A stretch of 50,145 bases of DNA from a virus (taxonomy: Duplodnaviria > Caudoviricetes), in IMG/VR virus record IMGVR_UViG_3300027680_000001, positions 1-50,145 of that record. One strand, written 5' to 3'. Below, piece by piece: positions 1 to 50,145 of the stretch (positions are counted from its first letter, which is position 1; the number at the start of each line of letters is the position of its first letter). The notes under the pieces were generated by a model, which worked only from the letters and a program-made list of their open reading frames with translations, was not told the origin of the DNA and did not search any database. Made by a program: the position numbers and the translations under genes.

Positions 1-28
1 CGTGATGATCGGGCTGAGATAAACTGAT

Positions 29-457
29 ATGAAACTCTTACTCTTAATTTTGTTGTTGGCGCCAAAGATAGCGACAGTATCTCATCAAGCTACGCTTTAT
101 TATCAGAATACAGCGTGTACTTCGCACAATCCATGCGTTCTGCAAGTGTGGAGAGCGGTGTGTCCTACAGCTACGACGTGTCCTAATTATCAGGAAGGTT
201 CATCCTTATGGATAAGAGTATCTTCCGGGGCAGGATCTGCTACGCCAACGCCTACGGGAACTACGTGGGTATTTAAAGATACAGACCCAATATTGCAAGA
301 TAACACAACATACGCTTATTGTGCTACGAACTCATTTTATAGTAGTACAAATAATCTTTCAGGTTGCTCTGTAGTGTGGAGTGGAACAACATCAGGAGGA
401 TCGAATGCGGGTGTACCTCAATCTCCTACCGTGGGTACTGGCAACAGCGTCAATTAA
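29..457 (+). CDS. Secreted Cys-rich fibronectin type III-like single-domain protein
   Basis: N-terminal MKLLLLILLLAP signal-like peptide. Domain HQATLYY..C..C..QVWRAVC..CP.Y..W.F.DTD..YAY.ATN resembles FN3 (Y-x-V-Y-R, YTD, Y-x-Y-x-V). Paralogous to the next two ORFs. Confidence 0.7.
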   Translation: MKLLLLILLLAPKIATVSHQATLYYQNTACTSHNPCVLQVWRAVCPTATTCPNYQEGSSLWIRVSSGAGSATPTPTGTTWVFKDTDPILQDNTTYAYCATNSFYSSTNNLSGCSVVWSGTTSGGSNAGVPQSPTVGTGNSVN

Positions 458-1217
458 TGCTCAAACAGTGCCTTTCAGCGTATACTTAAACTTCAATAAC
501 CCTTCCTGCGTAACAGGGAATACTTGTTTTCCTACAGTATATCGCACTGTATGCAATACAAATCAAGCATCTTCATGTGCTGCATGGACACCAACAAGCG
601 CGGCTTATACTAAGCTTCCAGCTTCAGATTCCGCGGGTAATTCTTATACAACGAGTACTGTAAGTTCTACGGGAACTACGTTTAAGTATAGGGATGATGG
701 AACTATATCTAAGAATCTAGGCTACGGAGTTATGTATCAATACGCAGTTACAAACAGCTTCGCTGCATATCCTTCAAACGCTAGTCCTGCTACTGTGGTT
801 AATATAATAACTCCAATCGCACATCAAGCTACTTTGAATTACTCTAATGGAGCTTGCACAAGCGCTTCATTACAATGCTCTATTCAAGTATATAGAGCCC
901 AATGCTCTAGCTCTACGAGTTGTCCTTCTTATTCCCCAGGATCTTCCTCTTTTAAAGCTCTCAATATGCTCTCTAATCTCACTTCCACAGTTGGAACTCA
1001 AGGCACTTCTTGGGTATATCAAGATCTTGATGTAGTTCTCGCGAATTCTACAACATATGTTTGGGTAGCAACAAACACTTTTGTAAACGGCTCTACGCCT
1101 AGTGCAGCTTCCTCTCCCTATATAGGGACAACCGCAGCAACAAGATCAAAAGGAGTCACAAATGCGAAACCTTATGTTGTTCCCCCTCCTACTAATCTCC
1201 GCAGTGTCGCTAAGTAG
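405..1217 (+). CDS. Secreted protein with two tandem Cys-rich FN3-like domains
   Basis: Start reassigned to ATG 405 (GGAGG upstream). Signal peptide MRVYLNLLPWVLATASINA|Q. Two copies of the same domain. Confidence 0.7.
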   Translation: MRVYLNLLPWVLATASINAQTVPFSVYLNFNNPSCVTGNTCFPTVYRTVCNTNQASSCAAWTPTSAAYTKLPASDSAGNSYTTSTVSSTGTTFKYRDDGTISKNLGYGVMYQYAVTNSFAAYPSNASPATVVNIITPIAHQATLNYSNGACTSASLQCSIQVYRAQCSSSTSCPSYSPGSSSFKALNMLSNLTSTVGTQGTSWVYQDLDVVLANSTTYVWVATNTFVNGSTPSAASSPYIGTTAATRSKGVTNAKPYVVPPPTNLRSVAK

Positions 1218-1608
1218 TCAGGTAAAGACCGTAACAGGTCCTCATCAAGCAGTACTTAATTGGAGCAATCCAGTTTGTACTACCAACGCGCAATGCTCTA
1301 TCCAAGTCTATAGGGCTACCTGCACTTCAGCTACATCTTGCCCCGCGTACTCTGCCGGTTCTTCTGCTTGGAAAGCGTTGGATATGACTGCGAACTTAGT
1401 TCCAACCATAGGTTCAAATGGATCTTCGTGGAACTATATCGATAAGGACACAGCACTCCAAGACAGTACTACATATGCCTGGGTTGCTACTAATACCTAT
1501 GTAGGTGGAACAGTGGCTTCTGGCGCTAGCGCAAACTATGTTGGAAGTACTAACAATGGTACTCCAACAGCGCCGACGCTTTCTTCTAATGGAAACTCTG
1601 TGAATTAA
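1162..1608 (+). CDS. Secreted Cys-rich FN3-like single-domain protein
   Basis: AGGAG RBS; signal peptide MRNLMLFPLLLISAVSLSS|Q. Close paralog of domain 2 of the previous ORF. Ends GNSVN like ORF 29..457. Confidence 0.7.
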   Translation: MRNLMLFPLLLISAVSLSSQVKTVTGPHQAVLNWSNPVCTTNAQCSIQVYRATCTSATSCPAYSAGSSAWKALDMTANLVPTIGSNGSSWNYIDKDTALQDSTTYAWVATNTYVGGTVASGASANYVGSTNNGTPTAPTLSSNGNSVN

Positions 1609-1609
1609 G

Positions 1610-1764
1610 TTTCCCGACAAATCTAAACTGCGAAGTCTGAGGGCGATGCTTAACCAAAGGGGAGAACGAAAAACTCGACGAGCCAAAAAATGTGATGTGA
1701 TTTCTACTGCTGATACTGTTGTGAAACACTCAGGTAAGAAACAGGCTTCGCAGTTGTCGGGAAA
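1610..1764 (+). ncRNA. Candidate structured RNA element (long closing stem)
   Basis: TTTCCCGACAA (1610-1620) and AACTGCGAAGTCTG (1626-1639) pair with CAGGCTTCGCAGTTGTCGGGAAA (1742-1764), with a G-U pair on the + strand. The interval is non-coding. Confidence 0.4.
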
Positions 1765-1776
1765 AAGGAGAGAAAT

Positions 1777-2181
1777 ATGAAAAGTATTTTAACTCTAACT
1801 CTGTTGTTTCAACTCTTACCTCCTGTGTCTGTTCCTACTTATGAGATAGATTTGTCTCAACCTATGCCTAAAGTACAAAAGCTAATGGATCAATGTATAG
1901 CATCGACTCCACAGAGAGAGTGTAGATTTGTATTTAAGCCCGGAACATACTATCTTTATGAGAGTTTATGGATTCACACAGGAGGAGAATACCTTGTCTT
2001 TACCGGCGTGACCTTAATTCCTTGCGCTAAAATGAATTACATCGTCCATATGCCCTATGATGCTAATATCATTCCCTACGATCCAAGCACTATTTTTAAA
2101 TTAATCTTCATGCCCTGTGGAACATTCTCAGGTAATGCTGCTGACATTCAACCTATAGAATGGGAGACACCTGGAAAATGA
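1777..2181 (+). CDS. Hypothetical protein with signal-like N-terminus
   Basis: AGGAG RBS; hydrophobic MKSILTLTLLFQLLPP. FVFKPGTYYL resembles the N-cap of beta-helix/pectate-lyase-like proteins. Confidence 0.55.
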   Translation: MKSILTLTLLFQLLPPVSVPTYEIDLSQPMPKVQKLMDQCIASTPQRECRFVFKPGTYYLYESLWIHTGGEYLVFTGVTLIPCAKMNYIVHMPYDANIIPYDPSTIFKLIFMPCGTFSGNAADIQPIEWETPGK

Positions 2182-2294
2182 AAAGAATAGAGTTCATTCT
2201 ATCTTTAATAGCATTCCTCGCACAGGCTAAGAAACCACATCCAAAACCTCCCCCTCCGCCCAAACCAGGTCCGGGGACTAACACAATTTCGTAG
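2178..2294 (+). CDS. 38-aa signal-peptide plus Pro/Lys-rich peptide (not in ORF track)
   Basis: ATGA overlap with the previous stop; translates as MKRIEFILSLIAFLAQAKKPHPKPPPPPKPGPGTNTIS. Confidence 0.5.
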   Translation: MKRIEFILSLIAFLAQAKKPHPKPPPPPKPGPGTNTIS

Positions 2295-2303
2295 GAGCAG
2301 CAG

Positions 2304-2924
2304 ATGTTAAAAGCTAAACCACCCAATCCTCCGAGCGTTGAGCAGATAGCCGCAGCTGCTCTTATTTTGCTCCAAAAGTTGGCTAATCAAACAGATGAGA
2401 TAGAACCTCTTCTCAAGAGAATCTCTGCAAAGCAAGATGAAACAAACGCCTTATTGCAGAAAATTCTCTCCGCTGTCAGTGGGCCTCCAAAACCTCCTGT
2501 CAAAAAGTTAACTACGATCAAACTCATCTTTAAGGAGATTCCTGTGTCAACAACACCCCCAATTCCTATCACACCCCCGGTAGTTTTAACCCAAGCTGGT
2601 CAGCAAGTTCAAGCGCAAGTTATTGGATTTGATCAGTTTGGAAATCCATGGGCAGATATACTGCCAGATTACACTCTCACAAATGATAATGAGAGTGCAG
2701 CTACGCTTGATACTACAACAGGGCTTGTCACTGCTGTAGCAGATGGCGTTGCTAATATCACCGGTGAACTTACAACAGCGGAAGGACTTGATCTTACAGA
2801 TACAGAGAGTATAACTGTATCTATCGCTGCTGTTCCGCCAGTTCTAACCACAATTCAGGTTGTCTTTACTGCTCCTCCTGGGAAGAAAGCTCCAGTTAAA
2901 GGCAAGCCTGTAGTTAGGAGGTAG
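2304..2924 (+). CDS. Coiled-coil plus bacterial Ig-like (Big_2-like) domain protein
   Basis: AGGAG RBS; N-terminal heptad helix; Ig motif GFDQFGNP..DNESAATLD..GLVTAVADGVANITG. Second in-frame RBS and GTG at 2544. Confidence 0.7.
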   Translation: MLKAKPPNPPSVEQIAAAALILLQKLANQTDEIEPLLKRISAKQDETNALLQKILSAVSGPPKPPVKKLTTIKLIFKEIPVSTTPPIPITPPVVLTQAGQQVQAQVIGFDQFGNPWADILPDYTLTNDNESAATLDTTTGLVTAVADGVANITGELTTAEGLDLTDTESITVSIAAVPPVLTTIQVVFTAPPGKKAPVKGKPVVRR

Positions 2925-2926
2925 AA

Positions 2927-3109
2927 GTGGTATCACTTCTAATCACAGCGCTGTTGATTGTAATAATTGCAGGACTGGCGTTTTGGGTTTTGAGATTATT
3001 GCCTTTGCCTGCGCCTTGGGGAAATGTAGCACAGATATTATTAGGAATTATCGTTGCGATAGTTCTTATTATATATGTGCTAATGCCTCTATTACATCAT
3101 TTTCATTAA
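2927..3109 (+). CDS. Small two-TM membrane protein (possible holin-like)
   Basis: GGAGG RBS; two hydrophobic helices separated by PLPAPW; last gene of the + strand operon. Confidence 0.55.
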   Translation: MVSLLITALLIVIIAGLAFWVLRLLPLPAPWGNVAQILLGIIVAIVLIIYVLMPLLHHFH

Positions 3110-3112
3110 ACA

Positions 3113-3141
3113 AAATCCCCCGCCGTTTAAGCGGGGGATTT
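3113..3141. terminator. Bidirectional intrinsic terminator between convergent blocks
   Basis: AAATCCCCCGC-cgtttaa-GCGGGGGATTT with A-rich and T-rich flanks. Confidence 0.8.
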
Positions 3142-3148
3142 CTTTGCT

Positions 3149-3304
3149 CTAATGCGATTCGTCAGAGCTTTTTTTCTTCTTCCCCGATCTTCGCGCTGTT
3201 TCTAAAGAAGCTGCAACTGCTTGCTGTTGATTGTGTCCACTTGCCTTCATTTCTCTAATATTTTCAGAAATGACTTTTTTAGATTTTCCTTTTTTGAGTG
3301 GCAT
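3149..3304 (-). CDS. Small basic phage protein (MPLKKGKSKKVISENIRE-type; not in ORF track)
   Basis: 51 aa MPLKKGKSKKVISENIREMKASGHNQQQAVAASLETARRSGKKKKSSDESH; AGGAG RBS; N-terminal motif typical of a common small phage protein. Confidence 0.7.
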   Translation of the reverse strand: MPLKKGKSKKVISENIREMKASGHNQQQAVAASLETARRSGKKKKSSDESH

Positions 3305-3320
3305 ATTTCATCTCCTTTTT

Positions 3321-4058
3321 TCATTTGTCTCCCTCCAGGATGATAAAATCGAACGCCGCGAGGTCCCCTCCTCCTGTAATCTTGCACCAAGCTTGATGAG
3401 CATCCATAACCTTGAACATCAATCCGGCTTTGGTGGGTATTAAAGATCCCGCATACGGCCCAAAGAGTATACGATCTCCAATTTTATAATGAAGATTCTT
3501 ACACTCTTTTCCAATGCTAACAACAACTCCCGAAGTAGGGAGATTCTTAGCATTATCCGGTAGATGAAGCAATGCGCCGAGTCCTTTGCACTTTGAACAC
3601 TCTTGTTCATATTTCTGAGACTCGGGCACTCCGTTACATTCCCCGCAAACCATAGATTCGCGCGCAAGAGCTACATCTTCTCCAATTGAAGCTTTGATAT
3701 AATCAAGATCCTCAGAGCTATATTTCAATCCTCTGTGTCCTCCTTTCTCACAGGAACAAATGTGTAGAATAACTTTCTTTCCTTTGCATTCTTTGCATTC
3801 GTAGCCGCTCTTAAAAACATCAATGGAAACAAGAATTTTTTCTCCGAGAGCTTCGAATTTGTACGGAAAGCCCGGAAAAGCAACTTCGTTCGTTTCGTCG
3901 AGAACAATTTCAGTCGTACTTCGAGTTTCATTCTCTTTCTCGATCCTTTCGATGAGTTGTTTTACTCCCTTCGCTTGAATCTCAGTTCCACTCTGCGGGG
4001 AACCAACGTTGTGAATTGTGTGCTTTGTTTGTCCTACTTGATAGTTGATATCACTCAT
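3321..4058 (-). CDS. groES: GroES/Cpn10-like co-chaperonin with inserted DnaJ-type zinc finger
   Basis: FEALGEKILV (GroES KPLGDRVLV), LPDNAKNLPTSGVVVSIG, KIGDRILFGPYAGS. Insert contains CKECKG, CSC, CGECNG and CSKCKGLG. Confidence 0.8.
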   Translation of the reverse strand: MSDINYQVGQTKHTIHNVGSPQSGTEIQAKGVKQLIERIEKENETRSTTEIVLDETNEVAFPGFPYKFEALGEKILVSIDVFKSGYECKECKGKKVILHICSCEKGGHRGLKYSSEDLDYIKASIGEDVALARESMVCGECNGVPESQKYEQECSKCKGLGALLHLPDNAKNLPTSGVVVSIGKECKNLHYKIGDRILFGPYAGSLIPTKAGLMFKVMDAHQAWCKITGGGDLAAFDFIILEGDK

Positions 4059-5317
4059 GGTTTTCCTCTCCCGTTTTTGTTAGCGTCTACCCAATAAGTC
4101 ACTTTTCCTCTTGTTATTGGCACGACATAACCTGCCGTTTCAAGAGTATAAAGAACTCGTTGGAGATTTTCAAACGTTATGTTTGTGTGAAGTTGACGCA
4201 TAAGTTCTTTCTGATTTGCCATTCCCATTTTTTCAATAAAGCTCCGAACTTTCCCTATTGCGGGAGCTAATTCTGATTCTCCAGCGCCTCTGAAAACTTT
4301 TTCAAGATCACATAATACTGTTTTTATATATGAAATTGAATTATCCATATCATAACCATCAATAATAAGAGAATCATTTCGTGAGGCTGATATTATCATA
4401 GCTAATTTTAAGACGTGGGCGCGAACACGAGTCTTAAAGTAGCGAACAGAGAGATTATCAGAAGAATCATCTGGCCTATTAGCCTTAATAAAATTTTCAA
4501 ACTTAATGCGCGCTTCTGTGTTGTAGGTATATTCTCCTGCAATATTGTATGCAATATGCTCCAAGTCGTTTTTAATAGCCGCCAAAAGAGCCATAGATTG
4601 AGGGTTTGAATCAATAGGAGGAGGAAATATAAGCTCTCTCGCGGGTGTATCAGCATAAATAAAAAGACAACGAGAGGAGAAACCCCCTTTAATCGGGAGT
4701 GATGTATTTCGATCAATGTTTTGAATAAAGTCTGGAACGGTACCCCCGATAAGAGAAGTACACATGGATTTAACGTTAGAAGAGCCTTTGTTTTTTGTTT
4801 CATATTCATAATCATACCTATCCCAAGTGTCGGTGAGAAATGTCAACATCCAATCACTTGCTGTGGTAAGAACTTGAAGTTCAGTACTGAATATAGTACA
4901 TGTATGATCTACTGCTCCTCCTATTATTAATTGCTGATTAACTATCTGAGGTACAGAAGAATTCCATCCAACCGCTATCTTCTCTAAAATTCTCGGCGCT
5001 GTAATGCGATCTTGTACTATATTTACAAGCGGATTTACTGGTTTTTCTCTTATTATTCCCCATGAAAAGTTCATTGCTGTTCCTTTTCCTATTCCTGGTG
5101 GAGAAACTAAAACAATATATTGATTTGGATGTAATGTGTATAGTCCGTCTTTTATGAAAACATGATTCTTGAGAACTCCACCAATAATTGAAAATGCACT
5201 CCAGATAATGAATTTATCTGGAGCTTCTGTGTGTGGAGAGGCACAACGTAAAAGTGCATCATAGACTGAGAGTTTTAATTGCCTCGGCATTGAGAATACC
5301 ACGCTTTGTTTCTTCAT
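4055..5317 (-). CDS. DUF3987-like P-loop helicase/ATPase with C-terminal winged helix
   Basis: Walker A VSPPGIGKGT; GFSSR arginine-finger-like motif; LKLAMI helix; adjacent to the DNA polymerase. Confidence 0.65.
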   Translation of the reverse strand: MKKQSVVFSMPRQLKLSVYDALLRCASPHTEAPDKFIIWSAFSIIGGVLKNHVFIKDGLYTLHPNQYIVLVSPPGIGKGTAMNFSWGIIREKPVNPLVNIVQDRITAPRILEKIAVGWNSSVPQIVNQQLIIGGAVDHTCTIFSTELQVLTTASDWMLTFLTDTWDRYDYEYETKNKGSSNVKSMCTSLIGGTVPDFIQNIDRNTSLPIKGGFSSRCLFIYADTPARELIFPPPIDSNPQSMALLAAIKNDLEHIAYNIAGEYTYNTEARIKFENFIKANRPDDSSDNLSVRYFKTRVRAHVLKLAMIISASRNDSLIIDGYDMDNSISYIKTVLCDLEKVFRGAGESELAPAIGKVRSFIEKMGMANQKELMRQLHTNITFENLQRVLYTLETAGYVVPITRGKVTYWVDANKNGRGKP

Positions 5318-6737
5318 TGAGTCTCTCGAAAGTATCGCGAACGCAAGCTTCGCTGAAATCTTTCAACTTAAGCGCATGAGAGAAAGAGTATCCTATCTTA
5401 GCCTCAATAGGGATCTCAATTTCAATTCCATTGTGAAATAGGATTTTCCTATCAAAAGCTTTAAGTGTTCTGTCAAGGCTCTTGCAAATATCCACAACGT
5501 TTGCAGGTATGTCTTGTACGATGCTATCATGCCCTTCCTGCACAATGAATCTATCCATACTTGTGGTCTCCAAGATAAGGACAGCAAAGCCAGTGTTGTC
5601 TCCCACAACAGATTGAGGAATAAATGCATATGCTTCTTTAAAGATTGTATTGTTATAATCTCCTGGCCTTGCTCCGAGTATTTGACGTTCTCTTCCAAAA
5701 GGCGTGATAAGGACTCTTGTATTCGAGATGGTGTTTTGGACATATTTATGAAACACTCCTTTCACATTTGGCTCGACTATATCTACTTTTTTAAGAAGTA
5801 CATCGCAAGAGGGTATAGAAATACTATACCCCTCTTTTGCGAGTTCGTCACTCATTCGCGGTGCCGTCATATCATAATTATGAGCATGGCGAGTTTTCTT
5901 ACCAAGATATCGCTCCATAGAATCTTTCCACTCCCTCTCGCTACGCGAAGCGATAGGAATGCCAAAGATCATAGAAGCGAGCTTAGTATGTCTATCCACT
6001 CCACTCTTTAACTCTTGGAGAGCATTATAGTTCTGCGAGAGTGCCTGTACAGGCCAATCCTCCGCAGAGACTTGATCTACAAAGAGAAATATATTCCCCT
6101 CTCTCGCTATAAGGGCGTCTCTGAAGAGGGAAGCTGTTGAAGAGTGTTCTGGGAAATTTTGACCGTTGTTGCCAAATCCAAAAGGATGTTTTCTGCTACC
6201 TCTGCGTCCTGTAACAGTCCCTGCAGCATTATATACAGAAAGGAAGTAGTTCTCTCCTCCTCTGGGAAGGAGCCTTGCTCCAAGATAACCTGACTTAAGT
6301 TTACCAAGCTCTCGTACTTTAAGAATAGCCTTGATAGCGGGATCACCGCCGGGATATCCGAATTGATTTGTTGATAGCATTTTTTGGAGAGCAAGCTCTC
6401 CGGTGGAGTAAGTGGCCTCATAATCTCCTTCTTCATTCTTTTTGGGAATCTTGGGAACGGAATATCCAAGGTCTTTGAGTTTTTTGAGTAGGGCATATTC
6501 TCCTTGAGTTGCGTTAAGGTTGACAGCACCATTAGTTCCAGGATTGTTATCTTTTCCGATAAATACATTGCATCCCCATTGAGTAGTTGCGATTGAAAGA
6601 TTGCGCGATATCTCAGAGGAGACAATAGCGCGCGCTTTTTTTAACTTCTCTATATCAACTCGAATACCTCTATTAGAGATATCATAATATACACATTGAA
6701 GAGCGTGCTCGTGTCGAGATGTTATTCTGAATTCCAT
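5259..6737 (-). CDS. polA: Family A DNA polymerase, polymerase domain only
   Basis: TVTGRRGS, NGQNFP, motif A FVDQVSAE, motif B RYLGKKTRHAHNY, TPFGRER, motif C EGHDSIV; own RBS AGAGGA. Confidence 0.9.
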   Translation of the reverse strand: MEFRITSRHEHALQCVYYDISNRGIRVDIEKLKKARAIVSSEISRNLSIATTQWGCNVFIGKDNNPGTNGAVNLNATQGEYALLKKLKDLGYSVPKIPKKNEEGDYEATYSTGELALQKMLSTNQFGYPGGDPAIKAILKVRELGKLKSGYLGARLLPRGGENYFLSVYNAAGTVTGRRGSRKHPFGFGNNGQNFPEHSSTASLFRDALIAREGNIFLFVDQVSAEDWPVQALSQNYNALQELKSGVDRHTKLASMIFGIPIASRSEREWKDSMERYLGKKTRHAHNYDMTAPRMSDELAKEGYSISIPSCDVLLKKVDIVEPNVKGVFHKYVQNTISNTRVLITPFGRERQILGARPGDYNNTIFKEAYAFIPQSVVGDNTGFAVLILETTSMDRFIVQEGHDSIVQDIPANVVDICKSLDRTLKAFDRKILFHNGIEIEIPIEAKIGYSFSHALKLKDFSEACVRDTFERLNEETKRGILNAEAIKTLSL

Positions 6738-6738
6738 C

Positions 6739-7839
6739 TTATCCTCTTAAATGTGGTCTATCATTAAACTCTTTCTCTTGCGCTTCGAATACTTCGTATG
6801 TAACAGTCACATCTAAAGCGTTGTAATGCATGAGATCTTTCATGTGTTTTATATTCCAATGTTTTCCCTCATCCTTATAAAATGGTTGTCTTGTATATTG
6901 TCTCGTGAGAAATTGTAATTTGTGAGGAAGCTCCGGCCACAATATATGATGCCTGATTAGAGTATCCTGCACTTGCTTAGGCATTATATCGAATCCTACC
7001 GCTCTTTGATAGTAAGTATCGAAGTTAATAAAATTTTGTCCGATGATTCTTGCCTGAGAGATGATATCATCGTATGCTCTCCACAAAATTTTAGTCTCTT
7101 CGATGCTGTCACGATATAGTTTGAATGATACCCCGAAATTAGCCGAATCTGCGAGTCCAATGACGATAGCAAAACCTGGGTGAGGAAAGAGCTTTGATTC
7201 TTTTTTTGGATAGACCGTTTCAATATCATTAGAGAGATACTTTGCTCTGGAAAATTTTTCGAAGTGGCTAAGTAGCTCGTTAAGGTCAATTCTGTCATCG
7301 CAGATCAATCTCCTTTCACGAAGTGGCTGTATTTTGCCTGTCGCTTTCCAATAAAGGAACTCATCGCGCATTTTTTGCATATCTATATATGTTGTTATAT
7401 TCCTCTCTGTCCAATCTTGTGAGCACTTATCTGGCCCATATATAGGCATCATATAATGAGGATAGGAAAATCTATCAGAACTCATAAGAGATCCTACATA
7501 TTTATTTAATTGTGTTTTATAATTCTCCTTCGTGCTTCGTGGCCTCATTTCCATAAAATAATGAGAACCAACTTCGTTAACCAAGAAGATAAAAGGAGGC
7601 ATGTAATTGAGAATAGCACTATCAATAGAAGCATACAACAAAGGATCATCACTATCCGGCCTGCGAGCACACACATATATATCAAATATGCTAAGCCCGG
7701 CCTCTGAGAGCATCTTCTCAAGGACATAACCCATTCCTCCTGACATCAAATATCCTTTTGGAACATCGCTTGGAAATGGATGATCAATTATAAGCCAGAT
7801 TCGACTGTTTGGATCTCCGCGTGTGTGAATGAGAGGCAT
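6739..7839 (-). CDS. Degenerate family-4 uracil-DNA-glycosylase-like domain fused to 3'-5' exonuclease (N-terminal half of split PolA)
   Basis: RGDPNSRIWLIIDHP..G..L..ML.EAGL..IYV (UDG-F4-like fold); ExoI NDIET, ExoII GQNFINFD, ExoIII YNALD. Confidence 0.8.
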   Translation of the reverse strand: MPLIHTRGDPNSRIWLIIDHPFPSDVPKGYLMSGGMGYVLEKMLSEAGLSIFDIYVCARRPDSDDPLLYASIDSAILNYMPPFIFLVNEVGSHYFMEMRPRSTKENYKTQLNKYVGSLMSSDRFSYPHYMMPIYGPDKCSQDWTERNITTYIDMQKMRDEFLYWKATGKIQPLRERRLICDDRIDLNELLSHFEKFSRAKYLSNDIETVYPKKESKLFPHPGFAIVIGLADSANFGVSFKLYRDSIEETKILWRAYDDIISQARIIGQNFINFDTYYQRAVGFDIMPKQVQDTLIRHHILWPELPHKLQFLTRQYTRQPFYKDEGKHWNIKHMKDLMHYNALDVTVTYEVFEAQEKEFNDRPHLRG

Positions 7840-8058
7840 TTAGTTCTCCTCAAACTTCTGAATGAATTCACGAAGCAGTTTGATATAATCATCGCGCTTT
7901 ATAGAGGAAACATAAAAGATTCCTCCGCCTTCGCTATAATTAGCAATATGGAGAGCAAATCCATATCCTTCAGGCATAATCTTCTTAAGTATTCTTCCGA
8001 TGTTTGTAAGGAGATCCTCAACTTCTTGATTTCTTACTTCGTAATAAGGTTCTGGCAT
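7840..8058 (-). CDS. Hypothetical protein
   Basis: GGAGG RBS; 72 aa; tightly packed in the operon. Confidence 0.65.
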   Translation of the reverse strand: MPEPYYEVRNQEVEDLLTNIGRILKKIMPEGYGFALHIANYSEGGGIFYVSSIKRDDYIKLLREFIQKFEEN

Positions 8059-8217
8059 CTATTCCTCCTCCTCAAGAGAGCGAAACTTTGCTCTGAAGTA
8101 TTCCTGTGCCTCAAGTTTCTCGCGTTGAGCTATTCTATGACTCTCCCACGCAGCAAATGCGAAGACAATCGAGAGAAGCCCTAAAGATACAAATCCTGCT
8201 ACTACAAAAGAGTTCAT
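8059..8217 (-). CDS. Small N-anchored membrane protein (not in ORF track)
   Basis: 52 aa MNSFVVAGFVSLGLLSIVFAFAAWESHRIAQREK...; fills the gap with an ATGA overlap. Confidence 0.55.
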   Translation of the reverse strand: MNSFVVAGFVSLGLLSIVFAFAAWESHRIAQREKLEAQEYFRAKFRSLEEEE

Positions 8218-8417
8218 AGATACCTCTCCTTCATCTCCACAAGTTTTTCATACCTAGCATCTTTGATGTTTGAGTACTTAATTCTTCCAAGGGATTTGAG
8301 AAAATGTAAATCCTCTTTGCTTATTCTCCTACTCTTTATCGGAGAAGCTAAGAGCACAGAGAATTGAAGAAGTATCATAAACACCTTTGCGGTTCTTTCA
8401 CGATCAGTCACTTTCAT
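8214..8417 (-). CDS. Hypothetical protein
   Basis: GGAGG RBS; overlaps its neighbours. Confidence 0.55.
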   Translation of the reverse strand: MKVTDRERTAKVFMILLQFSVLLASPIKSRRISKEDLHFLKSLGRIKYSNIKDARYEKLVEMKERYL

Positions 8418-8598
8418 CCTCCCAGATGATTTTGTCTCTCACAATACTTTGCCTCCACACATAGAATCTAAACTTCGATTCATGCTCTCTACAAATATCT
8501 ACATGATTAAAGGGATCGTCTTTAGAATAATGTAAGCGGAGTACGGCTGCTTCTTTACAGCGTACTCCGCTTGAATCAATGAAAGTACATTGCCACAT
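8404..8598 (-). CDS. Small CCCH-type zinc-finger protein
   Basis: C-x9-C-x21-C-x2-H motif. Confidence 0.6.
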   Translation of the reverse strand: MWQCTFIDSSGVRCKEAAVLRLHYSKDDPFNHVDICREHESKFRFYVWRQSIVRDKIIWEDESD

Positions 8599-9107
8599 TA
8601 ATTCGCCTTCTTTAGAAGGTCTGTTGAATGTCTTTCATGGCAATCAGTTACCGCGCAACGATATTGCCTGATCTCATTCCTTTGTCTTCCCTGATATTCA
8701 GTTATCGCGAGTTCCACTTCGATAACTTTGTTAGTAAGTGGGCCAAGATACTTCCATTGTTTCGGATCATCAGGAAACTTATCCGCGTTCTCAAAGACGC
8801 CGGGAATGGTATAACTCGCCGCCTCTGTTCCCTGATTCCCATCCTGTACTTCTTCCATTTGTAAACCAAAAGCGTGAACGAAGTCAAAAAGAATCCATCC
8901 AGCTTTGGAGTTGAGAGAGGCAAAAACCTTCTTTCCTTCTTCACTGCCATTCCCCACAATTGAGAACTCAGGATTCAGCGAAACGCTGTCTTTATTCTCT
9001 CCTGCTATTTGAGGTTTGAAGTGTTTGAACTGCAAGTTATACCACCCTGGAGGCGCTGGTGGTTTCCCATGTAACTGCTCCTTGTTAAAGCCCATACTAA
9101 ACGGCAT
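8598..9107 (-). CDS. Putative single-stranded DNA-binding protein (DUF669-like)
   Basis: Start moved to MPFSMG (AAGGAG RBS); PAPPGWYNL..EYQGRQRNEI pattern; downstream of the AAA_24 ATPase. Confidence 0.6.
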   Translation of the reverse strand: MPFSMGFNKEQLHGKPPAPPGWYNLQFKHFKPQIAGENKDSVSLNPEFSIVGNGSEEGKKVFASLNSKAGWILFDFVHAFGLQMEEVQDGNQGTEAASYTIPGVFENADKFPDDPKQWKYLGPLTNKVIEVELAITEYQGRQRNEIRQYRCAVTDCHERHSTDLLKKAN

Positions 9108-9339
9108 TTTCATGCTCCTTTCTGAGTTGGAACTGATTTTCAATCTTAGCAGATTCATCGCTCTTAACAATCCAAAGGATTTTATCAACCGGAATCATTG
9201 CGATTTCATCATCATGTTCATCGCTGAAAGTAATGATTCCATCGTTTACGTTGATCTCTTCAACTCCACAGAGAGTGATACGCATCCCATCTGTAGTTTT
9301 TACTCGGAGATCAGGTACTTTCCTATCCTCATCCATCAC
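9097..9339 (-). CDS. Hypothetical protein
   Basis: 80 aa, operon packing. Confidence 0.55.
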   Translation of the reverse strand: MMDEDRKVPDLRVKTTDGMRITLCGVEEINVNDGIITFSDEHDDEIAMIPVDKILWIVKSDESAKIENQFQLRKEHENAV

Positions 9340-10124
9340 TTCACTCCCTTCGCTTTACGCTTTTCTTCATGCTTTGCAATCATGTTGAGAATGTTCGGAG
9401 GTTCAATAGGATCGAGAAGCAGAGTAGTATTCCAATTCCCTAAAATATTAGGTCTACACTCACATTCATATTTTCCCGTTGGACTCACTTTAATATGATA
9501 GACCTCATTAAATAAAGATAAACAAGAAGAGAGATACTGGGGATCAGTAGTAAGCTGCCCAGTATAAGCAGCCTCTTCCTTAGTTGATTCGGCATAGTCC
9601 TTTTCATTCTTTTCATGGAAAGCAAAGATAATATCAACACCGAGTGTACTAAACTCAGAGATGAGATAACCAACATAACGTTGTATACCGTTGATGACAT
9701 CCCATCCCTTTCTTACTTTCATAGAAGTTGAGTTTCCTACTTTGATCTCACGATATAAATCTTTACACTGTCTAAAGATCTCATCTTCCATAGCTCGCTG
9801 CATAAAAGTAACAGTGTCAAAACACACTGTTGCAGGAAGAGGAAGATTCTTTATCTTATTGGCTTTCATAATAGAGAGATCTCTTTCAACCTCAGTCATC
9901 TCGGGTTTTGTTTTTACAAAGAGTCCCTTCTTTCCCGCGAGAGATTCAGGACGATCATCGAAATCATAATAAAGTATAGGCGTTCGCGCTGTAGTACAGA
10001 GAGTGCTCTTACCGCTCTTTGGCTTGCCAACAATTGCAATTTTCAATCTCCCCGTAGGAGAGAGAGTCTCACTCTCTACTCCTGTCATTCCTGCAAAACA
10101 ATTTCCCTGAGCGAGTGAACTCAT
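9336..10124 (-). CDS. AAA_24/Sak4-like recombination ATPase
   Basis: Walker A GKPKSGKST; YDFD; TVCFDTVT; FAFHE. Confidence 0.8.
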   Translation of the reverse strand: MSSLAQGNCFAGMTGVESETLSPTGRLKIAIVGKPKSGKSTLCTTARTPILYYDFDDRPESLAGKKGLFVKTKPEMTEVERDLSIMKANKIKNLPLPATVCFDTVTFMQRAMEDEIFRQCKDLYREIKVGNSTSMKVRKGWDVINGIQRYVGYLISEFSTLGVDIIFAFHEKNEKDYAESTKEEAAYTGQLTTDPQYLSSCLSLFNEVYHIKVSPTGKYECECRPNILGNWNTTLLLDPIEPPNILNMIAKHEEKRKAKGVK

Positions 10125-10136
10125 TGTTGAAGCTCC

Positions 10137-10523
10137 TTACGAAGTAACTGGTGTTTCTGCTGGAAATCCTTTTCCACTCATTTTCTTATTCTTAGCATCT
10201 TTCGTGGATGGTTGCCACCAGAAATGTGTTGGTCCTACGCCGGCGGATATTCTAATATCATCAGAAGTATCCTTTCCAGTGGAAGAATTATCAAGCACCT
10301 GATCGTTTCTTTGATCTCCAGTTGAAGTAAAAAATCCTAAATCAGTGGAGCGCAAGATCTTATGATGCTTTTCGCATACATAGTATACTTGATAATTCGC
10401 AGGAAGTGCAGTATCAGTAACCTGTTGCTCTGATGGTCTAAAACACAAAAGACCATTAGTCTCAGGATACTGACACCGCCTGAATATTGAGGTTGCATCG
10501 AGTTGAACGTAAGTTCGAGCCAT
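10137..10523 (-). CDS. CCCH-type zinc-finger protein
   Basis: AGGAG RBS; C-x9-C-x22-C-x2-H motif. Confidence 0.6.
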   Translation of the reverse strand: MARTYVQLDATSIFRRCQYPETNGLLCFRPSEQQVTDTALPANYQVYYVCEKHHKILRSTDLGFFTSTGDQRNDQVLDNSSTGKDTSDDIRISAGVGPTHFWWQPSTKDAKNKKMSGKGFPAETPVTS

Positions 10524-10542
10524 AAAGAACTCCTATTTCCTC

Positions 10543-11043
10543 TTATTTTTTTTCTTCCGCGCCCGTATGGTGATGGAAGAAACTGCCTTCGGTTTTTTCT
10601 TTTTGCTCAACTTCTTTAGAGGTTTTGGAAGCTTGTACAGGTTTCGGCTGCTCCGCCTCCTTTGGCGCTTCTTGTTCTTTTTGAGTTTGATCTTTCGGCG
10701 CAGCTTCAAAATCAGGCGCAACTTGCGGAGGATCAATAACCATCTCCTTTAGAGGAGTATTAATATCCTCATCCTTAAGCGATCCAGCGTCGAGAGCTTT
10801 TTGAATCCTCACATGTCTCTCACATAGCTGATAAGTTCTTGTTGTCTTATCAGAAAGAGTCTCTTTAACCTCTTCCTCTCCTGCCTTCCAGCATTGGAGA
10901 CGACTTGGCAAAGTAAAAGAACATCTGTCAATTCTATCTCCTGTTAAGAGAGGTCTGAACTCTCTCTTAATCTTTTGCTCTGGAGGCTGTGCCGCTAGCT
11001 GTTCTTCAGGCTTCTTTTCAACAAGTGACATCTTAAACTCCAT
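10543..11043 (-). CDS. CCCH-type zinc-finger protein with low-complexity charged tail
   Basis: C-x9-C-x22-C-x2-H motif; E/K/Q/P-rich C-terminus. Confidence 0.6.
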   Translation of the reverse strand: MEFKMSLVEKKPEEQLAAQPPEQKIKREFRPLLTGDRIDRCSFTLPSRLQCWKAGEEEVKETLSDKTTRTYQLCERHVRIQKALDAGSLKDEDINTPLKEMVIDPPQVAPDFEAAPKDQTQKEQEAPKEAEQPKPVQASKTSKEVEQKEKTEGSFFHHHTGAEEKK

Positions 11044-12124
11044 TCAGTGAGATATTCTCTGTATTCCACAAAGGAAGTCTCACGAATCCGTTATTTAGCG
11101 TAGCCTGCTCTCCCACTACGTCGCTTTGACGGTGGACATCGAAGTAAACACACTTACCATGATACCAATTCGTACAATGACTCGTGTCTCTCGCAATTGG
11201 AGTTCCATTTGCAAAGCGAGTTAAATCTTGAAGCAGATTTTCGCACGATGTTATCATTCTTTTCTCATATAGAGAGAGTTGTTCACTAGTTTTCCATATA
11301 CATAATCTCCTGAATCTATCCATCGTATCTTTCGCCGGAGGATTTTTCGCAATCATATTAATGAGAATTCGATTACAATCTCGTTTTGTGATATATTCTT
11401 TAGGAATGTACTTCGGGAGAATTCTTCTGAGAGCGTATATGTATCCTGTTGGTCCTTCGTCGATAAGATATCTGTCCAAGGGATCATTCCTAAATGTTCC
11501 AGTTGTTTTATGATCCATTGGCATGATAAAGAATCCGTCATCGACAATAACATCCATTCTTCCTGCGAGACAGATAATGAGAGAGTTATCCTCATAGAGA
11601 ACAATTTCCTTCCCTTTTCCAAAAGAAATCTCAGTACCGAGAATACGAAGTTTTTCATTTTCTGCTTTAAATCTCGTAGCATACTGAAGAAGAATTCCTA
11701 CAAATCCTTTATATCCTCCTATAGTATGATACTCAGGATGCTCTTTATATAAATTATCCATATCTAATTTATCCCACACTGGCTTTGATTTATAAGTTGC
11801 CCAATCGAGCATATCAAATTCTGGATTCTTAAATTCTTTATAATAAATCTCCATCATTTTATGAAATGCAATACCGAAATCAAGATACCATCTTCTCAAA
11901 TTCGGAACTCCATATCCGGGTTTTGGGTGATATCCTAAAACATGCATTTGAATAAAAGCATCGGCACACGTTCTGTGCGTACTTAGCAAATGATTGTCTA
12001 CAACAAGAAGAAACTTTCTTGTTTCAACATCCATCTTTAGCCAAGGCAACTCATACTTATCCAAGAGAATAAGTAAGCTCTCTGTTTGATAATCTGAAAG
12101 CATATTTCCAAGCGTAGCTTGCAT
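11033..12124 (-). CDS. PD-(D/E)XK (RecB/Cas4-like) exonuclease
   Basis: FGIAFH; E..F..GRMDVIV..MDHKTT catalytic motifs; C-terminal cysteines; sits beside the AAA_24 and SSB genes. Confidence 0.8.
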   Translation of the reverse strand: MQATLGNMLSDYQTESLLILLDKYELPWLKMDVETRKFLLVVDNHLLSTHRTCADAFIQMHVLGYHPKPGYGVPNLRRWYLDFGIAFHKMMEIYYKEFKNPEFDMLDWATYKSKPVWDKLDMDNLYKEHPEYHTIGGYKGFVGILLQYATRFKAENEKLRILGTEISFGKGKEIVLYEDNSLIICLAGRMDVIVDDGFFIMPMDHKTTGTFRNDPLDRYLIDEGPTGYIYALRRILPKYIPKEYITKRDCNRILINMIAKNPPAKDTMDRFRRLCIWKTSEQLSLYEKRMITSCENLLQDLTRFANGTPIARDTSHCTNWYHGKCVYFDVHRQSDVVGEQATLNNGFVRLPLWNTENISLNGV

Positions 12125-12721
12125 TTACTTTCCCTTTCCCATTAGCTTCGCTAACATGTCAAGCATGTTAAGAGCATCGGTTGGTTTCATGTTTGAAAGA
12201 ATCGCGTTCATTTGATTCTTCTTCTTCTCCATCGTAGTGTGTGACACTACTGCGGTGTCTGTTTTAGTTACCACAGTGCTTGAGACAGTGCCAATCTTCA
12301 CGTTTTGCGCTTGGAATTTCTTTATCTTGCGCTCTTCTCTTTCGAGAATCATGAGAGAAGTTTGTTCTTTAAACAATTCAATCTTAAGCTCAAGCTCAGC
12401 ATCACTCATCGCGCTGTTTCTACGTTGCATAAAGAGATAATCCATGCCACTAATCTTATACGTCGTGGCCCGTCTCCTTATGATTTTTTCTTTATCTGTA
12501 ACAAGATCATAATCTTTTCTAGCGTATACTTCTTCGTTCTTTAGAAGATTCAGGTCGCTCAAACAATCCGCGCAATATTCATTCCCATCTATAATAGATG
12601 CAGAATGTATACAATATAATTCTCCACATCGTACACACTTTCGTATTCCAACTTCTTTCAAGAGATTATCATTGATGCATGTTTCGCATGTTTTTGAGGG
12701 CAATTCATTCTCATCACTCAT
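12125..12721 (-). CDS. Zinc-finger plus coiled-coil protein
   Basis: CETC, CVRC, CIH, CADC; C-terminal helical region. Confidence 0.65.
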   Translation of the reverse strand: MSDENELPSKTCETCINDNLLKEVGIRKCVRCGELYCIHSASIIDGNEYCADCLSDLNLLKNEEVYARKDYDLVTDKEKIIRRRATTYKISGMDYLFMQRRNSAMSDAELELKIELFKEQTSLMILEREERKIKKFQAQNVKIGTVSSTVVTKTDTAVVSHTTMEKKKNQMNAILSNMKPTDALNMLDMLAKLMGKGK

Positions 12722-12739
12722 TGTCTCTCCTTTGCATTT

Positions 12740-12955
12740 TTAAAACTGAGCATCATGCATGTTCGCTTGTGTTCTAACCACCTCTTCAATTACCTTCTTA
12801 TGCATTTGTGGAAGATTTCCCGCAAAATACTCTCTTAAAAGAGCGCGAACGAGAATCGAGGCAGATACCATTTTTGGCAAAGTCTTAAGAATGATCAATT
12901 GGTCATTCTCGATTCTTACTGATGTTATTGATGTTTTATTGTTGCGTGCTGCCAT
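12740..12955 (-). CDS. Putative ribbon-helix-helix transcription regulator
   Basis: TSVRIE beta-strand followed by helices with SILVRALLREY; first gene after a sigma70-type promoter. Confidence 0.55.
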   Translation of the reverse strand: MAARNNKTSITSVRIENDQLIILKTLPKMVSASILVRALLREYFAGNLPQMHKKVIEEVVRTQANMHDAQF

Positions 12956-12978
12956 TGCTTATTACCCCCGATTTGGGA

Positions 12979-13008
12979 AGGATAATATGCCCGCGATGCG
13001 CCTGTCAA
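12979..13008 (-). promoter_or_regulatory. Sigma70-type promoter for the replication module
   Basis: TTGACA-18-TATCCT on the - strand; 25-bp IHF-like site at 13015-13039. Confidence 0.6.
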
Positions 13009-13068
13009 GGGCATTATGCGCTTTAGAATCAAGGGGTTGCGGGTTTTCCACAACCCCCGAGCGGGAAA

Positions 13069-13248
13069 TCACCTAAATGAATCAATTACTTCAAACAAAA
13101 GTTCTCTGTAGATATCGGCTTTCAGCTCTTCTTTTGAAAGCCTTGCGTTGAGGTTGTTGATCTCTTCAAGTTTTCTCTCAAGTAAATCTGCAAGAGGATC
13201 AATTACGCTTTCTGTAGCTTTGTTTGTAACTTTTGAGTTTTTCTTCAT
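13069..13248 (-). CDS. Small coiled-coil protein (start uncertain)
   Basis: DPLADLLERKLEEINNLNARL heptads; 5' part overlaps the acidic ORF. Confidence 0.45.
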   Translation of the reverse strand: MKKNSKVTNKATESVIDPLADLLERKLEEINNLNARLSKEELKADIYRELLFEVIDSFR

Positions 13249-13516
13249 TGTCGTGTTCGATACGTTCTTCGATTTCCTCAAATAAATTCCCTTGGGCATC
13301 GTCCTCATCCTCTCTTGACTCCTCACGAAGTCCGTAATATCCATCCATACACTCTTGTGTACAGAATGGATTGTTTTCTTCATCAAATACTACAGAATCT
13401 TCATCCTCAAAGATTGTTTCTGGAGGATCTTGTCCGTAGTATCCACAATTATAGGAATGTTCTACTCCTATAAGAGCGCCACATCCTGTGCATTCAACGT
13501 CACTACGTTGAGACAT
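13199..13516 (-). CDS. Acidic protein with Cys/His metal-binding motifs
   Basis: AGGAG RBS; CTGC..H..C and FCTQEC; very D/E-rich. Confidence 0.6.
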   Translation of the reverse strand: MSQRSDVECTGCGALIGVEHSYNCGYYGQDPPETIFEDEDSVVFDEENNPFCTQECMDGYYGLREESREDEDDAQGNLFEEIEERIEHDNEEKLKSYKQSYRKRN

Positions 13517-14651
13517 ATTGTCTCCTTATCTCATCATACTGTGCTGTAACCACAGCAATATCCTGCGTGGTAACATACGCAGAATGCGCTCTCTTCAGCA
13601 TGTCTGATCCTGAGATTTTGTAAAGATAATCCCCCTTTCCTAGAAGACACTCAGCTCCATTTTCATCAAGAACTACTCTTGAATCAGCCATTGTGGGAAG
13701 TTTAAAGCAAATTCTCGCAGGGAAATTAGCTTTCAAATCCCCTGAGATCACTTTCACGCTAGGGCGTTGTGTAGCAACAATGAGATGTACTCCAGCCGCG
13801 CGAGATATTGCAGCAATTTGTTTCACTAACATCTCTATAGACGTTGGACGATCCTTTTTAGGAATCCCTGCCCAAAGTATCTCATCTTGCTGCATTACAT
13901 CTGCAAATTCGTCAATGATGAATACTTTGTACTTAAGCTTTTGTCCCATTCCAAGAGTGTTCCACTCTTTAATATTCCGAGCGTATCCACTCATTAATTC
14001 AGTACGTCTTCGTACTTCTTGTAACGCATCTGTAAGCGCAGTGCGCAAATCTTCAACCTCTCTAACTACAGAAGAAACATGATCTAAATCTTCAAAGAAA
14101 ACTAAATCAAGCTTCTTTGTATCCACAAGCGTAAAGGATAGTTCCTTCGGCGATCTAAAAAGCGCCAAGCTTGCTATAAGCTGAGAGGTGAATACAGATT
14201 TTCCTGACCCAGTTGAACCTGAAATGAGCAAATGAGGTTGATCAGCAAGATCAGCGTACAAATAATCTCCTCTAGTATTCTGTCCCATAAGTAAGGGAAG
14301 CTGCATATCAACAGTTTGAGGAGATGTAAGTAATCCATGCAAGCATGAATCAAATCTGATAACCTTCCTGTCTTCTCTCGGTACTTCAATTGCAATGAGT
14401 CCAGCATTTCTTTCAATCCTCACACTTTCTACATGCAATGTACCAGCGAGTTCCTCTTCTTTATTTAAAATCTTCGAGAAGAGAGATCCCTCTGATGGTT
14501 GGAAGAAAAAGGTCCGTAAATATGGACCTTCCTCTAGTTTTTCGAAAAATGCAGCGAATCCTAGAATAAGCATCTTATGTGAGAGCTTTCCTATTTGTTG
14601 CTGCACTTCAGGTGGTAGTCCCTCTGATTTGCTAAGAAGATTCAGTGGCAT
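13503..14651 (-). CDS. FtsK/SpoIIIE-family ATPase (motor domain only)
   Basis: PHLLISGSTGSGKS, VDTKKLDL, IIDEFAD, RAAGVHLIVATQRPS, GAECLLGKGD; no TM segments or gamma domain. Confidence 0.9.
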   Translation of the reverse strand: MPLNLLSKSEGLPPEVQQQIGKLSHKMLILGFAAFFEKLEEGPYLRTFFFQPSEGSLFSKILNKEEELAGTLHVESVRIERNAGLIAIEVPREDRKVIRFDSCLHGLLTSPQTVDMQLPLLMGQNTRGDYLYADLADQPHLLISGSTGSGKSVFTSQLIASLALFRSPKELSFTLVDTKKLDLVFFEDLDHVSSVVREVEDLRTALTDALQEVRRRTELMSGYARNIKEWNTLGMGQKLKYKVFIIDEFADVMQQDEILWAGIPKKDRPTSIEMLVKQIAAISRAAGVHLIVATQRPSVKVISGDLKANFPARICFKLPTMADSRVVLDENGAECLLGKGDYLYKISGSDMLKRAHSAYVTTQDIAVVTAQYDEIRRQYVST

Positions 14652-14654
14652 TTT

Positions 14655-14906
14655 CTACCTCAAAGGATCAGCGATTTTGGTAATTGACGCAAGCTTTACA
14701 TCCTCAATCTTCAGAGGAAAATCAAGCGTATACTTTGTGTTTGTGTTTCTTAGATAGAGAACGAGCCTTATCATAGGCTCGTTCTCCATATCCGTGGGAA
14801 AGAAGAACTCATATTTATGTGAGTTCTGTTTTTCCCATTTAGAGAGTAGTTGAGGAAACTTTGTTGCGATTACTCTCTCTGTAAGTTCTTGGATTGTTTC
14901 GTTCAT
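14655..14906 (-). CDS. Hypothetical protein
   Basis: 83 aa between vWA and FtsK. Confidence 0.6.
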   Translation of the reverse strand: MNETIQELTERVIATKFPQLLSKWEKQNSHKYEFFFPTDMENEPMIRLVLYLRNTNTKYTLDFPLKIEDVKLASITKIADPLR

Positions 14907-15662
14907 TTAATTATGCTTCCCCGCTTCCAATTCTGCTTTGAAAGATGGAGATTGAAGCATCTTGCGATATACAGGCGCAAGATACTTGAACGCTTTGGCA
15001 AAGTTAACCTTTACAGGATCAAAATGCAAAAAGATTCCTCCTGTGCGTTCGCTGAAGTATTTGAGAAGAGCAATCTCATTCTCCATGCGTTCTGAACCAA
15101 AGAACACAGTATCGATTGGAATCTTGCGCTCTACTGCCTGCGTGATAATTACATCAGCGTTCTCTTTATATCGATCAAGCGTACTTCTTCCGTCGTTCCA
15201 ATCTTTCACAGTAATAATCTGATCCGTAGGAGATCCATCCGTGAATACAACCATGCGCGTTGTTAGAGGCATGTTCACTACCTCATTCATGCGCTTAAAT
15301 AATGGAGTACCTCCAAGATTAAGCTGAATTGTAGTTAAAGCTGTACTCTGCGCAGGAAGATCAGTGCTTAATTGCTCAAGGTTCGCACTATCTTCAGAAT
15401 TTGTGCAAAGAAAATGAACCGAAACAGCAGTTTGATTTGGAATGCAATTCCTCATATACTCTGTGACTCCGGTTTTTGCATTCTCAATTTGAGAAGTCAT
15501 AGAACCACTATCGTCAAAGACGATTCGTGTTCTATCCTTCGTTTCCTCTGGCTTTACATACTTCGTAATAGCCGCAGGCGCAGGCGCAGCAGCCTTAGCT
15601 TTTGCTGCTGCTAAGGCTGCTTTCTTATCCAAATTTGGATCTTTCTTCACAATGAATGTCAT
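14907..15662 (-). CDS. von Willebrand factor A (vWA) domain protein
   Basis: MIDAS DDSGSM, GGTPL, VVFTDGSP, IDTVFFG, TGGIF. Confidence 0.85.
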   Translation of the reverse strand: MTFIVKKDPNLDKKAALAAAKAKAAAPAPAAITKYVKPEETKDRTRIVFDDSGSMTSQIENAKTGVTEYMRNCIPNQTAVSVHFLCTNSEDSANLEQLSTDLPAQSTALTTIQLNLGGTPLFKRMNEVVNMPLTTRMVVFTDGSPTDQIITVKDWNDGRSTLDRYKENADVIITQAVERKIPIDTVFFGSERMENEIALLKYFSERTGGIFLHFDPVKVNFAKAFKYLAPVYRKMLQSPSFKAELEAGKHN

Positions 15663-15811
15663 TTTGTTACACTTTCCTCTCTTAGCTTTCTTTCAAGCAA
15701 AGCTTTCAAGAATTGAATTGCGAGATTCTCTGGCTGATGCTTTTCAAGAAACTCAATGTCTTGCTTAAGTTCCTCAATTGTTGTGAGATCTTTCCTTCTT
15801 TTGATCGTCAT
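15659..15811 (-). CDS. Small helical protein (not in ORF track)
   Basis: MTIKRRKDLTTIEELKQDIEFLEKHQPENLAIQFLKALLERKLREESVTK; GGAG RBS; ATGA overlap with vWA. Confidence 0.5.
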   Translation of the reverse strand: MTIKRRKDLTTIEELKQDIEFLEKHQPENLAIQFLKALLERKLREESVTK

Positions 15812-15956
15812 CATTCTCCAATTCTACATCGTGGATTAAAAACGTACTTCTTTGTTCAAAGCGCTCTAATGTCCCGAGCACAATATCAATTCGACGCATC
15901 AAAAAAGATACGCCTACAGCTTTCGCGATGGCGAGAGTTCTCTCTTTAGTACTCAT
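15774..15956 (-). CDS. Hypothetical protein
   Basis: ATGA overlap with the J-domain gene. Confidence 0.5.
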   Translation of the reverse strand: MSTKERTLAIAKAVGVSFLMRRIDIVLGTLERFEQRSTFLIHDVELENDDDQKKERSHNN

Positions 15957-16495
15957 GCGTTGTACACCTGCCAGTACATATTGAGTTCGCTCATCTTAGC
16001 CCCATCTCCGCCATTCCTATCAGGATGCAAGGCGAGAGCTTTCATGCGATAACTCTTCTTATCAACAACCCCAAGCTTTCTCAAAAAAGCTTCTGCATCG
16101 CTCTTCGTTATTTCCACAGATGTTGGTATTGCTCTGTTGTAAAAGAATTGCGATGGATCAATTTTCTTCGCTTTGCGAATATTGAATCTTCCAAGATTCT
16201 CTTCTAGAGAATCAATCTCATAGAAGTTAATGAGTACATTTAGCTTTTTAAAGAACTCTTGTATAGTCTCCAGAAGATGCATCCCAGCATCTCCGAGATA
16301 AGACCATACATGCGATGTTTCATTATAAGTACGTACTGCAATTGGAGGAGTTTTAAAGAGCCTTGTCATTAACTCCATGTGAAGCTTATCTTTTTTCCAA
16401 TCAATTCCATTTCCACTCTCATAGCTAGAGCACACTACATCAGTAGCTAAAACAGTGCCATTAGCATCTTTATGATGCTCGAAGAATACATACAT
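15953..16495 (-). CDS. J-domain (DnaJ-like) protein with C-terminal HPD motif
   Basis: KKSYRMKALALHPDRNGGDGAKMSELN; N-terminal RTYNETSHVWSY resembles a HARP-like motif. Confidence 0.8.
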   Translation of the reverse strand: MYVFFEHHKDANGTVLATDVVCSSYESGNGIDWKKDKLHMELMTRLFKTPPIAVRTYNETSHVWSYLGDAGMHLLETIQEFFKKLNVLINFYEIDSLEENLGRFNIRKAKKIDPSQFFYNRAIPTSVEITKSDAEAFLRKLGVVDKKSYRMKALALHPDRNGGDGAKMSELNMYWQVYNA

Positions 16496-16554
16496 TGTGT
16501 GTTTATTCCTTCCCCTCCCGTCGGGAGCATTTGAAGGAGCTTACGCTCTTTGTG

Positions 16555-16600
16555 AAAGAAATGGGAGCTTATACGAGAGTGTTGATTGTATAAGCTCCCA
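16555..16600 (-). terminator. Intrinsic terminator-like hairpin
   Basis: 13-bp stem TGGGAGCTTATAC/GTATAAGCTCCCA followed by TTTCTTT on the - strand. Confidence 0.6.
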
Positions 16601-16620
16601 ACACGGAGGAACTTGCGATC

Positions 16621-17190
16621 TTACTGTGAAATCTCTTCGGATTCCTCAGTAAGCTGTGCCGGCGCAGCAAAGCGCTTCTGAAGCTCTGCAAACATAAGAG
16701 CCATCTGATCTCCAGAAAGACCCATTTGCTTTACCAAGCGCTCAAGCTTCTGCTGATCTGTCAAAGCTCTCTTCGAAGGAGGCTCATTAATAGCCTCTCT
16801 CAAATCGATGACTTGATCGTTGTATGTGGGAGAATTTTCATTCCCTGCTGTCTCTTGCCGCGCTGCCATGAAGGCATTCGCTTTGGAATTTTGCAGATAG
16901 TTCAATCCCGCTTGAATGATATAGAGCCTCTGTGTTTCATCAGGAACAAGCAGATTGAATCCTTCGTCAGAGTTCACTGTGTATTTAATGAACTCGTTCT
17001 GATTCCATTGCTGGTAACCATCTTTCTCAAGCTTGGTCCATGAAAGATTCTTCACAGATTCTTGCTTTGCGTTGAAGTCCTTGATTCCGCCATCCTCTTT
17101 AAGGGTGACGTAACCGCGATAGATTACCTTCTCCTGCGAGAGGGAACCTGAATTGTCCTGTCCATTTGGAACAGTTGCTGTTGTTGACAT
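16621..17190 (-). CDS. Hypothetical protein
   Basis: Start moved to MSTTATV (AGGAG RBS); 189 aa; flanked by structured UTRs. Confidence 0.7.
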   Translation of the reverse strand: MSTTATVPNGQDNSGSLSQEKVIYRGYVTLKEDGGIKDFNAKQESVKNLSWTKLEKDGYQQWNQNEFIKYTVNSDEGFNLLVPDETQRLYIIQAGLNYLQNSKANAFMAARQETAGNENSPTYNDQVIDLREAINEPPSKRALTDQQKLERLVKQMGLSGDQMALMFAELQKRFAAPAQLTEESEEISQ

Positions 17191-17229
17191 TGTTATTGCT
17201 CCTTGTATTCTCAGGTAGTAACCTAAGAA

Positions 17230-17369
17230 ATTAAGTGCATGTTCTTTATGCACTCTGTAGGAGAGAGGAACTGCTAAAGGGAGAATCTCTATAAAGCTCT
17301 CAGTTTCTCTATAGAGCAAGACCTTTGCGTTCTAATCTCTCTCCTACAGAATGCACTTAATGCATTCTG
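17230..17369 (-). ncRNA. Structured intergenic RNA / leader
   Basis: 19-bp stem 17249-17267/17337-17355 with G-U on the - strand, nested inner stems, and alternative pairings 17230-17240/17351-17361 and 17347-17369. Confidence 0.45.
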
Positions 17370-17443
17370 CCTTACAATGGTTCTTCCAGAACTACCCCTG
17401 TGATTTAAAGAGTATCTTCTATACGATACCCTCCTTTCTTTTC

Positions 17444-17683
17444 TTACTCGGAGAGAATCTTGTGAATCTCTCCGTATGTAAGATTGTTAATGGTCACGAT
17501 ATGCTTATTAATCATATCAAGCATATCATAAAGATCTGCTAAGAACCCAACTTGAAGCTCATTGTTGTTTGAGAAAAAATAGTCATAATCTTCTGAGCTT
17601 GCTATACGGATTCGAATCTTTAACTCAATTTCTTTATCCACAGGAAATTGAGTTGTAGGTATTTGCGTGACAGTAGCAGCCAT
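17444..17683 (-). CDS. Hypothetical protein
   Basis: Start moved to MAATVTQ, downstream of the promoter and GGAGG. Confidence 0.6.
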   Translation of the reverse strand: MAATVTQIPTTQFPVDKEIELKIRIRIASSEDYDYFFSNNNELQVGFLADLYDMLDMINKHIVTINNLTYGEIHKILSE

Positions 17684-17708
17684 TCTTTCGCCACCCCTCC
17701 TATTTACC

Positions 17709-17737
17709 ATGATACAGGGTTTTTTTGTGAATGTCAA
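17709..17737 (-). promoter_or_regulatory. Sigma70-type promoter
   Basis: TTGACA-17-TATCAT. Confidence 0.75.
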
Positions 17738-17751
17738 GTGCTAAAATCGCG

Positions 17752-17991
17752 CTATGCGTTTTGTATAGCTTCGATCTGCTCCTGCGTTACTTCAGGAAGA
17801 TTGATCTCTGCTACGAAGTAAAGCGTATCGCTTGGACGATAAGCAGAATACCTCTCTTTCTGTACTGTGACGAACATCTCAGCAACATCGCGCTGATCGA
17901 AGATTTCTTCAAAAGCCCAGCGAGAGGTTTTACCGTCTTTGTTCGCGTAGCGTGAAAGATCGCGCCTGAATACAACGTAAATGTTTGCCAT
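17752..17991 (-). CDS. Hypothetical protein
   Basis: AGGAG RBS; 79 aa. Confidence 0.65.
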   Translation of the reverse strand: MANIYVVFRRDLSRYANKDGKTSRWAFEEIFDQRDVAEMFVTVQKERYSAYRPSDTLYFVAEINLPEVTQEQIEAIQNA

Positions 17992-18066
17992 GTTTTTTTA
18001 TTTCTCCTTTTAGATCATAAGATCTGCAATACCCATTCATCGCATGAGATGTGAGTATTGCAGAGC

Positions 18067-18552
18067 TTAGAACCAAGTTCTGTGATTCTCTGCGATCCAC
18101 TCCCCGCCGTCATCGCTACATTCGATATGCCATTTTACATCATCTGGTACTTCCACAATCTTAAGATCATCACCAGCAAATGATCCAAGCTCCTTTATTA
18201 CTTGAATCAATAGAGGATCTGTTCTATCTTCTCTTATTGATCCAATATCATACGATGAGATGTAATGTTCATTAAACCAAACACTTTCCTCATTAGAGGA
18301 TGGAACGTTTGGATTTGGAAACCATTCTGGAACATTGGCGAATTCAAGATCATATGATCTGTTGAATTTACACGCCTCTTCTTTTGTAAGAAGAATAGGT
18401 AGCGCTTTATAGTATTCATGCTCATTCTCAAACTCTGAGGAACTTCTCTTCTTAAACGCATAAAGAGGTTTGTTTTGAAGCTCAAAAAACCTAAACATTC
18501 CCTGTGGTGAGAGTTGGAATGATCCATATCCCGTACAAATTGCAATTTTCAT
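18067..18552 (-). CDS. Conserved-looking phage hypothetical protein
   Basis: KIAICTGYGSFQLS..RTDPLLIQVIKELG..LKIVEVPDDVKWHI..GEWIAENHRTW, a pattern typical of a common phage family. Confidence 0.75.
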   Translation of the reverse strand: MKIAICTGYGSFQLSPQGMFRFFELQNKPLYAFKKRSSSEFENEHEYYKALPILLTKEEACKFNRSYDLEFANVPEWFPNPNVPSSNEESVWFNEHYISSYDIGSIREDRTDPLLIQVIKELGSFAGDDLKIVEVPDDVKWHIECSDDGGEWIAENHRTWF

Positions 18553-18654
18553 TGAGATTTTCCTTTCTCTTTAGAGCCTGTGCTCTCTATATCCATGCTT
18601 CGTATCTATGATGCATAGATATAGAGAAAGCAGGTTCGCTTTCTCCAGCTTACG

Positions 18655-18879
18655 CTATTCTGTAAGCTTAATCCATGATGCCATCGGCGATTGATTCCAA
18701 TTCTTCCACATCGTAGATAACATATTCAATGGAAATGTAGCAACGCCATTCTTATTCCATCGAACGATACATCCATTGGATGTTCCTTTATAGGAGGTAG
18801 AGTGTACTTTACCCTCTCCATGAGATCTCCCAATGATCTTATCACCGGGCTTAAGATTGAGAAATTCTTCTCTTGTCAC
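18655..18879 (-). CDS. Small SH3/KOW-like protein
   Basis: LKPGDKIIGRSHGEGKV; AGGAG RBS. Confidence 0.6.
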   Translation of the reverse strand: MTREEFLNLKPGDKIIGRSHGEGKVHSTSYKGTSNGCIVRWNKNGVATFPLNMLSTMWKNWNQSPMASWIKLTE

Positions 18880-18890
18880 TTATTCTCTCC

Positions 18891-19067
18891 TTATTTCGAG
18901 AATAAAAATCCAATTAAGCAAAATACTCCAGATACTACAATTCCGAGTATCGCTAGGCCAAAGTAAAGAACAATCAATCCTATAGCGAAGTGAATTATCG
19001 CTGGAAGATTGATTATCACGAGAATGATTATTCCCATGAGAATTGCTATTCCGAGAGCTTTATTCAT
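18891..19067 (-). CDS. Small hydrophobic membrane protein (not in ORF track)
   Basis: 58 aa MNKALGIAILMGIIILVIINLPAIIHFAIGLIVLYFGLAILGIVVSGVFCLIGFLFSK; ATGA overlap. Confidence 0.55.
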   Translation of the reverse strand: MNKALGIAILMGIIILVIINLPAIIHFAIGLIVLYFGLAILGIVVSGVFCLIGFLFSK

Positions 19068-19279
19068 TTAGGCTCCATATCAATCGCTTGGATATCTACT
19101 CCAGCAGAATCATCTGTTGTTGATCCTATCACACGGATCTTGTAGAATTTGATTCCATCCTCATCTTCTATAGAGAGAATAGCTTCGCCAGAGTCTAAAC
19201 GCACGAAATCCATTCTTCGCACGTTCATAGCTTGCAAGAAAAGAGGGAATTCAGCATTCCCTCCAATTGTTGTAATCAT
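19064..19279 (-). CDS. Hypothetical protein
   Basis: 71 aa, overlapping neighbours. Confidence 0.55.
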   Translation of the reverse strand: MITTIGGNAEFPLFLQAMNVRRMDFVRLDSGEAILSIEDEDGIKFYKIRVIGSTTDDSAGVDIQAIDMEPK

Positions 19280-19368
19280 CGCGATAACTCCAATCCCACG
19301 AAATATCCAAAGAGCGTGAGCCCCGCGAAGAGTAAAGATGTGATAACTACTATTCTCAAATTTTTCAT
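19276..19368 (-). CDS. 30-aa single-TM peptide (not in ORF track)
   Basis: MKNLRIVVITSLLFAGLTLFGYFVGLELSR; GGAGG upstream; ATGA overlaps at both ends. Confidence 0.5.
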   Translation of the reverse strand: MKNLRIVVITSLLFAGLTLFGYFVGLELSR

Positions 19369-19667
19369 CCTCCTATGTTCTCCCATCCTCTAGGATGTGT
19401 AGCGTGATAGATTGTTACATCATCGTTGAGATTCTCAAAAGCATCTCCTTCTTCAACAGGAGGATATACTACCGAGATGTTCTTCTCTATAAAACGCTGT
19501 AAGCATTCCCTACCGCATAGGCAAGGAATGCCTAGAGCAACTTCGTTCATATCGAATTGGTATATCTTTATAGAGCTTTCACGAAGCTCGCACATATACC
19601 AATTGTTTGTCTCACCTTTGATACATCCACAAGCATTACACTTTGCAGAGGGAGGAATATAGGTCAT
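19365..19667 (-). CDS. Zinc-finger hypothetical protein
   Basis: CNACG..K...N.W..CLCGREC. Confidence 0.65.
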   Translation of the reverse strand: MTYIPPSAKCNACGCIKGETNNWYMCELRESSIKIYQFDMNEVALGIPCLCGRECLQRFIEKNISVVYPPVEEGDAFENLNDDVTIYHATHPRGWENIGG

Positions 19668-19876
19668 TCTTTCCCCTCTTTCTTAGAGATCCTATCTGCT
19701 TCAGTAAACGCGCTATCAATCTCGCGCATTAGATTCTGTTGCGCGGTGACGTATAAGAGTTGAAGTTGCTTATACGTCACCGTATTCGTTGGAACATCGC
19801 CAAAGATCAACGCTAATGTAACTTCCATTAGCGATTCCTGTTTCTGAGCAAATGCTGATTCTCCTGATTCTTTCAT
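19664..19876 (-). CDS. Hypothetical protein
   Basis: 70 aa; GAGGA RBS. Confidence 0.55.
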   Translation of the reverse strand: MKESGESAFAQKQESLMEVTLALIFGDVPTNTVTYKQLQLLYVTAQQNLMREIDSAFTEADRISKKEGKE

Positions 19877-19881
19877 GCTTT

Positions 19882-20343
19882 TTATTCCTCTTTCTTTTTC
19901 AAAATGTACCTATCTGATTCAGCATCATATTCATAATTAGGATCATTTGATTTATCCCAATATGGTTTTGGATTTGGATTAAATGTCCCATCAATTAATG
20001 AACGCGCTATTCTTGACATTTCAGAATTTCCTGATAGAAGTTCAATCCTAGCCGCCATTTGTTTATGATCTATATTATCCACATTTATAGATGTTCCAAT
20101 TATTAAGGAAACCTCTGAACTTATCCCAATCGCTTTCGCACGATCATACGCAGCGTGAGCTAACTCGCGCTCTTTCGTAGCTGCGCTTAATGCTTGCTTT
20201 TTAATTGTGAGAATTATTGTCTTCTCAAGCTCAGAGATATTGCTATGATTAAGGCTCTGCCTTGTATTCCACAAATCTCTCGCCGCTTCAGAATGCGCTT
20301 TATCAGCATCATTCGCTCTCTTTACAATATCCAAAGTGAGCAT
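19882..20343 (-). CDS. Hypothetical early protein
   Basis: Start moved to MLTLDIV (GGAGG RBS directly after the promoter). Confidence 0.65.
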   Translation of the reverse strand: MLTLDIVKRANDADKAHSEAARDLWNTRQSLNHSNISELEKTIILTIKKQALSAATKERELAHAAYDRAKAIGISSEVSLIIGTSINVDNIDHKQMAARIELLSGNSEMSRIARSLIDGTFNPNPKPYWDKSNDPNYEYDAESDRYILKKKEE

Positions 20344-20362
20344 AGATTCCTCCAATCTATAT

Positions 20363-20391
20363 ATGCTATACCCCTTCGGGTGGGTTGTCAA
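20363..20391 (-). promoter_or_regulatory. Sigma70-type promoter
   Basis: TTGACA-17-TAGCAT; shares GCAC immediately 5' of -35 with the 17737 promoter. Confidence 0.7.
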
Positions 20392-20560
20392 GTGCAAAAT
20401 GTGTCGCGTAAGTCGCGTATTATCAAGCGCATAGCCCTATACCGGGTACTCTGGTACGTTACTATTCAACATTTATATGCGCGATGCGCTGCGCATGAGA
20501 GAGTTGCGCTGCACTTCAGCCTGCTCTTTTTTTTCAATTGCTCTTTTTTTTATTTTTCAT

Positions 20561-20622
<62 letters not shown>

Positions 20623-20793
20623 AGAAAAATTGCGAAAAGTGATTTTCGCGCGCGCGTCGCTCGCCCGCGCGCCACAGGGGGGTGCAGTGAAATGATAACC
20701 CACCAACCACCCAACCCCCCTTTATTGATTCCAAAGGGTTTAACATGCTGTTTAACACCATCCCGGTAGGTACTCAATCTCATTTATTTCGAA

Positions 20794-20842
20794 GAGAGAG
20801 AGAGATGGCTTCGCAAAAGAGAGAGAGAGAGAGAGAGAGAGA
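20794..20842. repeat. GA dinucleotide microsatellites, (GA)6 and (GA)12
   Basis: 20794-20805 and 20819-20842. Confidence 0.9.
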
Positions 20843-20844
20843 TT

Positions 20845-20891
20845 CTTCTTTTATATAAGAGCATAAGATATATGCTCTTATATAAAAGAAG
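20845..20891. repeat. Perfect 21-bp inverted repeat with 5-nt loop
   Basis: CTTCTTTTATATAAGAGCATA-agata-TATGCTCTTATATAAAAGAAG. Confidence 0.9.
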
Positions 20892-20910
20892 GGAGCGCTT
20901 TCACGCTCCC
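20884..20910 (-). terminator. Intrinsic terminator
   Basis: GGGAGCG-TGAAAG-CGCTCCC-TTCTTTT immediately after ORF 20917..21384. Confidence 0.8.
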
Positions 20911-20916
20911 ACTCTT

Positions 20917-21384
20917 TTATCTCACATCCTTTGGATCAACTCTCATTGTGACGCAGGTTGTAATGAACGCAGTCTCGGTGTCATCGTCCAGTTTCAGCTT
21001 ACCCCTGAGTAGAGCATCCTTCAAGGACTCCATCAAAGCTTTCCGTTGAGCCGGAGTTACAACGTTGCGAATTTCCTCAATTCGCGTGAACGCTTGTTTT
21101 TGAATCACCTCCGCCTCTGAGATGGTAGAGCGATACCAGTTCAGAAGGGTATTCAAATACCCTTGTTTGTTCTGTGAGAAAATCCGGTCGTTTGCATCCT
21201 TCTGCAAACGAGAGACGATAGATGCTAACAGCGCATCCTTGATGCTCTCGAATTCTTTCTCTAGCTTCTCCCTGTCGTTTGGGAGAATCTTAGAGCGAAG
21301 TGCGTTTTCTTGCGCTTCAGTGAGAAATTGCGCAAGGTCAAGAGTCAACGCGCGTGTGGACTCTGTTTTCGTTTCGTTTGGCAT
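20917..21384 (-). CDS. Hypothetical early helical protein
   Basis: AGGAG RBS; 155 aa. Confidence 0.7.
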   Translation of the reverse strand: MPNETKTESTRALTLDLAQFLTEAQENALRSKILPNDREKLEKEFESIKDALLASIVSRLQKDANDRIFSQNKQGYLNTLLNWYRSTISEAEVIQKQAFTRIEEIRNVVTPAQRKALMESLKDALLRGKLKLDDDTETAFITTCVTMRVDPKDVR

Positions 21385-21562
21385 TTTACATTCTCCTAGT
21401 TAGTCTTGGACTGTATAAGAGGGACATAGTTCTCCCTATAGGTCTGAATCTGCGTGCATACGCTGCAAAGCGTAGCTACGGTCTAGTATCAGGATGGAGT
21501 ATCCCTCTTATACAATCCAAATCCATGTATCCTATCTCTGAGTGGGGGATGCCCCACTTGTT

Positions 21563-21805
21563 TTACAGTATATCTATGAGGATGCGTGTTGCAAGATACA
21601 GCTTGTAACGCGCATAGCTCATATCATTGGTTGTGAGTATATTCTTCACCCACAAGACAGTGATATGGTGATATACGTTGTTAAGAATTCTCAGACCTTG
21701 TACAGCTTCCTCAGATGTGAGGTTTCTGTATAGGTTGAGACTGCCGTCGTCATTGCGTTCAACTTCATCAATGACACTGAGAGTAGAGTTATTGCTATTG
21801 CTCAT
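21563..21805 (-). CDS. Hypothetical early protein enclosed by inverted repeats
   Basis: Start moved to MSNSNNS (GGAGG RBS); 80 aa. Confidence 0.65.
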   Translation of the reverse strand: MSNSNNSTLSVIDEVERNDDGSLNLYRNLTSEEAVQGLRILNNVYHHITVLWVKNILTTNDMSYARYKLYLATRILIDIL

Positions 21806-21888
21806 TGTTCCATCCTCCACTCAGAGGCAGGATACACGGATTCCCGAGTTACAAAATGTTAGATGCAAGGCAACCGTGCAAGGTTGCC

Positions 21889-22242
21889 TCAATTCTCAAT
21901 TACTTCCCAGTTGCTCTGTTTTTGTGTTCGGCGCAATTCGTCGATTGTCACCTGACGTTCCGTTCCAACCGTAACCTTGTGTTTGGGTTCAACCGTGAAC
22001 GTTACTGCTGTAAGGCTACGCTCAGGTATACGCTGAGTCATAAGACTAAGGACCGGAGTCAATACACCGTGTCGTGCCTTAAGGATAAGGTACTGTTTCA
22101 GTTCCGCGTCGGTCCACTTTCTGTTGTGCGCTGGCAACGTATATACAGGCACGTTCTTCGTTCCTGCCGTTGCGCGTCCAATCTTGGAATTGTCTGGAGT
22201 CCATGTTTCAGTCCCGGCGGAATCTTGACGGTAGATAGGCAT
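21889..22242 (-). CDS. Hypothetical early protein
   Basis: GAAAGG RBS; first gene of the - strand block. Confidence 0.6.
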   Translation of the reverse strand: MPIYRQDSAGTETWTPDNSKIGRATAGTKNVPVYTLPAHNRKWTDAELKQYLILKARHGVLTPVLSLMTQRIPERSLTAVTFTVEPKHKVTVGTERQVTIDELRRTQKQSNWEVIEN

Positions 22243-22629
22243 TTGTAACCTTTCGCTGTACCTATAGGTACGATGGTAAGATGCTACGAAGCTCTTCGTA
22301 GGTTGCTCTGTTACTTATACTCTTTAGTCACCTACTCTTTGGTAACACGTTACTATTTAGACCTTGCGTAACACGCGCGCGCCGTGCTTGAGATATCCTT
22401 GTATAGTGGCTAAGCCACCCGCCTCAAAAAACGCGTTCTCTGCGCGAACGCGGGGGGGCTTCTCTACAAATTTTTTCTGAAATTTTAAAACCGAAGCGTC
22501 CACGCACTGAAGTGTTATAAGATGAGTTTTATTATAAGCTTCGCGCTTCTAGTGCTTCGCGCGCAAGCGCTGAGGGTATTACCCGCGAACCGTGAGGCAT
22601 TTTTGAAGGGGAAAATGCGCAAATCCCTA

Positions 22630-22659
22630 TTGACAACGGCTGCGCGCTTCGCATATAAT
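22630..22659 (+). promoter_or_regulatory. Consensus sigma70 promoter for the packaging/structural block
   Basis: TTGACA-18-TATAAT. Confidence 0.75.
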
Positions 22660-22745
22660 GCAAGACATGGCAGTAGTGTATATAGATTCGAGATCTCCTC
22701 TAATAAGAGCTATAAAGGAGTATGTAACGAAGTTAAAGGAGCTTT

Positions 22746-23441
22746 ATGGGAACACTACATTACGGGGGTTCAGTGAGGCAGAATGCATTCTCAAGCACCC
22801 CAGGATTGAGTCCAGCTCCAGTGCCGAGAAGGAGAGGGCGTAAGAATAGTAATACTTCTTTTCAAGCACAGCGAAGATTCGAGCTTATCGCGAGAATGGA
22901 GAACGCGGGGCTGCCAGAAGCAGCGATTGCGCCTATGTTAAACATAAGTGTTCCACGCTTGAGATATCTCAAGAAGATGCCCGAATATTTGATCGTGAGA
23001 ATGAGGATTACGCATGGAATCATTCTGGATCAGGACGCCAAGATGGAGGAGATTAGAGAACAAAGGAAAGAACTTCTTATTCAGCTATTACCTCCAGCGT
23101 TACAAACCCTCGCAAACACGCTTCTTACACAGCCTCAAAATCACGCAGAGCGTAAGCTTCAAGTCGATGTTGCTAAAGATGTCCTCGACAGAAGCGATAT
23201 CTTCGCAAAGGTATCGCGAACCGAGATTAAGCCAGTTAGTTTTTTTGACTTTGAGAAAACAGACAAGGATTCAAGCGAAGTAATGAGTGTTATAAAGAGT
23301 GCAGCGCCAGCTGCATTAGATACAAGCATAAAAGCTACATTAGAAGCACATACTGCGTTTACTTCAGGAAGTGAAGCTCTCTCTGAAGATGAACAGCAAG
23401 AAGCGCTTGTAGAGTTGGAAAAAGAGGGCGAAGCTTTATGA
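22746..23441 (+). CDS. terS: Terminase small subunit (HTH)
   Basis: HTH-like GLPEAAIAPMLNISVPRL; PALQTL..AKDVLDR; upstream of TerL. Confidence 0.65.
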   Translation: MGTLHYGGSVRQNAFSSTPGLSPAPVPRRRGRKNSNTSFQAQRRFELIARMENAGLPEAAIAPMLNISVPRLRYLKKMPEYLIVRMRITHGIILDQDAKMEEIREQRKELLIQLLPPALQTLANTLLTQPQNHAERKLQVDVAKDVLDRSDIFAKVSRTEIKPVSFFDFEKTDKDSSEVMSVIKSAAPAALDTSIKATLEAHTAFTSGSEALSEDEQQEALVELEKEGEAL

Positions 23442-23878
23442 ATTATAAGATTGAAACAATTCCGCATTATTCGCAGAGATATAATACTGTGGGAGATTTT
23501 TATTATAAACATATGAATGAAATGATGTTAAAGATTTCTGATTTTAGTCCTGCGGTGAATCAGCGAAGTTTTGCTTTTGATGGTGAGGATGTAGCCGCTG
23601 CGGAGCGCTTAGAATTTTGCGTTTTGATTCATGAATTATGCGAAGCATTCCTTTGTCATCAAGCGGGGATTAAGTTTGAAGATATAGATGCATTCGATCT
23701 TGCGCACGAAGATGAAAATGATCCAGGCTCTAATATCGAAGCACCGTATCATTCTCAACACATGCTAGCAGCTGAAGCTGAGCGTTTTATAGCTCAGATT
23801 CTTAATGTAGATTGGGAAGAATATGAAAATGCTGTAAGTAAACTTGTTAATAAAGAGCAGGAGATTAAGAGTGTGTGA
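23438..23878 (+). CDS. Metal-binding hypothetical protein (HExxE / HxxH)
   Basis: VLIHELCEAFLC..APYHSQHMLA. Confidence 0.65.
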   Translation: MNYKIETIPHYSQRYNTVGDFYYKHMNEMMLKISDFSPAVNQRSFAFDGEDVAAAERLEFCVLIHELCEAFLCHQAGIKFEDIDAFDLAHEDENDPGSNIEAPYHSQHMLAAEAERFIAQILNVDWEEYENAVSKLVNKEQEIKSV

Positions 23879-25747
23879 GTGAATCAAATAGAGTGCGAGA
23901 TACGAGATTCACTATCTGCACAACGTGGGTTGGAGATAGGATTACTAGGGGAGAGTCTTGTACCTCGTTCTACGATTCTGAATTACAGATTAATAGATAC
24001 GCTAGCGTTAAAGGGGAATGCGAAGAGATTAGCTTTCCGACTCAATTCATTGATGGATCTATATTATTTCTCCACCGTTGTGTTAAGAAGAACAAAATTC
24101 TCGCGAAATCCAGACAAGAGAAGAAATCTTCATTATCAGATGTGTTTATTGGTAATGAAAGACGGATTAAAAGAGGGGATAGAAATCCCCCGTGATCATT
24201 TAAAGAGCACTGTATATAGCGAATGCGCTCCTATATGGTGGGCGCTGCCTTTTGAGCATAGAGAAGAAGATTACTTCGTGAATCTTGGGTATGATGATTT
24301 ATATATCCAATGGATGCGAAGAGCGCATAATCAGGATGTGAGAATTCTTTTGGTATCGGAGACGATAAAAAATGCCACAAAACTCGGCGGTAGAATCGCA
24401 AATCATTATGAGAGTAACGACCTCTTTAGAGAATTATTCTTTGATATTTTACCCACAGAAAGAGAAACATGGACGGCTGACTCTTTACATCAACGACGTA
24501 CTAGCAGCGGAAGGGGACACGGAGAGGGTACTTTCGATTTTATCGGAGTGGGTGCGGCTTTGCAGTCAAGACATTACAATAAGTGTGTCCAGGACGATCT
24601 CGTTGGAAGAGAAGCTCGCAAAAGTGCAGTTGTAATGGCGGATACGATAGATTATCATCAAATTCTTGTTGGAGCAACTGATTCTGACTCAGATGACCCA
24701 GGGAGGGATTTTGATGAACTCGTTGTGGGTAATAGGTGGAGTACAGACGATCTCAATTCACATATACGAAAAGAAGAGTCCTATTTTACATGGACTACGC
24801 ATTCAGCACTTGGAGGGTGTTGTGCATTACATCCTTTTGGCGAGCCGATATATCCAGAGGGATTCACAAAAGAAAAGCTCTTGCGCTGGAAAAAACGTTT
24901 GGGCACATATCACTTCAGTTGTCAATTCCTCAACTTTCCTATTGATCCGACCAAGGCTAGGATCAACATGGGAGATTTCAGATTCTTTCATTTTGAAAAA
25001 ACATACGGGGTATTTACAACTCCCAAGCATACAAAGTGGGAAGATGGAGAGATTATAAAACCTGCTTCGCAATATAGAATTGCGATTAGGCATCATATTG
25101 CTGAAGGAGATGTTGAGAAAGATGTATATCCAAGAAATCTTGAAAGATTTATGGTTGTTGACCCGAATCACGGAGGACAACATTCCACCGGGGAACCCGG
25201 TAAAGGGGGACGATGCAGACATGCTCTTGTGGTGGCTGGGATACTCAGAGATCCAAGAAGAATTTATGTCCTCGATCAATGGGCAGAGGCGTGTTCTATT
25301 GAGAGCTTTATAAAGAAGATCTTTTTTCTAGCCTTAAAATGGAAACTTACTAAGGTTTATGTTGAAGCAGTCGCAGCGCAGAAGTTCTTGCTTTATCATT
25401 TAAGGTATTTTGTGGCCCGAAATCGCAAGGAGCATCCTGATCTGGCTTCGATTCAATTTTTAGAATTAAAGAGTTCTCAGAATATAAACGCGAAAGAGGA
25501 GAGAATTGATAATTTTATTCCGATTATTGAGAGGCATGAGGTTTTCTTAGACGCTAATAATAGCGCAGAGCTGAGGGAAGAAGCCGAAGCGTGGGGGCAA
25601 AAAAGGTACTTGATAGATCTTTTAGATGTACTCTCTTATATTCCTCAAGTTGCGAACTTTGATACAGCAGATGAGGATGAAGTTGAGGAGTTCTTGGATA
25701 AGCAGAAGGCGCTTTATCTCAAGAGAGTGAGAATGCTAAGTGCGTAG
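23879..25747 (+). CDS. terL: Terminase large subunit
   Basis: Walker A IPRDHLKST, Walker B VQDDLV, coupling motif VGNRW, FSCQFLN, RNase H-like VVDP and VEAVAAQ, final DLLD. Confidence 0.9.
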   Translation: MNQIECEIRDSLSAQRGLEIGLLGESLVPRSTILNYRLIDTLALKGNAKRLAFRLNSLMDLYYFSTVVLRRTKFSRNPDKRRNLHYQMCLLVMKDGLKEGIEIPRDHLKSTVYSECAPIWWALPFEHREEDYFVNLGYDDLYIQWMRRAHNQDVRILLVSETIKNATKLGGRIANHYESNDLFRELFFDILPTERETWTADSLHQRRTSSGRGHGEGTFDFIGVGAALQSRHYNKCVQDDLVGREARKSAVVMADTIDYHQILVGATDSDSDDPGRDFDELVVGNRWSTDDLNSHIRKEESYFTWTTHSALGGCCALHPFGEPIYPEGFTKEKLLRWKKRLGTYHFSCQFLNFPIDPTKARINMGDFRFFHFEKTYGVFTTPKHTKWEDGEIIKPASQYRIAIRHHIAEGDVEKDVYPRNLERFMVVDPNHGGQHSTGEPGKGGRCRHALVVAGILRDPRRIYVLDQWAEACSIESFIKKIFFLALKWKLTKVYVEAVAAQKFLLYHLRYFVARNRKEHPDLASIQFLELKSSQNINAKEERIDNFIPIIERHEVFLDANNSAELREEAEAWGQKRYLIDLLDVLSYIPQVANFDTADEDEVEEFLDKQKALYLKRVRMLSA

Positions 25748-25755
25748 GAGATTCT

Positions 25756-26058
25756 ATGACGAAGGTCAAGGTTGATCCTAGTTCTAGTTCTAGTAAGACG
25801 CATTTTAATATTCCTGCGAATTATCCAGTGTCTAAAGATATTGAAGATCGCAGATCTTCTACAGGAAAGACTAAGGGATTTAGCTTAAGAGAGGGTTATA
25901 GAGAGCTTGTTCAACAACCTATTGCGGATATAAAAGCAGTAGCGAGTGATATAAGAGAAGCTATATCTCCAAGCGGAAGCTTGAAAGGGTTTGAAAAAGA
26001 AGCGAGAGCAGCAAGAGATTTAGGAGGACCAAGAACGCCTCCTTATAAGGGGAAATAA
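25756..26058 (+). CDS. Hypothetical protein
   Basis: AGGAG RBS; between TerL and portal. Confidence 0.6.
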   Translation: MTKVKVDPSSSSSKTHFNIPANYPVSKDIEDRRSSTGKTKGFSLREGYRELVQQPIADIKAVASDIREAISPSGSLKGFEKEARAARDLGGPRTPPYKGK

Positions 26059-26113
26059 GAGCAGCGCAGCTGCGTTAGATTTAATGCAAAGAAGAAGAAG
26101 GAGTTAGAAATAA

Positions 26114-28054
26114 ATGCCCTATCAACCTCCCATATTGCTGCGCAAGAGCGAATGGGGAAAAGATGAATACGAAGATTTAGAGAAGTTTATCAAGGATAAA
26201 GTAAAGCATCTTGATATGAGGCTTACTGCGTTTAGGACGGAGAAGCTTCCAGAGTATGTGAGATTATATAAAGGGAGACCGAAGAATAAAGAAGTAGATT
26301 GGCCTTGGCCCGGAGCTGCGAATTTAGTCATTCAGCTCATAGGGACTTTTAGCGATGAACTACTCTCGCGAATAATAGGCGCAATTTGGCTTTATGATCC
26401 TCTTTGGTTCGCAACAATAGGAGGCGACATCCCGGAGAAAAATGGGAACGATCAAAAGCAAGTTTTAGAAAAATTCTTAATGGATATGGCATATAGTCCA
26501 GAAGAGCTGGACTTATATAGAGTAGAGCAAGCTGCCGATCATTCTGCTATTAAGTATGGAACGGGGCTTGTTTATACTCCATATGAGTATGAACAAGAAA
26601 TAGAGTACGTTTATATAGGAGGAGGGGAAGGAGCTTCACTCCCGCAGGGAGAGCCGAGAGAGGTGACTCGGAGGGATGGCCCACATCCTGAGCTTCTTCC
26701 CCTCAATAGATTTATCTTTGATCCATCTGTTCCAGCGTTAGCGAATATGAAATTCTATGGTTTTATAGAGCCTCTTGATTATTGGGATATAAAGAATTTG
26801 CCCTCGAAGAGTCCGTACTATAAGGATGCGGATATAGAGCAGATGCTTAATAGTCCAGATGCGGTGCAAGAGAGTGAGATGGAAAGGGAGATTAATGAGC
26901 AATTTTCATTTGGGAGTGGTATAGATACAGGCTCGGCAAGATGGTATATTTATAATTTATTTTTCAAATACACAAAGGATCAGAAAACTTACTCTCTCTG
27001 CGCGAAGTATTGGAAGCATGAAGAAAAGATTCTATATATTACATATAATAATTATCCAGATAATATTGTACCAATTGAAGATGTTAAAATGGCGTATGAT
27101 GATGAGACGTATCTTGGTATGGGATACGCAGAGATGCTACATTCGTATCAAAAAGAGTTATCTAATAATTCTAATTGGCGAACAAATAATCGTAACTACG
27201 CAATGATGGGGGTGTGGCGTGTTTCACCGGAGAGCAAACTCTCAAGTATTCTCGAATTTTATCCAGGTGTTGCGGTTCCTGCAAAAGAAGGGGAGATTGA
27301 GTTACTTAAACCCGGAGCAGACGTTGGTTATAACGACGGCCCTGATCAATTTATATCAGCTCTTGCCAAGGAGCGAGCAGGAGTTGATCCTGCGATTGGA
27401 GGGACGGGAGGTGGGATTGTAAATCCTAAGAGAGGAATTTATAGCGCAGCAGGAACTTCAATGGTGATGATGCAGCAGAATAATCGTAATAATCTACGAA
27501 CTGCAGATATGAGAACGTTTCATACAAGATTGGGAATTAAATTCTTAAAGATGTACTCTCATTGGGGAATAGGCTCACGCTTGAAGAATTATGGCTCAAA
27601 CGCAGATTCGCTTAGGAAGGCTTTAGATAATTTCAAAAATGGAACGCTGGGCTTACGCTTACGTCCAGCGAATGCTATGTATAATAGAGAGATGGAAAAA
27701 CAGAATGATATTCTTCTTGGCGATAAACTCGGTGCGTGGGTTCAAGCGCAGGCGCAGATTATAGAAGCTATTATGAATCCTCAAATACCTCCACCTCTCA
27801 AGCTTTATTATTCTCAAGCGCTTATAGCTAATAGGCTATTAATGATGGATCTACTGCGTTCTTTTAATAAGGATAATGTAGATTCACTTCTTCCACAGAT
27901 TAAAGACATTCTCGCAATGTCAGCGCAAGCGCAAGGTGCTTTAGGAGCAGGAAATGCAAATCAACCGGATGGAAGACCTAATCCCACACAAGGCGTCCCT
28001 CAAGGAGCTGTACAGCCTGGAGGAGTTCCAAGTGCTCAAGGACTTCCTATGTAG
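26114..28054 (+). CDS. Portal protein (podovirus-type)
   Basis: 646 aa after TerL; WPWPGAANL, AIKYGTG, YLGMGYAEML, SAAGT; Q/G/P-rich tail. Confidence 0.85.
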   Translation: MPYQPPILLRKSEWGKDEYEDLEKFIKDKVKHLDMRLTAFRTEKLPEYVRLYKGRPKNKEVDWPWPGAANLVIQLIGTFSDELLSRIIGAIWLYDPLWFATIGGDIPEKNGNDQKQVLEKFLMDMAYSPEELDLYRVEQAADHSAIKYGTGLVYTPYEYEQEIEYVYIGGGEGASLPQGEPREVTRRDGPHPELLPLNRFIFDPSVPALANMKFYGFIEPLDYWDIKNLPSKSPYYKDADIEQMLNSPDAVQESEMEREINEQFSFGSGIDTGSARWYIYNLFFKYTKDQKTYSLCAKYWKHEEKILYITYNNYPDNIVPIEDVKMAYDDETYLGMGYAEMLHSYQKELSNNSNWRTNNRNYAMMGVWRVSPESKLSSILEFYPGVAVPAKEGEIELLKPGADVGYNDGPDQFISALAKERAGVDPAIGGTGGGIVNPKRGIYSAAGTSMVMMQQNNRNNLRTADMRTFHTRLGIKFLKMYSHWGIGSRLKNYGSNADSLRKALDNFKNGTLGLRLRPANAMYNREMEKQNDILLGDKLGAWVQAQAQIIEAIMNPQIPPPLKLYYSQALIANRLLMMDLLRSFNKDNVDSLLPQIKDILAMSAQAQGALGAGNANQPDGRPNPTQGVPQGAVQPGGVPSAQGLPM

Positions 28055-28280
28055 TTTGAGACAGCAGAAAGAAAGTGAGATCTGGGCGTATCAACAGAAT
28101 TTTAACGGAAAAGAGCCAAAGAATGCTGAGCAGGTGAGAGTTGATATGGCAGTGGCGATCTCGCAAAGAAATATGCTCGCGATGTTAGAGAATCTTCCAG
28201 TAGCTGTAGCTGCGATGGAACAAGTGTTTGAAGCGCAAAAGAAGCAAGCTGTAGCGTTTGCTGAAGCGCAGAAAGGATAA
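27954..28280 (+). CDS. Small helical protein after portal
   Basis: Typical position; AGGA RBS. Confidence 0.6.
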   Translation: MQINRMEDLIPHKASLKELYSLEEFQVLKDFLCSLRQQKESEIWAYQQNFNGKEPKNAEQVRVDMAVAISQRNMLAMLENLPVAVAAMEQVFEAQKKQAVAFAEAQKG

Positions 28281-28285
28281 AGAAC

Positions 28286-29008
28286 ATGGCTTTATTAAGT
28301 TGGATGAAGAAAGATGAGCAGAAGGATGGGAAGGATCAGGTTGAGATTAAGCTTGATGAGGAGACGCAGAAGAAGCTTGATAAATCACTTACTTTTGGCG
28401 ATGATTTAGCAAAGATGCGAGAGCAATTAAATGGTTTGAGTGGGATTCAAGCGTATATTGAAGAGCAGAAAAGAGAGAGAGAAGCTGCCGCTGAAGTAGC
28501 GCGCAGGAAGATTCAAGCTGACTCTCAAGCTCAAACTGATGAGGAACTTCAGAATCTTATTCTCACAGATCCAGCGGCAGCGATTAAGAAAGGCACGCAG
28601 GATCAAACAATGGCAATTCTCACTCTTCGCGCGGATAATGTACGAAGAGAGACTTTTGAGAATACTGAGAAATTTCAATATTACACAGGGGATGTTAAAA
28701 ATGAAATCGATAAACTCCTCTCTGTTCAAAGCATCCAGGCGAGAAACGATCCCTCTGTTGTCGAAAACTGTTATTGGACCGTCCTTGGAAAGCATTCTGA
28801 AGAAATTAGAGAAGGCAAACTTAAAAACCGCTTTGCTTCTGCTAGTGCTGCGCGAGGAACTACAAGCGGAGATGCTGGAGCAGGAGCTGGAAAAGAGCAT
28901 GAAGCGTTAGAAATAAATGACGATATTCGTAAAGCTGCGAAGTTTGCCGGAATGACACCGGAAGATTATGCTAAAATGTGCTACGATCAAGGAGTAGGGT
29001 ATGTCTAG
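28286..29008 (+). CDS. Putative capsid scaffolding protein
   Basis: Coiled-coil, charged; C-terminal AAKFAGMTPEDYAK motif typical of scaffolds. Confidence 0.7.
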   Translation: MALLSWMKKDEQKDGKDQVEIKLDEETQKKLDKSLTFGDDLAKMREQLNGLSGIQAYIEEQKREREAAAEVARRKIQADSQAQTDEELQNLILTDPAAAIKKGTQDQTMAILTLRADNVRRETFENTEKFQYYTGDVKNEIDKLLSVQSIQARNDPSVVENCYWTVLGKHSEEIREGKLKNRFASASAARGTTSGDAGAGAGKEHEALEINDDIRKAAKFAGMTPEDYAKMCYDQGVGYV

Positions 29009-29651
29009 TGAACAGATTAAAAGAGAAGCTGCCGGGCTGCCTCCGGCAAAGCCTGCCACTCCTTCTCCTGCTGATATGGCCGCTTCTTTGGCTACTGCTG
29101 GCGTTACTCCTGAAACTCTTGAAGATGTTATCAATAAGATCTTAAATGAACGCAAAGCTCAAGCCATTGCGAAAGTTACAACTCCGAAAGAGCCTGATTA
29201 CAAGGCTCTTTCGGAGAAAGATATCTTAAACCCAGATATTTATATCCCTGTAATTGAGCATGATATTCCGGATTATATGAATGTAAAGCTTAAAGATGAT
29301 GAATACATTCCTATATGGGTGAATAGAGATCAGCGCCAATTAGGCGCAAAGCTTGCTGAAGGGTTTGAGTTGCTTCGTAAAGAGCATCTTCCTGAAGGAT
29401 ATATATCTCCTCTTAAGTTTGATTCTGAGGGAAATTACGTCTATCAAGATGTAATTTGTTGTAGAGTGCATAAAAGAATTCGTTTTGCTAGGATAAGAAG
29501 ATTCTTTGATATGAGTAAGAATCAATTGAAACCTGCTCAGGCGCAAGAGAACGCGAAGGGTAAGTTGATGGAACAGGTAATACTTGGAGATCCAGCGTTA
29601 GACGCTGCATTTGCGAGCGGAGCTTACAAGTTTTACCATACTGACACCTAA
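29001..29651 (+). CDS. Head-associated hypothetical protein
   Basis: Between scaffold and capsid; WVNRD..G.E motif. Confidence 0.6.
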   Translation: MSSEQIKREAAGLPPAKPATPSPADMAASLATAGVTPETLEDVINKILNERKAQAIAKVTTPKEPDYKALSEKDILNPDIYIPVIEHDIPDYMNVKLKDDEYIPIWVNRDQRQLGAKLAEGFELLRKEHLPEGYISPLKFDSEGNYVYQDVICCRVHKRIRFARIRRFFDMSKNQLKPAQAQENAKGKLMEQVILGDPALDAAFASGAYKFYHTDT

Positions 29652-29665
29652 AAGGAGGGAAGGAA

Positions 29666-30304
29666 ATGGCGAATGGACCGAATCTAGCTACGCACATCCC
29701 TATAATTCAGGTGCAGAATAAGGCGAACACAACTCCGTTCACTTATGCTCTACCTGAGAAGGCTGCGCAAACATTCTTGTTTGGAACTCCTCTTATGTTA
29801 AATGGAGGATATTCTCAAGCATGGGATGGATTATCATTTACAAATGCGATTCTGGGAATATCGGAGTCGTTTGGATTACAATTGGGTACAGATGGAGCGG
29901 GTTCTCCTACTCCTCCATGGGGAGGAATAACAACAGGATATTACGGTGGTGGAGTACCTCCGGCAATTTCAAACCAACCTTCTGCTGTAAGCATTCCACT
30001 TGGACAGCCTGTTTCGGATGGAAGAACTTTGTTCTTGTCTCCGGGGCAGGATAATGTATTTGAGGCGATTTTTGATACAACCAAAACTTCAATAGCTGCT
30101 GGAGATTATACTCCAACGCAAGCAGATATTGGAACGCTTTATGGTTTATCAAAAGATGGAAATGGATATTGGTATGTGGATAAATTTAAAACTGGAGGTA
30201 GTAGTTGTATTCAGATTGTTGGTATAAATCCAATAGATGGATTTATCGCAAATGCGCGTGTTCGTTTTGTATTTGTTCCAGCGAACGTAGTGCAAAGCTT
30301 CTAG
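29666..30304 (+). CDS. Putative capsid decoration/cement protein
   Basis: G/T/P-rich beta protein directly upstream of the major capsid gene. Confidence 0.55.
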   Translation: MANGPNLATHIPIIQVQNKANTTPFTYALPEKAAQTFLFGTPLMLNGGYSQAWDGLSFTNAILGISESFGLQLGTDGAGSPTPPWGGITTGYYGGGVPPAISNQPSAVSIPLGQPVSDGRTLFLSPGQDNVFEAIFDTTKTSIAAGDYTPTQADIGTLYGLSKDGNGYWYVDKFKTGGSSCIQIVGINPIDGFIANARVRFVFVPANVVQSF

Positions 30305-30338
30305 AAGATCCCTTCGGGATAGAGAGGAATAATGAGAA

Positions 30339-31298
30339 ATGCCTCAAGTTAGGGCGAAGTTTCCACAACTCATGCAGCCAGGATTGAAGAAGATTTATTT
30401 CGACAGTCTTGACTCACAGCTTAAGGCATCTGATTATCCGAAGGTCTTCAATGAAGAGAAATCGGACAGTCAGTATGAGCAAGAGCTGGAAATGGCAGGA
30501 ATTTCTGCACTTCAAGAGAAACCTGAAGATGCTTCAACTGCTTATACAGAGATGAAGCAGGGTGGATCAAAGAGATTTGTCCATTTAACATATTCTCTAG
30601 GAATTCGCACATCTAGAGAACTCTACGATGATGATAAATATGGTCTTACAGGAAAGAAAGGGCCACAATTATTGGCGCGTAGTGCTGCTTTTACGCAGGA
30701 AATGGTAGCGTGGAATGTGTTCAATCAAGGATTTACTTCATCTGTTTCCACAGTTGACGGAAATCCACTTTTCTATAATCAACATCCACTTATAGGCGGT
30801 CCATCTGCTACAGCATTAGCGCCTGGAGCAGCTGGAGTGGTATCTCTCGCAGGAACATGGCCTAATCGTCCTGCGGTTGATGTAGATTTCAGCGTAGCTG
30901 GTCTTCAACTTGCAACAAATCATGCAGCGCGCATGGTTGATAATATGGGATTTCCTATTCGTTTAAGATGGGAGAATCTCATAACTCCTCCAGAGCTTCG
31001 CTTCCTTGTGCGTGAGATTTTAGGATCTCCTGGCAAGCCGTATACAGCAGACAACACAATCAACTCACTCTTGCCTGAAGATTACAAGAACTTAGAAATT
31101 CCTTGGCTTAACAATCCAAGTAATTGGTATCTTGTAGCTACAAAGAGTGATCATTCTCTACGAGTATATCATCGCGAACGTCCTTCGACAGACTTCGATG
31201 ATGACTTTGACACTGATGCTATTAAGCAGAAGACTAGACTACGCATGAGTGCTGGAGCGACGCGTTGGCAAGGGTGCTGGGGCAGTCAAGGCCCTTAA
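30339..31298 (+). CDS. Major capsid protein (HK97 fold)
   Basis: 319 aa; KPE..Y..G, RELYDDD.Y, DG.PLF..HP, LITPPELRF, W.G.WGS.G terminus. Confidence 0.85.
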   Translation: MPQVRAKFPQLMQPGLKKIYFDSLDSQLKASDYPKVFNEEKSDSQYEQELEMAGISALQEKPEDASTAYTEMKQGGSKRFVHLTYSLGIRTSRELYDDDKYGLTGKKGPQLLARSAAFTQEMVAWNVFNQGFTSSVSTVDGNPLFYNQHPLIGGPSATALAPGAAGVVSLAGTWPNRPAVDVDFSVAGLQLATNHAARMVDNMGFPIRLRWENLITPPELRFLVREILGSPGKPYTADNTINSLLPEDYKNLEIPWLNNPSNWYLVATKSDHSLRVYHRERPSTDFDDDFDTDAIKQKTRLRMSAGATRWQGCWGSQGP

Positions 31299-31326
31299 GT
31301 ACTTGATTCTAAAGGGGTTAGGTCGC

Positions 31327-31355
31327 TTGACAAGCGGTTTCGGGATGTGTACCAT
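31327..31355 (+). promoter_or_regulatory. Sigma70-type promoter of the HNH cassette
   Basis: TTGACA-17-TACCAT; 25-bp IHF-like site at 31296-31320. Confidence 0.7.
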
Positions 31356-31377
31356 GCGATGCAGGGGGTACAATACG

Positions 31378-32025
31378 ATGGACGAAAGACGTAAGATATG
31401 TCCTGTCTGTAATGAAGACAAACCGATAAATGCGTTTCAACTTAACCCTGATGGATCAATTCGAAAGCATGTGTGTAAACTTTGTTATGGAAGAAAATGG
31501 AGAGCGCAGATTAAACTTGAGATGCTCAATACTTTTGGAAGAAAGTGTCAATGTTGTGGAGAGCGGAATCCTCAATTTCTAACACTCGATCATGTAAATA
31601 ATGATGGAGGAAAGCAAAGGGCAAAAAATAAAGAAGAGCACAATAGTACAAACATTGAGCTTATTTATCAGCAAGCTAGAAGAGAAGGCTGGCCGAAAGA
31701 TAAGTATCAATTGCTTTGTATGAATTGTAATTTTGCAAAAGGACATTGGGGAATTTGTCCCCATCAGAGCGCTTTGACTGCCGATGCTATTTATGTTGAG
31801 TTGGAGAGCAGAGTCTTTCCTAATACAGGTAAAAAGCATCAAAACATGAATCTTGAGCCTCTTAAGCTTGGTCCTCTTTCACGAAAACTTCCTGAAAAGG
31901 AAAGACATGAACACAGATTAGAGACTTTTAAAAAGTCTCACATAAAGAAACAGATTCTTGAGCTTCTCCAAAACATGTCCTCTGAACAAAGGGATGAGTT
32001 TTTGAAGAGAACGCAGGGTCCGTGA
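31378..32025 (+). CDS. HNH homing endonuclease
   Basis: CPVC..CKLC zinc finger; CQCCGE..LTLDHVNNDG..QLLCMNCNFAK; start moved downstream of the promoter. Confidence 0.85.
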   Translation: MDERRKICPVCNEDKPINAFQLNPDGSIRKHVCKLCYGRKWRAQIKLEMLNTFGRKCQCCGERNPQFLTLDHVNNDGGKQRAKNKEEHNSTNIELIYQQARREGWPKDKYQLLCMNCNFAKGHWGICPHQSALTADAIYVELESRVFPNTGKKHQNMNLEPLKLGPLSRKLPEKERHEHRLETFKKSHIKKQILELLQNMSSEQRDEFLKRTQGP

Positions 32026-32048
32026 GAAATTGTGCTCCTATAAGGAGC

Positions 32049-32092
32049 GCGGAGAGAGTAGTAACCTGCTCCCTATTCTCTCCGCTATTTTT
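32049..32092 (+). terminator. Intrinsic terminator after capsid/HNH
   Basis: 13-bp stem GCGGAGAGAGTAG/CTATTCTCTCCGC followed by TATTTTT. Confidence 0.7.
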
Positions 32093-32103
32093 CCAAGGTT
32101 TTT

Positions 32104-32367
32104 ATGTCCTATTTGGGTCTAAAGCGAAGCTTATTATCTGGCCCATGGCATTATTGTGCGCGCTGTGATCGTAAGACGCATATAGATGACATGAAATGGC
32201 AAAGAGGATTATTGCTTTGCAATGCTTATTGCGTGGATGAAGAGCTTTTAGGCCAACGCGATGTAAGAATCGCTCAAGTTCTTGGGGATGGGAAAGAGGA
32301 ATTTGTTCCTGTTCCTAAACTCAGGAATCCCGACACATTTATTGAGGAAGAAGACTTCATTATCTAA
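32104..32367 (+). CDS. Small zinc-finger protein
   Basis: CARC..GLLLCNAYC. Confidence 0.65.
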   Translation: MSYLGLKRSLLSGPWHYCARCDRKTHIDDMKWQRGLLLCNAYCVDEELLGQRDVRIAQVLGDGKEEFVPVPKLRNPDTFIEEEDFII

Positions 32368-32381
32368 AGAGGAGAGTTCAG

Positions 32382-33080
32382 ATGCCGAACACAGATCAGT
32401 ATTGGCAAGGGGATACTCCGTTTCTTGACCAAGAGATATTTGTTGGAGCTACGGAGTTTAAAGATTTAGCTGGTGTTGGAACCTTTGCTTCTGCGGGAGC
32501 AGGGTTACTTACGCTAAATCTAGCAACCGCTGCTGCTGGAAATTTCTTCGCAAATGTAACAGCAGCGCTAAAGAGGACGGGAGTTTTTGCAAATCCTGCA
32601 ATACAACAAGCGCAGTTTGGAACTTCAGCTTCATTGCCTGGACCTGTACAGGGATTACCAAATACAAATGATCCTGAAGGGATAAGAGGATTTCCTCCAT
32701 TCACAGCAGCGACATTGCCTACTTTAGTTGGCCCGAGATCTGGAACAGTCGCGAAAGGTATTCAAGTTAACTCTGTAGATATTCTCTATACCTTGAATAC
32801 TGTGAATGCTTCTTTAGCGCAGATTGGACTCACATATACGAATTTTGTTGATAATACCGCTGCGCTTCCGACTGTTACAAATCTTATCACTCTAGGCGCT
32901 AATGGAATGCCTACGGCGTTTAGAACAAATCTGTATCGCTTTAACGTCCCTGTTTCAACAGCAGTGATGATTACAGCGTTTGATTCAGAGCTTATTGCGA
33001 ATGTTAAAATAACCGCTGGATCTGGAGGTACAGTTAATTTTTATGGCTGTGTCTTTAAGTGCGCGTATAATTTCAATTAG
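32382..33080 (+). CDS. Putative virion structural protein
   Basis: GAGGAG RBS; A/G/T-rich beta protein in the late block. Confidence 0.6.
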   Translation: MPNTDQYWQGDTPFLDQEIFVGATEFKDLAGVGTFASAGAGLLTLNLATAAAGNFFANVTAALKRTGVFANPAIQQAQFGTSASLPGPVQGLPNTNDPEGIRGFPPFTAATLPTLVGPRSGTVAKGIQVNSVDILYTLNTVNASLAQIGLTYTNFVDNTAALPTVTNLITLGANGMPTAFRTNLYRFNVPVSTAVMITAFDSELIANVKITAGSGGTVNFYGCVFKCAYNFN

Positions 33081-33089
33081 GAGTTCTTT

Positions 33090-33371
33090 ATGGCAATTCC
33101 AGGAACTAATGACTATTCAGGAAGAATCCTGAGATTAGTTACCACAGGTACTATTCCCTTGGCGAATTTTAAAGTAAAGGGAGGATTGTGGACTGGGGGC
33201 ACTACTTCTGATGTATTTTCGCTTGTAGATGAAGCTGGAAGACAGTATGATTGGGTGTTTCCACAATATGGAAATGTCTCAATCTCAGAGATGGGATGGC
33301 TTTCCGGGCCTGTTACAATCACTTCTTTACCTCACGGAGAAGTGCAGTTATATCTTGGTACTGGAAAGTAA
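33090..33371 (+). CDS. Putative small virion protein
   Basis: AGGAG RBS; beta-rich 93 aa. Confidence 0.55.
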   Translation: MAIPGTNDYSGRILRLVTTGTIPLANFKVKGGLWTGGTTSDVFSLVDEAGRQYDWVFPQYGNVSISEMGWLSGPVTITSLPHGEVQLYLGTGK

Positions 33372-33410
33372 TATAGCTTCCCTGAGCGGGGAACCTTGAC
33401 GGAAGCATTT

Positions 33411-36098
33411 ATGGGACTCTTAAAAACAACCAAACTCGATAACGGAATGGTTGGGTTTGAGTGTATCTATGGAGGAATGGAGGCACCTTTCGGCGGGATT
33501 GATGCTTCTAATACTAATCCTAGATACATTGATCCTAAGTGTTTCGCAGATGCTTCCAATTTTTTAATTATAAATAATGAGCTATGTATACACACCTTAG
33601 TGTCTGTGTATATTCCAACTCCTGATCAAATTCCTTCAGCGGGAGCTTTTACATATCCTATATCTTCTACAGGCGCAAGCGCTATAAATCCATGTGTACT
33701 TCTAGGTGTTGGAAAGCTTCCATGTGAGGATGTGGTAAAGAATTGGGCACTCTATGTCAGTGCGGCGGCTGATTCTAATAATTATTGGTATTATCGTCTT
33801 ATATTGTGGCGTAATGATTTTTCAAGTATTCCTGTGGAATCTTATGATTGCTCTATTCTAGGGCAGCAGATTGTATCTTCAGGTACTCCTGCAACAGCGT
33901 CAATAAAATTCTCTTATGCTGCGGGAAATACACAGCCGAAGCATACAACTCTATCTCCTATTTGGGGACAGGGAGTACATTCAGTTCCTCCAGTAGTGAG
34001 TGGTGGATCTACTGTATATACTGCTGTATATAATGATCCTACTTATGGTCAAGTGTATTGGGATATGCCTTATCTTAAAAGTTCTGTTGGAGGAGTGCCT
34101 TTAGATGGGCATCTTCCTCCAACGACAGGGTATTCTCCTCGTATGGATACTCTCGTTGCAGGTAGAGCTTGGACAGCAAAAAATCCTACTATTCCAACAG
34201 GCGCAACAGTTATTCCAAACTTAGCAGATATTGCTCAAGCTTTTTTAGCAGCTTTTACATATAATACAGGAACATCATATTATCGTTATCCTTTTACAGT
34301 AGCATTAGATCCGGGAGATAATACGAGAATTATTCTTACAGCAGCGACAGGAACAGGACTTCCTGATGTAAGTGGTTCTAAGGGAAATAGTATAAGTTTG
34401 AGCTTAAATGGTCCTGAATTAGATCCTGGTGGATTTATGTTTGGATATATAAATGCAGCATTATTTTATGGATATGTTTTAACAACAGTTGCTGCACAGG
34501 ATGTAGTAGCCGGAGCATCAGGAAATTACAATCCAACTCCCGCAGCGCTTGTACCGAGTGCTTATATTGTGACAATAACTCCATTCTCAGGAGGAACTGA
34601 TTCGGGACAAGTTTTATACACAAATCAAGCAATTCAAGAATTAACGTATGAAACAATAGGAGATAGATTATTCTTTAGCGGTTGGCCTGCGGGATATATG
34701 CTTCAATTTAATAATACCACAAAGCAATTTGGTTCACTTACTACATATGAAGGGGCACGAGTTTTAAAGAAGATGGCGGGGCATCTTATTTCTGTGGGTT
34801 TAATTCCAGGACTTGATCCTAATGCGGGTAATGCTCCTGTTCAAATAACAGATGAGCATTTGTGGTTTTCATGGAGCGCAGAAGGGAGATATGAAGTATG
34901 GTATGCAGTGTTTCCTCCAACAGCGCAACCTCCAGATACTCCGGGAACTGTAACAGGAGCGGGAGGAGAGCAACTTATAGATATCTCAGACATGCTTACG
35001 GGAATAATTGTATCAAACTCTGTAGTGTTTATTCTAAGAGCAGAGGGACTCTCGTATGCTACTGTACAATCAAACGCTAGTTTGCCATTTGATGTAAGTC
35101 ATGTGGATCTTTGTAAAGATGGGCAAGGATGTCCAAGTACTGCGTTGTGGACACAGTTTGATCAGCTTGGATTCTATGTAGGAATGACAAATATATTTAT
35201 GTTACAGCAAAGTCCTCAAGCTATAGGAGATAAGATTATATGCACTCTATTTCCGCTTCTTTTTAATATGTCAAATAGATTAACAGATTCTCCAAGCTCT
35301 ATTTATAATTTGATTGGAGATCCTCCTCCTTTTAAAGATATATATTATAATAAAGTAAGTGTTGAGCCTTTAACATTTACTTCTAATATGAAAGAGAATA
35401 CTGCTTTTGCGATATCCTTAAATAGCATTATCTTTATGTTCTCGCCTTTAGATGGAACGTGGATGAAGTTAAACTGTGATCCTGTTCTACCTCCAGAGAC
35501 ATCAACTACAACATGGAGTATACTTAAAATCATTTCGCTTCCTTTATGGAGTACGATGGGATATAATGGATCTTATCAAACAAAACAAGCTTTAATTTAT
35601 GGACAACAGCTTGATGCGAGTGGGAATTATCATATTCCAGTGATGTATAATCTTTCGCCTAGATTCTATTCAACTACAACTCAAAGTGCGCATGTGTGGT
35701 TTCCGGCGGAGGAAATTTCTTTTGGAAGAGATATTACTATAGATGCACTTTATGTCTTAGCATCAGGCGCTCCGGGATTAGAGATAGATTTTCAAATAGA
35801 TGGTTGGCAAAAAGATCAGAATGGGAATTTTAGTTTTATAAGTGCTGCTTTTACAGGGAAACTTATATTTGATTCAAGTGCTGTTCCGGGGCTTTATCAA
35901 GAGTATCAGATATTTGATATAGCTACAGGTGGAGCTGTAACAATGAAGGCTCCACAGCTTAAGATGAATGTAAATCCACAAAGTTCTTGGGGAGGATATA
36001 CTCCTATTGTGGCTTATCCTGTATCTTCACAGCCTTATATTAAGGTTGCTAAAGTTGCTATGTTTGGCTCGTTTGATCCTAATCAGAGGCCGGTATGA
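33411..36098 (+). CDS. Putative tail hub/nozzle protein
   Basis: About 895 aa; PFGGID near the N-terminus, WFSWS, beta-propeller-like region; position before adaptor and ejection genes. Confidence 0.6.
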   Translation: MGLLKTTKLDNGMVGFECIYGGMEAPFGGIDASNTNPRYIDPKCFADASNFLIINNELCIHTLVSVYIPTPDQIPSAGAFTYPISSTGASAINPCVLLGVGKLPCEDVVKNWALYVSAAADSNNYWYYRLILWRNDFSSIPVESYDCSILGQQIVSSGTPATASIKFSYAAGNTQPKHTTLSPIWGQGVHSVPPVVSGGSTVYTAVYNDPTYGQVYWDMPYLKSSVGGVPLDGHLPPTTGYSPRMDTLVAGRAWTAKNPTIPTGATVIPNLADIAQAFLAAFTYNTGTSYYRYPFTVALDPGDNTRIILTAATGTGLPDVSGSKGNSISLSLNGPELDPGGFMFGYINAALFYGYVLTTVAAQDVVAGASGNYNPTPAALVPSAYIVTITPFSGGTDSGQVLYTNQAIQELTYETIGDRLFFSGWPAGYMLQFNNTTKQFGSLTTYEGARVLKKMAGHLISVGLIPGLDPNAGNAPVQITDEHLWFSWSAEGRYEVWYAVFPPTAQPPDTPGTVTGAGGEQLIDISDMLTGIIVSNSVVFILRAEGLSYATVQSNASLPFDVSHVDLCKDGQGCPSTALWTQFDQLGFYVGMTNIFMLQQSPQAIGDKIICTLFPLLFNMSNRLTDSPSSIYNLIGDPPPFKDIYYNKVSVEPLTFTSNMKENTAFAISLNSIIFMFSPLDGTWMKLNCDPVLPPETSTTTWSILKIISLPLWSTMGYNGSYQTKQALIYGQQLDASGNYHIPVMYNLSPRFYSTTTQSAHVWFPAEEISFGRDITIDALYVLASGAPGLEIDFQIDGWQKDQNGNFSFISAAFTGKLIFDSSAVPGLYQEYQIFDIATGGAVTMKAPQLKMNVNPQSSWGGYTPIVAYPVSSQPYIKVAKVAMFGSFDPNQRPV

Positions 36099-36484
36099 AG
36101 ACACTTAGTTCACAACATATGCAATGGAAGATTACGCCTGAGCATCTTAAATGGGCGCAGAATGTGGATAAAGCTCTTAATAGCAATATTGATATGGGAA
36201 TAGCTACGGGGACAGATTCAAGTGGAGTTTATAATAAATTTGAGCAGGGAAACTCTAGCGGAGTTCTTATAAGAATTGGCGCAAATAGTTCAAGCGAGCT
36301 AATTAAATGGGATAGTACAGGTGCTGTAACGATTCAGCATGGTTTAAAAAGACAGCCTATAGGGTTTAAGATTGTAGATAAGGATGCTACTGTAGATGTA
36401 TGGCGTACAGCAGTTCCTACAACTACAGCAATTTCATTGAAAGCTAGCTCTAACGCTGTGAATGTAACGCTTTACATCTTTTAG
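36095..36484 (+). CDS. Small tail-associated protein
   Basis: TIQHGLKRQP motif of tail-associated beta domains. Confidence 0.55.
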   Translation: MKTLSSQHMQWKITPEHLKWAQNVDKALNSNIDMGIATGTDSSGVYNKFEQGNSSGVLIRIGANSSSELIKWDSTGAVTIQHGLKRQPIGFKIVDKDATVDVWRTAVPTTTAISLKASSNAVNVTLYIF

Positions 36485-36497
36485 GAGTAGAGAGCTT

Positions 36498-37286
36498 ATG
36501 ATAGTAAGCGATATCTTTCCGGGGATGATAAGACTCTTGATGGGGCGCACCTTGGCTCAAATGAATATGGTAGATTATATTCATAAAGGAGTTCTAGAGC
36601 TTACAGAGAACTTTAAATTCCAAGGTCTTCAAACAACTGGACCTACAGTGCAATTAACAGCTATGCTGCCGAATTATGATCCATCTTATTTCATGAGTGC
36701 TCATGATGTAGGATCGTTTTATCCAACTCCTATTGTGAATAAGATTAATTCATTCTTTCTTTATACTTCGTACTCTGGGCCTTATGTAACGGGAACTGCG
36801 CCTCAGTATGGGCAAAATACAGGATATAACTTGACCTTTAGAACTGTGGATAATATTGAAGTTCTCATAAATGTTCCAGGAATGCCTATATATTGGTCAC
36901 GTTTTAATGATCAAATATGGATAGGTTCTATTCCTGATCAAGCGTATTGGGTGTACGCGAGATATCAAAAGCAGCATCCATTTCCTCTAGGCACCACGCC
37001 TCCTCCTTCTCCGGGAACTACTCCGTGGGCGGGGAATGATACAATATACATGCCCGATTCGTGGAAGGATGTGCTTGAATATCAATGCGCGATGCGTGGA
37101 GCGCAGGAGTTAAATCTAAGCACTAAAGCATCTGAACTTCATACGCGTTTGTATGGAGATGAGAAGTTTCAACGAAGTGGAGGATTAGAAGGTTCTCCTG
37201 GTTTAATCTTCCAGCGTACTTCTCAAGAGAATAGGGATCAAACTACTTCTAGGAAAACCTTTCGACTTAAGATGGGGAGTGTGTAA
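36498..37286 (+). CDS. Putative head-tail adaptor
   Basis: G.P.YW..IWI..PDQAY..Y and P..W.DVLEY pattern of adaptor proteins. Confidence 0.6.
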   Translation: MIVSDIFPGMIRLLMGRTLAQMNMVDYIHKGVLELTENFKFQGLQTTGPTVQLTAMLPNYDPSYFMSAHDVGSFYPTPIVNKINSFFLYTSYSGPYVTGTAPQYGQNTGYNLTFRTVDNIEVLINVPGMPIYWSRFNDQIWIGSIPDQAYWVYARYQKQHPFPLGTTPPPSPGTTPWAGNDTIYMPDSWKDVLEYQCAMRGAQELNLSTKASELHTRLYGDEKFQRSGGLEGSPGLIFQRTSQENRDQTTSRKTFRLKMGSV

Positions 37287-37287
37287 C

Positions 37288-38127
37288 ATGAGCACAGTTC
37301 CTTATGGAAATATGGGTGGAGTGAATCAAACATCTCCTGCTGCGAAGAGTACAGCTCTTTCTCCTGTAGGAACTATGTCTGCCTCTCCTCAAATTCCTGG
37401 TGGGAATGTACCTTCTTCTACAAATCCTTATATGTTTAGCTCTCCCGGTACTACAGGTAATGTTCCATCTCAACAAGATCCGAATCTTCAAAAACAATGG
37501 ACAGATATTTATGGTAAAGGTACTGGCGGAGCGATGTTAAGTGAGTATCAAGGATTACAAGGCACTAATAATGCTGCCTTTCAAGCTCTTGTAGCTTCTA
37601 TGGCTCCGCAATTTGCGAAAGAACAGGCTAATTTTGGCCAAAGTATGGGAGCAGCGGGGGTTTCACCTAATTCTACGGTTCAATCTTTAGGTCTTGCGGA
37701 TTTACTCGCGCAGCAGGGAGCTACCTTATCAGGTGCAGATGCTCAGATGATTATGCAGAATCAACAAGAAAGATTAGGACTTTTACAAGGAACAGAGCAA
37801 GCTTCTGCTACTGAAACCGCGCAGAGTGGATGGGATGTGTTTGGAAAGGTAGCAGGAGCTTTAGGAGGAATTGCTGGCACTATGATGGGTAATCCTGGAG
37901 GTTTAACAAGTTTAATGTCTCTCTTTAAAGGAGCAAGTAACGCTGGATTGTCTACTCCTTCAGTTACTGGTGTAAATACACAGCCGGAACTTTCTGGAGA
38001 TTATAGCATTCCTTCGGAGACTTATACTCCGCAGACGCTTGATCTTTCTCAAGTGGATGTAAACTCGATTCCAGTTGGAGGATACCTCCCTTCTGAGCCA
38101 ACACAACAATATATGTTTGGGGGTTAA
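37288..38127 (+). CDS. Putative DNA ejection (internal virion) protein
   Basis: G/S/Q-rich with hydrophobic GALGGIAG segment. Confidence 0.6.
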   Translation: MSTVPYGNMGGVNQTSPAAKSTALSPVGTMSASPQIPGGNVPSSTNPYMFSSPGTTGNVPSQQDPNLQKQWTDIYGKGTGGAMLSEYQGLQGTNNAAFQALVASMAPQFAKEQANFGQSMGAAGVSPNSTVQSLGLADLLAQQGATLSGADAQMIMQNQQERLGLLQGTEQASATETAQSGWDVFGKVAGALGGIAGTMMGNPGGLTSLMSLFKGASNAGLSTPSVTGVNTQPELSGDYSIPSETYTPQTLDLSQVDVNSIPVGGYLPSEPTQQYMFGG

Positions 38128-38129
38128 AT

Positions 38130-39986
38130 ATGGCGCAGGAAATTGAGCAGCCTGTAGTTTCGGGGAGAATAAGTGATTTAACTCCTGATGAGAAAATTGC
38201 GTATGATCAGGCTATGAAGAGGGGAGATCATCCTGATGTTGCGTATAAAGTAGCGAAGGCTACATCTAAAGGTAAAGCGCAATATAGTGGAATACCTTAT
38301 GGTGGGCAGAAGGGTGCTATAGAATTACCTACAGGTAAAATACAAACTCCAGAACAAAGAAAAGCTGCTCAACTAAAGCAGGTGACAGATATACAAAGTG
38401 GAGCAGCGTTTAAACCTTCTGTAGTTCCAACTGCTGGATCTGTTGCGAAAACTCCTGATTCAGTTAAAACTGGTGGTACTAAACCTGGACAGATAGCTGC
38501 AATGAGTTCTCTCTTTGGAAAACCTCCTATATCTGAAGCTCAAATGAAAGCTGTAGCAGAAGGTATGGGTGGAGCACCAACTCCTTTTCCTCAAGGTCAA
38601 GCTCCTTCAGGTGGAGGTCAAGAAAGTGGTTGGGATTCTATGATGAGGGATCTCAATAAACCTATAGATCCCAGCGTAGTTCTTGCTGGATTGATGCCTA
38701 CAATGCAAGGTCATCAGATGGATATTCCTCCATCTATGTTGCAACCGCTACAGCCTTTTCAACAGCAAGCTTATCTTCCAGCGAGTTATGCTGAAGGAGT
38801 TGTTGGAAAGAAAGCAGCAGGGAGAGCAGGTATTGCGAATGCTATAATCGGAGTTGGAAATGCTGTTGGAGCAATCAATAATAAATTACAACAGCAACAG
38901 CATGAAAAGACTGCTACGGCAACTCAAAGATTGATTCGAGCACAACAGACAATTGATCAAGCTTCGCAATATCTGAATCAGAAGGGAATTACTCCAGAGC
39001 AATCTGCTCAACTTCAAAAGCGAATTGATGATTCTAAGATGTTGATGAATACAATTCTTTCTGATCCAAAGATGAGGAAAGCTATTGGAAAGGGAATGGA
39101 TGTTTCCTTTACTGATCCTTCGGAGAATAAGACTCCAGAGCATCAAGCAGTTGGAGCTGGGAAGCAAGCTGCGCTTAATCAACCACAGGGTCAAACTTTC
39201 CAAGCTCAATTTGCGAAACAGATGCCTCAAACTATGGGACAAGATCCTATGGCGCAATTTAGACTACAACAAGCGATTACTCAAAAACAGAGTGATCAAG
39301 CTCTTGCGAAGGCTATGCTTCCGAGATTGGCTACAGCTCAATCTCAACAAGAGATTGCAGCTGTTAAAGAGGCTGGCGCAGAGGTTAGACAAGCAAGAGG
39401 TTTTCAAAATCAGTGGGGATTACAAGCAAATAGATTTGCTCAGACTCAGTGGTTACAAGCACAAGGACATGCGTTTAAGTTAGATGAGATAGGTAAGCAT
39501 ATTCAATGGCAAGGTGATATGTTGCAAAAACTTGCAGCTGATAAGCAGCTTTCGCCTCTTGCTATTGGGAAGTATGAACAGCAAGGTAATTATCAATGGG
39601 GACAGCTTGAAGCTCATTATAAAGGACAACTTGATCAGTTACAAACTGATTATTCAACTCAAGCAGCGAACTATGCAAAAACAACGAATAAAGATCAGAA
39701 AGCTGAAATTGCTAAAGGAATGCAGCAAAATCGCCAAGCATATCAAATGGGATTAGAAATGCTTCAAAATTTAAATGCTCCAAATGGTCCAAAAGCGAAT
39801 TTCTATAGAGGTGTAACAGCTTTAAGAAATATCGCAGCAGGAGGAGACGTTGGCGGATACGATCCCGAGGCTGAATCCGGAGGAGATGAAGAAGGAGGCG
39901 GAGGAAACGAGTACACCAGCGGCGCTGACTTCGGTATATCAGCAGTTACTGAAGGCGTCTCAATCCTCCCTTCCACCACTCCGTGA
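38130..39986 (+). CDS. Putative DNA ejection protein, Gln-rich
   Basis: 618 aa Q/A-rich helical protein in the ejection cluster. Confidence 0.6.
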   Translation: MAQEIEQPVVSGRISDLTPDEKIAYDQAMKRGDHPDVAYKVAKATSKGKAQYSGIPYGGQKGAIELPTGKIQTPEQRKAAQLKQVTDIQSGAAFKPSVVPTAGSVAKTPDSVKTGGTKPGQIAAMSSLFGKPPISEAQMKAVAEGMGGAPTPFPQGQAPSGGGQESGWDSMMRDLNKPIDPSVVLAGLMPTMQGHQMDIPPSMLQPLQPFQQQAYLPASYAEGVVGKKAAGRAGIANAIIGVGNAVGAINNKLQQQQHEKTATATQRLIRAQQTIDQASQYLNQKGITPEQSAQLQKRIDDSKMLMNTILSDPKMRKAIGKGMDVSFTDPSENKTPEHQAVGAGKQAALNQPQGQTFQAQFAKQMPQTMGQDPMAQFRLQQAITQKQSDQALAKAMLPRLATAQSQQEIAAVKEAGAEVRQARGFQNQWGLQANRFAQTQWLQAQGHAFKLDEIGKHIQWQGDMLQKLAADKQLSPLAIGKYEQQGNYQWGQLEAHYKGQLDQLQTDYSTQAANYAKTTNKDQKAEIAKGMQQNRQAYQMGLEMLQNLNAPNGPKANFYRGVTALRNIAAGGDVGGYDPEAESGGDEEGGGGNEYTSGADFGISAVTEGVSILPSTTP

Positions 39987-42900
39987 ACCAGATAGCACTC
40001 CTAGTTTTAGCGCAGGAGGTAGAGGAGGAGGTGCGAACCTAACACAAAGATATTTACAAGAAGTAAATAGATTAAGAAAACTCGACGCTGCTAAAGCGAA
40101 GGCGTCTAAACCTGATACGATGGATTATAATAATCTCGATTCAATGCAATTGAGTGAGAAGATCCAATCCTTGAAAGGGAAGGATTTTGATCCAATGAAG
40201 CTCGCGAATCCGCGAGATACTTTAAATGCGTATATGTATAGATGGGAACAGTATACTAACGCAATGCGTGCTCAGATGACGAAGAAAGGAATGAGTGAGA
40301 GAGATCAAGAGAACTTTATTGGTAATGCATCAGGCACTTTCTATGATGCGTACTTGAAACCTACATATGATAAAATAGGATCTCCTGCTTTTAATAGAGA
40401 TGTATGGATGCATAATAATAAAGATATTATGAGTGGATGGAATATGGATAAAGCTTATTCGGATAGTAGACTCGCGTATGGGTTCAAGACAGGACTTTTT
40501 AGAGAATTTCCTGCGATGGCAGAGCACGCGATTGCGTCATGGATCTTTACTCCTCCTATAGAGGTAACTGATGAGAATTACATGCATCAATATGTAAGAG
40601 CCTCTCAAACAGGAGCACCTGTTTCAGGATATTTTGCTGATCTTAAAGAACAAGAGAAAGCTGATAAACAATATCCAAGACTCTCCGCACTGCGAAAGTA
40701 CTTTGATAGTGGAGGAGATAAGTACGATGTTCTAACAGCTATGCGTCCAGCTAAGGGAATTCTAGAACATACTGGACAGTTTGTGGGATCTAATCTTCCG
40801 CTTGTTGCTCTTTCAATTGTAAGTGGAGGTAAAGTAGGTGCTGCGAATGTTACAGAAGATGGAATATTCATGACTGGAGCTATCTTAGATGAAATAAATT
40901 CTGCTTCTCTTACAGAGAGTATGATATCTGGAGCAAGAGCGGCAGGTAGAATTGGAACTGGAAAGGTAGGTGATATCACAGGATGGCTTGCGTCAAGTTC
41001 GTTAGAGATGGGAATTGATGGTGCGAAGTATGGATTTGTAACACGTCCATTTAATACAAAGCTCGAAGCTTGGAAAGACGCACTTGAGTTTCAAGCAGGA
41101 GTTCCTATAAAAGCTGCTGCTACTGGCGTTGGGATATTAGGAAAGAAGATTATCTCAATGATAGGGAAGAAAGTAGTTGAGGGAGATTATGAACATTTAG
41201 AGAAAGATGCAAGGGCATATCTTGATGATAAAACTAAAGGTCAATTGCCTGCTCCTCCTACATACGTTGAGGGTGAGTATGTAGGAGAACCTCCAACTCC
41301 ACCTCAAGATCCTACTATTATAGATGATCAAAAAAGATTGATGGCTGAAGCTTTCAAAGCTCGCGAACAAGCGCAGAACATGCTTACAGATGGGAGGACT
41401 CCTGTAGATGCGCGAGAAATGGAGGAAGCCTCCGAAGCTGGCGTTTCACAGGTTATGCTTCATCGCGGCAAAGCTGCTATACCTTGGATTAACGATACTG
41501 CTGCTGCGCATATTTTAAAGATGGAAGATTCTGGAATGAATCCATCGGAGATATTTAAGCATGAGAGGGAACTCTATAGAACAGGGACTCCTGAAACTAA
41601 AGAGATGCTAGACGCAGTTATGCGTATATGCAGCTCTCTTGGAAAGAAGACTCTTAAGGATCTTGGAACGGATGCTAAAGCGAATCTCTTAGCTTCATTA
41701 CAGCAGTTAACCGAGAATGCTAAAACTAAAGCGGTTAAATATAATCCTGAGCTTCAGGAAGCACTTGTACAGAGAATCACATCTTTGCCTGTAGCTGCGC
41801 TGGATCAGAACATCATGCAATCGCTAATGAGCGATGTAATGAAGTCAATGCCCGCGAATGCTACAAAGCAAATGTTTGAGGATGGTCTAAAACAAGCTCT
41901 CGCGAAGAAAGTTCTCGCAATGCATCAGTGGAGCGATGGACAGCTTTCTCTTGATAGGATAGGTCAAGTTACAAAAGCTGCAAAGCTACGCGATGCATAT
42001 GCACAGAAGAATCCTGTAAGAGGATGGAGTGAGGTAACACGTTATAGAAAGACAAAGTCTGGCGAACCTTCAATTTCGTACTCCTTCAATCCTCAATGGA
42101 CTGTATATGCGAAGAATGCACTTAAAGCGAGAGGAAAGAAGTGGACTCCAGAGGAAAATTCAGAGGAAATTAAGAATTGGGTATCTGATCTTAGCGAAGA
42201 TGATTTTGCAGCTGATATCCATGCGTATTTCTTACCGAAATTCTTAAAAGATATCAATCTTCGTTTCGAATCAGGTAATGTTAAGAATCTTGGAAAGGAT
42301 TGGACTAATCTTTGGAGCTTTGCGTTAAACTTTAAGGATTCAATGCCAAAGGCTTATGCAGATAGATTAGAAGAAGAGATGCTTGATTCTCCAAGATTGG
42401 CGAAGTTCTATAATGAGATTAAGAATAATCCGGCGATCTCAGCAAAGGAAAAACTTAACTTACAGAGTGGATTGACAAGAAAACTTTCTCTCTCGATGTG
42501 GAATCACGTAGATAACTTCTTGAACTCAGGTCACTTCCCGAAGGAGAATCATATTTATAGAAGTACGAGTACACATTGGAATGATCCTACAAAGTGGATG
42601 GATCAACTCTTTAAAGAACGAGAACAGTATGAACATGAATTGATTGATAAGATGTTTGAAAAAAATACTCCCGCGAATAAGATCGCGAAAGCTACACTTA
42701 AGGCTGTGATGAATGATCGGAGACTTGCGTATAAGAATAAAGAACCTCTTAAAGTCAGAATGATGAGTGAGAAGATTAAGAGTATCCTTACCCAAGAAGG
42801 TCCGAGAGGAGGGAAGAGTCCTGTACTTAAAAAGGTACGAAGTCCAGCAGGAGATACTCCACAGGCTACTTTAGAGACAGGAGTTGCTCTTTCAAAATAT

Positions 42901-43956
42901 GAAATAGGATCTCAAATAAAGCTCAGAGAAGCTGATAGGGAATTTGATGATATAATTAAAGCGCGGGAGAAAGATATAAGAGAAGCTGTTTTTCATGAGC
43001 AAGCTCTTGAGCGTCCTGGTTTGAGCGAAAAGGAACGTGCAGAACATGAGACTGCTGTAAAAGCTGCTGATGAACGTATAGCTTCTTATGTACCTAAGTT
43101 GCGTGATTTACAGAATAAATATGGAGGTGTAGGGGGTATAGGAGGTATTACTAAGCAAGCTTTAGCTCATGGCGCTGTGTATACAGATAAGCTTGGAAGG
43201 AAAAATCTTTGGTTAAGCGACGATATGTTTAATAAATTGAAACAGGTAACTGAGAATAGAACCTTAGCACAGGCTGAACAGTCTGGAGGTTATAATTTAT
43301 CTGGAAGAGATATTCAAAGAAATTGGTCTTTAAGAGCTATTCAGGATGATAAAGCTGGAGTTCTTTCTGCTCAGGATAAGAATATTCTTTCTCATCTTGT
43401 AGGCGAGGCGTATAAAAACGTTACAGGTGAAGGTATAAATGTAATGAGGGCAGGAAAAAAAGCAAGTTATGCTTCTAGAGTTTATGGAGAAGAAGCAGGA
43501 CATGGATGGCAAAGAATTCTTCATACTATTGGCCCTCAAGGAAGACAAGTTGTTAATGAACTTAAAAGTGCCTTTAATGATACTCAATGGGAACATTTCA
43601 ATAAGACAATGCCAAATGCTATGAGAAGTTATCTTAATTCAGAGAATCTTTATCAAAATGTTCCAACATATATGAAAGTTGTAGAGGCAACTTGTAAATT
43701 GATTGTGCATCCTCCAGAATTACATAATGTTCCTGAAGATGAAGCAATAGATTATATCTATGATTATTATGATAATATTGTAAAAGAAAGAGGAACAGAA
43801 GCTTTAAAACGTCTTACAACTGCTGTCGGTTTTGCAGAAAGACTAAGAAAAGAATTTATAGCAGGAACTGCGAAACCTAGAACATCAAGTGTTTCAAGTG
43901 TAGGAGGTGCTTATGTCCAGCCAAGGGATACAATTCCAGCAGGGGGGCAGTGGTGA
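39850..43956 (+). CDS. Large internal virion protein with C-terminal zincin-like motif
   Basis: 1368 aa; TTG start with GGAGG; EEAGH..E near the C-terminus. Confidence 0.65.
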   Translation: MADTIPRLNPEEMKKEAEETSTPAALTSVYQQLLKASQSSLPPLREPDSTPSFSAGGRGGGANLTQRYLQEVNRLRKLDAAKAKASKPDTMDYNNLDSMQLSEKIQSLKGKDFDPMKLANPRDTLNAYMYRWEQYTNAMRAQMTKKGMSERDQENFIGNASGTFYDAYLKPTYDKIGSPAFNRDVWMHNNKDIMSGWNMDKAYSDSRLAYGFKTGLFREFPAMAEHAIASWIFTPPIEVTDENYMHQYVRASQTGAPVSGYFADLKEQEKADKQYPRLSALRKYFDSGGDKYDVLTAMRPAKGILEHTGQFVGSNLPLVALSIVSGGKVGAANVTEDGIFMTGAILDEINSASLTESMISGARAAGRIGTGKVGDITGWLASSSLEMGIDGAKYGFVTRPFNTKLEAWKDALEFQAGVPIKAAATGVGILGKKIISMIGKKVVEGDYEHLEKDARAYLDDKTKGQLPAPPTYVEGEYVGEPPTPPQDPTIIDDQKRLMAEAFKAREQAQNMLTDGRTPVDAREMEEASEAGVSQVMLHRGKAAIPWINDTAAAHILKMEDSGMNPSEIFKHERELYRTGTPETKEMLDAVMRICSSLGKKTLKDLGTDAKANLLASLQQLTENAKTKAVKYNPELQEALVQRITSLPVAALDQNIMQSLMSDVMKSMPANATKQMFEDGLKQALAKKVLAMHQWSDGQLSLDRIGQVTKAAKLRDAYAQKNPVRGWSEVTRYRKTKSGEPSISYSFNPQWTVYAKNALKARGKKWTPEENSEEIKNWVSDLSEDDFAADIHAYFLPKFLKDINLRFESGNVKNLGKDWTNLWSFALNFKDSMPKAYADRLEEEMLDSPRLAKFYNEIKNNPAISAKEKLNLQSGLTRKLSLSMWNHVDNFLNSGHFPKENHIYRSTSTHWNDPTKWMDQLFKEREQYEHELIDKMFEKNTPANKIAKATLKAVMNDRRLAYKNKEPLKVRMMSEKIKSILTQEGPRGGKSPVLKKVRSPAGDTPQATLETGVALSKYEIGSQIKLREADREFDDIIKAREKDIREAVFHEQALERPGLSEKERAEHETAVKAADERIASYVPKLRDLQNKYGGVGGIGGITKQALAHGAVYTDKLGRKNLWLSDDMFNKLKQVTENRTLAQAEQSGGYNLSGRDIQRNWSLRAIQDDKAGVLSAQDKNILSHLVGEAYKNVTGEGINVMRAGKKASYASRVYGEEAGHGWQRILHTIGPQGRQVVNELKSAFNDTQWEHFNKTMPNAMRSYLNSENLYQNVPTYMKVVEATCKLIVHPPELHNVPEDEAIDYIYDYYDNIVKERGTEALKRLTTAVGFAERLRKEFIAGTAKPRTSSVSSVGGAYVQPRDTIPAGGQW

Positions 43957-44095
43957 TTATCCTTCCGAAGAGGAATTAAAGATTCTTCTTGAAGCTCATA
44001 AGAAAGGGAAGAAAGCTTTTGCTGAAGCACTTCGGGCTATATGGGCTAAAAAGAGAGGAGATACAAATGGGAGGATTCAGCAAAGCAATAGCTGA
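43913..44095 (+). CDS. Small overlapping protein
   Basis: AGGAGG RBS; 60 aa bridging two large genes. Confidence 0.5.
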   Translation: MSSQGIQFQQGGSGDYPSEEELKILLEAHKKGKKAFAEALRAIWAKKRGDTNGRIQQSNS

Positions 44096-45971
44096 AGGAG
44101 CAGATCAAATGATAGGTTCCTTCTATAAATATCTTTCAGAGAAAGCTGGCTCTGGAATGGGTTCAACTTGGGGACCAAAAGCTTCTGCTGCGGGTAAGGG
44201 AGCGGTAGATATATTATTTTCTATGAATAGATCCTTCGATGAACACCCTCTTGGAGCTGGTGTAAAGAATATGATAGCTGAAGGTATACGCCAAAAGCAT
44301 CAATCTGAAATGAAGTATAGAGCGCCAGTAGATAACTTTGAGAAGATTGTAAAACAGAATCCCGATCTCGCAGTGAAACATGATTATAATACAGCGTCGA
44401 TAAAGGATATTTATAATGGCTTGCCTCAAAATCATGCTGCACGTCAAGCACTTGATCCTCTAATGATGAATCGGAATTATCATGATCTCACAATCCATGA
44501 TGTAAAACATATTATGGAGAAGCGCGCTAATATAGAAGGTCGCGCGAAAGCGTTTGGACCAGATGGATCTTATTTAGCAGCGAATCTATATCCATTGCTA
44601 AGTTCGCAAAATCCTCTCGAACGCTCTCGTGGTGAAGCTTGGATGGATATGATATCGCAGATATTTAGAGATAACATCGAAATTGAAAGAGGAGGTCAAC
44701 TCTCAGAGGAATCTGCGACAAAGAAACAGGTAGCTGATGTTATCAATAAATCTCGCGCTCGTCAAGGATTAAATCCTCTTGAATTGAGTGTAAAGCCTGG
44801 ATATGAGAAAGGTGGACCTTTAGAGAGACTCTCGCATCAATATACAATGAACTTCTTAGCTCCTTGGATTGCGATAGCGCATTTAGGAGATTTTTTTAAG
44901 CTCCCGTCTACTATACCCGCAGCTGCCCTCTGGAAAACGTTTCAAACGCTGAATGATCCTACGATAGCATCTATGAGAGATGCGTCTGGGATATTTACTC
45001 ATACACTTCACTCTATATATGATAATGATTTTAACTATAGAACCGGAATGATTGCGCGAAGAACAGACAAACCTGGAGCGGCTGCAATCTTTCATAAGAT
45101 GTGGCATCAACCTCTCTTTAATAATCTGCGTATGTCTCAACTCTCTACAATGGGAACAGCAGCGTATCACTCTGCACAGATGTGGGGGAAGCAAGCGTTT
45201 CATGGAGATAAGCTTGCGATTAAGGAACTTGAAGATCTCCATCTTGATGTAAATGCTATTGTTCAGCGTGGAGGGAATCTTACGAATGAAGAATTAGAGA
45301 AAGCGATGTTCCATTTTACGAATAATAGACTCTTTATAGAGAAGCCGCTTTCGCGTTCTTACTTAGCGCAGAAGAATCAATTCTTTCGTTTAGGTTTCAT
45401 GCTTCATGGATATGCTACGAGAGAAGCGCAGTTTATGTCTCATGAACTTTATAAGTATATGCAAGCAGGAGATTGGGGAAGAATTGCTCAATTCGCTGGA
45501 ACTGTAGCTGTTCTCTTCCCCGCGGCTGCGCCTCTTTTAGAGAGTGCATCTATGCTTATGCGTACCGCATCTCCTAGCGAAAGCTATGATCATTTGAAAG
45601 ATAGATATGATGAATTGATTCATCCAAAGGGTATGGGAGAGTTTGCGTATAATTATTTAACTCTATTAGGTCACTTTGGCGGGGCTGGAGCATTCATGAC
45701 CTATCTTCATGCAGCGAATCAACACCGTCTTGCTGCTACGATGCTCGGTCCTCAAATGGGTACAGCAGTGGGAACTGTTGAAGATATAGCTCAATCTTTC
45801 AAAGAAGCTAAGACTACAGGTAAACATAACCTTGGTCCAGCGGAACGAGATATATTAAGGTATTATACCCTTCCCATAATTGGTCCTTGGGCAGCACAGC
45901 ACTTAGTGCCTAAGAGAAAAGTTGGCGAAACAATAACAACTAGACATAGGATGCGTCCTAGGGAGAGGTAA
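44067..45971 (+). CDS. Putative internal virion protein with hydrophobic C-terminal region
   Basis: Start moved to MGGFSK (GAGGAG RBS); C-terminal hydrophobic helices typical of large ejection proteins. Confidence 0.65.
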   Translation: MGGFSKAIAEGADQMIGSFYKYLSEKAGSGMGSTWGPKASAAGKGAVDILFSMNRSFDEHPLGAGVKNMIAEGIRQKHQSEMKYRAPVDNFEKIVKQNPDLAVKHDYNTASIKDIYNGLPQNHAARQALDPLMMNRNYHDLTIHDVKHIMEKRANIEGRAKAFGPDGSYLAANLYPLLSSQNPLERSRGEAWMDMISQIFRDNIEIERGGQLSEESATKKQVADVINKSRARQGLNPLELSVKPGYEKGGPLERLSHQYTMNFLAPWIAIAHLGDFFKLPSTIPAAALWKTFQTLNDPTIASMRDASGIFTHTLHSIYDNDFNYRTGMIARRTDKPGAAAIFHKMWHQPLFNNLRMSQLSTMGTAAYHSAQMWGKQAFHGDKLAIKELEDLHLDVNAIVQRGGNLTNEELEKAMFHFTNNRLFIEKPLSRSYLAQKNQFFRLGFMLHGYATREAQFMSHELYKYMQAGDWGRIAQFAGTVAVLFPAAAPLLESASMLMRTASPSESYDHLKDRYDELIHPKGMGEFAYNYLTLLGHFGGAGAFMTYLHAANQHRLAATMLGPQMGTAVGTVEDIAQSFKEAKTTGKHNLGPAERDILRYYTLPIIGPWAAQHLVPKRKVGETITTRHRMRPRER

Positions 45972-45972
45972 C

Positions 45973-46137
45973 ATGAGTGGACAAAGTGCAAATCTTACTC
46001 TCGCAGAGGCAAAAGCTATGCAAGAGTGCGTTCAAGCTTCTGGTTCTCATGCTTCCAATCATGGAGGCTCTGGGAAGAAATCAGGCTCTAAGAAAGGAGG
46101 AACACCTATCGATAAAAAAGTATCACATCAGGGATAG
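45973..46137 (+). CDS. 54-aa G/S/K-rich peptide (not in ORF track)
   Basis: GGAGAGG RBS; MSGQSANLTLAEAKAMQECVQASGSHASNHGGSGKKSGSKKGGTPIDKKVSHQG. Confidence 0.6.
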   Translation: MSGQSANLTLAEAKAMQECVQASGSHASNHGGSGKKSGSKKGGTPIDKKVSHQG

Positions 46138-46147
46138 GGGGGAACAT

Positions 46148-47452
46148 ATGCGGATAGCACTTTCATCATATACCGGAGTTGGAGCGTGGTTTGTACTTCG
46201 GCTTCTAGCTGAAGGACACGAAGTAGATTACTATCTCTCTAAATCTGAATATGATGAAGTGCTATCTGGCATTATTCCTTCTCCAAAGATGCTTTCTATA
46301 GATCATAGAAGAACTCTTAAAGGATTTGGTTATGCGTCGTACAAAGGATATGATCTTTCAATCTTTGACCTTACAGGAAAAGCTAAACAAGCTGATTCTT
46401 CACGGAGTGACTGTCCTACCTTCGGAGATGGAAGCTTTGAGTGTCTCCTTGAAGACGATAGAGAAGCAGGCTTGTCCTTTATGGAAAAGTGTGAGATTAA
46501 AACCCCACCATACCAAAGATTCGATAAGAGTTCAGAGGCTAAGAGTTTTGTTAGAAAACAAGACAAAAGATATGTCTTCAAGCCCTTTACTCCGAGCGGC
46601 TCTACTCAGGATACTTCTACAACGTATGTGTCCAAAGACGCCGAAGATATGATAAAGAATTTAGATAATCTATGCGCTGACGCGAAAGGAGCGCCTTTTG
46701 TTTTACAAGAATATATAAAAGGAACAGAGCTTTCTGTAGAAGCGTGGTTTAATGGAACTGATTTCTTTAATATAACATGCGATCTTGAAGAAAAGAAGTT
46801 CATGAACGATAAGAAAGGTCCGAATACTGGCTGTGCAGGAAATCTCATCTTCGCGATACACGAAGATATGCATATATATAAGGATACGCTTTTAAAAGCT
46901 AAATCTGCGCTTCAAGCTGTTGGATTTAAAGGAGTTATCGATGTCAATTCAATCGTTACTGAAGGGCGTGTCTATTCGCTTGAGTGGGGACCGAGATTTG
47001 GTTATCTATGTTGCCCTGTCTTTGCTAATATGTATGGCTCTGGTTTTGGAGAGTTTCTCCATGCTATTGCATCTGGAAGGACGCCGAATGTCAAATGGAG
47101 TGCCTCTTTCGGCGCAGCCATCACAATCTCAATCCCCCCTTATCCAACCGAGATAAGAATTCCTAAAGCAAAAGATATTCCCATAGAAGGGATTGATCCA
47201 GAGGATATTGAGGAATTACTTGATTATTATTTATATGATGTGAAACTTAATGGTAAGGGATTGATTACATCTGGGAATTATGGATTTGTCGGTGCGCCGA
47301 TTGGAATTGGGGATTCTATAACAGAAGCATTTATTAAATGTGAGCGACTTTTAGAGAGAGTTCAAATCCCTAACATTCAATATCGCACTGATATTGAGAA
47401 AGTGTGTACTGAAAAGTTCTATACACTTGAAAAGGATGGGTGGTTCTCATGA
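46148..47452 (+). CDS. PurD-like ATP-grasp amide ligase
   Basis: LEDDRE, YVFKP, LQEYIKGTELSVE, EEKKFMNDKKGPNTGCAG, GVIDVN, LEWGPRFG; start moved to MRIALSS. Confidence 0.85.
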   Translation: MRIALSSYTGVGAWFVLRLLAEGHEVDYYLSKSEYDEVLSGIIPSPKMLSIDHRRTLKGFGYASYKGYDLSIFDLTGKAKQADSSRSDCPTFGDGSFECLLEDDREAGLSFMEKCEIKTPPYQRFDKSSEAKSFVRKQDKRYVFKPFTPSGSTQDTSTTYVSKDAEDMIKNLDNLCADAKGAPFVLQEYIKGTELSVEAWFNGTDFFNITCDLEEKKFMNDKKGPNTGCAGNLIFAIHEDMHIYKDTLLKAKSALQAVGFKGVIDVNSIVTEGRVYSLEWGPRFGYLCCPVFANMYGSGFGEFLHAIASGRTPNVKWSASFGAAITISIPPYPTEIRIPKAKDIPIEGIDPEDIEELLDYYLYDVKLNGKGLITSGNYGFVGAPIGIGDSITEAFIKCERLLERVQIPNIQYRTDIEKVCTEKFYTLEKDGWFS

Positions 47453-50145
47453 AAAAAATTCTCATGTTTTTGTTTGTTTTAATATTTCTAGGCAAAGTCT
47501 ATGCACAGACAGCTTCTATTACAGGAACTGTTACAGATTCAGATTCTCAACTCTGGTTAAATGGAACGTGGACATATACATTCTATCCAAATGTTAATTA
47601 TCCTAATTTAAACTCTTATTATGTAGGGAGTACTCCATTAAGTACATATTATAATGCTCCTGTTAGCGGAATCTTAGATCCTTCTGCTGCAACATTTACA
47701 ATGAGTAATATGGTACGAAGTGATAAAATTTCTCCCTCAGGATCGATGTGGACACTTCAGTTTTGTCCTAATGCTACATCAAAATGCGGATCATTTAATT
47801 ATAATCTTACAGCAGATTCTGTAACAGGTTCTACAATAAATTCTCTTATAACCGCTGCGATACCTGCTCCTCGCTTTGAACCTATCGCGGGAGCGTTTGG
47901 ATATAATGATACAGAGGCAATTATAAATCCCACAGCAGGAACCCCTGGTGGAACGTATTGGAATGTTATATCTGCTTGTCAGAGATATTATAGTAATATG
48001 TCTCCTATAGGATGGGCGTGTGGTAGCGGCAGCAGTGGTGGATCTATTACAGGGCAGGCCAATGGCGTGATTCCGTTGGCAACGGGTGCAACATCTATTG
48101 GAGCGCAATCACATATTGACGATGGAGTGACTACACCAAGTACAGTTACTTCTACGGAGGGAATTGCAGCTCCTAATTATATTGGTCCTGTTCAGCAATT
48201 TCAGCCCTATACGCTACGATCAACGCTAACCAAGACCGGACTAATGGCGCTGTATACGGCAGGTAACGCAAGTTACACCAGTCCAGCGCAGTTAAATATA
48301 ATGATGCTCGGTGATTCTACAGGCTTCATGCATACTGGAGTTATACCTTGTCAACTTACAGCAGCTTATGGTGCTGCTGGATACATGGGTCAACAGTTAG
48401 GATCGAATGTTTCAGGAATAGGCTTCAACTGCGCTACCTCTGCTGGTGGTAATGCTCCCACGCTCGCGGGTGGAGCTTATTGGGTTGACGGTAGTACCTA
48501 TGCTTTTGATTTTGCGCACTCTCCTAACGGCCAGTATTGGGTTATCCCTCCCGGTGGATCGTTAGTATCTGATAGTACATTTGTACCTTACTCCACCGAC
48601 GAGCGTGTGTATTATACCTCTGCTGCTAGTGGTGCTAACATTGTCGTTTCTACAGGCTCAGGTTCTACTTGGACAGCATTAGGTAATGGTGGAACGTACT
48701 CTGCATCAGTTTGTAATGGCGCTGTTACAGCGAATGTAGGAGGAGTTTGCCATGCAACCATGACTCGTGGTATCAATCAGCTACAAATTACTAACCCCAG
48801 CGGAACTGCCAACTTATACGTTATGGTCTACGGGCAGCATGACACCACTGTGAACGGTACGGTGTTCTGGCAAACAAGCCGTGGCGGTCTTAGTGTTCCC
48901 GATTACTCATCTACACCTAATGCCGTCGTTCAACCTTGGCTGAATGATTTTAAACCTGATCTTATAACTAGCGAATGGAAGACTAACGGTGTTGTTGGCG
49001 GCACTGGCGGCTGCCAACAGGCGACGACTGCTGCTCCTACAGTTTTTCAGAACTATTCTTACTGGTTCGCTAACATGATGACACCAATTCAGACGGCAAA
49101 TGCTCTTGCTGATTTCGTAGTCTTAGGCGACTATGACTATACTACTCCCGGTGTTTCTTGCGTTGCTCCTTTTAACAAGCAAGTACAGCAATGGGCAGCC
49201 GCGCAAATCAGGCCACAAACTTATGTTGACGAGTACACTCAATTAACAAACGCTGATCAGGCCACGCTTGGCTGGAATACAGTGGGCAATGCTCATCAAA
49301 CTGCTCTTGGACAAACAGCCGGGGATCAATTGATGATGCAGTATCTAGGAATCGGACAATGGCCTAATTCTCCCGTTACTAGAGATATCATTGCGCAGCA
49401 TTATGTCAACACTGCGGCAATCAATTTGAACCAATACAATAACGGTTCTAACTACTCAGTGATAAATGGCTATCCAAGTACCTCTACTGACATACTTATA
49501 AAATCTGGCAGGTCAATCATCGGATCGGATCAATCGGGACACGCCATATTTAATTTGGGGTCCACAACTGTGGCATATGCTCAAGGCAATAATTCGATGC
49601 CATGCTTTCAATTTGTGATGTTAAATACTTCAGGCACCTTATCTGGTAACTGGCTATGCAGTGTTGGTGGTCAGGCTGGAGTTTGGAGCAATCCGGGGGG
49701 TTCTGCACCTGCACCTTGGTATACAAGTTCATTGCGTCTACCAACTAGTGGTGGTGGATGGGATAGTATTAATGGTAATCCTGCCGGGGCTGGTTCTCCT
49801 ACTTTCGTAATGCCAACTGTAGGTGGAATGATACAAGCAGTGGCTAATGAAACCTCTACTGCGGCAATCGCGTTTGTAGCTCCGGTAAAAGCTGACACAG
49901 CCCATGCAAATCAAGTTGTTATAACTACAACTACAGACACCAGTGCGGGGATTGTGATTGGTGTTTGTATTAATAATCCTGCTGCTGCTGCGGCATGCAA
50001 TATTGCGACAACTGGTGTTTGGGGTCTGACGCTCGGAACGGGAACCTGCGCGATTGGTAACTTTGTTATTGTGGATACAACTACCAACGGTGATGTGAAA
50101 TGCACAGCGACCTACACGGCAGGAATGGTGATTGGAGTGGCTATG
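47449..50145 (+). CDS. Large signal-peptide-bearing fibre/adhesin-like protein with SGNH hydrolase domain (3' truncated; not in ORF track)
   Basis: Translated by hand, 899 codons open to the window end. Signal peptide MKKILMFLFVLIFLGKVYA|Q; SGNH blocks MLGDST, SRGG, EWKTNG, NAHQT; C-terminal IGVC..IATTG..IGVAM domain resembling DUF2190/cement-like folds. Confidence 0.8.
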   Translation, partial: MKKILMFLFVLIFLGKVYAQTASITGTVTDSDSQLWLNGTWTYTFYPNVNYPNLNSYYVGSTPLSTYYNAPVSGILDPSAATFTMSNMVRSDKISPSGSMWTLQFCPNATSKCGSFNYNLTADSVTGSTINSLITAAIPAPRFEPIAGAFGYNDTEAIINPTAGTPGGTYWNVISACQRYYSNMSPIGWACGSGSSGGSITGQANGVIPLATGATSIGAQSHIDDGVTTPSTVTSTEGIAAPNYIGPVQQFQPYTLRSTLTKTGLMALYTAGNASYTSPAQLNIMMLGDSTGFMHTGVIPCQLTAAYGAAGYMGQQLGSNVSGIGFNCATSAGGNAPTLAGGAYWVDGSTYAFDFAHSPNGQYWVIPPGGSLVSDSTFVPYSTDERVYYTSAASGANIVVSTGSGSTWTALGNGGTYSASVCNGAVTANVGGVCHATMTRGINQLQITNPSGTANLYVMVYGQHDTTVNGTVFWQTSRGGLSVPDYSSTPNAVVQPWLNDFKPDLITSEWKTNGVVGGTGGCQQATTAAPTVFQNYSYWFANMMTPIQTANALADFVVLGDYDYTTPGVSCVAPFNKQVQQWAAAQIRPQTYVDEYTQLTNADQATLGWNTVGNAHQTALGQTAGDQLMMQYLGIGQWPNSPVTRDIIAQHYVNTAAINLNQYNNGSNYSVINGYPSTSTDILIKSGRSIIGSDQSGHAIFNLGSTTVAYAQGNNSMPCFQFVMLNTSGTLSGNWLCSVGGQAGVWSNPGGSAPAPWYTSSLRLPTSGGGWDSINGNPAGAGSPTFVMPTVGGMIQAVANETSTAAIAFVAPVKADTAHANQVVITTTTDTSAGIVIGVCINNPAAAAACNIATTGVWGLTLGTGTCAIGNFVIVDTTTNGDVKCTATYTAGMVIGVAM

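Follow-up and report, generated by a model that had tools for sequence, protein, structure and literature searches.

The window, the whole stretch of 50,145 nucleotides analysed here, belongs to a tailed soil phage carrying terminase and HK97-type capsid genes. The reading frame that runs to its end is a real gene of fibre type (Table 1); as first described, it encodes at least 899 aa from an ATG and is open to the window end. The gene is truncated by the contig end approximately 17 codons short of the expected stop; the C-terminal domain was 17 aa longer in eight aligned homologues and in the other proteins inspected that carry this domain.

The stop codon of the preceding ATP-grasp gene overlaps the fibre ATG (ATGA). 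Upstream ORFs with the same N-terminal sequence as this neighbour were recognised by eye in L001, L002, L004-L007, L009 and L010, and a partial one in L003. Among the 12 related loci, which included soil phages of about 50 kb, the fibre-type gene followed the ATP-grasp gene and closed the structural operon as its last large gene in all eight that had their upstream structural genes in view. In L008 it lay inside the structural operon, and overall two or more phage lineages had it within such operons. The preliminary description had placed the gene at the head of an operon. Instead, it lies inside a long late unit and is translationally coupled to its upstream neighbour; no plus-strand terminator-like site comparable to the hairpin behind the small genes was found within 43500-50145, and that hairpin is the first strong one.

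Table 1. Features of the fibre-type gene and its surroundings in the window
Feature	Position	Strand	Basis or remark
ATP-grasp (GARS_A-like) gene	46148..47452	+	Pfam GARS_A 1.2e-13
Fibre-type gene	47449..50145	+	Open at window end
Signal peptide, residues 1-19 (MKKILMFLFVLIFLGKVYA), predicted cleavage before Gln20	47449..47505	+	Sequence, crude score, AF2, relatives
N-domain, residues 20-200	47506..48048	+	Transthyretin/CarboxypepD_reg-like sandwich (~20-142) and trimerising neck (~146-193)
Gly/Ser/Thr-rich linker, residues 201-249	48049..48195	+	Low pLDDT
Ape1-type SGNH O-acetylesterase with inserted beta-sandwich, residues 250-641	48196..49371	+	Foldseek, VIA, block conservation
Residues 642-800	49372..49848	+	pLDDT <50 with 17-row alignment
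C-terminal knob-type domain, residues 801-899	49849..50145	+	Matches many proteins at their C-termini; cut by window end
Small Cys-rich FN3-like protein, leader MKLLLLILLLAPKIATVS then HQ	29..457	+	Passes crude rule
Two-domain paralogue, weaker leader MRVYLNLLPWVLATASINA then QT	405..1217	+	Crude score 6.9, sub-threshold
Paralogue with leader, 4 conserved Cys	1162..1608	+	Passes crude rule
134-aa protein, hydrophobic N-terminus, no clear cleavage site	1777..2181	+	Fails crude rule
38-aa ORF, leader then Pro/Lys-rich tail (MKRIEFILSLIAFLAQA / KKPHPKPPPPPKPGPGTNTIS)	2178..2294	+	Passes crude rule
Big_2 Ig-like protein, no leader	2304..2924	+	Pfam Big_2 1.8e-4, just under cut-off; PHROG tail/structural Ig families
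60-aa protein, two hydrophobic stretches, putative holin-like	2927..3109	+	Final gene of late unit
Terminator-like hairpin, 11 pairs, 7 G-C	3113..3141	+	Closes plus-strand late unit

The small genes at the start of the window had been taken to follow the fibre gene on a circular map. The adjacency is real, since in the close relative L006 the fibre gene directly precedes the same small leader-bearing genes. The exact circular closure, however, is doubtful: homologues have 17 more C-terminal residues than the window copy, contigs from other runs extend beyond position 50145, and window bases 1-28 resemble intergenic DNA of L006.

Signal-like starts had been reported for five of these ORFs, named here by their first position. 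A crude von Heijne-type rule was passed by four of the six named ORFs (the fibre, 29, 1162 and 2178) and by none of the 38 others; ORF 405 scored below the threshold and ORF 1777 failed. ORF 405 has a Shine-Dalgarno sequence (AGGAGG) before its ATG, and its start overlaps the end of ORF 29. The L006 orthologue of ORF 1777 has a clear leader (MKLLIILLLLQSGFA then I). This downstream run is kept in L006 under purifying selection, with dN/dS values of 0.27 for ORF 29 (L006 12890-13297), 0.43 for ORF 1777 and 0.18 for ORF 2178. A leader was present in 31 of 33 homologues of ORF 1162, for which the Atlas fn3 clusters (score 0.89) are a lead only. The final ORF of the unit had no Pfam match.

Leader and N-domain of the fibre-type protein

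The N-terminus of the fibre-type protein (MKKILMFLFVLIFLGKVYA then Q) reads as a signal-peptidase-I leader of textbook form, with K2 and K3, an uncharged 12-residue core and V-Y-A ahead of Q20. It had the highest score of the 44 ORFs in the window under the crude rule, and in the AF2 model a helix (residues 2-13) precedes the N-domain. The cleavable export signal claimed for this protein was therefore borne out in its sequence features. Its conservation in homologous phage genes, a check proposed in the preliminary description, was also clear: 95 of 99 stored proteins with the N-domain motif had a hydrophobic leader and Gln at the expected place, mostly with Ala at -1, while three had a leader but no Gln at that offset and one had no leader. 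The primary sequence of the core varied among relatives and its character was kept. By eye, unrelated N-termini on proteins with the same middle or C-terminal modules also read as hydrophobic core, A/G and Q.

Proteins without the leader were one paralogue in L005 (9977-10894), which retains the whole N-domain, its four Cys and the Gln and occurs together with a leader-bearing paralogue, and one or two database entries. Tandem arrays of two to four genes with leaders occur in L007, L009 and L012; those in L009 carry the N-domain motif, as do two or more in each of L007 and L012. At E<=0.001 the fibre-type family has 758 representatives.

The N-domain (AF2 pLDDT 88) is common to more than 90 proteins of 187-1485 aa, and database searches found none outside phage contigs. 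Its two Cys pairs (Cys106/113 and Cys177/191) are invariant or near-invariant in relatives. Prediction of the oligomeric state, likewise proposed earlier, gave a trimer (ipSAE 0.74 compared to 0.02 for the best control). Among solved structures, 20 of 30 homomers and one of 23 monomers attained this mark; the present prediction differed from that calibration in using its own alignment and three copies, with contact agreement of at least 86% and pLDDT of at least 89. Behind the cleavage site, the N-domain could be aligned to the N-termini of fibres attached to virions, starting from their residue 1 (A-1(L) neck fibre, Z 8.0; Ur-lambda tail tip, Z 7.2; XM1 neck, Z 6.6; Bxb1 tail tip, Z 6.4), matches that were tied with many unrelated sandwiches and lie within the range that VIA calls common.

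Esterase module, C-terminus and cysteines

The distal modules of the fibre-type gene are swapped among related phages: the window and L006 proteins were alike in residues 5-246 only (BLASTP, 53%), and homologues carry fibre or spike modules such as K1-lyase_C in P0005. An SGNH esterase had been reported in the window copy. This was supported by fold and motifs but not by Pfam, which gave no SGNH match on the window protein. The motifs are GDS(T) at 288-291 (Ser290), GG at 479-480, Asn513 and His616; in aligned homologues the conserved blocks comprised GDS in 13 of 14 covering rows, and Asn and His in 16 of 16 each. The module matched 4k3u in Foldseek (E 4.8e-14, TMt 0.69) and the peptidoglycan O-acetylesterase Ape1 in VIA (Z 25.7, rmsd 3.8, 324/350 residues aligned), with Z of 25.2-25.7 for Ape1 structures compared to at most 14.7 for other SGNH enzymes among the matches listed.

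Ape1 of Neisseria meningitidis and Campylobacter jejuni (4k3u, 8gkd, 8gld) has the same two-domain build, with the beta-sandwich inserted after block I. The match spans nearly the whole mature enzyme. Ape1 is exported, as the window protein probably is, and both have the GDS serine and the block V histidine. In contrast to Ape1, the window module is flanked by a phage-specific trimerising N-domain and a knob-type C-terminus within a protein of at least 899 aa, and its copy lacks the catalytic Asp at His-3; identity is 11-13%, and sequence searches linked no Ape1 to the module. Because the closest fold is that of a periplasmic peptidoglycan O-acetylesterase, peptidoglycan would be as good a candidate substrate as O-antigen.

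Residues 642-800 had no family match. A DUF2190-like end had been suggested, and the resemblance is weak: PF09956 (Phage_cement_2) did not match the window C-terminus and was found in one of five homologues tested, at 22.8 bits, under the cut-off of 24. The many Cys reported for the ORF were confirmed, with 16 counted, in eight neighbouring pairs. The six leader ORFs contain 38 Cys in 1631 residues (2.33%) compared to 105 in 11492 (0.91%) in 32 other ORFs, a 2.6-fold enrichment.

Possible roles of the probably exported protein

The product of the fibre gene is best explained as a modular, trimer-forming protein of fibre- or spike-like build, synthesised as a precursor that bears a Sec/signal-peptidase-I leader. 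We tentatively suggest, with a little less than even confidence, that the exported trimer acts as an enzyme, free or bound to the envelope, that prepares the envelope for release, destroys receptors, or both. Late in infection, translation of the long structural transcript would yield the protein, which the host Sec system would export; cleavage after Ala19 would leave Gln20, which may cyclise to pyroglutamate, and the eight Cys pairs would be oxidised in the periplasm. The Ape1-type module (Ser290, His616) would de-O-acetylate an envelope glycan of the infected cell itself, either peptidoglycan, which muramidases or lytic transglycosylases could then attack, or a surface polysaccharide serving as receptor. 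The small exported FN3-like proteins encoded downstream would work together with this enzyme, which would be absent from the virion.

Consistent with such an enzyme are a leader with n-, h- and c-regions that is kept with the Gln in 95 of 99 relatives, the same grammar on unrelated N-termini (by eye), the paired Cys and their enrichment in the leader-bearing set, and a nearest fold that is periplasmic and 11 Z units above other SGNH enzymes. Tandem leader paralogues suit an enzyme set better than fibres competing for one dock, and the downstream leader-gene run is conserved and selected. The Pantoea stewartii protein WceF modifies glycans and has a tailspike-like fold (PMC7949094, where a signal peptide is also mentioned); it acts as a non-virion envelope or biofilm enzyme, but is bacterial rather than phage-encoded and of another fold class. 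Against this view, the build is that of a receptor-binding protein (constant N-module, swapped distal modules, trimer, structural-operon position), homologues carry fibre or spike modules, and the N-domain was not detected beyond phage contigs, which would be expected if it fits into virions. A conserved 180-residue N-domain serves no obvious need of a free enzyme, the leader is missing from one paralogue and from one or two database entries, and the window copy lacks the catalytic Asp. No other receptor-binding candidate was recognised in the window, a weak point as the searches were largely blank.

An alternative, which we regard as a real though doubtful possibility, is an exported receptor-binding fibre or spike that matures in the periplasm (loss of the leader, disulfide formation and perhaps pyroglutamate) and joins virions at lysis. 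The N-domain trimer would dock onto fibreless particles once holin lesions or lysis merge cytoplasm and periplasm, and the small FN3-like proteins may be decoration proteins on the same route. The constant N-domain with swapped distal parts, its predicted trimer and restriction to phages, and the translationally coupled position inside structural operons argue for this, as does the alignment with virion-attached fibre N-termini, although those matches are tied with unrelated sandwiches and of a common range. Fibreless T4 and spikeless P22 particles take up free fibres or spikes in vitro. The adsorption protein pIII of filamentous phages has a Sec leader and disulfides and joins the particle outside the cytoplasm, but filamentous phages extrude at the membrane, whereas the window phage is tailed. 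No tailed phage whose exported fibres join particles at lysis was found in the literature searched. Moreover, fibres joined after lysis risk dilution, several paralogues sharing the N-domain would compete for one site, and the leaderless L005 paralogue could take that site first. The preliminary description had offered both periplasmic maturation and envelope remodelling; its premise of a cleavable signal, here seen to be conserved, and of further leader genes was supported, and both are compatible with the results, which do not separate them.

A narrower version of the envelope-enzyme explanation is that periplasmic de-O-acetylation of peptidoglycan lets a phage wall-cutting enzyme act, with nothing to do with receptors. 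The specificity of the Ape1 match, the export signal and the position in the last part of the late unit, near the putative holin-like ORF, are consistent with this; no endolysin family was recognised in any window ORF scanned, and therefore the lysis system is unconventional or undetected. It is nevertheless unlikely, as a conserved lysis task would not need module swapping and relatives carry unrelated distal modules in the same slot (L006; proteins of 187-1485 aa), the identity to Ape1 is low and unconnected by sequence searches, and a shared fold does not give the substrate.

Equally improbable is that the leader does not serve export and the fibre assembles in the cytoplasm, as tailed-phage fibres normally do, with the segment buried in the tail, removed by a phage protease or membrane-active at infection: the leaderless L005 paralogue with its intact N-domain would fit, but the full signal-peptidase-I grammar (mostly Ala -1, Gln +1), its recurrence on unrelated N-termini and small downstream ORFs, a core too short for a membrane span and free to vary as in true leaders, and conserved paired Cys that fit an oxidising compartment all argue against it. 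That alternative is also favoured by passages of PMC10367356 on capsid proteins that have predicted signal peptides and are probably cleaved by the prohead protease.

Among known systems, coliphage G7C gp63.1 is reportedly an SGNH-esterase tail spike or fibre, and to our knowledge SGNH spikes and fibres of the LIT1, KPP21 and G7C type lack a signal peptide and become part of virions in the cytoplasm. Those of Pseudomonas phages LIT1 and KPP21 (BFVD) are, as is the window fibre, late proteins with a constant N-part and an SGNH esterase; the N-domain model matched the LIT1 protein weakly (E 6.4e-4). ORFs 29-2294, as leader genes ending the tail block, are possible analogues of Cor, Llp and Lom, exported exclusion or conversion proteins encoded beside tail-fibre genes; those are single small lipoproteins or outer-membrane proteins, whereas the window has tandem Cys-rich FN3-like paralogues without a lipobox and a 900-aa enzyme.

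Exported phage proteins as such are not unusual, since Porphyromonas gingivalis prophages encode leader-bearing proteins that follow the Bacteroidetes Q-rule (passages of PMC10367356; mentioned in PMC10653852). Those proteins and the window fibre both have signal-peptidase-I leaders exposing Gln, read as adapting to host export. In the passages of PMC10367356 concerned, however, they are a few temperate-phage genes presented as host-modifying and not linked to fibres, whereas the leader described here is on a fibre-type gene throughout a family of 758 representatives. It is thus unusual for a leader to be found on a fibre-type protein in an entire family, and proteins that resemble virion parts probably leave the cytoplasm, where virions are built.

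The predicted export leader and its conservation

As the preliminary description had proposed, a fibre-like ORF of at least 899 aa was present at the window end; counted from its ATG, it comprised 899 aa and met no stop codon before the sequence ended. The ATG and the stop codon of the preceding gene overlapped (ATGA), and an AAGGA motif lay 12 bases upstream. The N-terminus read MKKILMFLFVLIFLGKVYA followed by QT, with two lysines and an uncharged core of 12 residues ahead of V-Y-A and the Gln. The n-region was positively charged (K2 and K3), the hydrophobic core, ILMFLFVLIFLG, had a mean Kyte-Doolittle value of 3.5 across 11 residues, and residues 2-13 were modelled as a helix (AF2). At the predicted cleavage site the residues at -3 and -1 were small and uncharged, no lipobox Cys was found at +1, and Gln at +1 of this signal-peptidase-I site (Q20) corresponded to the Q-rule feature.

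A word-indexed search gave six relatives of the fibre protein, every one of which began with a leader, and an exhaustive search gave 758 representative proteins at E≤0.001. The best 150 of these 758 formed three sets, which had in common either the N-terminal ~200 residues, the middle, or the last ~100 residues. The motif of the N-domain (fibre residues 20-200, a sandwich with a trimerising neck) was found in 99 of 153 stored proteins, and in 95 of the 99 Gln stood where expected after an uncharged core, with position -1 mostly occupied by Ala; the commonest -3/-1 forms among the 95 were AxA (29), SxA (16), VxA (12) and LxA (10). Three others had a leader without Gln at that offset, although one of them, P0102, read AVA and then Gln a few residues earlier. 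Homologues that started downstream of the leader were P0148, which began at the mature end, and P0153, a paralogue that was judged truly leaderless because its start lies only 10 bases after the upstream stop codon. The sequences of the leader cores varied freely and their hydrophobic character was kept, as would be expected of real leaders. When inspected by eye, proteins that had just one of the other modules, middle or C-terminal, behind an unrelated N-terminus also mostly showed a hydrophobic core, A or G, and Q. The leader observation is real and describes a family-wide trait, wider than one gene, and on these sequence features the leader is predicted to be a cleavable export signal, as had been claimed.

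Leader-like N-termini elsewhere in the window were scored with a crude rule of our own, which took account of charge, the hydrophobicity of the core and the -3/-1 residues and was applied to the 44 ORFs taken as genes. The fibre had the highest score (13.2). Signal-like starts had also been claimed for the five ORFs starting at 29, 405, 1162, 1777 and 2178; ORFs 29, 1162 and 2178 exceeded the threshold of this rule, ORF 405 was below it (6.9), and ORF 1777 failed because a clear cleavage site was missing. None of the 38 remaining ORFs passed. The leader-like N-termini of the window are therefore all clustered in a single series at the end of the late unit. Since none of the six leaders has Cys at +1, they were not read as lipoprotein (signal peptidase II) leaders.

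Modules of the fibre protein

Residues 186-899 were folded with a 17-row alignment, and the model was confident only for residues 253-635. The closest fold to the esterase module (residues 250-641) was that of Ape1, a periplasmic peptidoglycan O-acetylesterase, both in Foldseek (E 4.8e-14, TMt 0.69) and in VIA (Z 25.7, 25.5 and 25.2; 322-325 residues aligned, chain range 40/44-392/393). SGNH enzymes were found throughout both lists, and the next of them in VIA had Z values of at most 14.7. The likeness to Ape1 was a full-length one: the match covered nearly the whole of mature Ape1, and in both proteins a carbohydrate-binding-type sandwich is inserted in the SGNH domain (model strands 153-290, between the block I helix and block II). 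In contrast, homology between the window module and Ape1 was not detectable at the sequence level, with no phmmer match against PDB sequences at E≤1 and an identity of 11-13% in the structural alignment. Similarly, phmmer gave no match in PDB sequences for the 900-aa, 646-aa and 1368-aa ORFs.

Block I of the esterase was G288-D289-S290-T291, with GDS in 13 of the 14 aligned rows covering the site, and block II (GG, 479-480) was assigned by position only. Asn513 of block III was present in 16/16 covering rows and His616 of block V in 16/16 rows; three positions before this His, where block V usually has Asp (DxxH), the window copy had Gly, and only some homologues had Asp. The fold and the GDS, GG and Asn motifs agreed in support of the SGNH esterase previously assigned to the protein, while the Pfam evidence was below threshold or blank: the window protein had no Pfam match at E≤0.1, Lipase_GDSL and Lipase_GDSL_2 included, and the SGNH Pfam score of the homologue P0008 was 17.3 bits, below the cut-off of 23.6. 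The Atlas SGNH cluster score (0.79) was taken as a lead only.

The AF2 model of residues 1-210 (54-row alignment, pLDDT 88) consisted of the leader helix and, after it, a beta-sandwich. Foldseek gave no PDB match to the N-domain at E≤0.001. In an exhaustive VIA search, residues 19-142 fell among transthyretin/carboxypeptidase-regulatory-like sandwiches, with a best Z of 8.0, a size flagged as common, and many ties. The ties included virion-proximal fibre N-termini, aligned from residue 1, of the A-1(L) neck fibre, the Ur-lambda tail tip, the XM1 neck and the Bxb1 tail tip. Matches in BFVD were to proteins from uncultured phages (E 7e-6), to a phage LIT1 protein of the SGNH type and to several proteins annotated as tail fibres. 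When three copies of residues 20-200 were modelled, a trimer formed via residues 146-193 was predicted (ipSAE 0.74 versus 0.02 for the best control), with a contact agreement between runs of at least 86% and a pLDDT of at least 89. Of the solved structures in the calibration, 20 of 30 homomers and 1 of 23 monomers attained the mark; the trimer prediction used its own alignment and three copies, but the calibration did not.

As in fibres and spikes, a conserved N-terminal part of virion-proximal type was combined with distal modules that are exchanged between relatives; the homologue P0005, for example, matched K1-lyase_C at cut-off. The window protein itself matched no PHROG or Pfam family, whether of fibres, spikes or other proteins, and tblastn against 50,697 phage records gave no match.

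The last ~100 residues of the fibre formed a well-conserved domain that many other proteins also carry at the C-terminus. In eight aligned homologues and others compared, this domain extended 17 residues past the point at which the window stops. For the DUF2190-like end that had been noted, P0068 alone among five complete homologues matched PF09956 (Phage_cement_2, formerly DUF2190), below threshold (E 1.3e-4; 22.8 bits, cut-off 24), and the truncated domain of the window copy did not match. A T9SS C-terminal sorting domain was also considered and had no Pfam support on the window protein, with its incomplete C-terminus, or on 15 homologues.

The many Cys residues described in the fibre numbered 16 (106/113, 177/191, 301/328, 422/434, 522/571, 719/737, 840/850 and 867/885). 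Those of the N-domain and the 522/571 pair were invariant or nearly so. Overall, Cys made up 2.33% of residues in the six leader ORFs versus 0.91% in 32 other ORFs.

Genomic setting and host clues

The window is a divergent tailed-phage contig, in which the late genes of the plus strand extend from ~22.7 kb to the end and then, from the window start, as far as a terminator-like hairpin. The plus strand had no comparable terminator-like site between 43.5 and 50.1 kb. Among the window ORFs scanned with Pfam and PHROGs, which included part of the small ORFs, no endolysin family was recognised.

Coordinates of genes and sites in the window and in related loci
Feature	Locus	Position	Strand	Remark
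FtsK/SpoIIIE-like ATPase	window	13503-14651	-	early region; PHROG 1358, 2.7e-81
VWA-domain protein	window	14907-15662	-	early region
DNA polymerase, primase	window		-	
Large terminase	window	23879-25747	+	PHROG 38, 5.8e-46
HK97-type major head gene	window	30339-31298	+	
HNH/endonuclease VII-like gene	window	31249-32025		begins inside 3' end of major head gene
Conserved 54-61-aa ORF (MSGQSANLTLAEAKAMQ...)	window	45973-46137		between 660-aa gene and ATP-grasp gene
Same ORF	L006	8498-8662		
Same ORF	L007	227-412		
ATP-grasp (GARS_A/PurD-like) gene	window	46148-47452		alternative GTG start 45977; directly upstream of fibre gene
Fibre gene	window	47449-50145	+	open at window end
Overlaps of FN3-like ORFs	window	405-457, 1162-1217		~55 bases each, other frame
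Same overlaps	L006	about 13240-13297, 14411-14414		
Leader-bearing 134-136-aa protein	window	1777-2181		ORF 1777
Same protein	L006	14881-15291		
60-aa ORF, holin-like	window	2927-3109		last gene of late unit
Strong terminator-like hairpin	window	3113-3141		faces convergent minus-strand genes
GroES-like gene, 245 aa	window	3321-4058	-	
Same gene	L006	16625-17365		
Leaderless N-domain paralogue (P0153)	L005	9977-10894		305 aa
Paralogue to leader-bearing N-domain gene	L005	9977-13005		
LAGLIDADG-like ORF	L008	11389-11820		directly after leader-bearing fibre gene
Three leader-bearing ORFs near C-terminal-domain match	L013	3369-8683		

A single-sequence scan of viral contigs with the fibre protein found nothing, but an alignment-based scan succeeded and gave 12 loci (L001-L012), of which six lay on contigs 47.9-50.2 kb long. 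In the eight loci with upstream structural genes in view (L001, L004-L006 and L009-L012), no large plus-strand gene of the structural block lay beyond the N-domain gene or genes; L002, L003 and L007 showed just the ATP-grasp gene or a contig end upstream. L008, a different genome type, had its N-domain gene between head and tail genes; the ORF that follows this gene carries the motif LAGFFDGEG (by eye). Two to four leader-bearing genes stood in tandem in L007, L009 and L012, and the N-domain motif was found in those of L009, in two or more of L007 and in two or more of L012. L005 had one leaderless and one leader-bearing N-domain copy. The leaderless copy kept the four Cys and the Gln, and two leaderless genes (331 and 367 aa) separated it from the leader-bearing one.

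The ORF directly upstream of the N-domain gene started like the window ATP-grasp gene, as judged by eye, in nine loci (L001-L007, L009 and L010; in L003 the C-terminal part only). The window copy, the one scanned with Pfam, matched GARS_A at 1.2e-13, and the protein of the close relative L006 was 84% identical to it. This pairing places a cytoplasmic ligase next to a protein predicted to be exported. By comparison, the fibres of L006 and the window were alike only at residues 5-246 (53%) and were unrelated beyond.

In L006, 40 bases separated the fibre stop codon from an FN3-like gene, after which came a paralogue with several domains, a third paralogue, a gene of the 134-aa type, a small Pro-rich ORF and a Big_2 gene, with the minus-strand GroES-like gene next. 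The same series was found in the window, and the leader-bearing genes therefore truly follow the fibre gene. The adjacency proposed from a circular map was in this way confirmed by synteny, but the exact closure on which that map depended is doubtful. Exact closure, with the fibre ending in RDDRAEIN and a stop codon at window bases 1-27, was rejected as unlikely; the wrap-around tail was not homologous to the C-terminus of the family. Window bases 1-28 resembled intergenic DNA of L006. Contigs of sequencing runs X1 (a contig of 5,327 bases), X3 and X4 continued 2,251, 175 and 487 bases past position 50145, which indicates an assembly break at the window end; one contig of run X2 stopped exactly there. 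A 50,172-base contig with an identical ORF 1162 protein is on record, and any missing piece is therefore probably short. The exact 30-mer of the window end had no matches in the viral or metagenome contig collections. The window stretch was contained in 24 soil-metagenome runs, of which two, possible sources of this DNA, were not independent and none was listed as RNA.

ORFs 29, 405 (two domains) and 1162 were paralogues with four invariant Cys per domain (Cx5C...Cx5C). The 3' end of each of these FN3-like ORFs overlapped the leader-coding 5' end of the next, and since this layout was kept in L006, the duplicated unit includes the overlap. AGGAG- or AAGGA-type motifs preceded the leader-including starts of ORFs 405, 1162 and 1777. 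ORF 2178 was a 38-aa frame consisting of a leader and a Pro/Lys-rich tail. Compared with L006, dN/dS was 0.27 for ORF 29, 0.43 for ORF 1777 and 0.18 for ORF 2178, with dS near saturation; for ORF 1162 (dN 0.29, 68% amino-acid identity) dS was undefined and no ratio was obtained. A hydrophobic leader was present in 31 of 33 homologues of ORF 1162, mostly with Gln after it. Pfam (E≤0.1) and PHROGs gave nothing on ORFs 29, 405, 1162 and 1777, and the Atlas fn3 clusters scored 0.89, under the 0.9 lead level, FN3 being a lead only. The protein of ORF 1777, with four Cys and no family, was 31% identical to its L006 counterpart and was the fastest-evolving of the small set. The 60-aa ORF had two hydrophobic stretches. 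The GroES-like gene beyond the hairpin, which was kept in L006, encoded a Cpn10/GroES-like C-terminal part and CxxC Zn-finger-like motifs; its match to DnaJ_CXXCXGXG was below threshold.

Two papers describe Gln at +1 as a hallmark of Bacteroidetes (PMC5837995, PMC10653852). Shine-Dalgarno-like motifs at normal spacing preceded 32 of 37 window genes. Translation starts of this type are atypical of Bacteroidota and most of their phages. Relatives of the fibre modules were found in a single cellular genome, an Acidobacteriaceae MAG, in which one protein (on piece L013) had the C-terminal domain (75% identical) and itself carried a leader and Gln. The three leader-bearing ORFs near this match also read A or G and then Q. 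When 400 kb of the MAG (G001, pieces L014-L033) were scanned crudely, 68 of 782 ORFs were leader-like, and Gln was the commonest residue at +1 (19/68); this count is a hint only. On these sequence counts, Gln at +1 may also occur outside Bacteroidota as a rule of export. The G+C content of the window (38-47%) was a poor fit to Acidobacteriaceae, and a tblastn search for the host with the large terminase gave only three weak matches, to an archaeal virus, an uncultured phage and a Weizmannia phage. The N-domain was not found in genome contigs (profile search), in G001 or in those searched of 401 Acidobacteriota genomes (HMM). The paired Cys would argue for a diderm host with an oxidising periplasm.

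Possible sites of action of the protein predicted to be exported

Very probably, Sec and signal peptidase I process the precursor, and the mature product is a trimer with disulfide bonds and an O-acetylesterase module. Where this trimer would act is less certain, and we lean, tentatively, to a free or envelope-bound enzyme that would act on the infected cell's own envelope. Such an enzyme could remove O-acetyl groups from peptidoglycan and so open it to wall-cutting enzymes, or it could destroy the receptor, which would spare progeny and exclude rivals. We lean this way because the closest fold is that of a periplasmic enzyme, because several paralogues with the same N-domain stand in tandem, because the leaderless copy of L005 could fill any virion site first, and because other proteins predicted to be exported are encoded after the fibre.

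It is possible, if somewhat doubtful, that the protein is a fibre of the virion, matured in the periplasm and acquired at lysis. A constant N-terminal part with swapped distal parts is classical fibre logic, a trimer was predicted, the gene lies within structural operons of at least two lineages, and no other receptor-binding gene was recognised in the window. SGNH esterases on phage spikes are known. A wider proposal, which we regard as doubtful, is that a clade of soil tailed phages sends receptor-binding fibres, and perhaps decoration proteins, through Sec for periplasmic oxidative folding and N-terminal trimming. Particles built in the cytoplasm would then become infectious only once lysis merges the compartments, and the exported fibres would earlier strip O-acetyl groups from the receptor or the peptidoglycan of the dying cell's envelope. 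The leader is kept across the N-domain relatives, and a leader segment that is not used for export is improbable.

Tailed-phage assembly is taught as cytoplasmic, and fibre gene annotation and the training of host-range tools assume it. The full texts searched contained no account of a tailed phage whose tail fibre or spike carries a Sec leader. Prophages of P. gingivalis encode exported Q-rule proteins of unknown function, according to one report (PMC10367356), and in a survey of phage DGRs missing signal peptides were taken as support for a phage origin of the target proteins (PMC6199706). Fibre-type SGNH proteins and exported phage proteins are known kinds; what is unusual is a family-wide leader on a fibre-type protein.

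The result is a fibre-type family of 758 proteins with a conserved, predicted cleavable export signal and paired Cys. A signal peptide is no ground to drop ORFs from catalogues of receptor-binding proteins in soil viromes, and Gln at +1 outside Bacteroidota would bear on the use of the Q-rule for host assignment. The N-domain is predicted to be a compact trimerising carrier that is naturally tolerant of many cargo modules. If the virion reading is true, a phage clade completes its virions with periplasm-matured parts; if the free-enzyme reading is true, a modular fibre architecture has been turned into secreted enzyme sets that remodel the envelope of the infected cell.
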